This document shows, piece by piece, positions 1 to 54,340 of a stretch of DNA of 54,340 nt. Origin of the DNA: a virus; the IMG/VR virus record IMGVR_UViG_3300002091_000038, positions 1-54,340 of that record. One strand, 5' to 3'. Both the position numbers and the translations under genes were made by a program. Within the stretch, counting starts at the first letter, position 1; the number at the start of each line of letters is the position of its first letter. The notes under the pieces were generated by a model. The model did not search any database and was not told the DNA's origin. It was given only the letters and a program-made list of their open reading frames with translations.

Positions 1-63
1 GGGGGCCGGGGAGCGGAGCCCCCACCTCGTATTACGCCCCCACTTTTCACCCCCCACCCTTTC
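1..63. repeat. Left copy of 63-bp exact terminal direct repeat (identical to 54278-54340)
   Basis: The first 63 nt (gggggccggggagcggagccccc...ccaccctttc) are repeated base-for-base as the last 63 nt of the window. This indicates a complete circular/permuted or terminally redundant genome. Confidence 0.9.
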
Positions 64-221
64 ACCCCTGCGCCACTACATTTGCCCACCCCGTCACCCG
101 CCCCTCAGATTCGCCCACCCGTCCGGCCCCCCTTCCTTTTTCCCACACCCTTACCCAAACTATCAGGTACGGCATGTTTTCGTTTTACTTTTCGTGTGCC
201 GTGTGGCTACATTTTTCCGTT

Positions 222-614
222 ATGAGAGAAATCACAGATCACAAATTGAACGGCCTGAATGACGCACTTCACATCATCGTAACCGATGAACCGGGGCAGG
301 GCGGCGCCAACCATGAATATGAAATTCATCTGACTGCCACGCCTGACGCCGGCACGCCAAAGATTACCGCTGAACGGTGGCAGCAAAACATCTCGTTCCA
401 GAACGGTCCGATTCTTGAGGCTGGCATCAACGGCATCAGTGGTGAAGCCTTGGTTGCCATTGTGATCGACCGCTTGCGCTGTTTCCAGGCCGGGCCCTAT
501 GCCTGCCGTGAAAACGCTATCGCCCTTACCAAACTCGAAGAAGCCATGATGTGGCTGCAGAAGCGCACCCGTGATCGTCTTGCCCGTGGTGTGGAGGGCA
601 CAAACGCGAAGTAA
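222..614 (+). CDS. Conserved phage accessory protein; the C-terminal helical hairpin is possibly an Acb2/Vs.4-like cyclic-nucleotide sponge
   Basis: ORF 174-614, internal ATG at 222 (MREITDHK...). The C-terminal segment GISGEALVAIVIDRLRCFQAGPYACRENAIALTKLEEAMMWLQKRTRDRLARGVEGT matches my recollection of the Acb2/Tad1-hairpin type phage family. The identification is from memory only. Confidence 0.4.
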   Translation: MREITDHKLNGLNDALHIIVTDEPGQGGANHEYEIHLTATPDAGTPKITAERWQQNISFQNGPILEAGINGISGEALVAIVIDRLRCFQAGPYACRENAIALTKLEEAMMWLQKRTRDRLARGVEGTNAK

Positions 615-875
615 CCCTTTGGGCGTCCGGTCTGGCTCTGAATGAGCATAGCAGGCATTCGTCGGGTGGCGGGTGTCGAGTCCGGGCCGGGCGCCCATCT
701 TTCTTTTATGATCACATTCGCCAATCACAAACCCGTAGTGAAGCCAGGTAAAACCATCTGGCGTCGATTCTTCATCCTGTGGCCAGAGCGTCCGAAGCCA
801 AGAAAGTAGCCGCCGGCCATGAGACTGCCAATCAACCGCCCCCGGCGTCCTGCCCGCATCAATGGGCCGCGCCCG

Positions 876-1193
876 ATGAAGCCGCAACTGGGCCGCCAGG
901 TGCCACCGCAAGAATTCGAATTGAAGCAGAATGGCCTGTGGAGATTCAAGGCTGTTGAGTCCCTGATCAATCGCTATGATCCTGCTGGCTCATTGACAAG
1001 AGCCGGTTTCGAACTGCTTCAAAAAGAGGGCGTGCGGGTGCTTGATTACCTATTGGTGGAGATGGTGAAAAATGGGCGCATCCGCAGGTATGACATTCAC
1101 AATTTTTGCGGCCAGTTCCATGATGAGTGCATGGTCACCATCCATCCTGTGGTCAAGCCGCGTGCGGAGAGGAAACGGGCGGCCGCGTCATAG
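876..1193 (+). CDS. Hypothetical protein
   Basis: ORF 819-1193; the start is uncertain (ATG at 819 or 876). It converges on and overlaps the 3' end of the integrase-like gene by 6 nt. No recognisable motif. Confidence 0.35.
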   Translation: MKPQLGRQVPPQEFELKQNGLWRFKAVESLINRYDPAGSLTRAGFELLQKEGVRVLDYLLVEMVKNGRIRRYDIHNFCGQFHDECMVTIHPVVKPRAERKRAAAS

Positions 1194-2093
1194 ATCCCCC
1201 AGCTCCAGCTTCGCCGGTTTCACCTTCAACTGGCTGTAGTGCCAGTACGCCCACGCATAGGTGACGTCCATTTTCTCGGCCGCCAGTTTCATGCTGCCGG
1301 TCTTGCGCAGCCAGATGGCGCCGCAGTGCCAGCGCACTTGTTCCGGTGTCACGCTGAATCGATTTAGCCAGGCCGCGTGCTCCTTGCGCATTTCGCTCGG
1401 GGCCCCGGTGAGCGCCAATCGCAGGTGTTCGGCCTGCAATTTCTTGTCGATTGAAGGCAGGGCGGCCGCGATTTTGGCCAGCTTTGCCGGGCTCAAGGGA
1501 TGGTCTGAGTATCTGAATCGAGCGTCTGGCAGTCCCGGCGCGCTCATGAAGCCTTCCAGTGATGGCAGATTCAAGCCCGCGGCCTCGTATGCCAGCATCG
1601 CCTTTCTTGAGAACGCGGATTTCGCATGGTTCAAGATCGAGTTTGCCTGGCCGTTGTTCTCATGGGGCAGGTCATAGTCTGGCCGCTTCAATCCCTGCTT
1701 CCTGGCCTGGAATGCCCCCACCAGCGCCCGGGTGAGGATGTCGCAGGGAAGTTCGTCCACCACCTTCTTGCCTGTGGCCTCTTTGATCAATTCCACCAGC
1801 CGGCGGCCATACTCAGGATCTGCGAGCTTCACCACGGCACCAATGGTCGCCACCCGGCCACCGCGCTTGTTCACCAGTTTGCTCGCGCCGGTCCATGTGC
1901 CGCTTAGGATCTCATCGGCCACGCGCTTCACAATCTCGCACGCCTCAGCCGCGTTAGCCGTGCCCGTGCTCATGGGCAGCCGCTTGCCCTGGCGCTGGAT
2001 GCGGAACCACCACGGCGAATCCTCCTTGTCGCTGCGCTTGTAGAGGGTGTAGGTCTTCGTCCCGATCAGTACAAATGGCGGCGTTTTGTTCAT
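1188..2093 (-). CDS. Tyrosine-integrase-like protein with a truncated/degenerate catalytic region
   Basis: Start taken at MNKTPPFVLIG (ATG at 2093). The N-terminus (YTLYKRSDKEDSPWWFRIQRQGKRLPMSTGTANAAEA) parallels the arm-binding N-terminus of the true integrase at 32687-33775. The C-terminus has only remnants: TGAPSEM where TGxRxSE is expected, and WHCGAIWLRKTG...YAWAYWHY. The spacing is far too short for a full catalytic domain. Confidence 0.5.
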   Translation of the reverse strand: MNKTPPFVLIGTKTYTLYKRSDKEDSPWWFRIQRQGKRLPMSTGTANAAEACEIVKRVADEILSGTWTGASKLVNKRGGRVATIGAVVKLADPEYGRRLVELIKEATGKKVVDELPCDILTRALVGAFQARKQGLKRPDYDLPHENNGQANSILNHAKSAFSRKAMLAYEAAGLNLPSLEGFMSAPGLPDARFRYSDHPLSPAKLAKIAAALPSIDKKLQAEHLRLALTGAPSEMRKEHAAWLNRFSVTPEQVRWHCGAIWLRKTGSMKLAAEKMDVTYAWAYWHYSQLKVKPAKLELGDL

Positions 2094-2103
2094 GAAATCA
2101 AAA

Positions 2104-2125
2104 CGAAACACAAGCGAAACACAAG
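2104..2125. repeat. Perfect 11-bp tandem duplication (CGAAACACAAG x2) in a divergent promoter region
   Basis: cgaaacacaag occurs at 2104-2114 and again at 2115-2125. It lies between the integrase-like start (2093, minus) and the first gene of the terminase operon (2164, plus). Confidence 0.85.
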
Positions 2126-2163
2126 TCAATGGACGTTTTGAGCCATCGTGCCACATTGTTCCG

Positions 2164-2409
2164 ATGACAGACGAACAGATTGCGGACAGCATTTTTACAG
2201 CGGCGCGGAAGTCGCTCATTCGTTTTGCCAAGGCTGGTGCCGTCACTCAAGATGAGCGGGACAGGGCGGCGGTGGCGGAATTCCTTTCCGGGGCTAACCA
2301 GGCGATGCACTATTTGATTGCGAACGACGGTGCTATTACGCCTCAGCAAATACAGCGCGCCCTGGCGATTGCTGGTGATCGCATGGGTTTCAAACTCGCG
2401 CACTTATGA
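2164..2409 (+). CDS. Small helical protein; positional candidate for terminase small subunit
   Basis: ORF 2086-2409 with ATG at 2164 (MTDEQIADS...), 81 aa. Its stop overlaps the TerL start (ATGA at 2406-2409). No diagnostic motif, so the call is by position only. Confidence 0.3.
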   Translation: MTDEQIADSIFTAARKSLIRFAKAGAVTQDERDRAAVAEFLSGANQAMHYLIANDGAITPQQIQRALAIAGDRMGFKLAHL

Positions 2410-4256
2410 GCATTGAAAAGTACGGCGGCGACTGGAAGACCGATGATCCCGTGGTGCCTGAGCTTATGCTCTACGGTTTCGATGAACTGCGCGAGCAATG
2501 CGGCAGCCGGGCGCTGTCGAAGTCCGATCACATGCGCAATGCCATCAAGCTGCTACTGCCGTCGTCCACGGGTTTCGAATGGCATCGCTGGGTGGATGAG
2601 TTGATTGAAGAGTGGTGTTATCGCGACATTTTCAGCGTGTGGGGCCCCTCCTCTTCCGGCAAGTCGTCGATGCTCGGGCTACTGTGCTACACGGATCTGC
2701 TGGTGGCGCCCACTGAAACGCTGGTGGTGATGGTGACCAACCCGTTGAAAATGCACATCGAACGCTCCTGGGGCAACCTGCTCACCTGGCGCTCCAAGAT
2801 GCCGGAACAGTGGAAAGTGGGCCGCGTGCTCAATCCCCAGTCGCCGCGCCTGGACTGCACGGGCGGCGGCAAGGATGGTGGCAAGTTCGTTGGCGTGCGC
2901 TGCATTTCCACGGAAGACGGCGAAACCGAAAAATCGCTTAAAGACAAGATCGGCGGCCATGCCAAGCGTAACCGGCTGCTGGTGGATGAAGCGCAGGGTT
3001 GTACTGACATCGTGCTCAAGATCAAGGCCAACCTGGGAGCCTCCGGCGAGTACAAAGAGGGCTTCATTGGCAACCCGGATTCATGGATGAATCCCCTTGG
3101 CGAAATCAGCGAGCCTTACAACATCACGCGCCGGCAGGTGATGGATGAGTTTCCCGACAAGTGGGAAACCGTTCACACCCGCATTCGCCACGACGGCAGC
3201 GAATCACGCGGCGTGTGCATCGTGCTGGATGGCGAAAAGTGTCCCACACTGGACAGCCAGGCAGAAGCCAGGCGGCTGCATTTCCTCACGCAACCATCAG
3301 CCATCCTCACAGCCAAACAGGTGCCAGGGGCGGAAAATTCGCCGCACTACTGGACCTACATCCGGGGCCGTATCCCGCCGGCCGGCGGCCGCTTGACGGT
3401 GCTTTCTGAGCTGGATTTGGAGGCGTGTGGTGCAAGCGGGCCGCGCCCGTGGTCACAAAACGCCAAACGTGAGCGCTGGGCTTCTTTCGATCTGTCGCTG
3501 GGTGGTGATGCCATCCCCGGAACGCTGCTTGAACTAGGGGAAGCGCAGGCTGGTGTTGTCGGAGGCCATCGAAATTCCGCCTTGCCGGCGGCCGGTCCAA
3601 TCGTGGTGCAAATCATGGAGCAGGATCATATCGCGGTGAACGTCAAGAAGCACGATCACAGCGGCCAGGTGGCACTCGGCATCATCGAGATGGTGAAAAA
3701 GTGGGGAATTGCCATGGTTGGTGATCCAAAGGGGTGGGATCGCGTGGCCATGGATGCCAGCGGTCAACAGGGAGCCATTGTGGACACCGTGGAGCGCATC
3801 GCAGGCTGTCCGGGCAAGATCGTGCGGGTGAAATGGGAAGATGCCGTATCCGAACGCCGCTGGGGGCCTAAAAACGACACTGCCAAGAGCCGAATCAAGA
3901 TCAAAGCGGCCGAACTGCTGATTCAGCTCGCGACTTTGATCCGCAATGGCACGATTTGCCGGCTTCCCAAAGAGGTGGCCTATCAACTGGTCACTCGCGG
4001 TATGCTACAGGCTGACGGCAAGGCCGATGTGGAGCCGAAAGAAGCCTGGAGACGGGCGCACAAAGGCAAATCACCCGATGAACTGGACTCCGTGGCCATT
4101 GGCATTGAGGCCATGCTTCGAAAAGGCGTTATCAGCATCACTAAAACCCGCTCTGGTGAGGAAAGGCAGCCTGATCTTGAGCAATTTATGCAGCCGCGCA
4201 AGCAGGTTGATCGCTACGTGGAGCGGCGGCAGCGCATCTCCCGTGTCTGCCGTTGA
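2406..4256 (+). CDS. terL: Terminase large subunit
   Basis: 616 aa. Walker A VWGPSSSGKSS, Walker B LLVDEAQG and a C-terminal nuclease-sized domain. It sits directly upstream of the portal-sized gene. Confidence 0.85.
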   Translation: MSIEKYGGDWKTDDPVVPELMLYGFDELREQCGSRALSKSDHMRNAIKLLLPSSTGFEWHRWVDELIEEWCYRDIFSVWGPSSSGKSSMLGLLCYTDLLVAPTETLVVMVTNPLKMHIERSWGNLLTWRSKMPEQWKVGRVLNPQSPRLDCTGGGKDGGKFVGVRCISTEDGETEKSLKDKIGGHAKRNRLLVDEAQGCTDIVLKIKANLGASGEYKEGFIGNPDSWMNPLGEISEPYNITRRQVMDEFPDKWETVHTRIRHDGSESRGVCIVLDGEKCPTLDSQAEARRLHFLTQPSAILTAKQVPGAENSPHYWTYIRGRIPPAGGRLTVLSELDLEACGASGPRPWSQNAKRERWASFDLSLGGDAIPGTLLELGEAQAGVVGGHRNSALPAAGPIVVQIMEQDHIAVNVKKHDHSGQVALGIIEMVKKWGIAMVGDPKGWDRVAMDASGQQGAIVDTVERIAGCPGKIVRVKWEDAVSERRWGPKNDTAKSRIKIKAAELLIQLATLIRNGTICRLPKEVAYQLVTRGMLQADGKADVEPKEAWRRAHKGKSPDELDSVAIGIEAMLRKGVISITKTRSGEERQPDLEQFMQPRKQVDRYVERRQRISRVCR

Positions 4257-4285
4257 CGTTTCACAGGAATAATGACACCATCTGG
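4254..4285 (+). promoter_or_regulatory. Copy A of a shared 32-nt element TGACr-N7-GGAATAATGACACCATCTGG
   Basis: The 20 nt at 4266-4285 are identical to 42060-42079, and a TGAC sits 12 nt upstream in both copies. The internal ATG (4272) opens a 14-codon leader ORF whose TGA overlaps the portal ATG (ATGA at 4313-4316). Confidence 0.45.
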
Positions 4286-4312
4286 CTCACAACCACGCCT
4301 AGGCGGCCCCTC

Positions 4313-6655
4313 ATGATTGATTTTGCCGATTCCACCCTGTCTCTTGAGGTTCCCGACGTCGAAAACCTCAGCAAACCGCAGCCCCTGCGTGCTTCTGATC
4401 CGAAAAAGACGCTCGGCATGATTCTGCGCCGCTGGCAGTCGCCAGAGGTTCAGAAAAAGGTACGGCTCGCAAAGTTTATCGAAGACGCTTTCGAGCAAAT
4501 GCCGCCGGATGGCGATGAAGAATTGGAGCAGGACGGGCTCGGCTGGGTGGCCAATGTGGACTGGGGCGGCATGAACGCCGGCATCAGCGATGGCATCGAA
4601 TCCGACTACAATCTAGTCACTCAGCCTGACACGTATGTGAAGCTGGTGCGCCGCAATCCGAAAGCGGGCAAGTCCAGCGCGCTGGAAACTCTGGCCCGGC
4701 TGCACAAAGACATGGTGGATTCCTGGGAGGATTCGGACGCGGAAATTCAGCAAATGCTCTTCCATCGCCGCGCCTTGGGGCTCGGCATCTTCCATTATCC
4801 GCACCCCTATGGCTGGCATTCACGCGCCTTGCATCCCTGCAACCTTGTACTGCCGCCACGCGCCAAGCTCAGCCCCAACACCTGGTCTTGGTTTGCCATC
4901 CGCACGGAGCTGCAGATTACGGAACTGCTGGTGCGCTTCAAGGATCGCAAGGCATCGGCGGCCGTGGGCTGGCAGCTTATCGAGATTGCCAAGCTGATCG
5001 GCAAGTATGCGCAGAATGGTGGCACAGCGCTCATGGGACAGCTCTTTTCTGATCCCGAAGGCTTCATTTACAATCTGGCGCAAAACGACCTCTCCTTTGC
5101 GGCTGAAAACAACCTCACGATTCCGGGCTGGACCTTCTACGTTCAGGAACTGGAGCCGGATGGCAAAAAGGGCAAGGTGAGCGAGTACATGCTCAGTGAC
5201 TACACTGACATCGGCTGGCTCTACAAGGGCGAGAAGCGACACAAGAACATGGCCGATTTGATCGCGCTGCTGCCGCTGGCGATGGGACAGGGGTACATCG
5301 AGCGCGTGCGCGGATACGGCGTGAAAATGCTGCCATTCCATGATCTGGAGAACCGGGTTCTCAATCACGCATGCGATGTGACCATGCTTGGCGCCGGCAT
5401 GGTGCTGAAAGGCACGAACGGTGATGACTTCAAGCGCATGCGTGAAGAGATTCACATGCACGGGCCGGTAACCTTCCTGCCCGAAGGTGTTGATATTCAG
5501 CAAACTTCGTTCAGCAATCCATCAGCTGGCGTGCTTGGATTGCGCCGTGAGTTTGAACGTGTGGGCAACCTGCGCAACCGTTCCATGGGTGGCGCGGAAT
5601 ATGGCCAGCGCGAGAACGATCAAACTGCCACGGCTGCACGCCTGAATTTCCAGGGGCGGAACACGTCTCGCAGCTTTGAAATCTCCCGTTTTTACAAGCA
5701 GCTTGACAATCATTACCGGATTCAGTGGCTCAAGATGATTGATCCGAAGCTCACGGAACGTGATCCTGGCGGCCCTGAGTACAAGCTGTTTCTCGCAGAA
5801 GCGGCCGAAGAGGGTGTGCAACCCTCAGACATCGAATCCATCAAGCGCGTGACGGCGCGCACGATCTTTGGCGACGGCGATCCAAACAACCAGTTCCTGG
5901 CGCTGCAGGACTTGAAGGAATACACCGGCCGCCTGCCTGCCAGCGGACAGCGCATCATGATGCGGATGGCGTTCCGGGCCCGCCTACGTGATCCCGCACT
6001 GGTAGATGAGATGATGGGTCCGGATGATCCGACACAGGATCGCGAGTTCATGCGCCAGGTCTGGCGCTGCGAAATGGAGCAGGGCGTGTTTGAAACCTCG
6101 GACACCAAAGTCAACCTGCAGGATGATGACAACCACCTCATCCATGCCGGCGAGCACACTGTCTTTGCAGAGGATGTGAAGCAGCGGGTGGATAACAGCC
6201 AGCTCAGTGAAGCGGATGCGCTGCCAAAGATCATGCGTGCCCGCGTCCACACGCTGCTGCACATTGGCATGTTGCAAACTGATCCGATGGCAATGGCAGA
6301 GTTCAAGGATCTTAACCGCCGCTGGGCTGATCTGACCAACACCATGCGGCAGTGGGACCAGCACCTGCAGGCACAGCAACAGCGCCAGCAACAGCAACAG
6401 CTTGAGGAGCTGCGCAATCCCAAGCCATCGGTCAAGGAGCAGGAAATTGCCCTCACCGAACAGCTCAAGCGCGAGACGATCAAAGCCAAGGCTGATCTTG
6501 AAAATCAGCTCATGGTTGAGAAGCACCAGAAGACTTTGGACATCGAAGCCCGCGCCGCAAACGTGCGGGTAGGCATCGAACAGCTCAAGGCTGTAAGCGC
6601 GATTTCGAATGACACCAGCAAGCACGATGAACGACCAGCAACCGAAGCCAGTTAA
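4313..6655 (+). CDS. Portal protein (putative) with a C-terminal Q/E-rich coiled coil
   Basis: ~780-aa ORF immediately after TerL. The C-terminus is QQRQQQQQLEELR...coiled coil. The call rests on size and position. ATG 4313 is preferred over the TTG at 4253 used by the ORF track. Confidence 0.65.
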   Translation: MIDFADSTLSLEVPDVENLSKPQPLRASDPKKTLGMILRRWQSPEVQKKVRLAKFIEDAFEQMPPDGDEELEQDGLGWVANVDWGGMNAGISDGIESDYNLVTQPDTYVKLVRRNPKAGKSSALETLARLHKDMVDSWEDSDAEIQQMLFHRRALGLGIFHYPHPYGWHSRALHPCNLVLPPRAKLSPNTWSWFAIRTELQITELLVRFKDRKASAAVGWQLIEIAKLIGKYAQNGGTALMGQLFSDPEGFIYNLAQNDLSFAAENNLTIPGWTFYVQELEPDGKKGKVSEYMLSDYTDIGWLYKGEKRHKNMADLIALLPLAMGQGYIERVRGYGVKMLPFHDLENRVLNHACDVTMLGAGMVLKGTNGDDFKRMREEIHMHGPVTFLPEGVDIQQTSFSNPSAGVLGLRREFERVGNLRNRSMGGAEYGQRENDQTATAARLNFQGRNTSRSFEISRFYKQLDNHYRIQWLKMIDPKLTERDPGGPEYKLFLAEAAEEGVQPSDIESIKRVTARTIFGDGDPNNQFLALQDLKEYTGRLPASGQRIMMRMAFRARLRDPALVDEMMGPDDPTQDREFMRQVWRCEMEQGVFETSDTKVNLQDDDNHLIHAGEHTVFAEDVKQRVDNSQLSEADALPKIMRARVHTLLHIGMLQTDPMAMAEFKDLNRRWADLTNTMRQWDQHLQAQQQRQQQQQLEELRNPKPSVKEQEIALTEQLKRETIKAKADLENQLMVEKHQKTLDIEARAANVRVGIEQLKAVSAISNDTSKHDERPATEAS

Positions 6656-7025
6656 GGCGCATTCCGAATGGGATGTGATGTCCGTGGATGAATTTTGCCA
6701 AGATCCCGTGGCCGTGAAGGAATGGCGGGACTTCCTGGCATCTGACACGGGCCGAAAGCTCGCGGCCGCCGTGCGCGGGGCTGATCCGAAGCTGGCGTTG
6801 ACCGTGGGTGAAACCTGCTCGCCGGCCATGATTCGCAGCTCCTCGAAGATGGAGGGCGATGCTGCTGAAACGCTGCTCGGCAAGATCACTGGCCACACCC
6901 TCATGGAATCGCTGCTGTTCCGCCGCCTGACTGTGCCGCGTGTGGCAGCTGATCCGAAATCGGCTCGCGCCCGTGGCGGCCGTCGTGACATCCCTGGCGC
7001 TTCCGCCGTCATGCCCACCACCTGA
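6627..7025 (+). CDS. Hypothetical protein between portal and scaffold
   Basis: ORF 6609-7025 (ATG at 6609 or 6627). It overlaps the portal 3' end and is co-directional with it. No motif. Confidence 0.4.
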   Translation: MNDQQPKPVKAHSEWDVMSVDEFCQDPVAVKEWRDFLASDTGRKLAAAVRGADPKLALTVGETCSPAMIRSSSKMEGDAAETLLGKITGHTLMESLLFRRLTVPRVAADPKSARARGGRRDIPGASAVMPTT

Positions 7026-7030
7026 TTTTT

Positions 7031-8386
7031 ATGAAGCCAAGATACACTGCACTCCTCAACGCCGCCTCTGATCCTGCCGCCCCCCCTGCCGCCCCTGCTG
7101 GTGGCAGCCCACCGCCTGCTGCACCCCCTGCAGCTCCATCAAGCCAGTCTTTTGGTGATCCGTTCGGACCTCCCGCCACGCCGCCTGCAGCCGCACCACC
7201 TGGCGCGCCTCCCGCAGCCCCTGCCGCGCAAGAGTCCGGTGGCGGCTTCATGGACTTCATCAACAACACGCTGCCAGGCGATAAGGCAGCTCCAGCCGCA
7301 CCCCCTGCGGAGCCGCCGAAACCGGCCGGTGAGCCGCCTGTGAAGCCAGCGGACACTACGGAGCCGCCCGCGCCTCCAGCAAAGCCAGAGGCTTTTGATT
7401 TCCAGGCCTGGTTTGACCGCACTGTTCCAGAAGCTCCTGGCGGTGTCGCCAAGGTGGAAGACTGGAAATCCTTGCGCAGCACGCTTAGCAAGGCGTTGAA
7501 GGATGTGCAGGCACTTGGCCTTGAGAATGAACTGCTCAAGAAAAACGGCGTGACAGCCGCACCGGCCGCGCAAGATCAGAGCACGCCGCCCATGCCGGAA
7601 ACGGATGCGGTGAAAGCCCTGCAGCTGGAAAACCAGACGCTGCAGCAAAAGTATGATGCTGAATTGAAAGCCTGGAACGAGCACAAGGCCCGCACAGATC
7701 TGGATAACAATCCGGCGTTCCAGGCTGAATTCGACGGCAAGCGCGCCGCCCTGGTGTCGGACATGGAAACGGTGGCGGAAGAGGCCGGCATCGACAAAGC
7801 CGTTGTCAAAGCATTGATCGACGCTGGCAGTGAGTACAAGATCAACAAGGCTTTGGAAGAGCTGGATGATCGCACTGCCAAGGGGTTGCTCACCAGCAAG
7901 GCGCGGGAGTTCATCGCGCTGACACAGGCTAAAGAGGCGGCCCGCCAGCATCCGTTGGATGAAGTAAGCAAGTGGCGTGACTATCACGAAGCCTCACGTG
8001 GCGTGATCGCCACCACCATCGCCAAGGATCTGCAGGGCGCGTACCTGAACGCCGTTGGTGAAGTGGCAGGCAAAATCACGGGCCCGGATGGTGATGTGTT
8101 TTTCCGCACGGCCGGCGGCCGCCAAACACTGGAAGCCATCAGTCAGCGCGTGAGCCGGGGTATTGATATCACGCCTGCGGAAGTCGTGGAAGCGCTGGCA
8201 TCGAAAGAAGCCTATCAGGCCTACAGGGCCATCGGCGAAAAGCTGGCCACGGAAAATGCGCAGCTGAAAAAGGACATCGCTCGCTATGTGGGCGCTGATC
8301 CTTCAAAGGTGACCGATGGTGGCAACCCCACGGGTGGCGCGTCAACAAACTCCGGCGGATTCCAGATTGACAAAATGTTCGGCTAG
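7031..8386 (+). CDS. Scaffold-like protein (Pro/Ala-rich N-terminus followed by a long coiled coil)
   Basis: 451 aa. The N-terminal ~120 aa are P/A-rich low complexity, followed by heptad-like E/K/A/L-rich sequence. It follows the portal gene. No enzymatic motif. Confidence 0.45.
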   Translation: MKPRYTALLNAASDPAAPPAAPAGGSPPPAAPPAAPSSQSFGDPFGPPATPPAAAPPGAPPAAPAAQESGGGFMDFINNTLPGDKAAPAAPPAEPPKPAGEPPVKPADTTEPPAPPAKPEAFDFQAWFDRTVPEAPGGVAKVEDWKSLRSTLSKALKDVQALGLENELLKKNGVTAAPAAQDQSTPPMPETDAVKALQLENQTLQQKYDAELKAWNEHKARTDLDNNPAFQAEFDGKRAALVSDMETVAEEAGIDKAVVKALIDAGSEYKINKALEELDDRTAKGLLTSKAREFIALTQAKEAARQHPLDEVSKWRDYHEASRGVIATTIAKDLQGAYLNAVGEVAGKITGPDGDVFFRTAGGRQTLEAISQRVSRGIDITPAEVVEALASKEAYQAYRAIGEKLATENAQLKKDIARYVGADPSKVTDGGNPTGGASTNSGGFQIDKMFG

Positions 8387-8395
8387 GGATGAAGG

Positions 8396-8428
8396 CAGCG
8401 CCAAGCGATTCCGTTTCGCTTGGCGCTG
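8396..8428. terminator. Perfect 13-bp-stem hairpin between convergent genes
   Basis: CAGCGCCAAGCGA-ttccgtt-TCGCTTGGCGCTG lies between the stop of 7031-8386 (+) and the stop of 8434-9144 (-). There is no clear U-tract on either strand. Confidence 0.55.
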
Positions 8429-8433
8429 ATCGT

Positions 8434-9144
8434 TCACTTTCCAAGTTTGCGGTCCAAGAGGCAGGGCTGGCTTTTGCGGTCGTAGATGATCGTGAAGCCA
8501 GCCATTTCGCTCAGTTTTCGCAGGCGTTGGGTTGAGATTTTAACGGATTCAGGCGGCGCTTCGTCCATGAAGCTCGCGGAAAGGTCCGCCAGCCTAACGA
8601 AGCAGCCGGTGCCAGGGAGGTTTCTGGTGTTCTGGAATACGTATTCCGTCCACCTGGGCAAAAGCGGGTCAGTCTCTGGGTGCTCGTCGGCGCTGCGAGT
8701 GGTTGTGACAGCGGTTTTGATGCGGCAGAGATCCACCAGCGTGTCCCCATTGAATCCAGCGTCTCGCAGGGCGATGGCGCGGGCCACAATAGGGTCGCTG
8801 ATGGATGCCGGCATTGTTCCCGGCGCCACGTAGGCACCAGTGCGACGAAGTGCTGGCAACACCTCGGAAGTCACCCATTTCCTGAAACTTTTGGCCTGTG
8901 GCTTGCGACTCTTAAAAATGAGAGTGTAGAGGCCGGATTCGGAGATGAGGTTCATTTTTTGACTTCCCCCAAGGGTGTCGGTAGTAGCGACACCCTTTTC
9001 GTCTTCATCAAGGTGACTGATAGCGTCACGCGGATTGCTGATTTCCAGCACCCGGCACACATCGGCCGCAACCCACCACGGCTGATCCTCGCGCATCATG
9101 AGGCGAACCGGCTGGTCTTTGAAATCGAAGATTTCCAGGCTCAT
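8434..9144 (-). CDS. Bro-N domain protein (prophage antirepressor family)
   Basis: N-terminus FDFKDQPVRLMMREDQPWWVAADVCRVLEISNPRDAISHLDEDEKGV...SESGLYTLIFKSRKPQAKSFRKWVTSEVLPALRRTG is a typical BRO-N signature. Confidence 0.85.
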   Translation of the reverse strand: MSLEIFDFKDQPVRLMMREDQPWWVAADVCRVLEISNPRDAISHLDEDEKGVATTDTLGGSQKMNLISESGLYTLIFKSRKPQAKSFRKWVTSEVLPALRRTGAYVAPGTMPASISDPIVARAIALRDAGFNGDTLVDLCRIKTAVTTTRSADEHPETDPLLPRWTEYVFQNTRNLPGTGCFVRLADLSASFMDEAPPESVKISTQRLRKLSEMAGFTIIYDRKSQPCLLDRKLGK

Positions 9145-9332
9145 GCCGCCACCACCTTTCTGCTGACTGATTCAATCCAGGCACGGATACTGGGGTGACC
9201 CTGATTTTTCGCTTCCTGATCCAGGTCCAGGAAGGTGTTGATGCTTGCCACGAAATCCAGGCCGTGATCGGTCATTTCGATCTTCACGCGGCCTCCCATG
9301 TAGTCATAGAGAAATTTGATAGCGCTCTCCAT
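9141..9332 (-). CDS. Small hypothetical protein, translationally coupled to the Bro-N gene
   Basis: MESAIKFLYDYMGGRVKIEMTDHG... Its stop overlaps the Bro start (ATGA). The start is uncertain; GTG codons lie further upstream. Confidence 0.4.
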   Translation of the reverse strand: MESAIKFLYDYMGGRVKIEMTDHGLDFVASINTFLDLDQEAKNQGHPSIRAWIESVSRKVVAA

Positions 9333-9358
9333 GCGTTTCTGCTGCTTGGTGAGCTTGA

Positions 9359-9547
9359 CTACTTTGAGCCCAGTTCGTCCAATTTTTGCAGTAGTGCCGT
9401 GAGGGCGAATCCTCTCGGGGTGTTTTGATTGTTCTCCCAGGCAATCAAGGTGCGCATCGGGCATCCGAGTCTTTTGGCTAGTTCTTTTTGCGTGACCCCG
9501 AGATGCGAGCGCACATCTCGGAGCTTGATCTGAAGCTCTTTGCTCAT
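9359..9547 (-). CDS. XRE-family HTH transcriptional regulator
   Basis: 62 aa. LRDVRSHLGVTQKELAKRLGCPMRTLIAWENNQNTP is a classic Cro/CI-type HTH. It shares the AWEN-QN signature with the repressor at 34503-34817. Confidence 0.8.
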   Translation of the reverse strand: MSKELQIKLRDVRSHLGVTQKELAKRLGCPMRTLIAWENNQNTPRGFALTALLQKLDELGSK

Positions 9548-9666
9548 ATCGTTTCATTGTTGCTGATCCTCTTTCTCAGGATTGGTGACATGTGGTCCGC
9601 CGCTCTGTTGATAGCAGGGCGGCGGGCTTTTTGTTTCCCGCACGGCGTGCGGTTCACGGCTCAATT

Positions 9667-9683
9667 GTTACGGACTCCGTAAC
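9667..9683. promoter_or_regulatory. Perfect 8-1-8 palindrome GTTACGGA-C-TCCGTAAC (operator candidate)
   Basis: It lies in the 200-bp divergent intergenic region between the XRE gene (-) and the lipoprotein gene (+). A second short palindrome, CCGCAC-GGC-GTGCGG, is at 9638-9652. Confidence 0.35.
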
Positions 9684-9751
9684 ACAGCGCAACCAAAAAA
9701 GTGAAGAAAGTTCGTGTTGACGTTTTGAACACGTTTTGATTTGGTTCTACC

Positions 9752-10048
9752 ATGAAGATTTTACCACTCCTCTACCTGTGTATTTTTCTGGCGTCATGTG
9801 CGAATGATCCCGAAAGTGCTGCTCGGGCAAATGCGTGGTTGGCACAGTACAATGCTAACAATTTGCAGCAACAACAGGCCAATGCATATCAGTCGCAGGC
9901 CAATTATTATGACCGCGTAGGCCATCCCCAACCAATGCCGTTGAACATTACCCCGGTCACCCCATACAGAGGCGACATTCGCACATTGAATGGAACCTCT
10001 TACTATAATGGTGATGGCACATCCACCTTTAGAGGCACAGTCTATTAA
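9752..10048 (+). CDS. Small lipoprotein (moron-like)
   Basis: MKILPLLYLCIFLASC has a signal peptide and lipobox (LASC). The mature part is Q/N/Y-rich. The gene is visibly more AT-rich than its neighbours, is a lone plus-strand gene in a minus-strand context, and its stop overlaps the stop of the giant gene (TTAA). Confidence 0.7.
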   Translation: MKILPLLYLCIFLASCANDPESAARANAWLAQYNANNLQQQQANAYQSQANYYDRVGHPQPMPLNITPVTPYRGDIRTLNGTSYYNGDGTSTFRGTVY

Positions 10049-13000
10049 TGATGCGAGGTCTGTTTCTTGGCTGGTGGCAACGTCTCGCGCAAGCCGGGCA
10101 CAGCCGCTTTGATTGAGTCGCCGTAGGTCTTCACCTGGCGCTTCACCGGGTCGGTGTCTTCGGCGAGCTGTTTGAGCCCCAGCGGGATCACGCTCTGTGC
10201 CAGGCGGTGGCGCTGGTAATCACCCTCATGGTCAAAGCGCATGATGCTGGTGGTATCGTTGAAGAACGGCACTTCTTGGAGCAATCCAAGCGCGCCTGCC
10301 AGGCTTCCTGTGCCAAGCCCTTTCTTCACGCCTGTGGAGCGGCCATGCTCTTTGATCATGGCATCACTCACGCGGGCCATTGTGGCGCCCACCTGCATGG
10401 CGTTCATAGCCGGGGTGTGCAAGAGCTGGTGTGAAATCGTGGTGTCGCCCACCTTCACATCTCCCGGCCCCACGTCGCCAGGTTTGCGCTTCTCGTTCTC
10501 CTGGCGGTATCCGCCCACCATCGCAGGATTGCAGAAGCCAAAGAGGATCATGGCTGCGCCAAGGCTGCCCTTCTTCAAGTGACGCATGAATGCATCCGCC
10601 TCCTCGGGCTTCATGTTGTCGAGTCCGCGGTGAAGCAATCCAGCAAGCTCAACGGCCGCCCGGGGAACGCCCAAAGCGTAGCTGCCCACCGTTTCGAAGG
10701 CGACGTTGGTAGGCACTTTCACAATGGGCAGAAGAATGCGACTAAACGCGGCGGCCGTGGGGCCGGCGACATCATGTTTTTTCGAATTCTCCCAGCTGTG
10801 CATCAGCTGTTCAAAACCCTTGGTCACAAAGTTGTCCTGCATGAAGATGGACCTGTTAGCGTCTAGATAGGCATCCTTCATGATGATTTCCTGAATTACC
10901 GGGTCTTTGACGTCCACACCACGGCGCATGAGGTAGTCCGCCCGCTTCTGCAGGGAGCGATGGAACTCGGCCATTTTGGCCGGCGATTTGATCAAGGCAT
11001 GGATGTGGCCAAAGTAGTCGATGACAGAGGGGTTTAAATCCTCGAAGTGGCGGCCGCCAAACTTCATGTCTAGGTCGCTTTTGCCGGTCTTGAGGATCTG
11101 CCATGACTGCTCCATGGCGTGCGTGAGTCCGTCAACTACCGCACTCACTTCGGCCTTGGATGAAAAACCGCCTTCACGCGGCGCCGCCTCGGCGATGCGG
11201 CGGAAACCGGGAAGCATCGAGTAAAAGCCGCCAATCGCCTCCTCTGCTGGTGTGATCACCAACCGTAGTGCAGCCGCGCCAGCCAGCTTTTCAATCGTGT
11301 GGTAGCCGGAAAGCAGGAAACCCCGCCGCCAGCGCACCAGAGTGTCGAGCGTTTTGCGATACAATGGCAGTTTGGCCAGGCGCTGGGCCTCAACACCACG
11401 GGCAAATTCCAGCTTTTTATCTTCGTAGGTACGCCGCAGTGCCAGCGCTTCCTTGTCGAGTTCTAGCTTGGGGCGCTCGGTCTTGCTGAAATCGCCCTTG
11501 TCGAGCCTGCCTTGCAGCTTCTCAGTCATGGCAGCCAGCCGCTTCTTGTAGGCTGCCAGCGCGATTTCTGCCGGTGTGCGGTTCGGGGTTTTGGCGGCAA
11601 TCGCTTCGTCGCGTACCTGGCGCAAGCTTTCCAATTCGGCCTTGAGGGCGCGTAGCTTTGCGTCTGGCACCATTTCTGGCCGGTTGCTCCTTTCTTTTTC
11701 ACCCTTGGCAATCTCGCGCTCCACCTTCTCGATAGCGCGCTCGGCGGCTTTCTTGGCTGCCTCCACACGATCAGCATTCGAGACGCCGGGGCGCTCGTTC
11801 TTCTCCACTTCCCGCAAGACATCAGACAACCGATCGTGCTCAAATTTGAGTGATCGTGCTTCAGCATCCAGGGGGATGGGTTTGCCAGGCTCGGGCGCGG
11901 GTTTGCCGGCAAGGCGTTCCTGTAGCTCACCGATGCGTTTCACCAGCCCGGCTTTCAAACGGTCCAAGGCTTCCGCCTGGGGGATGCCCTGCGACTCGCG
12001 CAAACGGTCCCATTCAGCCTTGGCGGCATCGCGCTCGGCCATGGCATTCTTCGTGCGTTCGGACGGTTCAAACGGCTTGCCGGCGGGGCGCGTGAGCTTG
12101 TCCTGTTCCACCATGCGGCGGTAGTTCTCCGCGCTGGCCTTGTAGCTGCGTTCGGCCTGGCGGTTCCACTTCGTTTCCGAACTGGGGCCGGTCAAATCGT
12201 CCATGTAGCGCTGCAGCTCGTCGGCTTCTTTTTTGAGGCCGTTCAGCTCAGCATCATACTGCACTTGCTCGCGGGGATCGCGGGGTTTGGCGCGGCCTTC
12301 CATCTCCCGGTGCAAGCGGTCAATTTTGTTCTGCAGGCGGTTCTTCACCGCTTCCCGGGCGCTGGCCAGCTGCTTTGGCCCCTCGGTTTCAATGCCCATC
12401 TTGCGCATTGTATCCTTGAGCTTGGTGGTGAGGTCCATCACCTCGGGGGAGGGCTTTCCAGGCTGAAAACCGCCCTTGAGCGGAGCCTCGCCACGCAAGG
12501 CGCGTTCGATAGATTCGACCAGCTTGGCCTGGGCCTTCATCTCGCGCATGCGGGCCTTGAGCACGTCGCTGGATGGTTTGGTGACCTGGCCATAATCCGT
12601 CCAGGCACGGCGCACTTCGGCCGGGGTCAACTCAGGGAAAAAGCGGGTGACGTCGGCATGCACCTTGGCGTTGAGTTCATGCACGTCGTTCACGCCGGCC
12701 GCCACATGCGCCTTGGCAAACTCCTTGGCAATCTTGGGGTCAAACTCCCAAATGTCGAGCGTGCCCATCTTCATCCGGTGCGCCACGGAATCATAAACCC
12801 CTTCGGGGGTGGCGGCGCGTGCGCGGGCGGCCGCCTTGTCGGCAAAATCCTTGCGGGTCTGCTCCAGCATCGACTTGGATCGATCAAAGATCGCTTCCAA
12901 GTGCGGCCGGATGGCTTCACCAAACTCCTCGATCATGTGACCGCTCCACTTGGCGAAATCAACGGCCCCTTCGGCAAGGTAGCTGGCCCCGATGATGGTG

Positions 13001-15981
13001 TGGTCAATGGTGGACCGCACAAACTGGAAACCCAACGGATCAGCATGCAGGCGCCCACGGTCTGCATTCAGACGGGAGCGGGCAGCCTTGCGCGCTTCCT
13101 GAAAGAAGTTCTTCGCCTGGTCAGTAAGCGGAACACCAGCCTCGGTTTGCACGCGCTCAGAGGCGCGCTGCTCACCCTCAAACTGGCGACTTTCGCGCAT
13201 GGCAGCGCGCTCATCCTGGGCCATCGCCTTGTCACGGGTGCGCGCCTCATCACGGCCACTGCGGCGCGTGGCGATGTCTTCTTTCAGTTTGGCAATCAGC
13301 GCATCCGGCGTGGGCGCATCAATGAGGTTGTCGGCGTGAGCAGCGCTGGCCAGTTTGTCAATGTCGCGGCCCGTGTCGTTTGCAAAGCCGGCGTAATCGT
13401 GAGGCGAATCCTTGGCGAACTGGCGCAAGGCATTGTGCTCGCCGTGATCGCCTTCCACGCGGCCCATGTCACTCACTTTAAGCTTTGGCGGCCGGGCAAT
13501 GCCACCTTCGGAGCGTAGAAAGTCCACAGTGTCCCAGTCCACGTTATCAGCGCGGTCTGGCGTGCTGTCACGGTAGCGGAGTTCCTTGGGCTGTGCAGCG
13601 CGCTCGGCACGGGCCTTGAGGCGTTCACGGGCGGCATTGGCACGGGCGGCCACTTCACCCTGCACTTCGGCCTGGATCTTGGCCAAAGCTTCCTGGGCCG
13701 CCTGGTGTTCGGCCGCCTCGTTCTTGGCCGTGTGTTCGTCCATGGCTTTGGCAGCTGTGTCAAGCTCGCCATGCAGCTTCAAGACGTGCTTCATCTCCTG
13801 TTCGGAGAGGTTTTCGCCTTTGGCGGCGCGGAAGGTGGCCAGCATGTTTTCCACGCTGTCATCCTCATCGCGCATCATCTTGCGGGCGTTCAATCCACGG
13901 CCGGTTTCGCGGCCTGCGGCGCGGGTGGCTTCATCGACCTTATGCAAATCATCGAGGGCCATTGAAAGCTCTGCCTGATCACCTTCAGCCGTGTCTTTGG
14001 GCGCATCGTTCACCTTCTTCACCAGCTCGCGGACAATGCCACGGCGGCGCATCTTCTCATGGAGCAGCAAGGCGTTTTCCTGATCGTTGAGCGCGGTCTT
14101 GTCGCCCTTGTTGATCGCTTCCACCAGACGCATGCCGGCGGCCGAATCCTTGCCTGCGGTGGCAACGGCATCACTCCAGGCCTGGCCCCAGTCGCGAGCG
14201 GCCTGTTTCACGATGGGATCAGCGCCACGGGCGGCGCGTTCTGCTTCCATTACCGCGTTTTTGGTGGACGTGGCGCCGGCAGGCAGTGGCGGCGGTGTTG
14301 CGGCCGGTGGCGGTTCGGCGCTCGCAGGTGGTGGCGTTTCAGGTTCTGCGGCCGGTGGCGGCTCTTGGGCGGGAGGCTCCTCAATTGGCGGCTCTACCAG
14401 CGCAGGGTCGGCAGGCTCAACAGGCTCAGAGGCAGCGGCGGAAGCGCCATCTGAATCAGCGGCAGGCGGCGGAGTGCTGTCCGGCTCTGCGCCGGGTTCG
14501 GCGCTGGGTTCCACTGGTGTTTCGGGCGCGGGTTCATCGCCTGCTCCTGGCGCTGGCGGCGTTTGGTCTGCTGGTACTGGGTTTTCATCAAGGGGCGGCG
14601 TCTCAACGGCGGCTGGCGGCGCTTCTGCGGGTTGCGCTGGCGGCATGTAGGGCGCGTTGGGATCGGTGGGCAGCTCCACGGTTTCTGCCACGGGCGGCGC
14701 TTCCGTGTCTGCGGCCGGTGCGGGCTCTTGGGCTGGCGCTTCACTGGCGGCCGCCCTCTGATTGAGCCGGTCAATGACAGCGGCGTGCTCGGTGTTCGCC
14801 GCGTCCAGCGGGGCAAACATATTGCCCTCATGGTCCGGAGAAACCACCTGTGACCATTCGCCTTTCGGGTTCTGGTAGTAGGTCTGGCCGTCGATGAATG
14901 CGGTGCGGCCCTGTGGACGGGCTAGCAGGGAGGCGGTCTTTTTCAAACCCTCGGCCACACCAATGTGCGCCGTGGTGAGTAGCGCGCCGGAAAGGCCCTG
15001 TTCAACGGCCGCCTCCAGTGTGTCTGCCGCCCCCGCCTGGGGATTGTCTCGGGTGTGCTGGGCAGCGCCAAACACAGCCTGTTCAGCGGCGCTCTTGCCA
15101 ATCTGCGCGAGCTTGCTGGCTGTCTCCACGGCTTGCACAGCCTTGGCTCCATGCAGGAACGGGGCGGCAAGCATGAGCTGGTTCACGGGATCGGCAGCGC
15201 TGGCCAGGTGTTCGCGCATGGATTCTGGCAGCATCTGCGCGCCTGGGGAGTCGATGGCGTCTTTCACCAGTTCCTTGCCCATCTTCTGCACGGGGTTCAA
15301 GGTGAGGTTGGTGCCAAGCTGCTCCCATGCGGCCGGGTTGCGCGTCTTGAGGTAGGATGCCAGCAAGGGCATGTTTTCGGGATCTTTGAGCGCCGGCAAT
15401 TCCTTGGCGTGCTCATCCATCCATGCTTTCAGCTTGTCTTTGTCGCCCACGGGAACATCACCGTCGCGAATGGACTGCTGCAGCCCGGCGAGCGCTTTTT
15501 GCTGCTTGATATGGTCCGCATTGCTGTGGCCGCCACCAATGTCACCACCAGAAAGACCCTCGCCGATCAAGCCGAACCAATCGAGCGCGTTGCCAGCCTC
15601 GGCCTTGACGAACGACTTGCTGATTTCGCCGTGGGCATAGAGGTTCACAGGGGAGCCGGGTACAAGATCACCAGAGGTAGCGGCTGCCACTCCGACATCT
15701 TTGCCCATGCCGGTAATCATGCCGGGCAGGCTGGTCACCACGTTCGCGGCTTTCTCCCAAAACGTCGGGGCGGCGCGTTCCTGCAGGTGATCAGCGAACT
15801 CACCCCATGCCTTTTGCCGCTCGGGTGTCCACTCGCGTTCCCGTCCCATCTCATTGTGGGCAGAGTCGAGCATGGTGTTCAACGCGAACGCCCGCTTGGC
15901 CGGTGGCAGCTGGTGAAACCGTGGATCATTGACGTTGCGAAAAACCTCCTGGGGCGTGAACGTCGGCGTCTCGTCTGGCAT
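10045..15981 (-). CDS. Giant (1978 aa) virion-associated/ejection-type protein
   Basis: Single uninterrupted ORF and last gene of the late block. It has a ~160-aa P/A/E-rich linker (about 14275-14760), long K/E/R/A coiled-coil stretches and hydrophobic segments near the C-terminus. No polymerase or other catalytic motif was recognised. Confidence 0.55.
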   Translation of the reverse strand: MPDETPTFTPQEVFRNVNDPRFHQLPPAKRAFALNTMLDSAHNEMGREREWTPERQKAWGEFADHLQERAAPTFWEKAANVVTSLPGMITGMGKDVGVAAATSGDLVPGSPVNLYAHGEISKSFVKAEAGNALDWFGLIGEGLSGGDIGGGHSNADHIKQQKALAGLQQSIRDGDVPVGDKDKLKAWMDEHAKELPALKDPENMPLLASYLKTRNPAAWEQLGTNLTLNPVQKMGKELVKDAIDSPGAQMLPESMREHLASAADPVNQLMLAAPFLHGAKAVQAVETASKLAQIGKSAAEQAVFGAAQHTRDNPQAGAADTLEAAVEQGLSGALLTTAHIGVAEGLKKTASLLARPQGRTAFIDGQTYYQNPKGEWSQVVSPDHEGNMFAPLDAANTEHAAVIDRLNQRAAASEAPAQEPAPAADTEAPPVAETVELPTDPNAPYMPPAQPAEAPPAAVETPPLDENPVPADQTPPAPGAGDEPAPETPVEPSAEPGAEPDSTPPPAADSDGASAAASEPVEPADPALVEPPIEEPPAQEPPPAAEPETPPPASAEPPPAATPPPLPAGATSTKNAVMEAERAARGADPIVKQAARDWGQAWSDAVATAGKDSAAGMRLVEAINKGDKTALNDQENALLLHEKMRRRGIVRELVKKVNDAPKDTAEGDQAELSMALDDLHKVDEATRAAGRETGRGLNARKMMRDEDDSVENMLATFRAAKGENLSEQEMKHVLKLHGELDTAAKAMDEHTAKNEAAEHQAAQEALAKIQAEVQGEVAARANAARERLKARAERAAQPKELRYRDSTPDRADNVDWDTVDFLRSEGGIARPPKLKVSDMGRVEGDHGEHNALRQFAKDSPHDYAGFANDTGRDIDKLASAAHADNLIDAPTPDALIAKLKEDIATRRSGRDEARTRDKAMAQDERAAMRESRQFEGEQRASERVQTEAGVPLTDQAKNFFQEARKAARSRLNADRGRLHADPLGFQFVRSTIDHTIIGASYLAEGAVDFAKWSGHMIEEFGEAIRPHLEAIFDRSKSMLEQTRKDFADKAAARARAATPEGVYDSVAHRMKMGTLDIWEFDPKIAKEFAKAHVAAGVNDVHELNAKVHADVTRFFPELTPAEVRRAWTDYGQVTKPSSDVLKARMREMKAQAKLVESIERALRGEAPLKGGFQPGKPSPEVMDLTTKLKDTMRKMGIETEGPKQLASAREAVKNRLQNKIDRLHREMEGRAKPRDPREQVQYDAELNGLKKEADELQRYMDDLTGPSSETKWNRQAERSYKASAENYRRMVEQDKLTRPAGKPFEPSERTKNAMAERDAAKAEWDRLRESQGIPQAEALDRLKAGLVKRIGELQERLAGKPAPEPGKPIPLDAEARSLKFEHDRLSDVLREVEKNERPGVSNADRVEAAKKAAERAIEKVEREIAKGEKERSNRPEMVPDAKLRALKAELESLRQVRDEAIAAKTPNRTPAEIALAAYKKRLAAMTEKLQGRLDKGDFSKTERPKLELDKEALALRRTYEDKKLEFARGVEAQRLAKLPLYRKTLDTLVRWRRGFLLSGYHTIEKLAGAAALRLVITPAEEAIGGFYSMLPGFRRIAEAAPREGGFSSKAEVSAVVDGLTHAMEQSWQILKTGKSDLDMKFGGRHFEDLNPSVIDYFGHIHALIKSPAKMAEFHRSLQKRADYLMRRGVDVKDPVIQEIIMKDAYLDANRSIFMQDNFVTKGFEQLMHSWENSKKHDVAGPTAAAFSRILLPIVKVPTNVAFETVGSYALGVPRAAVELAGLLHRGLDNMKPEEADAFMRHLKKGSLGAAMILFGFCNPAMVGGYRQENEKRKPGDVGPGDVKVGDTTISHQLLHTPAMNAMQVGATMARVSDAMIKEHGRSTGVKKGLGTGSLAGALGLLQEVPFFNDTTSIMRFDHEGDYQRHRLAQSVIPLGLKQLAEDTDPVKRQVKTYGDSIKAAVPGLRETLPPAKKQTSHH

Positions 15982-15983
15982 GG

Positions 15984-17477
15984 CTACTTGCTAAGGAGTT
16001 TCTGCACCTTGTCCCATCCATCAGGATCGGCCTTGGCTTCGGGCGGTGGCGCGGATCCTGGAACGCTGGCTGGGGCTGGGGCGGCCGGTGCTGGCGCCGT
16101 GGTGCTGGCTGGTGGTGTCGTGGCTGCCGGCGGCTGGGTCATTTTGTCCAGGGTGCCGGCAATGATCTTGGCGTAGGCATTTTGGGCGGCTGTCTTCAAC
16201 TCCGGCGGTGTGTCCGGGTTGGTGATCAGGTGCGACAAAGAGGACGTGGTGAGCGTCGTGGCCTTGGGCAAAATTGGAGTTCGCGGCTCGCCTGCTATTT
16301 GCACCCGCTTCCATGTGGCAGGGTCTTTGTTGTAGCTGGTAATTTCGTTGTCCAGACGCTGGTTGATCGGCCCCCACAAGTGCGGCTGCGAAATCTGCGG
16401 CGTGCTCGCCGGGTTGTTCGGTGCAATGCCGGAAATGGCCGCCATACGGTCGGACACGTCATTGGGCAGCGTGGCCAGGCGTGATTTCCAATAATCAAAG
16501 CCGCTGTTCCATGCCTTGCTGTTGCGCTGAAACTGCACATCCGGCCGCAGACCGTTGGCGGCATTGATCTGCTGGGCACGGGCGATGATGGCCGGATCTT
16601 TGGTGGTGGTGGCTACTTCCATCATGCGGTCAAGCTGATCGGCATTTGGCAGCCCGGCACTAGCCTGACTGAAACCCATCACCTGCTTGCCGTTGCGGGC
16701 GTCCGGTCCATCGGGCGAGTAGATGTCAAACCGGCCGGTGAGCTTCTTGCCGTTGTACTCCTCGGCCGTGTGATCCATGTAGCGGCCCGTGTGCGTGGTG
16801 CCATCGGCAAAATGCAGGTTGAACGCTTCGCCCGGCTTGATTCCTGCGGAAGTGACGGCCTGGCGCACGTCCGGGGAAAGCGCGATGTCACCAGCCTTGA
16901 GCTTGTTAGGCGTGTCCTTGCCGTCGCGAATCTGCTGCGCTTCTTCATCGCTCACAAACGCACCAATGCCGTTCTTGCTGTTGTCATCCGGGGACGTGTC
17001 GCCCTGGTAGCCGTAGGACGTGATGGCTCCGTTTGCCGTAGGGACCACGCTCTGCCCTGTGGCCGTGGCGTTTACGAGGTCCATGGCGCTCTGCTTAATG
17101 GCGGCATCTGCCGTCTGTGTCTGCAAGCGGAGGGCGGCTGAACCAAGAGCGAAATTGGTCGCTGCCAGGTGTGATTGCTGCTGGGCAAGGTTGAGGTTGC
17201 GGATCTGCTCATTCATCGGCCGCTGGTCAATGCCGTACTGCCGGTCTTGATCCTGCTGGCCCCACACCTGCTGCTGCCGGTTGTGAAGCTGGTTCTGCCA
17301 GTCCTGGGCGCTGGCGCGGTCCTGATCCTGCTGCTGCCACATCTGCGGCCGCCGCACCAGGTCCTGCCCCTTCGCGTAGGCGTTCAGAGTCAGCCCCAAG
17401 ATGTCCAGGGGTGGAACACTGGTGTCGAAGTCGCCACGGCGAGCGGTCGGGAGGTTGGGCTGGAATACGGCTGTCAT
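15984..17477 (-). CDS. Internal virion protein with a DPBB/3D-like peptidoglycan-hydrolase segment (putative)
   Basis: 497 aa with a Q-rich N-terminus. The central ITSYGYQGDTSPDDNSKNGIGAF...LKAGDIALSPDV...GRFDIYSPDG resembles RlpA/3D-type wall-degrading domains. The C-terminus is P/A-rich. Confidence 0.45.
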   Translation of the reverse strand: MTAVFQPNLPTARRGDFDTSVPPLDILGLTLNAYAKGQDLVRRPQMWQQQDQDRASAQDWQNQLHNRQQQVWGQQDQDRQYGIDQRPMNEQIRNLNLAQQQSHLAATNFALGSAALRLQTQTADAAIKQSAMDLVNATATGQSVVPTANGAITSYGYQGDTSPDDNSKNGIGAFVSDEEAQQIRDGKDTPNKLKAGDIALSPDVRQAVTSAGIKPGEAFNLHFADGTTHTGRYMDHTAEEYNGKKLTGRFDIYSPDGPDARNGKQVMGFSQASAGLPNADQLDRMMEVATTTKDPAIIARAQQINAANGLRPDVQFQRNSKAWNSGFDYWKSRLATLPNDVSDRMAAISGIAPNNPASTPQISQPHLWGPINQRLDNEITSYNKDPATWKRVQIAGEPRTPILPKATTLTTSSLSHLITNPDTPPELKTAAQNAYAKIIAGTLDKMTQPPAATTPPASTTAPAPAAPAPASVPGSAPPPEAKADPDGWDKVQKLLSK

Positions 17478-17479
17478 GA

Positions 17480-18385
17480 TTACATGGCCCCTTCTGAGAG
17501 GTTTTGCTGGGCAGCGGTGGGTGTGCCGTTGCCGGTGAAAGCATTGTAGCCGCTCGGCGTCTGGCTGGCTTGGTACACGCCATAATTGGCACTGTTGTAG
17601 GCTGCCGTTCCAGGGGTGTTAGACTGGTTGTAAGCACCCATCACCGCGCCAATGCCCTGTGTGGCCGATCCGATCAGTTGCTGGTTGGCCTGGTTCTGCG
17701 AGCGAATCATGTCATTGTTCATCATCGCGGAGTTGTATCCCACCTGATACTGGGCCCCGCGAAGCGCCATCTGCGCGTTGAACTGGTTCATGTTCTCGGA
17801 CTGCTGCAACTGCACCATCTGGCCCGGGTCCATGGTGGTGTAGCGCATCGCGTCCATTTGCGTGCTCAACGGCAGCGCCTGGCGGTACATGCTGTAGAGC
17901 GAGCGATATTCTTGCGTGCCCTGTGACTGCAGGCCTTCCTTGGTGAGCCCGAGATAGGCGTTGTAGTTCTCGTTTGCCGGGCCGCTGCCAATATTGGTCA
18001 CTCCCGAATCGAGCATGTTGCGCCCCAGTTCATCGCGGGTGCTTTTGGACAGCACGCCATTCAAGTGATCCTCAATGATCGAATTCGTATCGTTGCGCTG
18101 CGCGTTGAACTGATCGGCCCCGCCAAAGAGCTTGCTCATCGCGGTTTCCAAGTCCGACGTGGCGCGCTTGTTGGAGGCGGTGGCGATGTTGCCAGCATTG
18201 GCCGCGCCTTCGCCGGCATTGTAGTTCAATGCCTTCTTGGCCAGTTTCCAGACATTCACCTGGGAGGGTGTGGAAATGCCGTTGAAATTGGGCAGTTGCG
18301 GCGCTCCCGGCTGGTTACTGGATGATATGGCTGCCGCACCGACTGCGCCGACTGCTCCAATAGCTGCTGCTGCAACGACTCCCAT
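17480..18385 (-). CDS. Internal virion/ejection protein (putative), N-terminal TM, Q/N-rich
   Basis: MGVVAAAAIGAVGAVGAAAISS is a hydrophobic N-terminus, followed by N/Q/S/G-rich sequence. It lies directly upstream of the two other ejection-type genes. Confidence 0.4.
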   Translation of the reverse strand: MGVVAAAAIGAVGAVGAAAISSSNQPGAPQLPNFNGISTPSQVNVWKLAKKALNYNAGEGAANAGNIATASNKRATSDLETAMSKLFGGADQFNAQRNDTNSIIEDHLNGVLSKSTRDELGRNMLDSGVTNIGSGPANENYNAYLGLTKEGLQSQGTQEYRSLYSMYRQALPLSTQMDAMRYTTMDPGQMVQLQQSENMNQFNAQMALRGAQYQVGYNSAMMNNDMIRSQNQANQQLIGSATQGIGAVMGAYNQSNTPGTAAYNSANYGVYQASQTPSGYNAFTGNGTPTAAQQNLSEGAM

Positions 18386-18386
18386 A

Positions 18387-18902
18387 TCAGTGTATTTCTT
18401 GAATGTTCAGACGGCTCAGTTCTTTGATTCGCTGTGCGTCATAAGGAACGCCCGGGCAGCACACTGCCCAAATGGCCGGCATCTGTTCGGTGATGTCGTG
18501 GAAGGGCACGCGCAGGGCAATGCGGCCGGCAAAACCCGCCTGACACTGGCCAAAGTTTTGCAAAATCCTCGGCCAATGCTCAATTAATCCGGGCTGGCGC
18601 ATGTGGCGAATCCATGAATCGCGGCAGCGGTCAATATCATCTGGCTCAATAACAATGATTGGGCCGCCCACCATGCCTAGATGCACGGGCAATGAGGCGA
18701 TACCGCTGGAGCAGTCGATGACGTTTTGGGCTTCCTGGCCCGTCAATTTGTAGGCGTAATCCAGGGGCGAAAGGATCTCCCGCCTCGCATCATCGCCGCA
18801 GCCATCATGGAAGGCAAAGCTGTGCGGCGGCTGCGTGAGCGCAACCGACAGCCAGGCCGTGCGGCAGCGTGGCAGGGCGATGATGTGAGTGACGTGCTTC
18901 AT
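18387..18902 (-). CDS. Hypothetical protein with sulfotransferase-like PAPS-binding motifs (weak)
   Basis: 171 aa. IIALPRCRTAWLSV resembles the 5'-PSB loop PKSGTTW, and PIIVIEPDDIDRCRDSWIRH resembles the IIYVxRNPxDxxVSxYH strand-loop. The protein is shorter than canonical sulfotransferases. Its start overlaps the upstream gene's stop (ATGA). Confidence 0.3.
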   Translation of the reverse strand: MKHVTHIIALPRCRTAWLSVALTQPPHSFAFHDGCGDDARREILSPLDYAYKLTGQEAQNVIDCSSGIASLPVHLGMVGGPIIVIEPDDIDRCRDSWIRHMRQPGLIEHWPRILQNFGQCQAGFAGRIALRVPFHDITEQMPAIWAVCCPGVPYDAQRIKELSRLNIQEIH

Positions 18903-19513
18903 GCTTCTTTAGGTTTGCCGCCGGCCATGGCATTCACCCACGCCCCGGCCCAAATCGGCAGGCGGGAGAGAATGAAGATCATGGACTCAACACCGAATTG
19001 CAGCTGCACCAGTTCGCAGGCCAGGGCGGTATAAAGGGCCATGTTCGGGAACAGGCTCGGATGCTTTTCCTGCACGATGGCAGTGGCATCATCAAGGAAT
19101 GCGGCCGCCAGGGGGAACTGGGCGCGCAAGGAATCATCCGCAGCCTTCAATTCGGGCGCGATGCCGTTTTTGTGGATGCTGTGGCCAAAGCCGGGGATCT
19201 TCTGGCCGCTGGCGACAACTTCGCGCAAGGCGTCCTTCCATGCGGACTGCTCATGATTGAGCGCCTGCAGCTGGTAGAACCAGAGGGTGCGCGTGGTGGT
19301 GACAGGGGCGTGCGTGCCGCCAATCGAGTTGATCGCGGCCGTGATCGCGGTTTCCATCGGCATGCCAAGCTGTCCTTGGATCACGGCAAGCTGGGTGGAT
19401 GCCGGCATGTTCTTGCTTGCGGCATCGGAGTGTGCCTGCATCACCTTCTGGAGAAAGTCGATGGCGCGTGGCTGGGGCTTCTGCTTGCAGAATGGAAGAA
19501 TGGCGTGGATCAT
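18899..19513 (-). CDS. Citrate-synthase-fold (citrate synthase/citryl-CoA lyase-like) protein lacking the catalytic Asp
   Basis: 204 aa. IGGTHAPV aligns with GPLHGGA, IPGFGHSIHKNG with GFGHRVYK, FPNMALYTA with PNVDFYSG (Asp replaced by Ala), and SRLPIWAGAWVNAM with ARxxGWxAH. Confidence 0.55.
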   Translation of the reverse strand: MIHAILPFCKQKPQPRAIDFLQKVMQAHSDAASKNMPASTQLAVIQGQLGMPMETAITAAINSIGGTHAPVTTTRTLWFYQLQALNHEQSAWKDALREVVASGQKIPGFGHSIHKNGIAPELKAADDSLRAQFPLAAAFLDDATAIVQEKHPSLFPNMALYTALACELVQLQFGVESMIFILSRLPIWAGAWVNAMAGGKPKEA

Positions 19514-20499
19514 CGGAATCGGCGGTTACTGTGGTTCTTACTTGTTAGACGGCGGGAAACGGAAATATTGAGCGCCTTGCGCTGGCCTTGATCGAGCTTG
19601 GCGGCCTTGCCTTTGAGCAGGCTCATGGCCTTGCCCATGAAGCCGGAACCGATCTGAAAGCTGCTGTCATCGAAGGCGTTGCAAGCCTGGGCGGCGTAAC
19701 GGTAGGCTTCGCGGTGCTGAACAGGTGAAACGCCGTCAAGATCGTAGATGTCATTGAAGCGCAGGGACACCATGGCAGTGACCGTGTGGCACTGGCCGCG
19801 CTGCAGGGCGGCGTTGAAATTCAGGTGTGGCAGGTGGTAGCGGGTGTAGCAGGGCGATTGATCACGCGGCTCCATGCGTGACAGCCAGTAGGGTCCGTTG
19901 ACATCGCTCCATGCGCCAAGGTCGATGTGGCCGCCGGTCACAGGCTTGGAAACGGCGGTAATGCTGGAAAACACCTTGGACAAGCGCGGGCTGCGCGTGG
20001 CGCTGGCCTTGCCCACCGGGATGCTGCAGCGCTGAAACTTGTTCGAAGCGTCGTAGCCGGTCACAAGCACGGCTGCGCCTTTTGCTTCCTCGGCATCGGA
20101 CACGGCGAACAGAGGCAGGGGTGATGGCAGCTCGCGGCTTGTCGGGAACTGGGTGCCAAGGTTGCGAATGCAGCGGATGTCAAAGGCGTGCGTGTGCTCG
20201 CCCGGGCCCGCCTCCAGAAACTGCCAGCCCACGGGGAAGATGTGCGCCGGGTAGCCGTCGATGTTCAGCTCCTTGATCTTCTCGAAGCGTTCGGGGAGCA
20301 CGATCACGCCATCATGGGCGGGGAAGCGAACGGTGAACTCGGTGCCAGGAAAATCCTGGTCGTTCATGAACAGCTCGTTGATCCGGTTGTAAACGCCAAG
20401 CGCCTCCATGGTGCCGGCGGCATCGCAGGTGATGTCCACGCCTGTGCCGCGCACATACGGGGCAATGACGGGAAGGATGTCACGAATGCGAAACAGCAT
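19510..20499 (-). CDS. Virion structural protein (putative tail/adaptor)
   Basis: 329-aa ORF in the packed late block, with an ATGA overlap with the downstream gene. No diagnostic motif. Confidence 0.35.
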   Translation of the reverse strand: MLFRIRDILPVIAPYVRGTGVDITCDAAGTMEALGVYNRINELFMNDQDFPGTEFTVRFPAHDGVIVLPERFEKIKELNIDGYPAHIFPVGWQFLEAGPGEHTHAFDIRCIRNLGTQFPTSRELPSPLPLFAVSDAEEAKGAAVLVTGYDASNKFQRCSIPVGKASATRSPRLSKVFSSITAVSKPVTGGHIDLGAWSDVNGPYWLSRMEPRDQSPCYTRYHLPHLNFNAALQRGQCHTVTAMVSLRFNDIYDLDGVSPVQHREAYRYAAQACNAFDDSSFQIGSGFMGKAMSLLKGKAAKLDQGQRKALNISVSRRLTSKNHSNRRFR

Positions 20500-20527
20500 G
20501 GAATAATGATAGCAAATGGATCACGCT

Positions 20528-21007
20528 TTAGCCAGTAAAAGCAAGCGTGTAGAGCGTGTAATCGGGGGACGTGCCTTGGAAAAAGTTGGTGTTGGCGTGC
20601 AGGTCGGGAACTCCGGGGGCGGTCCCGTCCGCCAGTTTCCAGCCCGCGAGCGGCCTGGCCGCCATGTCCAGCGCCACGCTGGCCTTCACGCGAACGAGAG
20701 TCATCAGCTCGCCCACCTGGCCGCCGATGCTCCAGCCCTGGAACTCAGGCAGCCAGAGCGCCATCCCGAGAAACCGCCCCTGATCATCAATCATGAACCG
20801 GGGCTTGTCCTGATCCTCGGGGGCGGCCGCGTCCAGTGTGCCCACGGTGTAGCCGAACAAGACGCCCTCCGCTTTCACATCCGTGGCGAACTGGGCAAAC
20901 CAGCGCTGCAGGTTCTCCGTGGTAAGGCAGAAGCCCGGTGGCGGCGGGGGCACGGAAAGACTCGAGCGAAAGACGCTTTGACCAAGGATGCTAGGGAGCG
21001 ACGGCAT
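20528..21007 (-). CDS. Hypothetical virion-block protein
   Basis: 159-aa ORF that overlaps the upstream gene by 17 nt. No motif. Confidence 0.35.
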   Translation of the reverse strand: MPSLPSILGQSVFRSSLSVPPPPPGFCLTTENLQRWFAQFATDVKAEGVLFGYTVGTLDAAAPEDQDKPRFMIDDQGRFLGMALWLPEFQGWSIGGQVGELMTLVRVKASVALDMAARPLAGWKLADGTAPGVPDLHANTNFFQGTSPDYTLYTLAFTG

Positions 21008-22721
21008 AATTGAAGGGGTTGGGCTGGCAGGTGGTGTCTGCAGGCACGTTCTTGGGCTGGCAGCTGCTGCCAGTGTTCATTTTCTCCGGTACAGGCAGAG
21101 GGTCGCCAGTTTTGAATGACACCTCTTCAAGCCGGGCCGCGCCCGTGATCGTGAATGCCGTGGCCAGCTCAAAAAACACGTCCTGCCCCTTTGGTGGCGA
21201 GGGTGGATTCTCACGGGGCAGGTGTTGCGATGGAACAGCCTGGTCGCAGTCGCCGGCACTCACCACGGATGTCTGAGAGCTGAACCATGGCACGAAGTTC
21301 TTGCGGTCTTTTGACCACCAGCCATTGACATTGACGGTTCCTGACACATCGCCCAGACGGTAGGCCGCGCCCTCGAATTTCTTGGTGGCAAAGGCGGCAT
21401 CAAAGTCATTGGAGCGCAGTTGAATGAAGCGCTCAATGGGAGTGGCCCGGGAGCCAACGTCAAAGCCCGTGGTCAATCCGGTAATTTCATAGATCCGGTT
21501 CACGCCATCGGCATCGAGCGAGACGGTAAAGCAGCGCTGCTGCCCGTTCACCGTGGCGGTGTCCAGTGAAGCAAAGCCAAGACCTGTCCACAGGCCATCC
21601 CAAACGATTTCTTGACTGCCTTGCTGCGGGGTTTCCTGCTGCACTGCCAGGGCTTTGTGCGCCACGGTCCATCGTCCATCATCGCGCTGTGCCCGGAACG
21701 GCAGCACGGTAGTCATGGTGCGATCATTGAACCTTACGGCCTGCCGCCAGCGGCGGAGCGCGGAGAATTCGTCGCGATAGACCGGATACATGGATTCATC
21801 GGCCATGCGCAGGCGGGCAAAGTCATCGCGGCGAATGGATGCCACCAGTGATGTGATGTGGCCATGCTGGTCGGAAAAGACCATATCCTTGCCCCGGCGC
21901 ACAATGGCCCCATGAGCGCAGGCGCCGGTTGTCGGCATTGGCGTGGTGGCGATGTCCTGGGTGGTCCATTGATCCCGTGGCACAAAGACGTTGAACGCCC
22001 GCGAGCCGAACTGGCAGAACGCCGTCAATGCGCCAAGGTCGCTCTGCTGGGTGAAAGAGGGTGAGAACTCCAGCCCCATCACCGGGCCCAAATTGGCCGG
22101 GATCTGGAAATAGCGGGCGTTCTTGTAGTAGGCAGTGCCCTCGGAAAACGAGAGAACGCTGTCGCTGGTGGGATCAGCCTCATGGTTGGAGGCGTAGATG
22201 CGTGTGCGGTCCGGGGACACCACGAAGAATCTGCCCCACCCGTCCGTCATCATGGTGCCGCAAGGAACGCTCGTGGCCTTGGTGCCCTGCGTGGCAAGCA
22301 GGCCGCGAATGATCAGCGGGGGTGAAACACCATCCTGGGCGACGGCATAGGGCCCGCGCTGGCCAAAGAACACGAACTGGCTGTTTTTCGAGAACGCCCT
22401 TTTCTTGCGCGTGAGACAGCGGGTGTTGCCGGTCAAAATGTCGTAGGACACAATATGCCCGTCGAACGCATAGAGCATCATCGGCCCGCGCTCGGCATTG
22501 TAGAAAGCGGAGCCCTGATAAATGCCATGTTCCACCACCTGCTGCGCGGTCCCGTCCAGCCATGACATAGGGCAGCGCACAAAGGATGGCCGTGAATCAA
22601 TGAAGCCGCCGCGAACGGTGCCGTTTACAATCAGCGGACAGCAATCAACGGGAGTGAGCCGGGGATTGTTGCCAGAGGCGTTCATGCCGCCCGCGAAGCT
22701 GTTGTAAATGACGGTTGGCAT
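20991..22721 (-). CDS. Large tail protein (putative nozzle/tubular-type, beta-rich)
   Basis: 576 aa of beta-strand-rich sequence. It immediately follows the fibre-like gene, with a 1-nt start/stop overlap at 22721. Confidence 0.35.
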   Translation of the reverse strand: MPTVIYNSFAGGMNASGNNPRLTPVDCCPLIVNGTVRGGFIDSRPSFVRCPMSWLDGTAQQVVEHGIYQGSAFYNAERGPMMLYAFDGHIVSYDILTGNTRCLTRKKRAFSKNSQFVFFGQRGPYAVAQDGVSPPLIIRGLLATQGTKATSVPCGTMMTDGWGRFFVVSPDRTRIYASNHEADPTSDSVLSFSEGTAYYKNARYFQIPANLGPVMGLEFSPSFTQQSDLGALTAFCQFGSRAFNVFVPRDQWTTQDIATTPMPTTGACAHGAIVRRGKDMVFSDQHGHITSLVASIRRDDFARLRMADESMYPVYRDEFSALRRWRQAVRFNDRTMTTVLPFRAQRDDGRWTVAHKALAVQQETPQQGSQEIVWDGLWTGLGFASLDTATVNGQQRCFTVSLDADGVNRIYEITGLTTGFDVGSRATPIERFIQLRSNDFDAAFATKKFEGAAYRLGDVSGTVNVNGWWSKDRKNFVPWFSSQTSVVSAGDCDQAVPSQHLPRENPPSPPKGQDVFFELATAFTITGAARLEEVSFKTGDPLPVPEKMNTGSSCQPKNVPADTTCQPNPFNYAVAP

Positions 22722-23812
22722 CAGTACTGGTAACCAAGGACACGGAAATCAACCACGTAGTGAGTGTTGGCGTCGAGAGGGGCGGCCGTGTTGCTTGCCT
22801 TGCGCACGTCGATGCTGACATTCACCGGGGCGTTGTTGTTCGGCACGGGGATAAGCAGAAGACTGTCACCCTCGTTGCACTTGTTGTTCATCGCGGAAGT
22901 GAAGGCCGCGGTGTTCGCCAGCGCTGCGGAATCCGTGATGGCTTCGCAATACTGCACGATCTGCCATTGCACGCCGTTGATCGTGACGGTGATGCGAACG
23001 GGGTCAAGGGTGAGCGCTCCCACCTTCCACTTCACCTTAACGAAGGCCACGACAGACTGCCACGGCTCAACGGTGGGGAAGTTGGGGAAGATCATCGTGC
23101 CCGTGGGCGATGTCTGGTTGATCGTGCTCAACACCGGGGACAGCCATTTGCCATTGGTGGCAGTGCTGGTGCTGGTGGAGTTCACCACGTCGCGCTTGAT
23201 CGTGAGCGCAATCGGCTGGCTGTTGATCAGCTGCAGAAGCGGCGCATTCACCAGCTCCCATTGCGTAGTGCCTTTGCGCAGGATCTGGCCAGGATCGCCC
23301 ACCACTTTGGAGGTGATGTCATTCACGCTGCCAAGCAGGGCGTCCAGCACATCGACCTCCGCAGGGGCTGCAGACTGGCCGATAGGTGCGGACGGAATCA
23401 ATGGCGTGCCGGCAATGATCGTGGTGCCTTGCGCCATGGTGAGGTTTTTGAACGTGATCAAGTCACCGGAAACGCCCGTCACAGCCAGGTAGCCGTTGAA
23501 TGCCGGCAACCAGAGGGAAAGGCCGGGCGCGGCCCATTGCGCTGCCCCCGCACAGTAGAGCTGGCCAATGCCATTGACGGCGGGCGTGTTGAACACCTGG
23601 GCGACGGTGGGGAAGGCGAATGCGCCCGTGGCTGCTGGCGTGGCGGATGGGTTGCCGGCGGTGTCGCTGGCATCCTGTGCTTCACCACAACCGCAATCGC
23701 CTGCCTGTGGCACGGCAATCACTTGTGAGCCTGGGGGCACGGCGATAATGCTGCCTGGCAGAGGTGCATTCCAAGGGGTGCCGTCATTCGGCTGACAGGG
23801 GGCGCATTGCAT
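22721..23812 (-). CDS. Tail fibre/receptor-binding-like protein (putative)
   Basis: 363 aa. The sequence is rich in G/A/T/S/N/V beta-type segments with a C-terminal compact domain. It lies between other tail-like ORFs. Confidence 0.4.
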   Translation of the reverse strand: MQCAPCQPNDGTPWNAPLPGSIIAVPPGSQVIAVPQAGDCGCGEAQDASDTAGNPSATPAATGAFAFPTVAQVFNTPAVNGIGQLYCAGAAQWAAPGLSLWLPAFNGYLAVTGVSGDLITFKNLTMAQGTTIIAGTPLIPSAPIGQSAAPAEVDVLDALLGSVNDITSKVVGDPGQILRKGTTQWELVNAPLLQLINSQPIALTIKRDVVNSTSTSTATNGKWLSPVLSTINQTSPTGTMIFPNFPTVEPWQSVVAFVKVKWKVGALTLDPVRITVTINGVQWQIVQYCEAITDSAALANTAAFTSAMNNKCNEGDSLLLIPVPNNNAPVNVSIDVRKASNTAAPLDANTHYVVDFRVLGYQY

Positions 23813-23814
23813 GG

Positions 23815-24486
23815 TTATTTCGGGCTGGTGAAGAGGTGGAGGTCAAGGGTGGCGCCGCTGGTATAGACGCCGCTGAAAGTGGACACCATGGCGCGAACGG
23901 CCGCCTTGGCAGGGATGGTCAAAGGAGTGCCGAACACCACGCGGGCGGTCTTGGCCGGGGGCGTGATGATGGCCGCGCTGCCAATGTTGCTGTAGGTGGT
24001 GCCGTCCGCCGTGGTCACCTGCAGCTGGACTTGGATCGAAGCCGGCGGGTTCTCCGCGCCAATCTCAATCGCGTTGATCGCAAAGCTGGTGTTGCGGCGG
24101 AACAGGTATTGCGGCGTGGTCGAACTGCTCAACGTGGGCACGGCAATGGAGGTGATTTCCCAGTTTGCAGAACCGTTGGCAATCACGTTCTTGGCGAACA
24201 GTGCGGCATCTGCCAGGCTGATACAGCCAAGCTTGGAGAACACGTCGGCGCTGGTGAGAGTGGCCCCGGAAGCCAGCTGTGTGGATGGCACGCTGACGGT
24301 GTAGCGCCAGTTCAGCCCCGTGGATCGAGCGACGCTGGTAATGGGCGCAATGAGGTAGCCGCTGCCGTCGTGTGACTTGGCGATGCTGCCGCTGCGCAGC
24401 TGGATTACCGCGTAGTCATTCACGCCGCAAAGCAGGGGCGGGCACGCGGACTTGGAAGGCAGGTCAAAGGTGAGGATGGTGGCCAT
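23815..24486 (-). CDS. Hypothetical tail-associated protein
   Basis: 223 aa of S/T/A-rich beta-type sequence in the packed late block. Confidence 0.35.
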   Translation of the reverse strand: MATILTFDLPSKSACPPLLCGVNDYAVIQLRSGSIAKSHDGSGYLIAPITSVARSTGLNWRYTVSVPSTQLASGATLTSADVFSKLGCISLADAALFAKNVIANGSANWEITSIAVPTLSSSTTPQYLFRRNTSFAINAIEIGAENPPASIQVQLQVTTADGTTYSNIGSAAIITPPAKTARVVFGTPLTIPAKAAVRAMVSTFSGVYTSGATLDLHLFTSPK

Positions 24487-24490
24487 GGTG

Positions 24491-25033
24491 TCAGAAGAGT
24501 TTGCGAACGATTACCTGCCATTCCTTGTGCAGTAACTCGTATTGCCCCTCATGGGTGGCCAGGAACGCATCAACCCCGATCTTGGGCGGCAGGTTGCGCG
24601 AGTTCGAATCCGTCCAGAGGTAGTCATCAAAGATGAGGATGCCGCCCACGTTGAGGTTGTGCCAGGCAAGCACTGCATCCTGAATCACCGCCGGGGCCTT
24701 GTGGTCCGCGTCCACAAAGATGAAGTCGAAGCGCTGGCGGATGCCGCGAAGCAGGTTGTGGGTGTTGCCGCGCCGGGGTTCGCAGCGCATGAAAACATCG
24801 GCTTCAATGATGTTGGCCAGGAACCGCTTGTGGACCTCTGGGGACCACCATCCATCAATGCAAATGAGGCGTGAATCCGGGTGCGTGAGGATGTTCTGGA
24901 GAAACCAAATGGCGCTGCGGCCCTCATAGGTGCCAAGCTCCAGGCCGCTGGCGGGCCGGTCTTTCAGTGGGGCAAGGTATTCCATCCACTTTTCGCAGTG
25001 GCGGCTTGACCAGTCGGTGGTGAATTCAGGCAT
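24491..25033 (-). CDS. Class I SAM-dependent methyltransferase (O-methyltransferase/Methyltransf_24-like)
   Basis: GLELGTYEGRSAIWF is a motif I-type glycine loop, and RFDFIFVDADH...GGILIFDDY is the acidic post-I/II pattern typical of small O-MTases. Confidence 0.7.
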   Translation of the reverse strand: MPEFTTDWSSRHCEKWMEYLAPLKDRPASGLELGTYEGRSAIWFLQNILTHPDSRLICIDGWWSPEVHKRFLANIIEADVFMRCEPRRGNTHNLLRGIRQRFDFIFVDADHKAPAVIQDAVLAWHNLNVGGILIFDDYLWTDSNSRNLPPKIGVDAFLATHEGQYELLHKEWQVIVRKLF

Positions 25034-25034
25034 C

Positions 25035-25967
25035 TTAACCGTCTTCTTTGCGGGTTGCGAAGTAGCCGGAAACGCCGGCCATCATTTCAGGGTGGGCATC
25101 GCGACTCCATTGCACCCACCCCTCGGGGTGAAGCTCAAGATGCCTGTCAACGTCGAGATTGGCGATGGCCTTGTGGCGCTCCACATAGCCCCGCGTGTTG
25201 CGGTCGCCATGCCATTCGTGATACACAGTGCCTGGGGTTGCCAGCACAATGCCACCCTGGCTGTCCAGCCAATGACGGATGCCATCGCGCCAGCGGTAAT
25301 AGGGCGTGTGATTGTTGCCAAGCCCCTTGAGGTCCGTGCTGCGGAGCGGGTTCTTGGACACGGCGCAGTAAAAGATGATGTCGCCCTGGCCGGTGATCGC
25401 GTTGCCATAGAGGCCGCCGTGACGGAACATCGAGCGCCGGGCGGCCATGGCGAATCCTGGGTGGCCTTTGCAGGGGTCGCTGTCGGTCACATGCGCCGCG
25501 CCTGGAAGGTAGAATTGCACGTCGCCATTGCGGTCAAGCCAGACGGCGTGCGCGAATGGCTGCACAATGGGGGCAACGTCGAGAAGCGAAGAGGTGAGCA
25601 GGTGCCATTGCGGGTTGTCAAACCACACGTCGGCATCCACCCACGCAATCTTGGTGTAGCTCTCGGGCACCAGCTTTTCTGCTGCATTCAAGAGCGCTTC
25701 CTTCTGGAACATGATGCCATGGTTGTTCACCACCACCTGGCGCCAGCCGGGAAGATTTACCGTCATGGATGGCTGGCCCGGAAGCAGCGCCTCAACCCCG
25801 TACACGGGAATGCCGGCGGCGCGCATCTGGAGCAGGAATCGGCGCAAGTTCTGGCGCGGCCGTGAGAAGCCAGCCCAGTTGAAATGACAGGTGATCACTG
25901 CCAGGTCGCCACCCTTCGCTGGCGGCGTGCTCTGTGGCGTGCTTGCGGCGTAGATCGGGTAATTCAT
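25035..25967 (-). CDS. GT-A-type glycosyltransferase (putative)
   Basis: DLAVITCHFNWAGF is an N-terminal Rossmann strand, and KIAWVDADVWF is a DxD-type motif. 310 aa. It is separated from the methyltransferase by 1 nt. Confidence 0.6.
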   Translation of the reverse strand: MNYPIYAASTPQSTPPAKGGDLAVITCHFNWAGFSRPRQNLRRFLLQMRAAGIPVYGVEALLPGQPSMTVNLPGWRQVVVNNHGIMFQKEALLNAAEKLVPESYTKIAWVDADVWFDNPQWHLLTSSLLDVAPIVQPFAHAVWLDRNGDVQFYLPGAAHVTDSDPCKGHPGFAMAARRSMFRHGGLYGNAITGQGDIIFYCAVSKNPLRSTDLKGLGNNHTPYYRWRDGIRHWLDSQGGIVLATPGTVYHEWHGDRNTRGYVERHKAIANLDVDRHLELHPEGWVQWSRDAHPEMMAGVSGYFATRKEDG

Positions 25968-25982
25968 CGGAATAATGAGCGT

Positions 25983-26546
25983 CTATGGCTCAAGTGGAAT
26001 GATGATAGTCACCATGTCGTCAGTTTGCAAGCCTAGTGCCTCGGCAAAATAGGGGGCAAGATCGGCGACACGCGACGTGTCAGAATTGGGCCCCCAGTCC
26101 GCCGGGTACGCCTTCACGGGCTTCAAATCCCGCCGCTTCGGGTTGGAAATCAAAACGGGGGTGGAGAGCAGGTGGCTGCGCGATGTGGCGACCGGCAGGC
26201 AGACGCCAAGAAGCTGCCCGTGGCGGTCGTGCAAGGCCACGCTCTTTTCCTTGTCGCTGTAAGCCCACCGCATGGCGATGTAGGGGAAGCCGGGATTGAG
26301 GCGGCGGGCGGTGCCGGTGGTGCCTTCTGGCTGAACTGGCAGGAACATGCCGGCGGGGGCGTGCGCGATGCCGTTGCTCTCGTAGAGCGCCAGGTCTTCG
26401 CTTGCGGCAACGCCATCGTCATTCGGGCCGCCAAAGAAGCTCATCTTGCCGGTGATCGTGAAAGTCTTGTCCATGGTGCTGGGGTTGCCTCCAATGATGC
26501 GGCAGGCGGCGTCTTCGAGCCATCGGGCGGCCTGGTGCCAGTTCAT
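25983..26546 (-). CDS. Endolysin candidate (DPBB/RlpA-like wall hydrolase)
   Basis: GKMSFFGGPNDDGVAASEDLAL...YIAMRW...KAYPADWGPNSDTSRVADLAPYFAEALGLQTDD resembles the double-psi beta-barrel lytic transglycosylase pattern. It is the last gene of the lysis-like cluster. The start at ATG 26546 is uncertain. Confidence 0.4.
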   Translation of the reverse strand: MNWHQAARWLEDAACRIIGGNPSTMDKTFTITGKMSFFGGPNDDGVAASEDLALYESNGIAHAPAGMFLPVQPEGTTGTARRLNPGFPYIAMRWAYSDKEKSVALHDRHGQLLGVCLPVATSRSHLLSTPVLISNPKRRDLKPVKAYPADWGPNSDTSRVADLAPYFAEALGLQTDDMVTIIIPLEP

Positions 26547-26601
26547 AAATGAGAAAGAAAAGGGCTCGGCGCAAAAGAGCACGCCGGGCCAGTGGTGTGG
26601 T

Positions 26602-27018
26602 TTAGCCTGCGGTGGTGGCAGTTGCAGCGGGAGCGGCATCAGGCGAAACGGCAGGCTTTGGCAGCTTGCCCACTTCCTTCACCAGACCAAACGCCAGCTG
26701 CGCGATAGTGACAGCTTCGGTGCCGGCCTTCTGCGGGATCTCTCCCTTGGCAGCCAGGCTGGTGATTTCGTCTACCACGAACTGGCGCTTGTCGCCGGAG
26801 TGCTCCAGCGTCTGCTCGGCGGTGATCACTGCATCAGTGATGGTGATTGTCTTGTCAGACACGATGCCAGCCGCATGCAGGCCGTTAAGCAGGGCGGTGG
26901 CCCACGGGGAGAAAGCATCGAAGGCGGCTTCGACATCAGCAACGCCGGTTTCAACCTTGGCTTCGACAAGGCCAAGGAAAGTTCCAACCTGGGCGACGTA
27001 CTCTTTGAACGATTTCAT
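26602..27018 (-). CDS. Hypothetical protein
   Basis: ATG at 27018 (MKSFKEYVAQ...). 138 aa, Ala-rich and helical, with a P/A tail. Confidence 0.4.
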   Translation of the reverse strand: MKSFKEYVAQVGTFLGLVEAKVETGVADVEAAFDAFSPWATALLNGLHAAGIVSDKTITITDAVITAEQTLEHSGDKRQFVVDEITSLAAKGEIPQKAGTEAVTIAQLAFGLVKEVGKLPKPAVSPDAAPAATATTAG

Positions 27019-27067
27019 TGTGTTTATGTATTGTGGTTCTTGTGAATTCCTGTGATGCAGGAAAGTG

Positions 27068-27550
27068 TTAGGCTGGAAGCGCCCGCAAAGACTGGATCGG
27101 CTTGCCGCTGCGGATGACGCCAACGACGCCGTACACGCTGGCCCCGAGTCCGATCAGCCGGGTAACCATGTCGCCTGTGTCGGCAGCCAGGTGTTCCATG
27201 CCGGTGGTGTCCACGCCTAGAGCCTGCGCAAGCGCGAGCAGCGAGGTCACCAGCCCGGCCCAGAAGTGCGGCGTCATGAAGCGACTCACGGAGAAATCCG
27301 TGTGCACGATGCGGCCGATGATAGTGCTGAACGCGCCGCCCATGATGATCAGCTGCGGCCAAAGCGCGTGCGCCTCGGTGTAGATGCCCACGGTTTGATC
27401 CTTGTCCAGAGGGATGCCCTTGGCGTGGAGCAAGGTGAACGCGATGGTGATAACCATGCCTTGCACCGTCCATGATTGCGCGAGCGGCTTGGTGGCAGTG
27501 TTGCCGTCGCGATGGCTAAAAAGAGAGGTGATAGAGTCAAGGAGCGGCAT
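27068..27550 (-). CDS. Multi-TM membrane protein (holin-like)
   Basis: ATG at 27550 (MPLLDSITS...). At least three or four hydrophobic spans (VITIAFTLL, LIIMGGAFSTIIG, FWAGLVTSLLALA, LIGLGASVYGVVGVI). It sits next to the spanin-like pair. Confidence 0.4.
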   Translation of the reverse strand: MPLLDSITSLFSHRDGNTATKPLAQSWTVQGMVITIAFTLLHAKGIPLDKDQTVGIYTEAHALWPQLIIMGGAFSTIIGRIVHTDFSVSRFMTPHFWAGLVTSLLALAQALGVDTTGMEHLAADTGDMVTRLIGLGASVYGVVGVIRSGKPIQSLRALPA

Positions 27551-27552
27551 GA

Positions 27553-27927
27553 TCAGGGTCCGGTGATGGGGTTGGAGGCTGGAAGAGTCTTGCCCTTGGA
27601 TTTGTAAAGGTTGTAGCCGCCCGTGGCGTTGGCCTGTATCCATTCGAACACCTGCGGATAATCGTGCACGATGTGGATGTAATGGACGTGCCGGTTCTCC
27701 GGCGGAACATCATCCTCGGGCGTGCGTTTGCGTGCCGGCACGGTGATGGCGCTGGCGGTCTTGCCGTCTTTTGCCTGGGGCCCTGCGCAGCTGCTCAGTG
27801 CGGCCCCGAGAATCAGTCCGATTGCCACGGCCGCCAGCACGCGAGCGAGCGCCACGCCAATACGTTGGCAGCGTGATTCCACCCGTGGGGCGTAGTCGGC
27901 TCGGAGTTTGTAGCTGGCGACGTTCAT
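27553..27927 (-). CDS. Lipoprotein (o-spanin-like)
   Basis: The signal peptide ends in the lipobox LSSC (AIGLILGAALSSCAG). Its ATG overlaps the stop of the upstream TM/coiled-coil gene (ATGA at 27924-27927). Confidence 0.5.
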   Translation of the reverse strand: MNVASYKLRADYAPRVESRCQRIGVALARVLAAVAIGLILGAALSSCAGPQAKDGKTASAITVPARKRTPEDDVPPENRHVHYIHIVHDYPQVFEWIQANATGGYNLYKSKGKTLPASNPITGP

Positions 27928-28196
27928 GGTGCGCTTATCTGGGCTAGGCCGGTCTTCTCCCGCAGCTGTTTCACATTCGCTTCAAGGTGATCAATGCGGG
28001 TGTGATCCGTGGCGATGAGCTTGGCCGTGTTCACTAGCAAGTAGAGCATGCCGCTGCCGATCACGGGGAGCGCCAGCATGTTCAATTTGAATACCCATGA
28101 CATGAGTGTTCCCATGGTGATCGGCTTGTCACCATTGGCATCGGCGAGGTCTTCATCATCATCATGATTGCGATGGTGATCGGTGCGCAAGGTCAT
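27924..28196 (-). CDS. Single-TM protein with a C-terminal coiled coil (i-spanin-like)
   Basis: One TM (WVFKLNMLALPVIGSGMLYLLV) followed by IDHLEANVKQLREKTG. It is coupled to the downstream lipoprotein gene. Confidence 0.4.
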   Translation of the reverse strand: MTLRTDHHRNHDDDEDLADANGDKPITMGTLMSWVFKLNMLALPVIGSGMLYLLVNTAKLIATDHTRIDHLEANVKQLREKTGLAQISAP

Positions 28197-28232
28197 TGGG
28201 CGGGAGGGTGTGGGTGTGGGGAGCCGTGGCGA

Positions 28233-28532
28233 TTAGCTGCCGACCTTTGTTTCTACCTGGGAGATAAGCGCCTGGCGGTCTGGATAAGGCAGCTGCTTGG
28301 CGGCAGTTCCAAGACGTGCCACGGCAGCATCATAAGCGGCAGCGGCCAGGCCCTGCACGTGAGTCACAAGAACGCCCTGCAGGTAGGTGCCTGCAGTGAT
28401 CGGGGCGGCTCCTGGCTTCTGTGCCGCGTTGGCGGATGCGACGGCGGCGGTGAGGGCGTCATGGTGTTCGGCGTCAAGCTTGATGGACGTGCCTATTGTA
28501 ACAGCTGGGGTAGGTGTGGGCGTGATGCTCAT
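28233..28532 (-). CDS. Hypothetical protein (Ala-rich)
   Basis: 99-aa ORF in the packed late block. Confidence 0.4.
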   Translation of the reverse strand: MSITPTPTPAVTIGTSIKLDAEHHDALTAAVASANAAQKPGAAPITAGTYLQGVLVTHVQGLAAAAYDAAVARLGTAAKQLPYPDRQALISQVETKVGS

Positions 28533-28535
28533 GAA

Positions 28536-29423
28536 TTAAGGGGCGTATTGGTTGCAGACGACATAGAAAGCGGCGGAAGTGCTGACTCCGGGGTTGCCTG
28601 ATCCGTAGTCAATTCGGGCTCGCAGCTCCTCTCCGGTGTTCACGCCATTTGCCCACGCCTGGCTGACGGATGCGGCTCCATAAACGATGTCCATGCCATT
28701 GGCCCCGCTGAAGGATATAAGATCAGTTGTGCCGCCCTCAATGTCCTTGAGATACAGTACAACACTGCAACCGATGTTATTGGTTGGAACAGCCAGTTGC
28801 AGTGTGCCGATTTTCTGGCCGGTTACGCCGGGGATGAGAAGAATGTCACCCGTGCCGCCAGTGGGAGCAATCGCATCTGCACCGGAAGCGTACTGCTCGC
28901 CTAGCGTGATTGGCCCGCCGCTGGCCGCGGATGAATAGTAATCAAAAATGACGTTGATTGATGCCCCGGTGGCAGAACTGGTGAAGGTGAGGGTTTCCGT
29001 GGTGCCGTCAAAGCCGCTGTCAACAATCGAGCCGGGAAATCCAACGCCCGTAAAGGCTGCGGCCACAGCCTGCAAAACGTCACTGGAGAATGATCCGGCC
29101 CAAATTGGCAGGTATGATGGATCTGAGACGGTGTTATCATCAACCGACACTTGGCATGTACGATCGTACAGCACAGTCATGCCATCGACTACACGAAGGC
29201 GAAACGTGTCATTCGCCAAGAATCGCGGATAATCAAGGGTCGCCACCACGGCGAAAGAAGCGGGAGCCGCAGAGGCTCCTCCATTAGTCCAGCCGGCGAG
29301 CGTGCCGTTGCCGCGAACAATGCCGGGCACGCCAAGGAAAGCTGCTGCGGCGTTCTTGTCCGCACAAGCCAGCAGCGTTTGAATGTCGTCGGCAGGTGTT
29401 TTATCCATTGGTGGCGTTGGCAT
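28536..29423 (-). CDS. Hypothetical virion protein
   Basis: 295 aa, G/S/T/A-rich beta-type sequence. It lies 4 nt after the upstream gene. Confidence 0.4.
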   Translation of the reverse strand: MPTPPMDKTPADDIQTLLACADKNAAAAFLGVPGIVRGNGTLAGWTNGGASAAPASFAVVATLDYPRFLANDTFRLRVVDGMTVLYDRTCQVSVDDNTVSDPSYLPIWAGSFSSDVLQAVAAAFTGVGFPGSIVDSGFDGTTETLTFTSSATGASINVIFDYYSSAASGGPITLGEQYASGADAIAPTGGTGDILLIPGVTGQKIGTLQLAVPTNNIGCSVVLYLKDIEGGTTDLISFSGANGMDIVYGAASVSQAWANGVNTGEELRARIDYGSGNPGVSTSAAFYVVCNQYAP

Positions 29424-29427
29424 GGAA

Positions 29428-29829
29428 TTAAGTGGTCAAGAAGTGGCCGCCGGATGGCGTGAGGTAGTAACCGCCGCTGGCGGTGCGCCATGCGGGTGCC
29501 GGTGATGGCGTGGCGGATTCAGGGGTAACGGAAACCGGGTCTGACTGCGCGCTTTCACCTGCGCTGTTGAGGGCACTGATTGTGACGCTGTAGGTGGTTC
29601 CGTTGGTGAGGTATGGGCGGTATTCGGCGTTGTTGGCAAGCACGGCGTTCAATGTGCCATCAATCCAAATGTGATACAGCGTAGCCCTGGCAGTGGTATT
29701 GAAATTGATAATAGCGATGCCATCGCCAGAATCAGCGGTAAGACCAGTCGGCGTGTCTGGCGGCAGCAACCCTCCCCCGGCGCTTCGCTGCGCCTGACGC
29801 ACGGGAGAGATGGCGATGCCAACCAGCAT
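29428..29829 (-). CDS. Fibronectin type III domain protein (possible capsid decoration)
   Basis: ATG at 29829 overlaps the upstream stop (TAATG). PDTPTGLTADSGDGIAIINFNTTARATLYHIWIDG...YSVTISALNSAGESAQSDPVSVTP is an FN3-like pattern. Confidence 0.55.
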   Translation of the reverse strand: MLVGIAISPVRQAQRSAGGGLLPPDTPTGLTADSGDGIAIINFNTTARATLYHIWIDGTLNAVLANNAEYRPYLTNGTTYSVTISALNSAGESAQSDPVSVTPESATPSPAPAWRTASGGYYLTPSGGHFLTT

Positions 29830-30173
29830 TAGACAAGGATGGTGAAATTCGTGGCGCTGGTGCCAGTGGCCATGATCCGTTTCACACACAGCGGCAACTG
29901 GGTGCCGGCGGCGACATTGGCAATCAGGGCCGTGGAATCGTCCAACTGCTGCACGGTGATGTCGCCAGCGCCGCCCACGATGATCTGACGGTGGGGAGGC
30001 AGAATGGTGGCATCATTCGGCGTGACGGCAATGGCGTTGAATGAGGGGCCGATGTTTGCCAGCAAGGCTGCCAGAACAAATCTGTCGCCTCCTGTCATGA
30101 CAACGGCTGAATCTCCATTGGACTCGTTGATGGAGCCGTTTCGAATGCCAGAAATCAGGGCTTGAATGGTCAT
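29829..30173 (-). CDS. Hypothetical head-block protein
   Basis: 114-aa ORF with good coding appearance, translationally coupled to the FN3 gene. Confidence 0.45.
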   Translation of the reverse strand: MTIQALISGIRNGSINESNGDSAVVMTGGDRFVLAALLANIGPSFNAIAVTPNDATILPPHRQIIVGGAGDITVQQLDDSTALIANVAAGTQLPLCVKRIMATGTSATNFTILV

Positions 30174-30224
30174 GGTGAAAAGGGGTGGCAGACTTTGACC
30201 GGGCTGCCAGCGGGGTGCGGGAGG

Positions 30225-30404
30225 CTATTCGGTAGCCGTGGTGCCGGGGATCTCGATGCCGTGCTTCTTGGCAGCCTCGGCTTCCTTCTTGGCGGTCGTG
30301 AAGCCCCACGGAACAACGCGGGTCTGGCCGTTCGGCAGCTTGATTTCAACGGTGTGCCCGTGGCCCGGGGCCTCGGCTGGCGGTGTTTGGTTCGGTTCGC
30401 TCAT
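30225..30404 (-). CDS. 59-aa ORF just below the ORF-track size cutoff
   Basis: My translation of the minus strand: MSEPNQTPPAEAPGHGHTVEIKLPNGQTRVVPWGFTTAKKEAEAAKKHGIEIPGTTATE. It fills the otherwise empty gap between the capsid hairpin and 30173. Confidence 0.3.
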   Translation of the reverse strand: MSEPNQTPPAEAPGHGHTVEIKLPNGQTRVVPWGFTTAKKEAEAAKKHGIEIPGTTATE

Positions 30405-30419
30405 AATCGGAAAATGGTG

Positions 30420-30451
30420 AAAAGGGCGGCCCGGTGTTGAGCCGCCCTTTT
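30420..30451 (-). terminator. Strong hairpin directly after the capsid-candidate gene
   Basis: AAAGGGCGGC-ccggtgttga-GCCGCCCTTT starts 11 nt after the stop at 30462. A/T runs flank it on both sides (attenuator/bidirectional terminator type). Confidence 0.7.
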
Positions 30452-30461
30452 CGGGTGAGGG

Positions 30462-32405
30462 TTAGATGTTCTCTGCGGCGAACGGCACAAAGTTGGTGCC
30501 GATGCCATCGCTGAACTTGACGCCCGCGCCGGCTGCGGTGAGCAGGGCGTTGCGGGTGCTGTCCGCGCCAGTGATCTTGACTGTCCAGAGGTAGCCGGTG
30601 ACAGAGGTGCCGCCCGTGACCGTGGCCGTGCCGCCACCGTTGGCGGTGAGGTAGGTCTGGATGGCGGTCTGCAGCGCGGCCGCCGTGGTGTAGCCGGTGG
30701 AGCCAAGCAGGTTGGTGCCGCTGGCATTGACCATGCTCGTCACGGAATCCGTAACGAAGTAGGCAGCCAGGGTTGGCACGGTGGTGCTGTCAGTCACATC
30801 GGTTGGCGAGTTGAGCGGCAGTGCTTCCATGGCCGCCCACGGATCGCCGGGGCTTTCGTTGGAGATGCCGCTGGGCAGCAACTGGAGTTCCACCAGTGTG
30901 CCGGCCGCGAGCTTCGATGTCGCCGTGAAGGCAGCGGTGCTCACGATGGTGCCCACGATGTAGCGCTTGCCGCTGCGAGTCGTCGCGTAGAGCGAGTACC
31001 CGGCAGGCAGGGAGCCAGGGAGAGTGCCGGCAATGAGCAGCTGCAGATTGCCGGCGGCCGTGGTGCCCGTGCTCTGCACCGTCCAGCGCAGTCCGCTTGG
31101 CGCGTTTTTGACCTCGCCCGTGAGGGTGTAGGCCGCCGCGACAGGGAAGGCGGAGAGATGCAGGATGGCGCGTGAGCGCTCGGGGAACAGTCCCTTCATG
31201 CCAGCCATGTAGCGGGCGTAATAGGTCACCGTTTCCTGATAAGGATCTTCCGGCGAATGGAAGGGCCGGAACTCGCCCGAATACTGGGTGGCGGGGAACA
31301 TTTCGAGCCCGCCGTTGCCCATGGCATTCACCATCGCGGCGGGAGGCACCAGCCATTCGACGGAATCCAGATTCACCCACAGGGTTTCCGTGTACTTCGC
31401 CACGTCGGGATTGAAGTAGTCGGGGTTGGGTTGATCGCCCTGGCCGTCCTGTGCGCCGCCATCGGTGGCGACTTTGATCCGGTGCGGGATGATGCAATCT
31501 TCCCACGACTCGCCCGTGCCAGGCTGGCGGTACTTGCGGGGGTATGCCACCACCACAAAGATGTACTGGCCCAGCGGGGTGCCGGTGAATCCAAGCTCGG
31601 GGATGAAGATTTCATCGGGCCGCATGCCGAAAGCAGCAACGCGCTCCTTGATATACTGCTCTTGCAGCGCCTGGAACTCGTTGTAGCCGATGAACACCAC
31701 TTGCTTGTCTTGCGGCAGCGTGGCCTTGGCGGCAGCCTCGGCGGAATTGAAGCCGCGAGGAGTGAATGTCACACCGGCCTTCATCGCCTCCAGCCAGCGC
31801 CAGGTGAGCAGCGTGTTCGGCGTGGTGTAGAGCGGGTAGGAGCCCACGGCCGTGGCGGAAATGCCCCAGGTGGTGTTGAGGTTCACGCAACGCACGGAGC
31901 GCTGGAACGCCATGGTGCACCACAGCTCCCAAATGCCCTTGGTCCAGTTCATCATGATCTGGCGCACCTGCTGCAGCTGGGCCTCGCGCTTGGGCTTGAA
32001 TGCCAGGTCCAGCTTGCTGAACGTCGGCGTGCGAACGGCATCGCGCATGAGCTGCGCAGTGACCTTGCGGTGGCCGTAGGTGATTTCCTTCGTGGTAGTC
32101 CAGCGGCTGGGGTTGTAGCCGGCGCTGGCTTCACGGATGACTTCCCAGTTGAGCACGTCCTTCTCGGTCGGAGCGGACACGTCAAAGATGAGCGTGGTGT
32201 CGGTGTCGCCCATGCCTTCATTGAAGAACACTTTGGTCTTCGAAAGGTGGGACATGAGAACCTGGGAGAACGCCAGGGACTGATAGATTTCCCGGGAGAA
32301 CCACGCGGGCGAATTCTGCATCCGCGTGATGACTTCGGCTGGCGTGGAATCCGTGTTTACGGAGGCGCCGCCCATCGTGAAGGGCAGCGAATTGATATTG
32401 GACAT
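30462..32405 (-). CDS. Major capsid protein candidate with a C-terminal S/T/G/A-rich extension
   Basis: 647 aa and the first gene of the late leftward block. It is followed by a strong hairpin, as is typical for over-expressed capsid genes. No other capsid-sized candidate has that context. The fold was not verifiable by eye. Confidence 0.5.
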   Translation of the reverse strand: MSNINSLPFTMGGASVNTDSTPAEVITRMQNSPAWFSREIYQSLAFSQVLMSHLSKTKVFFNEGMGDTDTTLIFDVSAPTEKDVLNWEVIREASAGYNPSRWTTTKEITYGHRKVTAQLMRDAVRTPTFSKLDLAFKPKREAQLQQVRQIMMNWTKGIWELWCTMAFQRSVRCVNLNTTWGISATAVGSYPLYTTPNTLLTWRWLEAMKAGVTFTPRGFNSAEAAAKATLPQDKQVVFIGYNEFQALQEQYIKERVAAFGMRPDEIFIPELGFTGTPLGQYIFVVVAYPRKYRQPGTGESWEDCIIPHRIKVATDGGAQDGQGDQPNPDYFNPDVAKYTETLWVNLDSVEWLVPPAAMVNAMGNGGLEMFPATQYSGEFRPFHSPEDPYQETVTYYARYMAGMKGLFPERSRAILHLSAFPVAAAYTLTGEVKNAPSGLRWTVQSTGTTAAGNLQLLIAGTLPGSLPAGYSLYATTRSGKRYIVGTIVSTAAFTATSKLAAGTLVELQLLPSGISNESPGDPWAAMEALPLNSPTDVTDSTTVPTLAAYFVTDSVTSMVNASGTNLLGSTGYTTAAALQTAIQTYLTANGGGTATVTGGTSVTGYLWTVKITGADSTRNALLTAAGAGVKFSDGIGTNFVPFAAENI

Positions 32406-32634
32406 GAGCGTGAAAAATGGGGATCACGCCACGGGCTTAGAGTGTGGGCCGGGCCGTGGCTTGCCAGCGTGAGGCGGTGCCTCGCTTTGCTTGCCTCCCG
32501 GTCATCGGAAGCCTTTTTGAACCCGTGCCCGCCGCTCTCGCGGGCCGTTTAGAAGCCGATGGCGCAATAATCGCCACAACTCGGCTGAAAATGCAACTGG
32601 AAAAATGATGCCGTGCGGCTCAATTCGCAGGCAC

Positions 32635-32669
32635 AAAAAAAGCCGCAACAAGGAAATCCCTGCTGCGGC
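32635..32669 (-). terminator. Rho-independent terminator after the integrase gene
   Basis: On the minus-strand RNA: GCCGCAGCAGGG-AUUU-CCUUGUUGCGGC, a 12-bp stem with two G-U pairs, followed by UUUUUUU. On the plus strand the same positions give A-C mismatches, so the terminator is strand-specific. Confidence 0.75.
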
Positions 32670-32686
32670 CGTGACTTGTGGTCCGG

Positions 32687-33775
32687 TTACTCGTCTTTGG
32701 ACAGGTAGTGATTCTTCGTGGTTTCCTCGCTGGTGTGTCCAAGGTTCTTCTGCGCCTCTTTCACGCCCGCGCTACTGGCCAGCAATGCCTCCTCAGTGAT
32801 GCGCTTCACGTCATCAGCATAAAGTCCACGGAGTCGATGCAAAGGCTTCTTGGATTTGCCGGTGTAGGGTCGCAACCAGTCCTGGGGCACGCGCTCAAAC
32901 CATCCGTCCCGGTCGGTGGTGGACGGATTCACGATCATCATTCCCTCAGGGATCGCCAGCAAGGCAGCCGCGAACGCCGGGTTGATCACCATGGCGCGAT
33001 AGATGGCCCCGGTCTTGGTGAGGTAGTCTTCTTCTGGCCTGTCATGGAGTTCCACAAACACCTTGCCCTTCTTCTCTGTGAGCCAGTCACGACGGCAGGC
33101 TTTGATTTCGGACCTGCGCAGCCCTGCCCACCGTGCCAATCCAAGGCAGAAGTACATTTCAGGGGCCATGGTGGCGAGTTCTTCAATGCCAGCGTCAAGG
33201 TTGGCGACGTCGGCGGTGGGTGGCGGGGCTTTGATTTCTGGCAGCCATTGAATCACCGTGGCATCCTCGGGCACGATCATCTTGTGTTCGGCGTACACGG
33301 GCCGCAAGGCGGGAATGAACGGGCTGCAGGCCTGCCGGATGGCAGAATTGATCTTGGCGTTTTCCGGCCGGCGCTTCGACAAGTCCAGGCCTGGCAGTCC
33401 CATGGCGAGGTGGCACTTCGTGGCGTAATCCTTCCACAACCGGGGGCCGATGTCGGCGAGCTTCACCACATTCATCCCCTTGCCCCAGGTGAATTCGATC
33501 ATCTTTTTCAGGCGGCCCACGTTCGCCTCGGCAGAGACAGGATTGCAGCGCTTTGGCATCTGCAGGTAGAGCTTCGTGGCATCCTCCACGGTTTCATGGC
33601 CCTTGGGGCGCTTCTTGGCCGCCTGCTCCTCAATGTGGCGCTTCGTGGCTCGTTTCGCCTCCGCAAGATCCGTGGTACCAGTGCCAAAGTCGATTTCGAA
33701 TCCCTTCATGCGGCAGCGCGCCCGCCAGGTGCCCGTGGTGTTCTTTGAGAGCGAGTAGGCGCGCCCGTTCACCAT
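32687..33775 (-). CDS. int: Tyrosine integrase
   Basis: Catalytic signature present: WAGLRRSEI (Arg), HRLRGLY (HxxR) and NLGHTSEETTKNHY (His...Tyr). The start is taken at MVNGRAYSL (33775). The ORF stays open to 33892, but that stretch is made of the TTTCG-type repeats. Confidence 0.85.
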   Translation of the reverse strand: MVNGRAYSLSKNTTGTWRARCRMKGFEIDFGTGTTDLAEAKRATKRHIEEQAAKKRPKGHETVEDATKLYLQMPKRCNPVSAEANVGRLKKMIEFTWGKGMNVVKLADIGPRLWKDYATKCHLAMGLPGLDLSKRRPENAKINSAIRQACSPFIPALRPVYAEHKMIVPEDATVIQWLPEIKAPPPTADVANLDAGIEELATMAPEMYFCLGLARWAGLRRSEIKACRRDWLTEKKGKVFVELHDRPEEDYLTKTGAIYRAMVINPAFAAALLAIPEGMMIVNPSTTDRDGWFERVPQDWLRPYTGKSKKPLHRLRGLYADDVKRITEEALLASSAGVKEAQKNLGHTSEETTKNHYLSKDE

Positions 33776-33833
33776 TACCTTCTCTCGTTTGGTTTTCGTT
33801 TGGCTTTCGTTTGAGTCCTGTTTTGAGCCTGAG

Positions 33834-34062
33834 TTTCGGTCAATGTCGGTCATATTTCGGTCAAAGTTGGCGGCCGGTGACGTGGTTTTCACTTTGGCAT
33901 CATTTTGAGCTGATATGGCTCCGGCTTTGGTTTTGTGCCGGTTCCACCCCCGTCCTGGGGGTGGTGCTCACGAAAGGACTCGAACCTTCACGATGTTACT
34001 CACTAGAACCTGAATCTAAGGCGGCGGTTGATTTTATAGGGTTTCCGAAAGGTTTCGGTCAA
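33834..34062. mobile_element. attP region: tRNA-derived core flanked by arm-type repeats
   Basis: TTTCGGTCAA occurs at 33834-33843, 33855-33864 and 34053-34062, with TGTCGGTCAT at 33844-33853. These flank a tRNA 3' fragment next to int. Confidence 0.6.
33962..33992 (-). other. 3'-terminal tRNA fragment (T-arm, acceptor 3' strand and CCA); likely attP core
   Basis: The minus strand reads GAAGG-TTCGAGT-CCTTT-CGTGAGC-A-CCA. No matching 5' acceptor strand (GCTCACG), D-arm or anticodon arm is present, so this is a fragment and not a gene. Confidence 0.65.
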
Positions 34063-34111
34063 ATATAGGCCGCACATTTTCGGCGGTTTTTCCGCTGACG
34101 TCAAACTGAAA

Positions 34112-34297
34112 TCAAAATTTGTCCGATCTGGCAGCTGTATTAAACTCTTCGGCCATGTCTTGGCAGGATCTTCTCTCGCCATCAATCATCACGTCATGAG
34201 GCAGGTACTGCGCAACCGCCCACGCAAAGCTGGCAGCGCGCTCCATGGTCTTTTTCAGCCTGGCTATTTCTTCGTGGAGTGAATCGATGTCGATCAT
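34112..34297 (-). CDS. Hypothetical small protein
   Basis: 61-aa ORF (MIDIDSLHEEIARLKK...) between attP and the repressor gene. Confidence 0.35.
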   Translation of the reverse strand: MIDIDSLHEEIARLKKTMERAASFAWAVAQYLPHDVMIDGERRSCQDMAEEFNTAARSDKF

Positions 34298-34384
34298 GTC
34301 AATTTGCTTTTGGTATTGCCGTTTTTTGGTTGAAGTGTTCGCGTGAACACTTTTTAGTTTTAGAGCAAACCACTCTCTACTATG

Positions 34385-34486
34385 TCAGTTCCATCCCATC
34401 AGCTTTCGAACAGCCTCAACTGCCAGCAGCAGCGCCACGATAATCGCCCCAAGGATCAGGCCCCCGTCCATTCTGCGGTTGTTCAT
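34385..34486 (-). CDS. 33-aa hydrophobic micro-ORF downstream of the repressor
   Basis: My translation: MNNRRMDGGLILGAIIVALLLAVEAVRKLMGWN, a single TM. It is below the ORF-track cutoff. Confidence 0.25.
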   Translation of the reverse strand: MNNRRMDGGLILGAIIVALLLAVEAVRKLMGWN

Positions 34487-34502
34487 ATTGTGTACTATTG
34501 TT

Positions 34503-34817
34503 TCACAACATGGCGTAAACGATGGCCGCCAGCCCCACAAGCAGGGCCGCCTTCGTTATCACGTCGTCGATCCATTCATTGACGGTCATCCCTTTCGCAC
34601 TGGCCTTTTCCTGGGCCCGCATAAAGACTTCAAGGGACAGATTCGGATTCAAGCGAAGGCCTTCACCTTCGATTGTGGATGCCACCCACTGCGGGATCTT
34701 GTTTTGCTCGTTCTCCCATGCCACGACAGTGCGCGTCTTGGTTTTAAGGAACTTTGCAAGCTCGGCCTGCGTCATCTTTTTTGCCTTACGGAATGATCTC
34801 AATTCAGTAGCGTTCAT
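34503..34817 (-). CDS. XRE-family repressor (CI-like) with an RHH-like middle segment and a hydrophobic C-terminal tail
   Basis: HTH LRSFRKAKKMTQAELAKFLKTKTRTVVAWENEQNKIP, then KGMTVNEWIDDVI, then the tail ALLVGLAAIVYAML. It is divergent from the early rightward genes across the operator region. Confidence 0.7.
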   Translation of the reverse strand: MNATELRSFRKAKKMTQAELAKFLKTKTRTVVAWENEQNKIPQWVASTIEGEGLRLNPNLSLEVFMRAQEKASAKGMTVNEWIDDVITKAALLVGLAAIVYAML

Positions 34818-34824
34818 TCGTGAA

Positions 34825-34938
34825 ATGTAAGCTAACTTACATACTCCGCAAATAAAATTTACATTCCATGTATTTTTTATTTGCGCGGACTTCCATACTC
34901 TGACAGTTTCACCTCACAAAGTTTACATCCCATGCAAA
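34825..34938. promoter_or_regulatory. Immunity switch region with three TTACAT-type palindromic operators
   Basis: O1 ATGTAAG-ctaa-CTTACAT (34825-34842), O2 TACAT-tcc-ATGTA (34860-34872) and O3 TTTACAT-ccc-ATGCAAA (34922-34938, overlapping the ATG of the RHH gene). A possible rightward promoter is TTACAT-17-TACATT (34837-34865). Confidence 0.55.
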
Positions 34939-35117
34939 TCACTCTTGGAATTACCCCTGGCCCTGGAATCACTGCGGATACCATTCGGCGCATTGGTGAA
35001 AAGGCGCGGAAAAAAAAACTCAGTGCCGATCAGTATGTGGCGAATCTGCTGACTGAGGCGGCTCTCAGCGATGAAAAGGTGGCCGCGCCAAAACCAGCCG
35101 CACGCCTCAAGCGCTAA
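34932..35117 (+). CDS. Small RHH-type regulator (Cro-like by position)
   Basis: MQITLGITPGPGITADTIRRIGEKARKKKLSADQYVANLL has a beta-strand-helix-helix pattern. It is the first gene of the rightward early operon. Confidence 0.5.
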   Translation: MQITLGITPGPGITADTIRRIGEKARKKKLSADQYVANLLTEAALSDEKVAAPKPAARLKR

Positions 35118-35221
35118 TTTTTTATGAAGATCGAAATCAAGAACCGTGAATGGTGCCGTGAACAGGTGGCGAAGTCGGAAGCCGTTGAAACCTCTGCGGA
35201 ACAATCAGCCCAGTCCTGATC

Positions 35222-35479
35222 ATGACTGCGGAAGTAAAAGAGGCCACGGAAGAGTGGCTTACACTCGAAGAGGCTGCGCTGCTGGTGGACCGGCATCCGG
35301 AAAGCCTGCGCGTGGATGCCAAGTTGAAGCTCATCGAGCTAACCAAAAAGCAAGGTGTTCGTGGCCGCATGGTGCGCCTGGATCGCTTTAACCTGTATGT
35401 GAAGCGCAAGCACGGCAGCCGCTGCCAGCCTGTCACTCCCGAAGCCTTGGCCAAATGGAGGGAGGCACTGCGCGCATGA
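35222..35479 (+). CDS. HTH_17/excisionase-like DNA-binding protein
   Basis: EEWLTLEEAALLVDRHPESLRVDAKLKLIELTKKQGVRGRMVRLDRFNLYV resembles the MerR/Xis-type winged helix. Confidence 0.5.
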   Translation: MTAEVKEATEEWLTLEEAALLVDRHPESLRVDAKLKLIELTKKQGVRGRMVRLDRFNLYVKRKHGSRCQPVTPEALAKWREALRA

Positions 35480-36588
35480 AAATCACCCTGCCTGCCAATG
35501 AGCTGTTGGAGCGCGTGGCGAATGTATCGCGGTTGATCGGTGCTCGAACGATACTGGCCGTGCTGACTTGCGTTAAGATCGAAGTGCGCAAGGACTGCTT
35601 CACTGTTGAGGCTACGAATCTGGATCAGTGGTTTTGGTGCGACACGCCGCACGAACATGCTGACAATGTGCCGGGGAGCTGCTGTGTGAGCGCCAAGATG
35701 CTGTGCAGCCTGCTGGGCACGTTTGGCAAGAAGCCGGTAACTCTGGAGCTGCGCGCCGCCAAGAAAGGATTGTCCCGCCTGGTGGTGAGTGAGGGTGCGA
35801 ATGAAACCGGCCTGCTGTTCGTGCCTGCGGAAGAATGGCCTGCCCGTCCTGTCATGGCTGACGTTGCAGTGCTGCACGTCGGCGCGATGGATGTGTTTGC
35901 GCAAGATCTGGCCTGGGTGTCAAAAGCGCTTTCCAGGGGCAGTGAAGGCACGCCCATCATGTCCGGGCTGAACGTGCGGCCGGCGGATGGTGCGATGGGT
36001 GCCACGGATGGCAAACGCGCTCACATTGCCTACCTGCCAGAACCGGGCACAGGCGAGCCGTTCACGCTGCCGCCGGAAGCGGTGTCTTGCTTCAAGGCGA
36101 TGGCGGCGGATGCCAGGGCGATGGATTTTTACGCCGGGGCCGCTTCGATTGCCGGTGGCGCGGTAAAGATCGTGGCCGGGCAGTGGAGCCTCATCAGCCG
36201 CACAATGGAGGGCGAGTGGCCCTGGCGTCCGCTGCAATCCATGCTGGCCTGGGAATCGCAGCGCGAGTTTGTACGCTTCAAGACTGAGGTGGCGGCCGTC
36301 GCCATCCGTTCGGCCGGGGAATTCGGCGGTGAAGCCAAGCGCATCGCGATTGCCGGTGATCTGGCTGGCGTGAAGGTGCGCGCCAGCGATGTGCATGTGG
36401 GCTCCATGGAGTGGTCACTGGGCGGCAGCGGGCTGGCGGCGTTTGAGTGCTCGGCCAAATTCCTGGGCGAGTTCATCGCTGGCAACGGTGAAGAAACGGA
36501 GCTGCGTTCCGATGGCCCTGGCAAGCCAGTTCAACTGCGCCGTGGCAGTCGTGCCGGGCTGCTGCAGCCGATGCTTGATCACGCTTGA
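35476..36588 (+). CDS. dnaN: DNA polymerase III beta sliding clamp
   Basis: MKITLPANELLERVANVSRLIG...AVLTCVKIEV...TVEATNLD, then ATDGKRAH (compare ATDGHRLA), SRTMEGEWPWRP (compare DGRFPDY) and the C-terminal LLQPM. The ~370-aa, three-domain size fits. Confidence 0.85.
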   Translation: MKITLPANELLERVANVSRLIGARTILAVLTCVKIEVRKDCFTVEATNLDQWFWCDTPHEHADNVPGSCCVSAKMLCSLLGTFGKKPVTLELRAAKKGLSRLVVSEGANETGLLFVPAEEWPARPVMADVAVLHVGAMDVFAQDLAWVSKALSRGSEGTPIMSGLNVRPADGAMGATDGKRAHIAYLPEPGTGEPFTLPPEAVSCFKAMAADARAMDFYAGAASIAGGAVKIVAGQWSLISRTMEGEWPWRPLQSMLAWESQREFVRFKTEVAAVAIRSAGEFGGEAKRIAIAGDLAGVKVRASDVHVGSMEWSLGGSGLAAFECSAKFLGEFIAGNGEETELRSDGPGKPVQLRRGSRAGLLQPMLDHA

Positions 36589-36622
36589 ACCACGCCACCT
36601 CATTTTTCCAAGACTTCCCATC

Positions 36623-37507
36623 ATGAAAGACAACGAAAACAACGAAGACAAGACATTGGTACTGGCTGTTGGCGGCTATGAGCTGTCCATCACGCCGCAC
36701 GCGGAACGAGTGAAGCTTGGGCTGCTGCAACAAGCCGCCCTCATTATCAGCATTGACACCCCGGAAGCCTGTAATGTGGCGCGCATCGGCTTGAAAGAGC
36801 TGGCCGCGTTCCGCCTGGATCTGGAGCGCAGCCGGAAGCTGGTCAAAGAGCCGGTGCTCAAGCTGGGCAAAGACATCGACACCAAGGCGGCCGAATTCGG
36901 CAGCGAGGTGGAAGCGGAAGAGGAGCGCATCAAAAAGCTGGTCGCTGACTTTGCCGCTGAACAGGAACGCCAGCGGAGGCAGGCGGAAGAAGACGCCCGC
37001 AAGGCCAAAGAAGAAGCCGAACGGCTCAAGCGTGAAGCGGAACAAGCGGAGATTGATCGCCAGCGCGCCGAACTCGAAGCGGAACGCCTCAAGCTGGAAC
37101 AGGAAAAGAAACAGTTGATCGCGGCGCAATCTCCAGCTGCGGCCGTTACCGGCGGCGGCTTCCTGGCCAAGAGGCGCGCAGAAGCGGAACAGCGCCATCT
37201 CGCTGAACAAGCGGCGGCTGCTGGCCAGCGCAGCGTGGAACTCAAGGAGCAGGCAGAGGAGCAGGCAGCTATGGCCAGTGATGCCGCGCTGGCGTCCACC
37301 CTGCCAGCCGTGGCGGGCGTGAAGCCGATGCTAGATTTCACGGTGGTGGATGTAGCCGCACTCTACCGCCATGCGCCGCACCTCTGCACGCTCATCCCGA
37401 ATCGTTCGGCCATCCTGGCTGCCCTCAAGCAAATGCAGAACGCCAACCTGACCACGGAGATTCCAGGGCTGCAGGTGCGCGAAGTCTTCAAAGTGAGCAC
37501 GCGCTGA
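36623..37507 (+). CDS. Coiled-coil protein (possibly DUF1351-like recombination/replication accessory)
   Basis: ATG at 36623. The central region is an E/R/K/A-rich coiled coil (QERQRRQAEEDARKAKEEAERLKREAEQAEIDRQRAELEAERLKLEQEKK). Confidence 0.4.
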   Translation: MKDNENNEDKTLVLAVGGYELSITPHAERVKLGLLQQAALIISIDTPEACNVARIGLKELAAFRLDLERSRKLVKEPVLKLGKDIDTKAAEFGSEVEAEEERIKKLVADFAAEQERQRRQAEEDARKAKEEAERLKREAEQAEIDRQRAELEAERLKLEQEKKQLIAAQSPAAAVTGGGFLAKRRAEAEQRHLAEQAAAAGQRSVELKEQAEEQAAMASDAALASTLPAVAGVKPMLDFTVVDVAALYRHAPHLCTLIPNRSAILAALKQMQNANLTTEIPGLQVREVFKVSTR

Positions 37508-37611
37508 ACCCATTTCCCGAACGCCGGGGCCCAAGGAACTAGGCGTGAACGGCCGCAGAGACGGTCAAAGCCAACTAACAAACGCAACAACCAAAGCCAT
37601 CTGATAATCCT

Positions 37612-38385
37612 ATGAGTCTGATCCTGAAAAAAGAGCCGGGTAACTTCGACCCTCATCCTGTCACCGAAGATCCGGTTAAGGCCGTGATCGTGGATGTGAC
37701 GCCCGTGAAAGAAGTCGAGAAGAAAGACAAGAAGACGGGTGAGACGTACAAGAAAAACGTGTTCCGCCTGGTCTATGAAACCGAAGTGCTCAACGAAGAG
37801 GGCAAGCGCTTCTGCGTGTGGTCCCGCCAGTATGCCGCCGATGGCCGTGATCCGCTGAATGAAAAGGCGAATCTGCGCATCGACATCAAGAAGATTCTGG
37901 GCCGCGACTTGACCGCTGCGGAACTGGAAGCCTTCGACGTGGAGAAAACGCTGCTGGGCCGCTCCGTGCGCCTCATGGTGGATCATGAGGAGAACGACGG
38001 CAAGGTGTACGATCAAATCACCATGATCAAAGCGCTGTCTGAACCGTTCCCGCCATCGGGGGCGTATGTCCGCGTGAAGGATCGCAAGAAGGATGGCGAT
38101 GCCGGCTACCAGAAAGCCGCCGCGCCTGCTTCTGCGCCCGCTGCCTCCAGTGCCACACCGGCCGCCAGCGCCGCGCCTGCTGCCTTTGCTCCTGGCGACT
38201 ACTCGAAAACGAAGGTGCATCTGGACGGCTACGGCAACATGGCGATTGAAGATTTCGACATGGACACCCTGAACAAGCTGGTGACCGTCGAACTGCCTGC
38301 ACTGGAAGCGAAGGAAAAGAAAACCATCGCTGACAAGCGCCTGATCGCGGCGCTGCTGGAACTCCAAAAGGAGCTGGCCGCCTAA
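37612..38385 (+). CDS. Hypothetical protein, possible OB-fold ssDNA-binding protein
   Basis: The N-terminal 150 aa are beta-rich (KAVIVDVTP...FRLVYETEV...RLMVDHEENDGKVYDQI), followed by an A/P/S linker and an acidic/helical tail. The architecture is reminiscent of phage SSBs. Weak call. Confidence 0.3.
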   Translation: MSLILKKEPGNFDPHPVTEDPVKAVIVDVTPVKEVEKKDKKTGETYKKNVFRLVYETEVLNEEGKRFCVWSRQYAADGRDPLNEKANLRIDIKKILGRDLTAAELEAFDVEKTLLGRSVRLMVDHEENDGKVYDQITMIKALSEPFPPSGAYVRVKDRKKDGDAGYQKAAAPASAPAASSATPAASAAPAAFAPGDYSKTKVHLDGYGNMAIEDFDMDTLNKLVTVELPALEAKEKKTIADKRLIAALLELQKELAA

Positions 38386-38614
38386 CCCTTTCATCACCGC
38401 CGCCGCGCTCGTTTTTCTGGGAGGTCTTGCGGGCGCGGCGGTGGGTGGTGAATCCCTTTCAAACCTTTGGCCGCCGTGAAGTAGGGTATCCACCTTCCTC
38501 CCGTGTAGTTGGGAATGATCCTGACTTTAACCGCGAGTGGGTGCCGTGAGCCGGGTGTGTTGTCGCCCTGGGACGGGCGGTGGCCAATTTTCAACAATCC
38601 ATTAATCCACAGTT

Positions 38615-38764
38615 ATGAACGAAATCAAAACCGCAGCCAGCATCCTCAAGCAGTGCTCCAGCACTGCCAAGTTCGCCAATTATTACCTCGCCTTCATGCG
38701 CGCCGTCAAAGAGCGCGTGCTGATCGAGAAGATGATCAAGGAAGGCGAGAAAGAAGTCGCCTAG
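38615..38764 (+). CDS. 49-aa ORF (MNEIKTAASILKQCSSTAKFANYYLAFMRAVKERVLIEKMIKEGEKEVA)
   Basis: It looks more protein-like than the Arg-rich track ORF 38509-38790 that overlaps it in another frame. It is below the size cutoff. Confidence 0.25.
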   Translation: MNEIKTAASILKQCSSTAKFANYYLAFMRAVKERVLIEKMIKEGEKEVA

Positions 38765-38797
38765 CATTTCAACCCATTTCCACACGTTAGACACACT

Positions 38798-39421
38798 ATG
38801 ATTTACTTTGATATTGAAACGAAGCCGCTGCCGGTTGAGCAGTGCCTGCCGTTCATGCCGAAATTTGAAGCGCCGGGGAACTACAAAGATCCCGCCGTGA
38901 TCGCCAAAAACATCGCCGAACAAGAGGCGCGGTGGCTGGAAAAGGCCGCGCTTTCGCCTTTCACCGGGGCCATTCTTGCCATTGGTTACAAAGAGGCGGG
39001 CACGGATGACGTTACCGTGGCGCACGGCGAAAATGAAAAGCTGGTGCTGTCGCAGTTCCTGGATGACTGCGGCGACGTTGCCACCTTGCCCCTGGTGGGC
39101 TGGAACATCGTCGGCTTTGACCTGCCGTTCATCTGCAAGCGCGCCTGGATGCACGGCCTGAAAGTGCCGCTGCGCTGGCGGCAGTCGAAGCCTTGGGACG
39201 GCACGATTATTGACCTCATGGTGGAGTGGCAGTGCGGGGATCGCAAGGCGGCCTTTACCGGCCTGGATGCGGCGGCGCGCTTCTTGGGATTTGAGGGCAA
39301 GACGGGCGACTTCGGTGCGATGTTCTCGGACCTGTATGCCAGTGACCAACCGGCCGCCCTGGAGTATCTGGTGCGGGATGTGGAGCTGGTGGAAGCCGTT
39401 CACGGGAGGATCTTCGCGTGA
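38798..39421 (+). CDS. DnaQ/PolB-exonuclease-like 3'-5' exonuclease
   Basis: Exo I is YFDIET, Exo II is GWNIVGFDLPF and Exo III is YLVRDVEL. Confidence 0.8.
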   Translation: MIYFDIETKPLPVEQCLPFMPKFEAPGNYKDPAVIAKNIAEQEARWLEKAALSPFTGAILAIGYKEAGTDDVTVAHGENEKLVLSQFLDDCGDVATLPLVGWNIVGFDLPFICKRAWMHGLKVPLRWRQSKPWDGTIIDLMVEWQCGDRKAAFTGLDAAARFLGFEGKTGDFGAMFSDLYASDQPAALEYLVRDVELVEAVHGRIFA

Positions 39422-39810
39422 TTGATTTCAAGGCAAAGCTCGCGGCGATGAAGGCGGCTGGCGCGGTCGCTGCGCCAAGCAATGACAGCGCTGCCCCATT
39501 AAGCGGCCTTGTCTTGAAAGGCTCCCCTGCTCCTGCACCTGCCGGGCTGGCGGCTACGTCGATGGTGACGGGCCGCCAGCTTGGATTCCCTGACAGCGGC
39601 GAGCATGTGCCGCTTCGCTTCGAGAGCGATGGCGTTGATCCTCGCTGGTCGCAACTCGCCCACCACTACGAAACCGATCTGTGCGTAGCCGTGCATGCGG
39701 ACAATCCTGACGTCTGCTGGCTGGCGCTGCGGGCCAATGATCAACATGGGCCGCTGCTGCTGCACAAGCTGCCGCTGCTGCACCTCAACAACGACGAACC
39801 TCCCTTCTAA
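39418..39810 (+). CDS. Hypothetical protein
   Basis: 130-aa ORF with an ATGA-type overlap with the exonuclease gene. Confidence 0.45.
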   Translation: MIDFKAKLAAMKAAGAVAAPSNDSAAPLSGLVLKGSPAPAPAGLAATSMVTGRQLGFPDSGEHVPLRFESDGVDPRWSQLAHHYETDLCVAVHADNPDVCWLALRANDQHGPLLLHKLPLLHLNNDEPPF

Positions 39811-39811
39811 T

Positions 39812-40087
39812 ATGCGTCCTGACGTTTCCCATTTCAAAGCCGATCTGATCATGTGCGCGCTCGTCGCTCTCATGTGTGGCGCTGCCATTCTTTTCTTCCC
39901 CCGCCTTCGCGACACGGGGCCAGATTATGCCGATGTTCAGCGCCTCTCGGACACCACGCCTGACACGGGCCTGGCCACGGAGCAAGATGAATCAGACGCG
40001 GACAATGCGGCTGTGGCGCAAGAGCTGGCCTGCCTCTTCGACGCCGATGTGAAAATGATTAACCTACCCGCCATCACCACGCCATGA
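39812..40087 (+). CDS. Small membrane protein
   Basis: MRPDVSHFKADLIMCALVALMCGAAILFF has one TM, followed by an acidic tail. Its stop overlaps the helicase start. Confidence 0.4.
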   Translation: MRPDVSHFKADLIMCALVALMCGAAILFFPRLRDTGPDYADVQRLSDTTPDTGLATEQDESDADNAAVAQELACLFDADVKMINLPAITTP

Positions 40088-41469
40088 TTTTGAAGAAAGA
40101 CAACCTGGGCGGCCTCAAGGGCACAGACGTCATGCCGTTGGACTTTGATCCGCTGGTGAGCCATCTGACACTGGAGCAGGCGGCCGTTATTGAGCATGTG
40201 GAGAACGGCGAGAACGTTTTCCTCACCGGCAACGCAGGCACCGGCAAGTCAACCCTGACGGCGGCCATGGTGGCGCGGCATTGCCATGCGGACGGGCTGC
40301 ACGTCTGCGGCTGCACGGGCATCGCGGCATTCAACCTGGCTGATCGGCTGGCGCGGGATCTGCCGCAGGGTGTGCAAGCGCCCAAATGCACGACGCTGCA
40401 CCGCTGGGCCGGGATTGGCCTGGGGCCGCAAGAGGGCATGCCGTATGAGCAGTTCTATCATGAGTGGTTTGAGGCGCGCATCACGAAGGCGAAGATGGGC
40501 GCGCTGCAACGGGCGCGCTTCGCGAAGTGCCTGATTCTCGATGAAATCTCCATGATCCCCGGCGCGCTGCTGGATTATCTGGACTGGCACCTGCGGCATG
40601 TGCGCAAGGTGGACAGCCCGTTTGGTGGCGTGCAAATCGTGGCCGTGGGCGACTTCTTGCAGCTGCCGCCGGTCGCCAAGGATCAAAACTATGACTGGGC
40701 CTTTGCCTCGCGAGCCTGGGAGGCGGCCGGTATGCGTTCTTGCCTTCTGCGGCAGGTGCATCGCCAGGCTGATCCTGAATTTGCCGGGCTGCTCAACGCC
40801 TGCCGGGAGGGGCGGATTGACGCGAAGGCCGCCGGCATTCTGGCCGGGCGCGTGGCACGCTTCCCTGATCGCAACCTGATCCGCATGATGACGCACAATG
40901 CGCAGGTGGACAAATGGAACGAGTTCCAGCTCAAGGAGATTCAAGCCCCGGAACGCATCTACTGGATGGGCTTCAACGAGTTCACCCGCGAGCACGATCA
41001 ACAATCGCTGATCAACAACATCCTGGCGCCGCGCTGCCTCAAGCTCAAGGTCGGGGCGCGGGTGATGATCGTGGCCAACCTGAACGACACGGGCGGCAGC
41101 ATGGTCGCCTGCAACGGCACGCTGGGCTTTGTGGAGGAAATGAACGATGAGTTCGTGACCGTGGCCACGGATGACGGCGGCACGGTGGAAGTGGGCAAAC
41201 GCATGTGGACGTTGAACCCGCTGCAGGATGACTCACCTGGGGCGTTCCAAGTGCCGCTGCGCCCGGCGTATGCGATGACCATTCACAAGAGCCAGGGGTT
41301 GAGCCTGGATGCGGCGCTGATCGATGCCCGGGCGGCCCGCGAGCCCGGACAAACCTACGTGGCCCTGTCCCGCCTGCGCACGCTGGAAGGGTTGTGGCTC
41401 AAAGATACCATCGGTGGCGTGGTCACCAGCCAGCGCGCTTTGGAATTCATGAGGGGGATTGCGCAATGA
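40084..41469 (+). CDS. PIF1/RecD/Dda-like SF1 DNA helicase
   Basis: Walker A FLTGNAGTGKST, Walker B LILDEISM, then VGDFLQLPPV and the C-terminal HKSQGLSLD...YVALSRLR. Confidence 0.85.
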   Translation: MILKKDNLGGLKGTDVMPLDFDPLVSHLTLEQAAVIEHVENGENVFLTGNAGTGKSTLTAAMVARHCHADGLHVCGCTGIAAFNLADRLARDLPQGVQAPKCTTLHRWAGIGLGPQEGMPYEQFYHEWFEARITKAKMGALQRARFAKCLILDEISMIPGALLDYLDWHLRHVRKVDSPFGGVQIVAVGDFLQLPPVAKDQNYDWAFASRAWEAAGMRSCLLRQVHRQADPEFAGLLNACREGRIDAKAAGILAGRVARFPDRNLIRMMTHNAQVDKWNEFQLKEIQAPERIYWMGFNEFTREHDQQSLINNILAPRCLKLKVGARVMIVANLNDTGGSMVACNGTLGFVEEMNDEFVTVATDDGGTVEVGKRMWTLNPLQDDSPGAFQVPLRPAYAMTIHKSQGLSLDAALIDARAAREPGQTYVALSRLRTLEGLWLKDTIGGVVTSQRALEFMRGIAQ

Positions 41470-42002
41470 AAACACCACCTATTTGTATTGGACCGCCGTT
41501 GATTTCCATTCTCGCCAAGGCCGGGCATTGGGTGAGTGAAGATGGGAGCGGGCTGGTGGCTGCGGACGGGCTTTTCAAAGCTGATCCGTATGAGGAAATC
41601 GCCAGCCTTAAAAGCCGCATCGAATTACAGCGCCAGTGGCATAAACGAAGGGATTTGCAGCTCAATGAGGCAAGCAACACCATCGCCGCCCTCCGGCAAA
41701 CAAACGATGAACTGCAAGACACCTTTCGTCTCATGTACGCAGCCAACGTGCGCGGCATCAAGCTTTGGCAGGAACAGTGCTCACCCGAACGGGAGATGCA
41801 GTGGCCCGATCAAGCGCAGTTGGTGGCGTGGCTGTTAAAGCAAGTAGCCTTGCTCCAGGGTGAGGTGGTGGAAGAAAAATCAACCGCCATTCCCACCATC
41901 CACGGCAAAGATCCGTACCAGTACATCCTTGAGCAGTTCCCGGCAACGGAAGGACACCTACCGCTCAAGCAATGGTTCAATGAGCTGAAAGGCAGCCAAT
42001 AG
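41466..42002 (+). CDS. Hypothetical coiled-coil protein
   Basis: ATG at 41466 overlaps the helicase stop (ATGA). 178 aa. Confidence 0.45.
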   Translation: MKTPPICIGPPLISILAKAGHWVSEDGSGLVAADGLFKADPYEEIASLKSRIELQRQWHKRRDLQLNEASNTIAALRQTNDELQDTFRLMYAANVRGIKLWQEQCSPEREMQWPDQAQLVAWLLKQVALLQGEVVEEKSTAIPTIHGKDPYQYILEQFPATEGHLPLKQWFNELKGSQ

Positions 42003-42047
42003 CATCCCATCAACCCATCATCATGTGAACATAGCTGACTGTCCCGG

Positions 42048-42079
42048 TGACAGGACGGCGGAATAATGACACCATCTGG
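42048..42079 (+). promoter_or_regulatory. Copy B of the shared 32-nt element TGACr-N7-GGAATAATGACACCATCTGG
   Basis: The 20 nt at 42060-42079 are identical to 4266-4285. Here the embedded ATG (42066) is the in-frame start of the primase-helicase ORF. Confidence 0.45.
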
Positions 42080-44591
42080 ATCAATGGAAAACGAGCTTGT
42101 AGAGAGAATCAAGGCAGCGGCGACAGCCCACGACGGGGCGGCCATCTGCGGTATCCGGCTGCCGGCGCGGCCCGGGGAAAAGTTTCTGGTGCCGTGGCGG
42201 GAAGATCGCAAGCCCTCGGCATCGCTCACAATGGACCTGCAACGGGTGCTGGACTGGAGCACGGGGGAGAGTGAAGACGCGGCGGGGTTGATCGGCCGCA
42301 TCCTGGGCGCGAGTTTTCCGATGGCCATGAACCTGCTGGGGGTGCGTCTGGGTATGGGGGAACCGTTTCCCGATGCGCCGGAAATGGGCCGCTCCAAGCT
42401 GATCCTGCCCGGCTTCTCCGATTTTGCAGAGCCTGCGGAACCTGAGCCGATGCCGGCGGAATCCAAGGGCATCGCCAACTTTGGCACGACGCCCGATCAA
42501 GCGGCGCACAACTGGCTGGTGGACGTGTGCACGCACCTGGCGAACGATCTGGAAACGGCGGTGGCGGTGGCGGAATGGCGCGGGCTGCCCGTGGAGCTGG
42601 TGCAACGGCTGGCCAGGGAGCAGAGACTGGGCAGCTGTGGAGCGCGGGTGTGGATGCCGTGCAAGACAGTCAACGGGCTCATGGTGCGCGCCCAGGTGCG
42701 CAAGATCGGCCCGCGTGAGGCCGGGTGTGAATACTTCTGGCCCAAGGAATCGCCCCACAAGCCCGAGTTGTGGCTGGCCTGCGAGAATGGCGGCCGCGTG
42801 GTGGTCGGTGAGGGCTGGGGCGATGCAGCGGCCGCCCTGGCGCTGCTGAATGGGCAGCCAGTGACCATTGCGGCCACGCTGGGCACGGCAACGCGGCGTC
42901 TGGAGGTGCTGGCAGCGGAAGCGGCCTTGATCCTGCGCCAGAACGACCGCACCGATGCCAACGAACGCTGGGCGCGGTCCATTCGCGCTCTGTGGCCGTC
43001 CATCTCAGTGAAGTCGCTCATGCCGCCGGCTGGGGTGAAAGACTGGAATGACGTACTGAAAATTCATGGGCTGGCAGTGGCGGGGCAGCTGCTCAACGCG
43101 GCGCTGACAGTCCCCGATGATGAAGAGGTCACCAGCTCGCCGGAAATGGCGCAACGGCGGTTTCAGGATCTGAACGAGTCGCTGGCCAGTGAGGTCTTCA
43201 TCGAGCTGGTAGGCGGCGACATCCTGCACGATGACACTCTGACCGTGGCGGGCGACTGGTTCGCCTGGAAGGGCACGCACTGGCAGGCCGGGGCCTTCAA
43301 AACGGCGCAAGAGCGTGCCAAAGAGGTTCAGGAACTGCTCAAACGGGAGGCGCAAGGGGTGCGTGGCAGCCGGTCGCTGAAAAAGAACGGTGAAGAAGAC
43401 AAGCGCAAGAAGACTCCGAATGAGCTGTTTCTAGCCTTCGCGGCGGGCTGCGGACAAAGCCGGGTGTTGAAAAATTTCATGGGCCTGGCTGCCAGTGATC
43501 CGCGCATGGCGGCGCGGTTTGCAGAGGTGGACTATCCGCCCTACATGCTGCCCTGCTTGAACGGGGTCTTTGATCTGTCTTTGCGGGGCGATGGGTTTCG
43601 TGAGGCGAGGCGGAATGACATGATCACGCGGCGGGTGGGGGCCGCCTTCGATGAAGACGCGGCCTGCCCGGTGTGGCTGCGCACGCTGGAAAGTATTTTC
43701 GAGGGGGACCGGGAAAAGATCGCCTTCATGCAGCGCTGGTTTGGCTACAGCCTGACGGGCCGCATCCAAGAGCAGAAGCTGCTGTTTCTGTACGGCACGG
43801 GCTCCAACGGCAAGAGCACGATCTGTGAAATCCTGGTGGCGCTGCTGGGTGAGCTGGCCATCTCCGTGCCGCAAGAGGCGGTGGTGATCAACAAGCAGGG
43901 CAAAGATATGCCGGATCATGAGGGCATCCGGCTGCGTGGTGTGCGCGTGGCGCTGGCACCGGAAATCGACAAAGACGCCAAGCTCAACGAAGCCAAGGTG
44001 AAATCATTGACCGGCGGCGACACCATGCGCGGGCGGGCTCACTATGCGATGTCCCTCGAATTCCTGCCCACCCACAAGCTGATCTTCTTCGGCAATCACA
44101 AGCCCCTGGTGCGCGGTGGTGATGATGGCATCTGGCGTCGGTTCATCATGGCGCATCTGCGTGTGAAGTTTGAGGGCAAGCTGAAAGATCAGACGCTCAA
44201 AGACAAGCTCATGGCGGAACTCTCCGGTATTCTGAACTGGGCGATTGCCGGCTGTTGGGAGTGGCAGCGCGTGGGCCTGGCCGTGCCACAGTCGCTGCAA
44301 GATGAGGTCATGGAGTATCGCGAGAACTCCGATCAGTTTGGCGAGTTCATCGCTGAAAACGTCCAGCCGATGACGGGCATGAAGATCCCGCTCAAAAACC
44401 TCCGCGAAAAAGCCATCACCTGGGCGCGAGACATGGGCGAAAGCTGGATGGCGGAAAATATGAGCACGCAACGCCTGCGGCGGGAACTGGAAGATCGCGG
44501 CTGGAAGGTGGACAAGGATCGCAAGGGTTTGCAGTTCATCAGCGCGATGTGGCGGGATGGTGATGAACTTGTGGAGGATGGGAAGCTATGA
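42066..44591 (+). CDS. Primase-helicase (Toprim N-terminal region plus P4/D5-type SF3 NTPase)
   Basis: The Toprim-like segment is VVVGEGWGDAAAAL...ILRQNDRTDANERWA. The C-terminal part, WFGYSLTGRIQEQKLLFLYGTGSNGKST with Walker B-like VRVALAPE, is typical of phage/plasmid P4-family primases. Confidence 0.85.
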   Translation: MTPSGSMENELVERIKAAATAHDGAAICGIRLPARPGEKFLVPWREDRKPSASLTMDLQRVLDWSTGESEDAAGLIGRILGASFPMAMNLLGVRLGMGEPFPDAPEMGRSKLILPGFSDFAEPAEPEPMPAESKGIANFGTTPDQAAHNWLVDVCTHLANDLETAVAVAEWRGLPVELVQRLAREQRLGSCGARVWMPCKTVNGLMVRAQVRKIGPREAGCEYFWPKESPHKPELWLACENGGRVVVGEGWGDAAAALALLNGQPVTIAATLGTATRRLEVLAAEAALILRQNDRTDANERWARSIRALWPSISVKSLMPPAGVKDWNDVLKIHGLAVAGQLLNAALTVPDDEEVTSSPEMAQRRFQDLNESLASEVFIELVGGDILHDDTLTVAGDWFAWKGTHWQAGAFKTAQERAKEVQELLKREAQGVRGSRSLKKNGEEDKRKKTPNELFLAFAAGCGQSRVLKNFMGLAASDPRMAARFAEVDYPPYMLPCLNGVFDLSLRGDGFREARRNDMITRRVGAAFDEDAACPVWLRTLESIFEGDREKIAFMQRWFGYSLTGRIQEQKLLFLYGTGSNGKSTICEILVALLGELAISVPQEAVVINKQGKDMPDHEGIRLRGVRVALAPEIDKDAKLNEAKVKSLTGGDTMRGRAHYAMSLEFLPTHKLIFFGNHKPLVRGGDDGIWRRFIMAHLRVKFEGKLKDQTLKDKLMAELSGILNWAIAGCWEWQRVGLAVPQSLQDEVMEYRENSDQFGEFIAENVQPMTGMKIPLKNLREKAITWARDMGESWMAENMSTQRLRRELEDRGWKVDKDRKGLQFISAMWRDGDELVEDGKL

Positions 44592-44974
44592 GCGACGGTT
44601 ACACCATCTCCAAAGAGGAGTTCAACGCGCTCAAGTCGGGTGACATCGTGCTGGTGCGCGGGCGCTACCTGAGAACCATTCAGCACGGCCCCGGTGATGA
44701 TGGCAGTAATGGTGTCATTGTTTCCAAACTCAACCGCTCACAGTATCGCCAGGGGATCACGGTCTGTTTCTGGTGTGACGTCAACCGATCCTGGCAGAAA
44801 ACACCCATGCGCAACGCTGCCACCCTTAACGGCCTTGAATACGAGCGACTGTTAGTTCAGCGCTTTGATCCGTGCAAGGAAATGAAACGCGCCCTGTTCA
44901 GGCAACGGCGCTGCGACCGTCGCAAAGGCAAGAAGCCTTTCCACCCTAAAATCAAACCGATTGTTAAACCATGA
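44588..44974 (+). CDS. Hypothetical protein
   Basis: 128-aa ORF with ATGA overlaps on both sides. Confidence 0.45.
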   Translation: MSDGYTISKEEFNALKSGDIVLVRGRYLRTIQHGPGDDGSNGVIVSKLNRSQYRQGITVCFWCDVNRSWQKTPMRNAATLNGLEYERLLVQRFDPCKEMKRALFRQRRCDRRKGKKPFHPKIKPIVKP

Positions 44975-45420
44975 AGGCCATCTTTCTAGACTTCGATGGC
45001 GTGATTCTAGTGGCAGGTGATCCGCCTGACGGCAGCCTGATTGTACCGCCTGCACAGTGGAGCAAGCGGGCCATGGATCACATTGCCCATGTCTGCTTTG
45101 ATAACAATGCGGTGGTAGTGATCACCAGTGACTGGAGATGCTTGCCTGAGTCCATGGCGATGCAAGAATTTAGCCGCTCACCGCTGTCAACTCACTTTAA
45201 CGGCGGAAGGAAAACGCGACATGCATTAACGCGCTGGCGTGAAGTCCAAGCGTGGTTGTTAGAACACCCGGAAGTGACCGGCTACGCCATTCTTGAGGAT
45301 GATCGCCGGCATTTCGTCGGTGCACCGCCTGACATGGTGATGCGGGTGGTGTGGTGTAACAACCGCTATGGCTTCGTGCCGTCGCTGTTTCCGAAACTGG
45401 AAGAGATTCTTGAAAAATGA
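44971..45420 (+). CDS. HAD-superfamily phosphatase-like protein
   Basis: N-terminal motif I is IFLDFDGVI. Small, cap-less size (149 aa). Confidence 0.6.
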   Translation: MKAIFLDFDGVILVAGDPPDGSLIVPPAQWSKRAMDHIAHVCFDNNAVVVITSDWRCLPESMAMQEFSRSPLSTHFNGGRKTRHALTRWREVQAWLLEHPEVTGYAILEDDRRHFVGAPPDMVMRVVWCNNRYGFVPSLFPKLEEILEK

Positions 45421-45995
45421 GCGCGCTTCCTAACATCAGAATCATCTGTGACACCCGCGAGCCCTGGCCACACCCGTGGGCCGATCACCTGCCCGATGGC
45501 TGCACTATTGAACGTGGCACAATGGAAACGGGCGACTGGTGTGTGGCCGGGGCGCAAGACGGCGTGGTGATCGAGCGCAAGACGGTTTCGGATTTCCTGG
45601 GCACGATCACGACGGGCCGCGAGCGATTCGAAAAAGAGCTGCGGCGGGCGCGGCTGGATTGCAAGGCGCTGATCATCATTGTTGAGGGCAGTTTACCCGT
45701 GGTGCTGGCGCGGGCCGGGGGCATGAGCAAGGAGTCCCTGGTGGGCACGGTGGCGAGCTTTGCGCGGCGCAATGTGCCGGTGATCTTCGCCGGGGATCAA
45801 GAGCTTGCGGCGGGCATCGCGTTTGCGGCGCTGCTGCAGCCGATCAAGAGCATGGACAAGACGCTGCGCAGCGTGACCCATCAGGGCAAAAAAAAGACCG
45901 CTGGCGCTGAACGGGTTGAATCCGTCGCAATGCCAGCGGTCAAAGAGAAGCCGGAGGGTGAGGGTGTGTCGCGCCTAGTGTTTGGCGGGGGCTGA
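45417..45995 (+). CDS. ERCC4/XPF-Mus81-type nuclease
   Basis: ICDTRE...ETGDWCV...VVIERKTVSDFLGTI matches the GDxn-ERKxxxD signature. Confidence 0.75.
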   Translation: MSALPNIRIICDTREPWPHPWADHLPDGCTIERGTMETGDWCVAGAQDGVVIERKTVSDFLGTITTGRERFEKELRRARLDCKALIIIVEGSLPVVLARAGGMSKESLVGTVASFARRNVPVIFAGDQELAAGIAFAALLQPIKSMDKTLRSVTHQGKKKTAGAERVESVAMPAVKEKPEGEGVSRLVFGGG

Positions 45996-46637
45996 TCGGC
46001 GGGCTTGCTCTTCGTGCATGAGGCGGGCGAACAAATCGCCTCGGCTTTCGTCGCCACGAAGCTGATCGGCAAGCTGCCAGTCTGCGGGCCGCATGGAAAT
46101 GCCGCCGTTCACCTTGAGCTTTTCGCGCTGCGTTTCCTTGGGGCGGCCGATGCCAAGCTGGCCTTTCAACGGGCCGCGCTTGCCCGCTCCAAGGGGCCGC
46201 ACAACGAACTGGCGCGTGACTTTCTGGCCCGCCTCCGTGACAAACGTGGCGGTGACATGGCTGCCCTGCTGCTCCAGCTTTTCCAGGCTGGCGGCCGGAG
46301 GTTTCGGGCTTTCGGGATTCGGATTCGTGGGATTCATTTGCTGTGCGTTAAAGTTGTCTGGAACCTCGGCAACCGCAACCCGTAATCCGGCCCGCGTGAG
46401 CGCGTGGAAGAGGGCGGGGCTGCCGTGGACATTGGGGAAGCTGGTCAAATCGCCCTGCACCGTCTTGTCGTTCTCCAGGGCGGGCAACAATAAATGCACC
46501 CTCCGCGCATCGTCCCGACAAGTGACGTAGCGATTGCCGGCGCGAATGATGAGCGCGGTGTTTTCCTCCAGACCTGGCTTGATCTGGTCATAAATGGCGA
46601 AAATGGCGGCGATGGGGGTGGTGATGGTGGGTGGCAT
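45975..46637 (-). CDS. Stand-alone MutS domain I-like protein (lacking the Phe-x-Glu mismatch motif)
   Basis: TPIAAIFAIYDQIKPGLEENTALIIRAGNRYVTCRDDARRVHLLL...AGLRVAVAEV aligns with E. coli MutS [41 protein letters not shown]...QGESVAICEQ. GDFYE is replaced by GNRYV. Confidence 0.4.
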   Translation of the reverse strand: MPPTITTPIAAIFAIYDQIKPGLEENTALIIRAGNRYVTCRDDARRVHLLLPALENDKTVQGDLTSFPNVHGSPALFHALTRAGLRVAVAEVPDNFNAQQMNPTNPNPESPKPPAASLEKLEQQGSHVTATFVTEAGQKVTRQFVVRPLGAGKRGPLKGQLGIGRPKETQREKLKVNGGISMRPADWQLADQLRGDESRGDLFARLMHEEQARRSAPAKH

Positions 46638-46640
46638 AGA

Positions 46641-48323
46641 TCAGGCGGCGCAAAGGGTGAGAAGAGGGGCGGCAAGGGAGAGCTGGTGGTTGGCTTTGAA
46701 GTGCTGCGCGGCGGTGTCGTCGTTCAGTTCCTCGGCAGCCTCGGGGCCGGATTTCAGCCAGCCTTTCAAGCGGCCGTATTCAACGTTGAGCGCGAGCGCG
46801 AGACGCTGCGACAAGCGCAGGTGCATGTTACGGTTCTTGAATGCGCGGGCCTCATAGAGCACTTCTTTCTTGCCGGTGGTCGGATCGGTGAAATAGAACG
46901 TGTGCTTTTCATTGCTCTCCCACTGCGGGCCGCCTTCGCTCAGTTCGGGCGGGTTGGTGGTGCCTGGGAAACCAAGATTGTTGGCAATGGTAATCAGGTC
47001 GCGCAAAAATTCGTGGGCGCGCTCTTCCAAGTTGTTATGCCTGCGGTCCCATGAGTAGCTGCTGACGTTCAAGCCGCCGCAACTCCACATGACAATGCGA
47101 TACTCCAGGGCAAAATGCGTGCTCTTATCCTTGCTGTCGTTGTAGCGCCAGCGGTCAAACATGAAAGGTTTCTGGTTGGACTTGTAGAGGTAAACATTGG
47201 CCTTTTCCACCATGCTTTCAAAGGCGGTCACAAGCTGCGCGTCCATGTACCTGTTAGCGTTCTTGATAACCCAAACAATGACAGCGCTTATATTGGCCAC
47301 TGTGAAATCAACATGAACCTGCTTGTGCAAGGTGTCGAGCAGGGCTGCGCGGCTCTTGGACGTGAGGCGGTCGCATACGCTGCGCATGCGTGAAAAGAGC
47401 TGGTGCCAGTAAGCATTCTTCAAACCGTCAAGGCGCTGCTTGAGGCATGCCATGATGCGTGCCGGGGAAATATCGAACTCGCGCAAAAGATCGGTGTCGA
47501 GCTGTGCCACCAGTTCATAATTGCGCTGAATGCTGGCCATCTCCTGATTGTAGAGCTGCACCATTTGCGCGGGATAGTCCGGGCCGGGCTGGAGCTTGTG
47601 AAAGGGCCTGTGCCTGCCCCCGCCCTTGGGGCGTTCTGCATCGTCTTCACCGTCTGCTATACGTGGCGCGTCTTCGTCATAGCGTTTGATCATGGGGGCG
47701 AATTGCTCGGCAAAAAAGCGCTCAAAGGCGGCGTCCTTATTCTTGCTCAGTTCAATGCGCAGCAAATGTACCTTGGCGCGGGCGGCGCGGTCTTCGGCGT
47801 TGAGAAAGTCGAACTCGCCCACCACATGGGCCTTGGTGCCGCGATAAGCCAGGGCGGCGGTGATTTCCAGGCTATCGCGCCAGCGCTGGGGAATCACCAG
47901 ATAGACGGTATGCGCGGCAGCCTCGCGAATGAGCTTGACCGTCCACGGGATGAACTCAGAGTAAGGCGGGTTGGAGAACACGACGTCCACCTGCTTGGAA
48001 AGCAAAGACTGCTCCTCGAAGGCGGTGCCAACAATGAAAATGGAGGGATCAAGCTGGCCGCAAAGAATGGGGCTTTTCTCGATGGCGTAGAGTTCACTAA
48101 AGCCAAAATCTTCCGCGTGAAGCGCCATTAGCACCTTGCCGTTGCCCGCCCCCACGTCGAGAATGGAGGCGTGCTTGAGGCTGCGCTCGTAGTCGTTGCA
48201 ACGGTCCAAATTGCGGCGGATGTCAGCCGCGAGCGCTGCAATGATTTCGTTGGTGGTGGGGTAGAATTCGAAGTCCTGACCCTGGGTTTTCAAGGCGTCG
48301 AAAAGATCGGGTGTCGTTGTCAT
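46641..48323 (-). CDS. N6-adenine DNA methyltransferase with a large C-terminal domain (DUF4942-like architecture)
   Basis: ATG at 48323 (MTTTPDLF...). FYPTTNEII, motif I ILDVGAGNGKVL and motif IV VVFSNPPYSEF. A ~350-aa extension of unknown function follows. Confidence 0.8.
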   Translation of the reverse strand: MTTTPDLFDALKTQGQDFEFYPTTNEIIAALAADIRRNLDRCNDYERSLKHASILDVGAGNGKVLMALHAEDFGFSELYAIEKSPILCGQLDPSIFIVGTAFEEQSLLSKQVDVVFSNPPYSEFIPWTVKLIREAAAHTVYLVIPQRWRDSLEITAALAYRGTKAHVVGEFDFLNAEDRAARAKVHLLRIELSKNKDAAFERFFAEQFAPMIKRYDEDAPRIADGEDDAERPKGGGRHRPFHKLQPGPDYPAQMVQLYNQEMASIQRNYELVAQLDTDLLREFDISPARIMACLKQRLDGLKNAYWHQLFSRMRSVCDRLTSKSRAALLDTLHKQVHVDFTVANISAVIVWVIKNANRYMDAQLVTAFESMVEKANVYLYKSNQKPFMFDRWRYNDSKDKSTHFALEYRIVMWSCGGLNVSSYSWDRRHNNLEERAHEFLRDLITIANNLGFPGTTNPPELSEGGPQWESNEKHTFYFTDPTTGKKEVLYEARAFKNRNMHLRLSQRLALALNVEYGRLKGWLKSGPEAAEELNDDTAAQHFKANHQLSLAAPLLTLCAA

Positions 48324-48435
48324 GGGTGGTGAGGGATAGCGAGGGCAAGGCCTGCGATGTAAACGAGGGCGTGAAAGGCGATGATGAGCAGGGAAACGGT
48401 AGAGGGGCGCATTGCGAGTAATGGGGTGTCGTGGT

Positions 48436-48939
48436 TCATGCCAGGGGTTGCACAACTGGGCCGTCTGCGTTGAAGTTGAAAAGGAACATGCCGCCCTGGT
48501 CTAGAGTGATCTGGTAAATGGTGACATCCTCGCGCACGTCCACGCTGACAATGGTTCCGATGGATGGCCCCTTTTTGATGTGCTGCACCTCTTCATCGCC
48601 TTCCGTCCAGTCCACGTCACAAGAGACGGTTACGCGCTGGTTCTTGGTATAGTGCGGCGCGTGGTTGTTGGTCTGCACGTCCAATTCGTGGCTGTCCCAA
48701 GTGTATTCACAATTTTTCAGGGCTTGCTTTTTGCACCATGTGTCAATAATGGCGTTCCATTCAGGGCCGTTCATCTGGCACCGTTCCAAGGGTTCCAGAA
48801 TTTCGGAATGTTCATCTTCTGAAATGGTGGCTTCTACCTCTTCAATGATGGCAAGGCGCAACTCTTCGCGAGTGGCGAAAACACGGGAGCAAAGGCCGCC
48901 CGCATCGTGGGCGGTAAAGGTAAAAAAAAGGGCTTCCAT
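48436..48939 (-). CDS. Hypothetical protein
   Basis: 167-aa ORF in the leftward early operon. No motif. Confidence 0.45.
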   Translation of the reverse strand: MEALFFTFTAHDAGGLCSRVFATREELRLAIIEEVEATISEDEHSEILEPLERCQMNGPEWNAIIDTWCKKQALKNCEYTWDSHELDVQTNNHAPHYTKNQRVTVSCDVDWTEGDEEVQHIKKGPSIGTIVSVDVREDVTIYQITLDQGGMFLFNFNADGPVVQPLA

Positions 48940-49062
48940 AGGGGTTGAATGACTGAGGTTGATCTAATACGGGTGTTAAAAACATTTTCAGCCATCCGCG
49001 CATCGGCTGTTGATCTGGCGCGGCGCGGACTGGCTGGATTTGCGGGGGAAGGATTCGGCCGG

Positions 49063-49503
49063 CTAGCCGTTGGGGCCTGCGGCGTCGGGGTTGATCTGGC
49101 GTAGGGGTTTCGGCGTCCAGTGCAAATCAAGTTCCACGTTGTGGCCTACAAGCTCGGCAATCGAGATGTAGCCAAACTTGGGACCGTGGCCTAACAGGTT
49201 GGCAACGCCGAAAGCTTGAACCTGGCCCGCTCCGTCTGGGTCGCTGTCCTTCTCTGTGATATACCAGTCTGCGCCCCCTTTGAAGTAGTGAAGGGCGGCG
49301 ATGGCGTCCAGTCCCTGGCCGTCGGTCTGGTAGGTGGTGGGCATGGTCTGCACGGTGTGCGCCATGCGCTGAATAATTTCTTGAAAAGCTGCTGCTTCTT
49401 CACCCTCCAAGCACTCACGCAAAACGGCGCGTTGCTGGCGGGAAAGGTAGGGCGCAAGAGTGGTGCGCAAGATCTGGAGCGAGTCGGGGGCGGTGGTGTT
49501 CAT
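49063..49503 (-). CDS. DUF2958-like protein
   Basis: ATG at 49503. ALHYFKGGADWYITEKD...AFGVANLLGHGPKFGYISIAELVGHNVELDLHWTPKPL matches my recollection of the DUF2958 pattern found on plasmids and ICEs. Confidence 0.55.
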   Translation of the reverse strand: MNTTAPDSLQILRTTLAPYLSRQQRAVLRECLEGEEAAAFQEIIQRMAHTVQTMPTTYQTDGQGLDAIAALHYFKGGADWYITEKDSDPDGAGQVQAFGVANLLGHGPKFGYISIAELVGHNVELDLHWTPKPLRQINPDAAGPNG

Positions 49504-49546
49504 GACGGGATCTGGAAAAATGGGGGTGCGTGGTTCTGGTGGGGAT

Positions 49547-49849
49547 CTAGGAGCAACAACCGCAGCAAGGGGCATCCTCGCAACGGCCGCGCTTGTTCTG
49601 ATACCATTCCCCTCCACCAGTAAAGCGGGCGTAATTGGAGCCATAGCGCGAGCGCTGGGGGCGTGGCTGCCTGGGGATGTAACCAGCGGGGGCGGCTTCG
49701 ACTAGGGCGCGGGCTTCGTCGGCGCGCTCCTCGGGGATGTTCCAGCCTTTGGCGGTGGCGTTCCAAGTGCCTCCCATTGCCTTTAGCTGTTCCTTGACGG
49801 GGTAAGTGTTGCCAGTGATCACAATGGAGCGTGTAAGGGTGGTTGTCAT
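49547..49849 (-). CDS. Hypothetical protein with a Cys-rich C-terminus
   Basis: N-terminus IVITGNTYPVKEQLKAMGGTWNATAKGWNIP; C-terminus CEDAPCCGCCS. Confidence 0.45.
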   Translation of the reverse strand: MTTTLTRSIVITGNTYPVKEQLKAMGGTWNATAKGWNIPEERADEARALVEAAPAGYIPRQPRPQRSRYGSNYARFTGGGEWYQNKRGRCEDAPCCGCCS

Positions 49850-49868
49850 GGGGTGCGGCGGGTGGGTG

Positions 49869-50207
49869 TTAGAGTTCTGAAAGGGTGCGGAGTGCGGTGG
49901 CGGCGTCGCTGCTCAAGCGTCGGATATGGGAGCGGATGTAATTGGCGCGCTCCTCGGCTGCCTTCACGATTTGGGCGGCGTCCTGCTCTGCCTTGCTGAT
50001 TAGATCTGCGGCGCGCTCGGTTGCTCGCTGGTGGGTGGCTACAGCCTCGGCGCGTGCCTGGGCTGGGGTTGTGGTCGGGAAAATGTCGTTGCGGATGTCG
50101 GCGATAATTTCCGGCTCCGCGTGTTCCAGCCATTGGGCTAGGTAGCTATCGTGGGGCAGTGAGGCGCGGAACTTCTGGAGCGCTTCGATTTCGTGGGTCT
50201 TGGTCAT
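49869..50207 (-). CDS. Hypothetical helical protein
   Basis: ATG at 50207 (MTKTHEIEAL...). 112 aa. Confidence 0.45.
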   Translation of the reverse strand: MTKTHEIEALQKFRASLPHDSYLAQWLEHAEPEIIADIRNDIFPTTTPAQARAEAVATHQRATERAADLISKAEQDAAQIVKAAEERANYIRSHIRRLSSDAATALRTLSEL

Positions 50208-50220
50208 GGCGTGCGGTTGG

Positions 50221-50565
50221 TTAGCAGTCGATGGAATAGGACACCTTAACAATGGCGTATTGATAAACGGTGTCGCAGTGAATCAGCTCGGCGTAATTAC
50301 AAAAACGGCGGCCTGTGCAGTCTGCGCCTCCTCCGACTCGCTCGGGGCCCATGCCTATTTCAGCCATCAGGCGGCGTGCGGCGCGCTCGGCTCGCAGTTG
50401 CTCGCATTTCATGATGCGAGAATAACCGCCCCTCTTGTCCTCATTGATCAGGGAGGGGAAGCAAATCAGGCCTTTCAAGTCCAGCTTGTTCAAGCTGTGC
50501 GAAGTTTCACCGTATTTATCTACGGGGTAGGAAATCAATCCTGATACTCGTTCGGCGGGGTGCAT
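50221..50565 (-). CDS. Hypothetical protein
   Basis: 114-aa ORF with several Cys residues. No motif. Confidence 0.4.
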   Translation of the reverse strand: MHPAERVSGLISYPVDKYGETSHSLNKLDLKGLICFPSLINEDKRGGYSRIMKCEQLRAERAARRLMAEIGMGPERVGGGADCTGRRFCNYAELIHCDTVYQYAIVKVSYSIDC

Positions 50566-50581
50566 GGCGTTCGGTTGGTTG

Positions 50582-50881
50582 TTAGCGGTTGTTAGCGATG
50601 GCGGCGCGGGCTTCTGCCTCTGTGGTGAATCCGATCACCTCGCTTTCGCGTCCACCTTCAAGGGCGACAAAATAGCGGGCGTCGGGGAAGGTTTCGGCAG
50701 CGTCTAGGAATTCAATGGCGCGGGCGTAGTCGCTGCGGTCTGCTGCGGCGTTGGCTGCGGTCCTGAGTGCGGCGCGGGAAACTGGCACGTTGGGCGGCAG
50801 CTCCTGGGGAGTGATCGGATAAACTGCAAGGATGGTGCATGCAGTGGCGATGGTGAGAGCGGCGGTAATGATGTGGTTCAT
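50582..50881 (-). CDS. Small secreted/membrane-anchored protein
   Basis: ATG at 50881. MNHIITAALTIATACTILAV is an N-terminal hydrophobic segment. Confidence 0.4.
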   Translation of the reverse strand: MNHIITAALTIATACTILAVYPITPQELPPNVPVSRAALRTAANAAADRSDYARAIEFLDAAETFPDARYFVALEGGRESEVIGFTTEAEARAAIANNR

Positions 50882-50999
50882 GATCGGGACGGCGCGAGCG
50901 GGGCCGGTGGTGATTTCTCGCGACCCTCTGGCGAGGGTTTCGGCTGGGAATCGTCCAGCCATCATCAGGCGAGGTAATGGAGTGAGGGGCCTGGGTGGT

Positions 51000-51881
51000 T
51001 CAGACTTTGAGTTTGCGCATCTCCTCCGCGAGCGTCCAAAGGGCGCGGTTGATCTGGGTGTTTTGGTCAATGCCGTTGATTTCCCGTGTCCGGCGGTGGC
51101 TTCGCTCTCCGCTTTGCGGGTTGGTGTGGACGTAGCCAAGCCCGCCGCGAATAAGATTTTCCTGGGCGCGGTTCATGGTGCGCCAAAGATCGTTTCCAAC
51201 GTCGGCTTGTCGGCGGGGGGTTAGCAGTCGGTCGGAGGGCAACGGGGCTTCTTCCGGGCTGCCATAGCGGGCGACAAGGGCGGCATTGGCAAAGGCGCGG
51301 GCTTCGCCATCGGAGAGCGTCAAGCGCTCCATGTCCCGAATGCTGCGGGTGACCTCGGGGAGCTGCTCCATCAACTCAATGCATCCGTCAATGACGTTGG
51401 CGACAATGTCGCCCTGGTGCTTGACCTTCACGTTTTCAATCACGCTGTCACAAACCATCATGCCATTGGCGCAAACCAAGCGGAAGACTCCGGCGGAAAG
51501 CTGATAGCTGCTGGTGCCGTCGTGGCTGTTGATCATCACGATTTCGTTGTGATTCTGGCCCACCTGGGCAAGCTGGGAATCATGCCGGAAGCGCAACAAG
51601 TGCTTGGTGTAGTCGCGCTTTTCGTGGTCGCGGCTGCCTCCCTGCATGACGGCATAGGGGCGAAAGCCTGCGTCTGCCATGCGCTCGAGCAAAACGGCGG
51701 TGGGAATGTAGGTGTAGCGTTCGCTGCGGCTGGCGTGCTTGTCTCCGGCAAAGACTGACGGGGCAAGCTGGCGCAAGCGGTCGGTGGTGATGGGGTCGCG
51801 GCTGGTGTGGTTCACGGCTCCGTTGCTGCGGCCGAAGCGGCGGAAGGTGGAGGTAAAGGCGGGGGCGGGAATGGTGAACAT
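51000..51881 (-). CDS. DUF932 (phage/plasmid-like protein, TIGR03299-type)
   Basis: ATG at 51881. YIPTAVLLERM...VMINSHDGTSSYQLSAGVFRLVCANGMMV is the characteristic DUF932 core. Confidence 0.75.
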   Translation of the reverse strand: MFTIPAPAFTSTFRRFGRSNGAVNHTSRDPITTDRLRQLAPSVFAGDKHASRSERYTYIPTAVLLERMADAGFRPYAVMQGGSRDHEKRDYTKHLLRFRHDSQLAQVGQNHNEIVMINSHDGTSSYQLSAGVFRLVCANGMMVCDSVIENVKVKHQGDIVANVIDGCIELMEQLPEVTRSIRDMERLTLSDGEARAFANAALVARYGSPEEAPLPSDRLLTPRRQADVGNDLWRTMNRAQENLIRGGLGYVHTNPQSGERSHRRTREINGIDQNTQINRALWTLAEEMRKLKV

Positions 51882-51970
51882 GGTGATTAGGTTTCTATGG
51901 GTTCGGTGTTTTGGGTTCGTTGGCGTTGGGGAAAAGCTGCGCGTTGTGGAGGCGCGCCCCTCGGTGCTGG

Positions 51971-52321
51971 TCAATGGCTCAAGGGCAGCTCGTTGCCTTC
52001 GGCATCCAGTCCAAGCTCGGAAAGGTCATAGCCTGCGCTGGTCAGTAGCTGGGCGGCTTCCGTGGGGAGTTCGAAAACCCCGTCAAAGTCGATTACCTTC
52101 TGGCCTTCGAAAATCAGCCCGATCACCTCTTCGTCTTCGTCGGCTGCCTGCCGGCCGAAATTCCAGATGATGCAATCACCACATGAGGGGTGGGCGCGGT
52201 AAAGGTTCATTTCGTGATGCATCTGGCCCAGGCTGTTGTTTGGGCCGTAGCTGTGAACCTGGAAAAGCGGCGCGGTGAACGTCTTGGTTGCTGCTGGTGT
52301 TGGCGGTGTGTACGTGCTCAT
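51971..52321 (-). CDS. Hypothetical protein, first long gene of the leftward early operon
   Basis: 116-aa ORF whose stop overlaps the DUF932 ORF region. No motif. Confidence 0.45.
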   Translation of the reverse strand: MSTYTPPTPAATKTFTAPLFQVHSYGPNNSLGQMHHEMNLYRAHPSCGDCIIWNFGRQAADEDEEVIGLIFEGQKVIDFDGVFELPTEAAQLLTSAGYDLSELGLDAEGNELPLSH

Positions 52322-52781
52322 AGTTGGCTAGTGGGTTTGTGTTGTGGAACAATGGGGGGCGGTGGCTCAAAATTTGCCCCTGATTTTGACCGGGGGCGGG
52401 TCTGTCATTGCAGTTGTTCTGGTGTACTCCTCGCGTGGCTAAACAACTCCAGTGACCATATCCATAGCGCCAGTGCGGGGAGGGATTACAGGGGCGGCGG
52501 TTGCGTTCCTCAGCCGTGCGCGCTCGGTGCTGACCTTGGGGCGGGGGCCGGTTTGGTCTGGCGAAAGGTGCGGGCCTGGGTTGCTGTGCCTATCCTGTCT
52601 GTCCAGCCGTGCCTTCATCGAAGAAAGCAGGGCCGGACAGACTGCCAGCGGGCCGTTGTGTTGAGCCTCCTTACATTGTGCGCGGTGCGCTTCGGGAGCT
52701 TGGCAACGTGGGCGGCCTGCTGGCGTCTGTTTCGGTGATGGGCGAATGTCAAAGAGTGGAAGCGGCGGGGAGGTCGCTGCC

Positions 52782-52800
52782 GGTAACGTTTTCGGTTACC
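52782..52800 (-). promoter_or_regulatory. Hairpin GGTAAC-CGAAAAC-GTTACC at the predicted 5' end of the leftward transcript (boxB-like GAAAA loop)
   Basis: Perfect 6-bp inverted repeat with a 7-nt loop containing GAAAA in the minus-strand sense. It begins about 1-2 nt downstream of the predicted transcription start of the promoter at 52808-52836. Confidence 0.4.
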
Positions 52801-52807
52801 TGTTTTC

Positions 52808-52836
52808 ATTATTCCACACAACTTTACATGAGTCAA
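52808..52836 (-). promoter_or_regulatory. Sigma70-type leftward early promoter TTGACT-17-AATAAT with an extended -10 TG
   Basis: The minus strand reads TTGACT(52836-52831)-catgtaaagttgtgtgg-AATAAT(52813-52808), preceded by TGG. The spacer contains the operator half-site ATGTAAA. The -10 is part of the GGAATAATGA motif. Confidence 0.45.
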
Positions 52837-53084
52837 AAAGATTTATCGAATATTTTTCATGCGGCATAAAGTAAGGTTTCACTAGGCGAGCGGTGTCAGA
52901 CACCCGTTTACCTGGTCGCTGCCTGGTCGCTAAAATGGCAGGGCGTGGGAGCGCTGGCGGGCGTGCCTCAGTGATCAAACACGGGGCCTGGATCTGCGGC
53001 GCGCTGGCGGGCCTGGTGCTGGCCTGGTCAATCGTTTCGGCTGTGATCACTGCGGGCGGGGTTTCAGGGGCTGCAGCCCCTGAT

Positions 53085-53399
53085 GCCGAAAAAATGGGCA
53101 GGTGCCGAAAAAAACGCCGATGAATTACCATAATTTCGGCGGCTGGAATCAGCCTGAGAGTAGGGAAAGATCGTTTTTGCCGAAAATGCCGATAAAATTA
53201 CTCTAAAGTGGAAAATAATTGGGGATATATTGAGAAGTGAAGATATATGCCTTTATAAAAAGAGGTTTGGAAAAACTTCGGCATTTTCGGCATTTTCGGC
53301 ATTTTCGCTTCAAATCAGCCTGGGAGTAGGGAGAGCGGCGCGAGGTGCCTAACAATTTTTTTCGGCACGGTTGGTCAACTTTTCGGCATTTTCGGCGCT
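53085..53399. repeat. Iteron field: TTTCGGC-type repeats in opposed orientation around an AT-rich core
   Basis: Left arm (GCCGAAA sense): copies start at 53085, 53104, 53179 and 53188. Right arm (TTCGGC sense): 53134-53140; a tandem TTCGGCATT x3 at 53277-53303 plus a degenerate TTCGCTTC; then 53361, 53382 and 53391. There is also a 23-nt direct repeat AATCAGCCTGrGAGTAGGGArAG at 53147-53169 and 53313-53335, and an AT-rich block at 53200-53270. Confidence 0.8.
53230..53259 (+). promoter_or_regulatory. Possible rightward promoter TTGAGA-18-TATAAA inside the AT-rich core
   Basis: Hexamers lie at 53230-53235 and 53254-59, immediately upstream of the tandem 9-mers and the 53462 gene. Confidence 0.3.
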
Positions 53400-53461
53400 T
53401 TGGAGTGTTTTGCCCGATCTGTGGTTGCGAGCCGTGGGCCGGGAGGTCACATTATTCGGGT

Positions 53462-54067
53462 ATGGCCTGCCCGTCTCTTGCCTCTCAAATCCGATTAACT
53501 AAGCTGTTGCCCCTCGCTATTGCGCAAGATTGGGGTGAGGAAAAGCTGGCTAAAGAAGCGAATACTGGAGTTGTAGCGGCGCGGTCTGCCCTCAGACGGA
53601 AGCTGGCGGAAGTGGTGGCGGTCGGAAGTGAGAACACGTCTCAAGTGCTGGCGGTAATGCAAAGGGAGGCTGCGCAACAACGTCCTGTTGTGATCGCTCG
53701 CTTAAAATCTGCGGGCCGTGCTGCTGACGCTCTGTTAGCGAAAGCACAAGAAATGATCGAATCTCTCGATTTGGGCGCGGATGATGATGATGATGCGGAT
53801 GATGATTCCGGGGATGAAAGCGGCGGCCGCTCCAAGCCTCGTCGCTGCGTCACAATCGAATCGCGCCTAGCTTCCTTGGCTACGGTGGTAAAAGCTGCCT
53901 CTGCGGCGTCTCGCGAGTCCTGGGAGGTGTTCAAGGATGCCTCCGGGCTGTCGTTTGCGGAGGCGCAAGCAAAAGAGGCGCTCAAGCAATCCAGCGCCAA
54001 AGATCAACGGCCCGCCATGGTGCCATCAATGATTGTGGAGATTCTGCCGGAACGGCGCGAGCAATAG
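53462..54067 (+). CDS. Hypothetical helical protein with a poly-Asp tract; iteron-proximal (TerS, initiator or regulator are all possible)
   Basis: ORF 53345-54067. ATG 53462 is preferred because 53345-53400 consists of the TTCGGC repeats. The N-terminal HTH-like segment is LTKLLPLAIAQDWGEEKLAKEANTGVVAARSALRRKL, and the central tract is DDDDDADDDSGDESGG. Confidence 0.45.
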   Translation: MACPSLASQIRLTKLLPLAIAQDWGEEKLAKEANTGVVAARSALRRKLAEVVAVGSENTSQVLAVMQREAAQQRPVVIARLKSAGRAADALLAKAQEMIESLDLGADDDDDADDDSGDESGGRSKPRRCVTIESRLASLATVVKAASAASRESWEVFKDASGLSFAEAQAKEALKQSSAKDQRPAMVPSMIVEILPERREQ

Positions 54068-54277
54068 GAGAGTAACCCTCCTTTTTCGGAACTCGGAAAA
54101 CGCGATTTCAAAAACGGACTTGGCCTAGATTTGACCGAAATGGAGAGCCAAGCCTACTCGCTGCGATAGCCCGTTTAGATTTAGAGTCTAGTGCTAACCT
54201 GCGAGCGCTGGCGCTGGCTGGGCTCTCCAGACTTTGGAGGGGGTATGGCGGGCCGGGTGGCGGGGGGCGATTTTGGC

Positions 54278-54340
54278 GGGGGCCGGGGAGCGGAGCCCCC
54301 ACCTCGTATTACGCCCCCACTTTTCACCCCCCACCCTTTC
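54278..54340. repeat. Right copy of the 63-bp terminal direct repeat
   Basis: Identical to positions 1-63. Confidence 0.9.

Follow-up and report, generated by a model that had tools for sequence, protein, structure and literature searches.

The locus described here raises the question of what a citrate-synthase-like protein and a sulfotransferase-like protein, encoded by two overlapping genes, do among the putative tail and ejection genes of a phage. The window, i.e. the whole stretch of DNA that was analysed, comprises 54,340 nt (positions 1 to 54,340 of IMG/VR virus record IMGVR_UViG_3300002091_000038), and the genome carrying the two genes is that of a temperate phage. ORF A (18899..19513, minus strand) encodes a truncated citryl-CoA-lyase (CCL)/citrate-synthase (CS)-fold protein of 204 aa ('mini-CSL', with its family termed CSL), and ORF B (18387..18902, minus strand) encodes a minimal sulfotransferase-fold protein of 171 aa placed through its relatives in the phage family phrog_10855 (termed ST-like).

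The stop of ORF A and the start of ORF B share an ATGA overlap (18899..18902, minus strand), and the two genes are translationally coupled, as a first-pass annotation of the locus had noted. A second ATGA overlap (19510-19513, minus strand) couples the start of ORF A to the stop of an upstream gene for a 329-aa protein (19510..20499, minus strand), which is syntenic in close relatives. Downstream, the gene for a putative internal-virion or ejection protein of 301 aa (17480..18385, minus strand) starts 1 nt past the ORF B stop and is followed, after a 2-nt spacer, by the gene for a putative ejection protein of 497 aa (15984..17477, minus strand). The last gene of the operon codes for a giant putative ejection or internal virion protein of 1978 aa (10045..15981, minus strand). 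Between the 329-aa gene and the 1978-aa gene, all junctions are overlaps or spacers of 1-2 nt, no promoter or terminator signal above chance was detected in the operon, and the ORF A and ORF B genes match their neighbours in GC and GC3.

The tail and ejection labels of the flanking genes are putative, being derived from the size of the proteins, the order of their genes and a small number of remote matches. When ten flanking proteins were compared with Pfam and PHROGs, a methyltransferase was the sole match, and the 329-, 301-, 497- and 1978-aa proteins matched no family in either collection. Searches of the PDB with the 497-aa protein and a 310-aa protein returned no match, and for this reason the labels 'lytic domain' and 'GT' are unconfirmed; of the GT/methyltransferase pair reported upstream by the first-pass annotation, the methyltransferase stands and the GT has neither family nor PDB support. 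The 301-aa protein has a hydrophobic, Gly/Ala-rich N-terminus and a body rich in N, Q, S, T and Y; its gene was placed by synteny with relatives and by its junction. Distant relatives have counterparts of the 1978-aa protein, with 945-2268 aa, at the same position. A probable tail protein of 576 aa, also a member of the operon (20991..22721, minus strand), was recognised by remote homology: its homologues are 600-615-aa proteins of loci L011 and L161 and the first 632 aa of a 1025-aa protein that carries C-terminal Fn3_assoc and CHB_HEX_C_1 domains. A relationship to tail tubular protein B or Phage_stabilise was considered for the 576-aa protein and discarded, since its profile gave no link to either.

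The assignment of ORF A to the CS/CCL fold, made at first from the letters alone, was upheld by family and structure searches. ORF A matches Pfam PF00285 (Citrate_synt) with an E-value of 1.2e-12 (48 bits; cut-off 27), and the alignment covers profile positions 154-350 of 357, i.e. the C-terminal half only; the same domain is present in all seven close homologues. The family profile matched citrate synthases of the PDB with E-values down to 7e-17, and NCBIfam scores were at most 32 bits against equivalog cut-offs of 193-620. In its AF2 model (pLDDT 93.1) the protein is predicted to adopt the all-helical CS/CCL fold. Foldseek returned 168 PDB matches at E <= 1e-3, the top 50 being without exception citrate synthases, methylcitrate synthases or citryl-CoA lyases. 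The closest structure was the citryl-CoA lyase 6hxp (query-normalised TM 0.81, rmsd 3.1 Å, 208 columns), and citrate synthase structures gave TM values of 0.65-0.74. The short length, which had been remarked on before, sets the protein apart from full-length enzymes: 204 aa compare with at least about 256 aa for CCL and at least about 360 aa for CS. At least 83 protein clusters, including one of 257 members, belong to the CSL family, which was confirmed in 146 IMG/VR stretches and was found almost only on phage-like contigs. Its members carry the JGI product name 'citrate synthase', so that they could be miscounted as auxiliary metabolic genes of the TCA cycle.

The catalytic triad of citrate synthase consists of His274, His320 and Asp375 (pig numbering), and oxaloacetate or citrate is bound by Arg329 and Arg401 together with Arg421 of the second subunit. 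All motifs quoted in the first-pass annotation are present in ORF A and were aligned by HMMER to CS motifs. IGGTHAP (19304..19324, minus strand) is equivalent to 'LHGGA', with His68 as the counterpart of pig His274; PGFGHSIHK (19169..19195, minus strand) corresponds to 'GFGHRVYK', which combines the adenine-recognition loop with the second catalytic His; PNMALYTA (19025..19048, minus strand) corresponds to 'PNVDFYSG'; and SRLPIW (18950..18967, minus strand), equivalent to 'ARxxGW' and paired by HMMER with GRLPGW of true citrate synthases, contains Arg184 as the counterpart of the carboxylate-binding Arg401. The catalytic Asp is indeed lost, being replaced by Ala159 (19037-19039). In an alignment of 35 CSL sequences S39, G65, H68, P70, P107, G108, F109, G110, P120, N157, A159, R184 and W188 are invariant and R75 is nearly so, the consensus around the adenine loop being PGFGNSF.KD.IDP. 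Across every CSL lineage inspected the site of the catalytic Asp holds Ala or Gly, never Asp. His111 is retained in the clade of ORF A and is Asn in most members, and the DPR arginine that follows PGFGHSIHK is deleted or replaced throughout the family. ORF A therefore has two residues of the triad (His68 and His111) without the Asp and one of the substrate arginines (R184, equivalent to Arg401) without the DPR Arg, and because it ends shortly past RxxxW a counterpart of Arg421 is unlikely. Since the catalytic Asp and one oxaloacetate-binding Arg are lost, ORF A would be unable to condense or cleave citryl-CoA, and by this residue analysis it can be neither a citrate synthase nor a citryl-CoA lyase. 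What it retains are the PGFG loop, K115, the first catalytic His, His28, Asn35 and one carboxylate-binding Arg; the PGFG loop and K115 suggest that it may bind CoA or acyl-CoA.

ORF B gave no match on its own in Pfam, NCBIfam or the PDB and a weak one to phrog_10855 in PHROGs (E 0.039). As single-sequence searches yielded so little, family-level searches were needed to place it, and the resemblance to sulfotransferases that had been suspected from two short segments became significant through relatives and by fold. Profile searches delineated a family of at least 519 representative clusters; of 50 relatives, 29 matched Pfam Sulfotransfer_3 (best 1.2e-9) and 43 matched phrog_10855 (best 1.1e-16), and fused relatives scored 36-48 bits (cut-off 27); one relative above the Sulfotransfer_3 threshold reached 48.5 bits. 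In the AF2 model (pLDDT 96.7) a sulfotransferase (P-loop-like) fold is predicted: the best Foldseek matches were sulfotransferases with probability 1.0 and TM 0.57-0.62, led by SULT7A1, TPST1/2, NST and the OLS sulfotransferase, and P-loop NMP kinases came next with TM 0.44-0.57 and E-values nearly as good. Those relatives that have a long C-terminus were considered as ST-CSL fusions, and this was rejected because the extension, when compared with the CSL profile by hhalign, reached a probability of 0.2%. An identity as the 5-hmdU DNA kinase of thymidine-hypermodifying phages was set aside, since PaMx11 gp74, a family member, is encoded a long way from gp46/47, the modification genes already published, and ST-like proteins also occur in phages with other modifications.

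The segment LPRCRTAWLS (18846..18875, minus strand) is a variant 5'-phosphosulfate-binding (PSB) loop comparable to PKSGTTW or PRSGTT, and IIVIEPDDIDRCRDSW (18612..18659, minus strand) is the equivalent of the 3'-phosphate-binding (3'-PB) strand-helix (R...S), with Ser96 kept and the Arg replaced by Pro87. In profile alignments the two segments are paired with the corresponding elements (5'-PSB and 3'-PB, respectively) of SULT1A3 and TPST1, at marginal E-values of 0.015-0.03. Among 99 unique family sequences P11 and R12 are invariant; H32 is invariant in the family as well, and position 33 is always D or E. His32-Asp33 (18804..18809, minus strand) lies just past the PSB helix and is a candidate catalytic base, which, on extending the profile alignment, would fall within one residue of the TPST 'CGEE'. 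The canonical PRSGTTW is found in NP1 gp66 of the same family, and Arg94 of ORF B is restricted to its own clade. The 3'-PB positions are K87 and E96 in the main clade linked to CSL and vary in unlinked members. Because the 3'-PB Arg is Pro and the motif is not conserved in the family, the use of PAPS by ORF B is uncertain.

The two families are encoded next to each other in relatives. An ST-like ORF lies immediately downstream of the CSL gene in 86 of the 92 assessable loci and is also present in L137, L138, L157 and L159. The overlap between the two genes is 4 nt in all ten close loci and 11 nt in the main distant clade, and in L161 the order is inverted (ST-like before CSL) in the same slot, with a homologue of the 576-aa protein upstream. 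CSL identity between lineages is 28-36%, and BLAST finds no flanking homology except for the 576-aa protein; in L159 a Phage_capsid_2 gene is located upstream of the pair at a distance of about 4 kb, and L014 has a match to a tail-fibre PHROG. The first-pass annotation had named in advance what would speak against it, a lack of profile or structural matches to ORF A and a pair not kept together in relatives; both points were examined, and matches as well as conserved adjacency were found.

As a tentative answer, which we consider plausible and would not call probable, we propose that the two genes make up a single accessory module, which is transcribed together with tail- and ejection-type genes and translationally coupled to them. 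Catalysis would most likely be the task of ORF B, with ORF A as a non-catalytic binder of a 3'-phospho-ADP-type ligand, and the target would probably be a component of the virion or of entry. ORF B would be a stripped-down sulfotransferase-fold transferase, its PRxxT/S-A loop and invariant His-Asp/Glu pair marking it as the likely catalytic component. ORF A would descend from a citryl-CoA-lyase/citrate-synthase module; with CoA, acyl-CoA or PAP(S) as candidate ligands and possibly in complex with ORF B, it would present, buffer or regulate a substrate or cofactor for its partner. The module would act on a macromolecule tied to the virion or to entry, for which the S/T/Y-rich ejection-type proteins encoded directly downstream and a host-envelope component are candidates. 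A more specific version, in which the two proteins are a phage modification system whose dead CCL-fold subunit and mini-sulfotransferase modify, e.g. O-sulfate, virion or ejection proteins or an envelope receptor, is unlikely.

Small enzymes are also found in this slot elsewhere. In unrelated podovirus-like contigs an ST-like gene lies between tail genes and genes for large downstream proteins, the genes in front of it coding for T7-type tail tubular protein B, Phage_stabilise or Gp10_C proteins. An overlapping gene for a cupin of the Asp/Asn beta-hydroxylase family comes directly after the ST-like gene in 19 of about 38 such loci, and in Pelagibacter phage HTVC204P the slot holds a putative acetyltransferase, gp44. 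No functional characterisation of such slot enzymes was found in the literature searched.

Not all members of the two families are paired. Single CSL genes occur in replication or nucleotide-metabolism neighbourhoods of T7-like contigs; a solitary CSL gene may have a metallophosphoesterase gene on one side and an SSB-like gene on the other, lie in front of TerL or, by sequence inspection, adjoin a primase-helicase-like gene. At least 40 loci of IMG/VR have an ST-like gene without CSL, and the cultured Pseudomonas phages NP1, PaMx11 and Baskent_P4_1 carry one in an early or DNA-metabolism region. As both families occur singly in such modules, neither protein is inherently bound to the virion. 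Moreover, at 50% identity the linked loci represent three of six CSL lineages and share synteny, so that much of the co-occurrence may reflect common descent; best-hit analysis did not show a single clade of CSL-linked ST-like proteins, at identities of 25-30%, a resolution too low to infer independent recruitment. These solitary occurrences and the shared synteny would be expected if ORF A and ORF B were independent host-takeover genes, neighbours by descent only, with ORF A as a pseudoenzyme that redirects central metabolism alone. Acetyl-CoA or oxaloacetate might be sequestered by it, or the host citrate synthase might be poisoned through dead hetero-oligomers, which would spare oxaloacetate or aspartate for nucleotide synthesis; ORF B would have a separate role. 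However, the ATGA and 11-nt overlaps are retained across lineages, the adjacency outlasts the inversion of gene order in L161, and ORF A is without the N-terminal half of citrate synthase, which in established structures carries much of the dimer interface. We regard independent takeover functions as unlikely.

Searches for described counterparts of the pair returned little. None of 50,697 phage records matched the region in a megablast search, and tblastn of ORF A and a distant CSL protein (P0062) against phage records gave no match either; the ORF A fold matched nothing at E <= 1e-3 in the viral structure library BFVD, and the literature searched contained nothing relevant on citrate-synthase-like proteins in phages, which agrees with the earlier remark that no described phage function was known for such a protein. 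Nothing relevant was found in it on phage sulfotransferases either, alone or combined with tail tubular or internal virion proteins. Cellular homologues of the mini-CSL were sought in a genome scan, which yielded nothing beyond full-length citrate synthases of Nonomuraea and two MAG contigs with the phage pair. PADLOC models matched neither ORF A, ORF B nor three relatives, a result that, with the lack of any link in the literature searched, argues against an anti-defence function. Here ORF A would be a sponge or decoy for an adenine-nucleotide signal or cofactor resembling CoA or 3'-phospho-ADP, which ORF B would modify chemically, and both proteins might enter the particle and reach the host along with the ejection proteins. 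Tad and Acb are phage sponge proteins, and small, soluble pseudoenzymes that keep a ligand pocket fit such a role; the pair adjoins ejection-type genes, and each protein also occurs alone in early regions of other phages. We know of no defence system with a CoA-like signal, and an anti-defence role appears quite unlikely.

It is equally improbable that ORF A is still an enzyme with changed chemistry, acting through His68, the family-specific Arg75 and Arg184 as an acyl-CoA hydrolase or as a lyase on another hydroxy-acid-CoA and thereby making or consuming the substrate that ORF B transfers or sulfates. The dense invariant cluster of the family (S39, G65, H68, P70, PGFG, P120, N157, R184 and W188) looks more like an active site than a scaffold, and the Asp/Asn hydroxylase with which ST-like proteins pair elsewhere belongs to a real enzyme family, whose activity could supply a hydroxyl acceptor. 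Most CSL members, however, lack two of the three canonical catalytic residues, mutants of CS Asp375 and of ACLY D1026 are established to lose activity, and to our knowledge there is no precedent for such an enzyme. An exaptation of both proteins for the structure or assembly of the virion core without ligand chemistry, in a slot like that of T7 gp13, would suit their position between tail and ejection-type genes in several lineages, but is very unlikely, as conservation is highest in the ligand-site motifs, members of both families are found in non-structural modules elsewhere, and CSL is conserved above most structural neighbours. PHROGs and BFVD gave no match to virion structural proteins.

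The pair, a variant of known folds, is found repeatedly in uncultured phages, and no function has been described for it. The coupling of a CSL to a mini-sulfotransferase inside a late structural operon defines a testable accessory module, and so do the small enzymes recurring in the tail/ejection slot of unrelated podoviruses. If the proposed module modifies components of the virion or of entry, it would represent a new class of phage post-translational chemistry, and binding of CoA-type nucleotides by the module would reveal a viral pseudoenzyme of a new kind. A two-protein modification system, if true, would give a citrate-synthase-fold protein its first functional role in a virus, would be the first evidence for sulfation in phage particle or entry biology and would point to a general 'enzyme slot' between the tail and ejection genes of podovirus-like phages.

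Among known systems, the slots of HTVC204P (gp44) and of marine contigs with ST-like and Asp/Asn-hydroxylase pairs (e.g. L113) have the same position and are tightly coupled to structural genes, but their partners come from other enzyme families and none includes a CS-like protein. Hydrogenobacter thermophilus CCL (6hxp) and the CCL module of ATP-citrate lyase (6hxm, 6hxo), matched by the ORF A profile at 2e-14, have the identical motif order and are likewise stand-alone CS-type modules below full CS size. ORF A differs from CCL in its length (204 versus 256-268 residues), in the change of the NVD-motif Asp to Ala, in the loss of the DPR arginine and, for most CSL members, in the change of the GxGH histidine to Asn; moreover, its partner is a sulfotransferase-fold protein and not citryl-CoA synthetase. 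Citrate and 2-methylcitrate synthases (3tqg, 6s6f, 1iom, 7e8n) show significant sequence homology to ORF A, which retains the counterparts of pig CS His238, Asn242, His274 and Arg401 as well as the adenine loop. The PAPS-dependent sulfotransferases of Pfam Sulfotransfer_1/3/4 (SULT7A1 5x2b, TPST1/2 5wrj/3ap3, NST 1nst, OLS/CurM ST 4gox/4gbm) have a PSB-type loop like that of ORF B, but with 250-300 aa they exceed its about 170 aa, in which the substrate-binding elaborations are missing. By profile, the phrog_10855 proteins of Pseudomonas phages NP1 (gp66), PaMx25, PaMx11 (gp74) and phiH1 (GP01) belong to the ORF B family, and further carriers are Xanthomonas, Stenotrophomonas and Variovorax phages. 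They are annotated as 'hydrolase' or 'putative nucleotide triphosphate hydrolase', and phiH1 GP01 as 'similar to sulfotransferase'; their genes have no CS-like neighbour and often lie behind one for a small Znf protein. Although their identity to ORF B is only about 20%, these proteins of cultured phages share with it the length, the PSB loop and the invariant His.

ORF A (19513..18899, minus strand, from the ORF listing and the raw sequence) encodes a protein of 204 aa that matched the Pfam profile Citrate_synt with an E-value of 1.2e-12 and 48 bits (cut-off 27), the match being restricted to the C-terminal half (profile positions 154-350 of 357). The NCBIfam models for citrate synthase (CS), methylcitrate synthase and citryl-CoA lyase (CCL) matched weakly, far under their cut-offs; phmmer and a family profile reached citrate synthases in the PDB (best 7e-17). 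For the AlphaFold2 model, which was computed from a 35-sequence family alignment (pLDDT 93.1), the closest PDB structure was the Hydrogenobacter CCL 6hxp (TM 0.81, rmsd 3.1 Å), and CS and methylcitrate synthases ranked next (TM 0.65-0.74). Chance resemblance is excluded as an explanation. The Pfam and 6hxp matches bear out the CS-type fold proposed in the first-pass annotation, and HMMER reproduced the motif equivalences quoted there, pairing GGTHAP with LHGGA, PGFGHSIHK with GFGHRVYK, PNMALYTA with PNVDFYSG and SRLPIW with GRLPGW.

In pig CS numbering the catalytic residues are His274, His320 and Asp375, and ligands are bound by His238, Asn242, Arg329, Arg401 and Arg421'. The loss of the catalytic Asp, noticed earlier for ORF A itself, extends to all inspected members of the CS-like (CSL) family: the Asp375 position is Ala (A159) in 35 of 35 aligned members and Ala or Gly, never Asp, in further lineages. 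His320 is present in the window's clade and replaced by Asn in most of the family (loop consensus PGFGNSF.KD.IDP), and the DPR Arg is gone throughout. Invariant are His274 (H68), Arg401 (R184), the Trp after it, the adenine-recognition loop P-G-F-G and Ser39; His238 (H28), Asn242 (N35) and the family-specific Arg75 are nearly so. K115, a mostly conserved Lys, is the counterpart of pig Arg324 and, together with the intact adenine loop, suggests that ORF A may still bind a 3'-phospho-ADP-type nucleotide. ORF A does not qualify as a CS or CCL enzyme proper and, judged by its residues, cannot be either enzyme. By sequence it is a shortened member of the CS superfamily whose catalytic site has degenerated, and it may be likened to the ligand-binding remnant of a CCL module.

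A single-sequence search with ORF A found 7 relatives among 5.8 billion proteins, and the profile search returned 83 CSL clusters, all of 102-223 aa, one with 257 members and several labelled 'citrate synthase' by JGI. In IMG/VR, 146 stretches were confirmed. Among 185,579 species genomes scanned, the only matches were Nonomuraea-type citrate synthases of full length and, on two MAG contigs, the phage pair of ORF A and ORF B relatives. No member was found in cultured phages, no CS-like fold at E <= 1e-3 in the BFVD viral structure library, and no description in the literature searched. This mini-CSL family is real and found on phage-like contigs only.

ORF B (18902..18387, minus strand, same sources) encodes 171 aa and alone gave no match in Pfam, NCBIfam or the PDB and a weak one to phrog_10855 (0.039). 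A profile built from 7 close relatives pulled 519 representative clusters, nearly all of 150-230 aa. Among 50 aligned family members, Pfam Sulfotransfer_3 matched 29 (best 1.2e-9), Sulfotransfer_4 14, Sulfotransfer_1 5 and phrog_10855 43. In the family profile, the loop GLPRSRTAWLS aligned to the 5'-phosphosulfate-binding loops of SULT1A3 and TPST1, and the element 'V.I.RD.....S' to their 3'-phosphate-binding element. The AlphaFold2 model (pLDDT 96.7) was closest to sulfotransferases (SULT7A1, TM 0.62, then TPST1/2, NST and the OLS sulfotransferase), with P-loop NMP kinases ranking below. These fold and family matches agree with the sulfotransferase-like assignment made before. In 99 unique sulfotransferase-like (ST-like) sequences P11, R12, A16 and H32 never vary, position 33 holds Asp or Glu throughout, and the Arg and Ser of the 3'-phosphate-binding element are not conserved; ORF B carries Pro87, Ser96 and a clade-specific Arg94, and the main CSL-linked clade Lys87 and Glu96. 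Model and loop alignment thus support the predicted fold and phosphate/sulfate loop; the use of PAPS as donor is not established. In some relatives (P0127, P0189 and P0207; P0185 and P0226) the ST-like domain carries a C-terminal fusion of about 150-190 aa, of two different kinds, both unrelated to CSL and lacking a significant Pfam match. One kind is helical and matches DUF5444 faintly; the other, by eye, resembles an acetyltransferase-like fold.

At 18899-18902 the stop codon of ORF A overlaps the start codon of ORF B in the ATGA already reported as coupling the two genes, and ATGA at 19510-19513 couples ORF A likewise to a 329-aa gene upstream. A 301-aa gene follows ORF B after a 1-nt gap, and a 497-aa and a 1978-aa gene (10045-15981, minus strand, operon end, no Pfam or PHROG match) follow with 2-nt spacers. 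Because promoter-like sites are absent from 9.5-24.5 kb of the window, terminator-like sites there equal the shuffled-sequence level, and GC and GC3 of both genes agree with those of their neighbours, the pair forms an integral part of an extended polycistronic block rather than a moron equipped with separate signals. In the same structural block, the methyltransferase half of the glycosyltransferase/methyltransferase pair noted earlier held up as a 180-aa class I SAM methyltransferase (24491-25033, minus; Methyltransf_24, PF13578, 3.8e-19) that is kept in relatives; its 310-aa neighbour (25035-25967, minus), the supposed glycosyltransferase, found no family or PDB support.

Positions 1-63 of the window are repeated exactly at 54278-54340; the assembly thus closes into a circle of about 54,277 bp, probably a complete phage genome. 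The gene content looks like that of a temperate phage, with a predicted integrase (32687-33892, minus; phrog_1, 3.9e-14), primase (42066-44591, plus; 1.9e-94), Dda-like helicase (40084-41469, plus; 1.1e-64), and HTH_3 and Bro-N genes adjoining the 1978-aa gene. A match to large terminases was weak (2406-4256, plus; 5e-4), the remaining proteins are almost without PHROG or Pfam matches, and no nucleotide-level relative was present among 50,697 phage records. A JGI contig of 132 kb (L002) ends with an identical ORF A; it could represent a host fragment with an integrated prophage, or else a concatemer.

Conservation of the pair in relatives was likewise found. Of 94 fetched CSL loci 92 were assessable, and in 86 of these an ST-like ORF lies directly downstream and overlaps (window clade, 4 nt; main clade, 11 nt). 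At 50% identity the linked loci collapse to 3 of 6 CSL lineages with common synteny, so that much of this count reflects common descent. Across lineages CSL is 28-36% identical, and the flanking proteins, except a 576-aa protein, are beyond BLAST detection; intermediate ORF B relatives (35-38% identity) again have an overlapping CSL upstream. Contig L161 (47.8 kb), which belongs to the same broad group of phages, has the opposite gene order, with ST-like ahead of CSL (6001-7080), in the same slot, with a homologue of the 576-aa protein upstream and 323-, 265- and 2268-aa proteins following. The retention of CSL, the intermediate relatives and this inversion go beyond frozen synteny.

Pfam and PHROG matches around the pair are almost absent. 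A virion role for the block is nevertheless supported by several observations: a 1025-aa protein with carbohydrate-binding Fn3_assoc and CHB_HEX_C_1 domains is homologous in its N-terminal part to the 576-aa protein, and its 725-aa neighbour matches tail-fibre PHROGs; in one intermediate-relative locus (L159) a Phage_capsid_2 gene precedes the pair by about 4 kb; proteins of about 270-370 aa, about 265-580 aa and a giant 945-2268 aa always follow; and the N-terminus of the 301-aa protein is hydrophobic and rich in Gly/Ala, like that of the protein after ST-like in the marine contig L104. In distant relatives, size-matched proteins (945-2268 aa) stand where the 1978-aa ORF does; DUF7178 is present in one of them and a KTSC domain in another.

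In unrelated podovirus-like contigs of marine origin (L100-L134; for example L100:4217-4789 and L113:3609-7018), ST-like independently occupies the corresponding slot, preceded by a tail tubular protein B of T7 type (identified by tblastn to pelagiphages), a Phage_stabilise or a Gp10_C protein. In 19 of about 38 loci it is followed by an overlapping cupin of about 190 aa from the Asp/Asn beta-hydroxylase family (PF05118, 2.3e-10), a second recurrent ST-like pair. Two further contigs (L162, L163) hold a lone ST-like gene between 820-/547-aa and 373-/331-/2088-aa proteins, and Pelagibacter phage HTVC204P (L156, 7018-7473) a putative acetyltransferase flanked by the genes for tail tubular protein B and an internal virion protein. 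Small enzymes thus recur in a slot between tail and ejection genes, with hints that this applies to podovirus structural operons in general; ST-like is a frequent occupant, and the partner varies (CSL on either side, hydroxylase, none). In L104 and L128 (4156-5910), a 584-aa ORF before ST-like appears on inspection to be membrane-anchored and adenylate/guanylate cyclase-like, which would be unusual for a viral contig.

On the best-supported reading, which we propose with less than even confidence, ORF B would be the constant, likely catalytic transferase, and ORF A, as a descendant of a CCL module, would serve as an accessory partner that binds a ligand without catalysis. Joint expression with the tail and ejection genes would point to a macromolecule tied to the particle or entry as target. 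CoA and PAPS both contain a 3'-phospho-ADP moiety, which may explain a CS-derived nucleotide-binding partner, and in other phages the hydroxylase could make the hydroxyl that is then O-sulfated.

The least unlikely alternative, independent roles for the two proteins with ORF A as a metabolic pseudoenzyme, draws on their unlinked occurrence, which speaks against an obligatory link. ST-like is absent from three CSL lineages, in which CSL lies between metallophosphoesterase and SSB-like genes, flanked by dCMP deaminase-like and T7-type primase-helicase-like genes (sequence inspection), or before TerL; a CSL is missing from all 40 ST-like loci that the ST motif retrieved. ST-like occurs alone in cultured Pseudomonas, Xanthomonas, Stenotrophomonas and Variovorax phages, in early or DNA-metabolism regions in those inspected (NP1, PaMx11, Baskent_P4_1), and is annotated discordantly as 'hydrolase', 'nucleotide triphosphate hydrolase' or 'similar to sulfotransferase'. 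In NP1-, PaMx25- and JG054-like phages a small 'Znf domain' gene upstream overlaps it (L135: NP1 gp65-gp66), and in NP1 endonuclease V, ribonucleotide reductase and RusA genes are neighbours. Against independent roles stands the inverted pair of L161. An anti-defence sponge or modifier would suit the predicted nucleotide binding of ORF A; the earlier proposals of virion or envelope modification or of an effector are tempered by the presence of both families outside virion modules too. That ORF A is still an active enzyme with new chemistry would fit the invariant His274 and Arg401 and sits poorly with the lost Asp375. Purely structural exaptation, which the virion block would accommodate, fares worst beside the conserved ligand-binding residues.

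With regard to known systems, the CS and sulfotransferase folds are already known, and the ORF B family corresponds to an uncharacterised PHROG. Within the scope of these searches, no earlier description was found of the degenerate mini-CSL family, of its confinement to phage-like contigs or of its coupling to a minimal sulfotransferase-fold protein in a structural operon.
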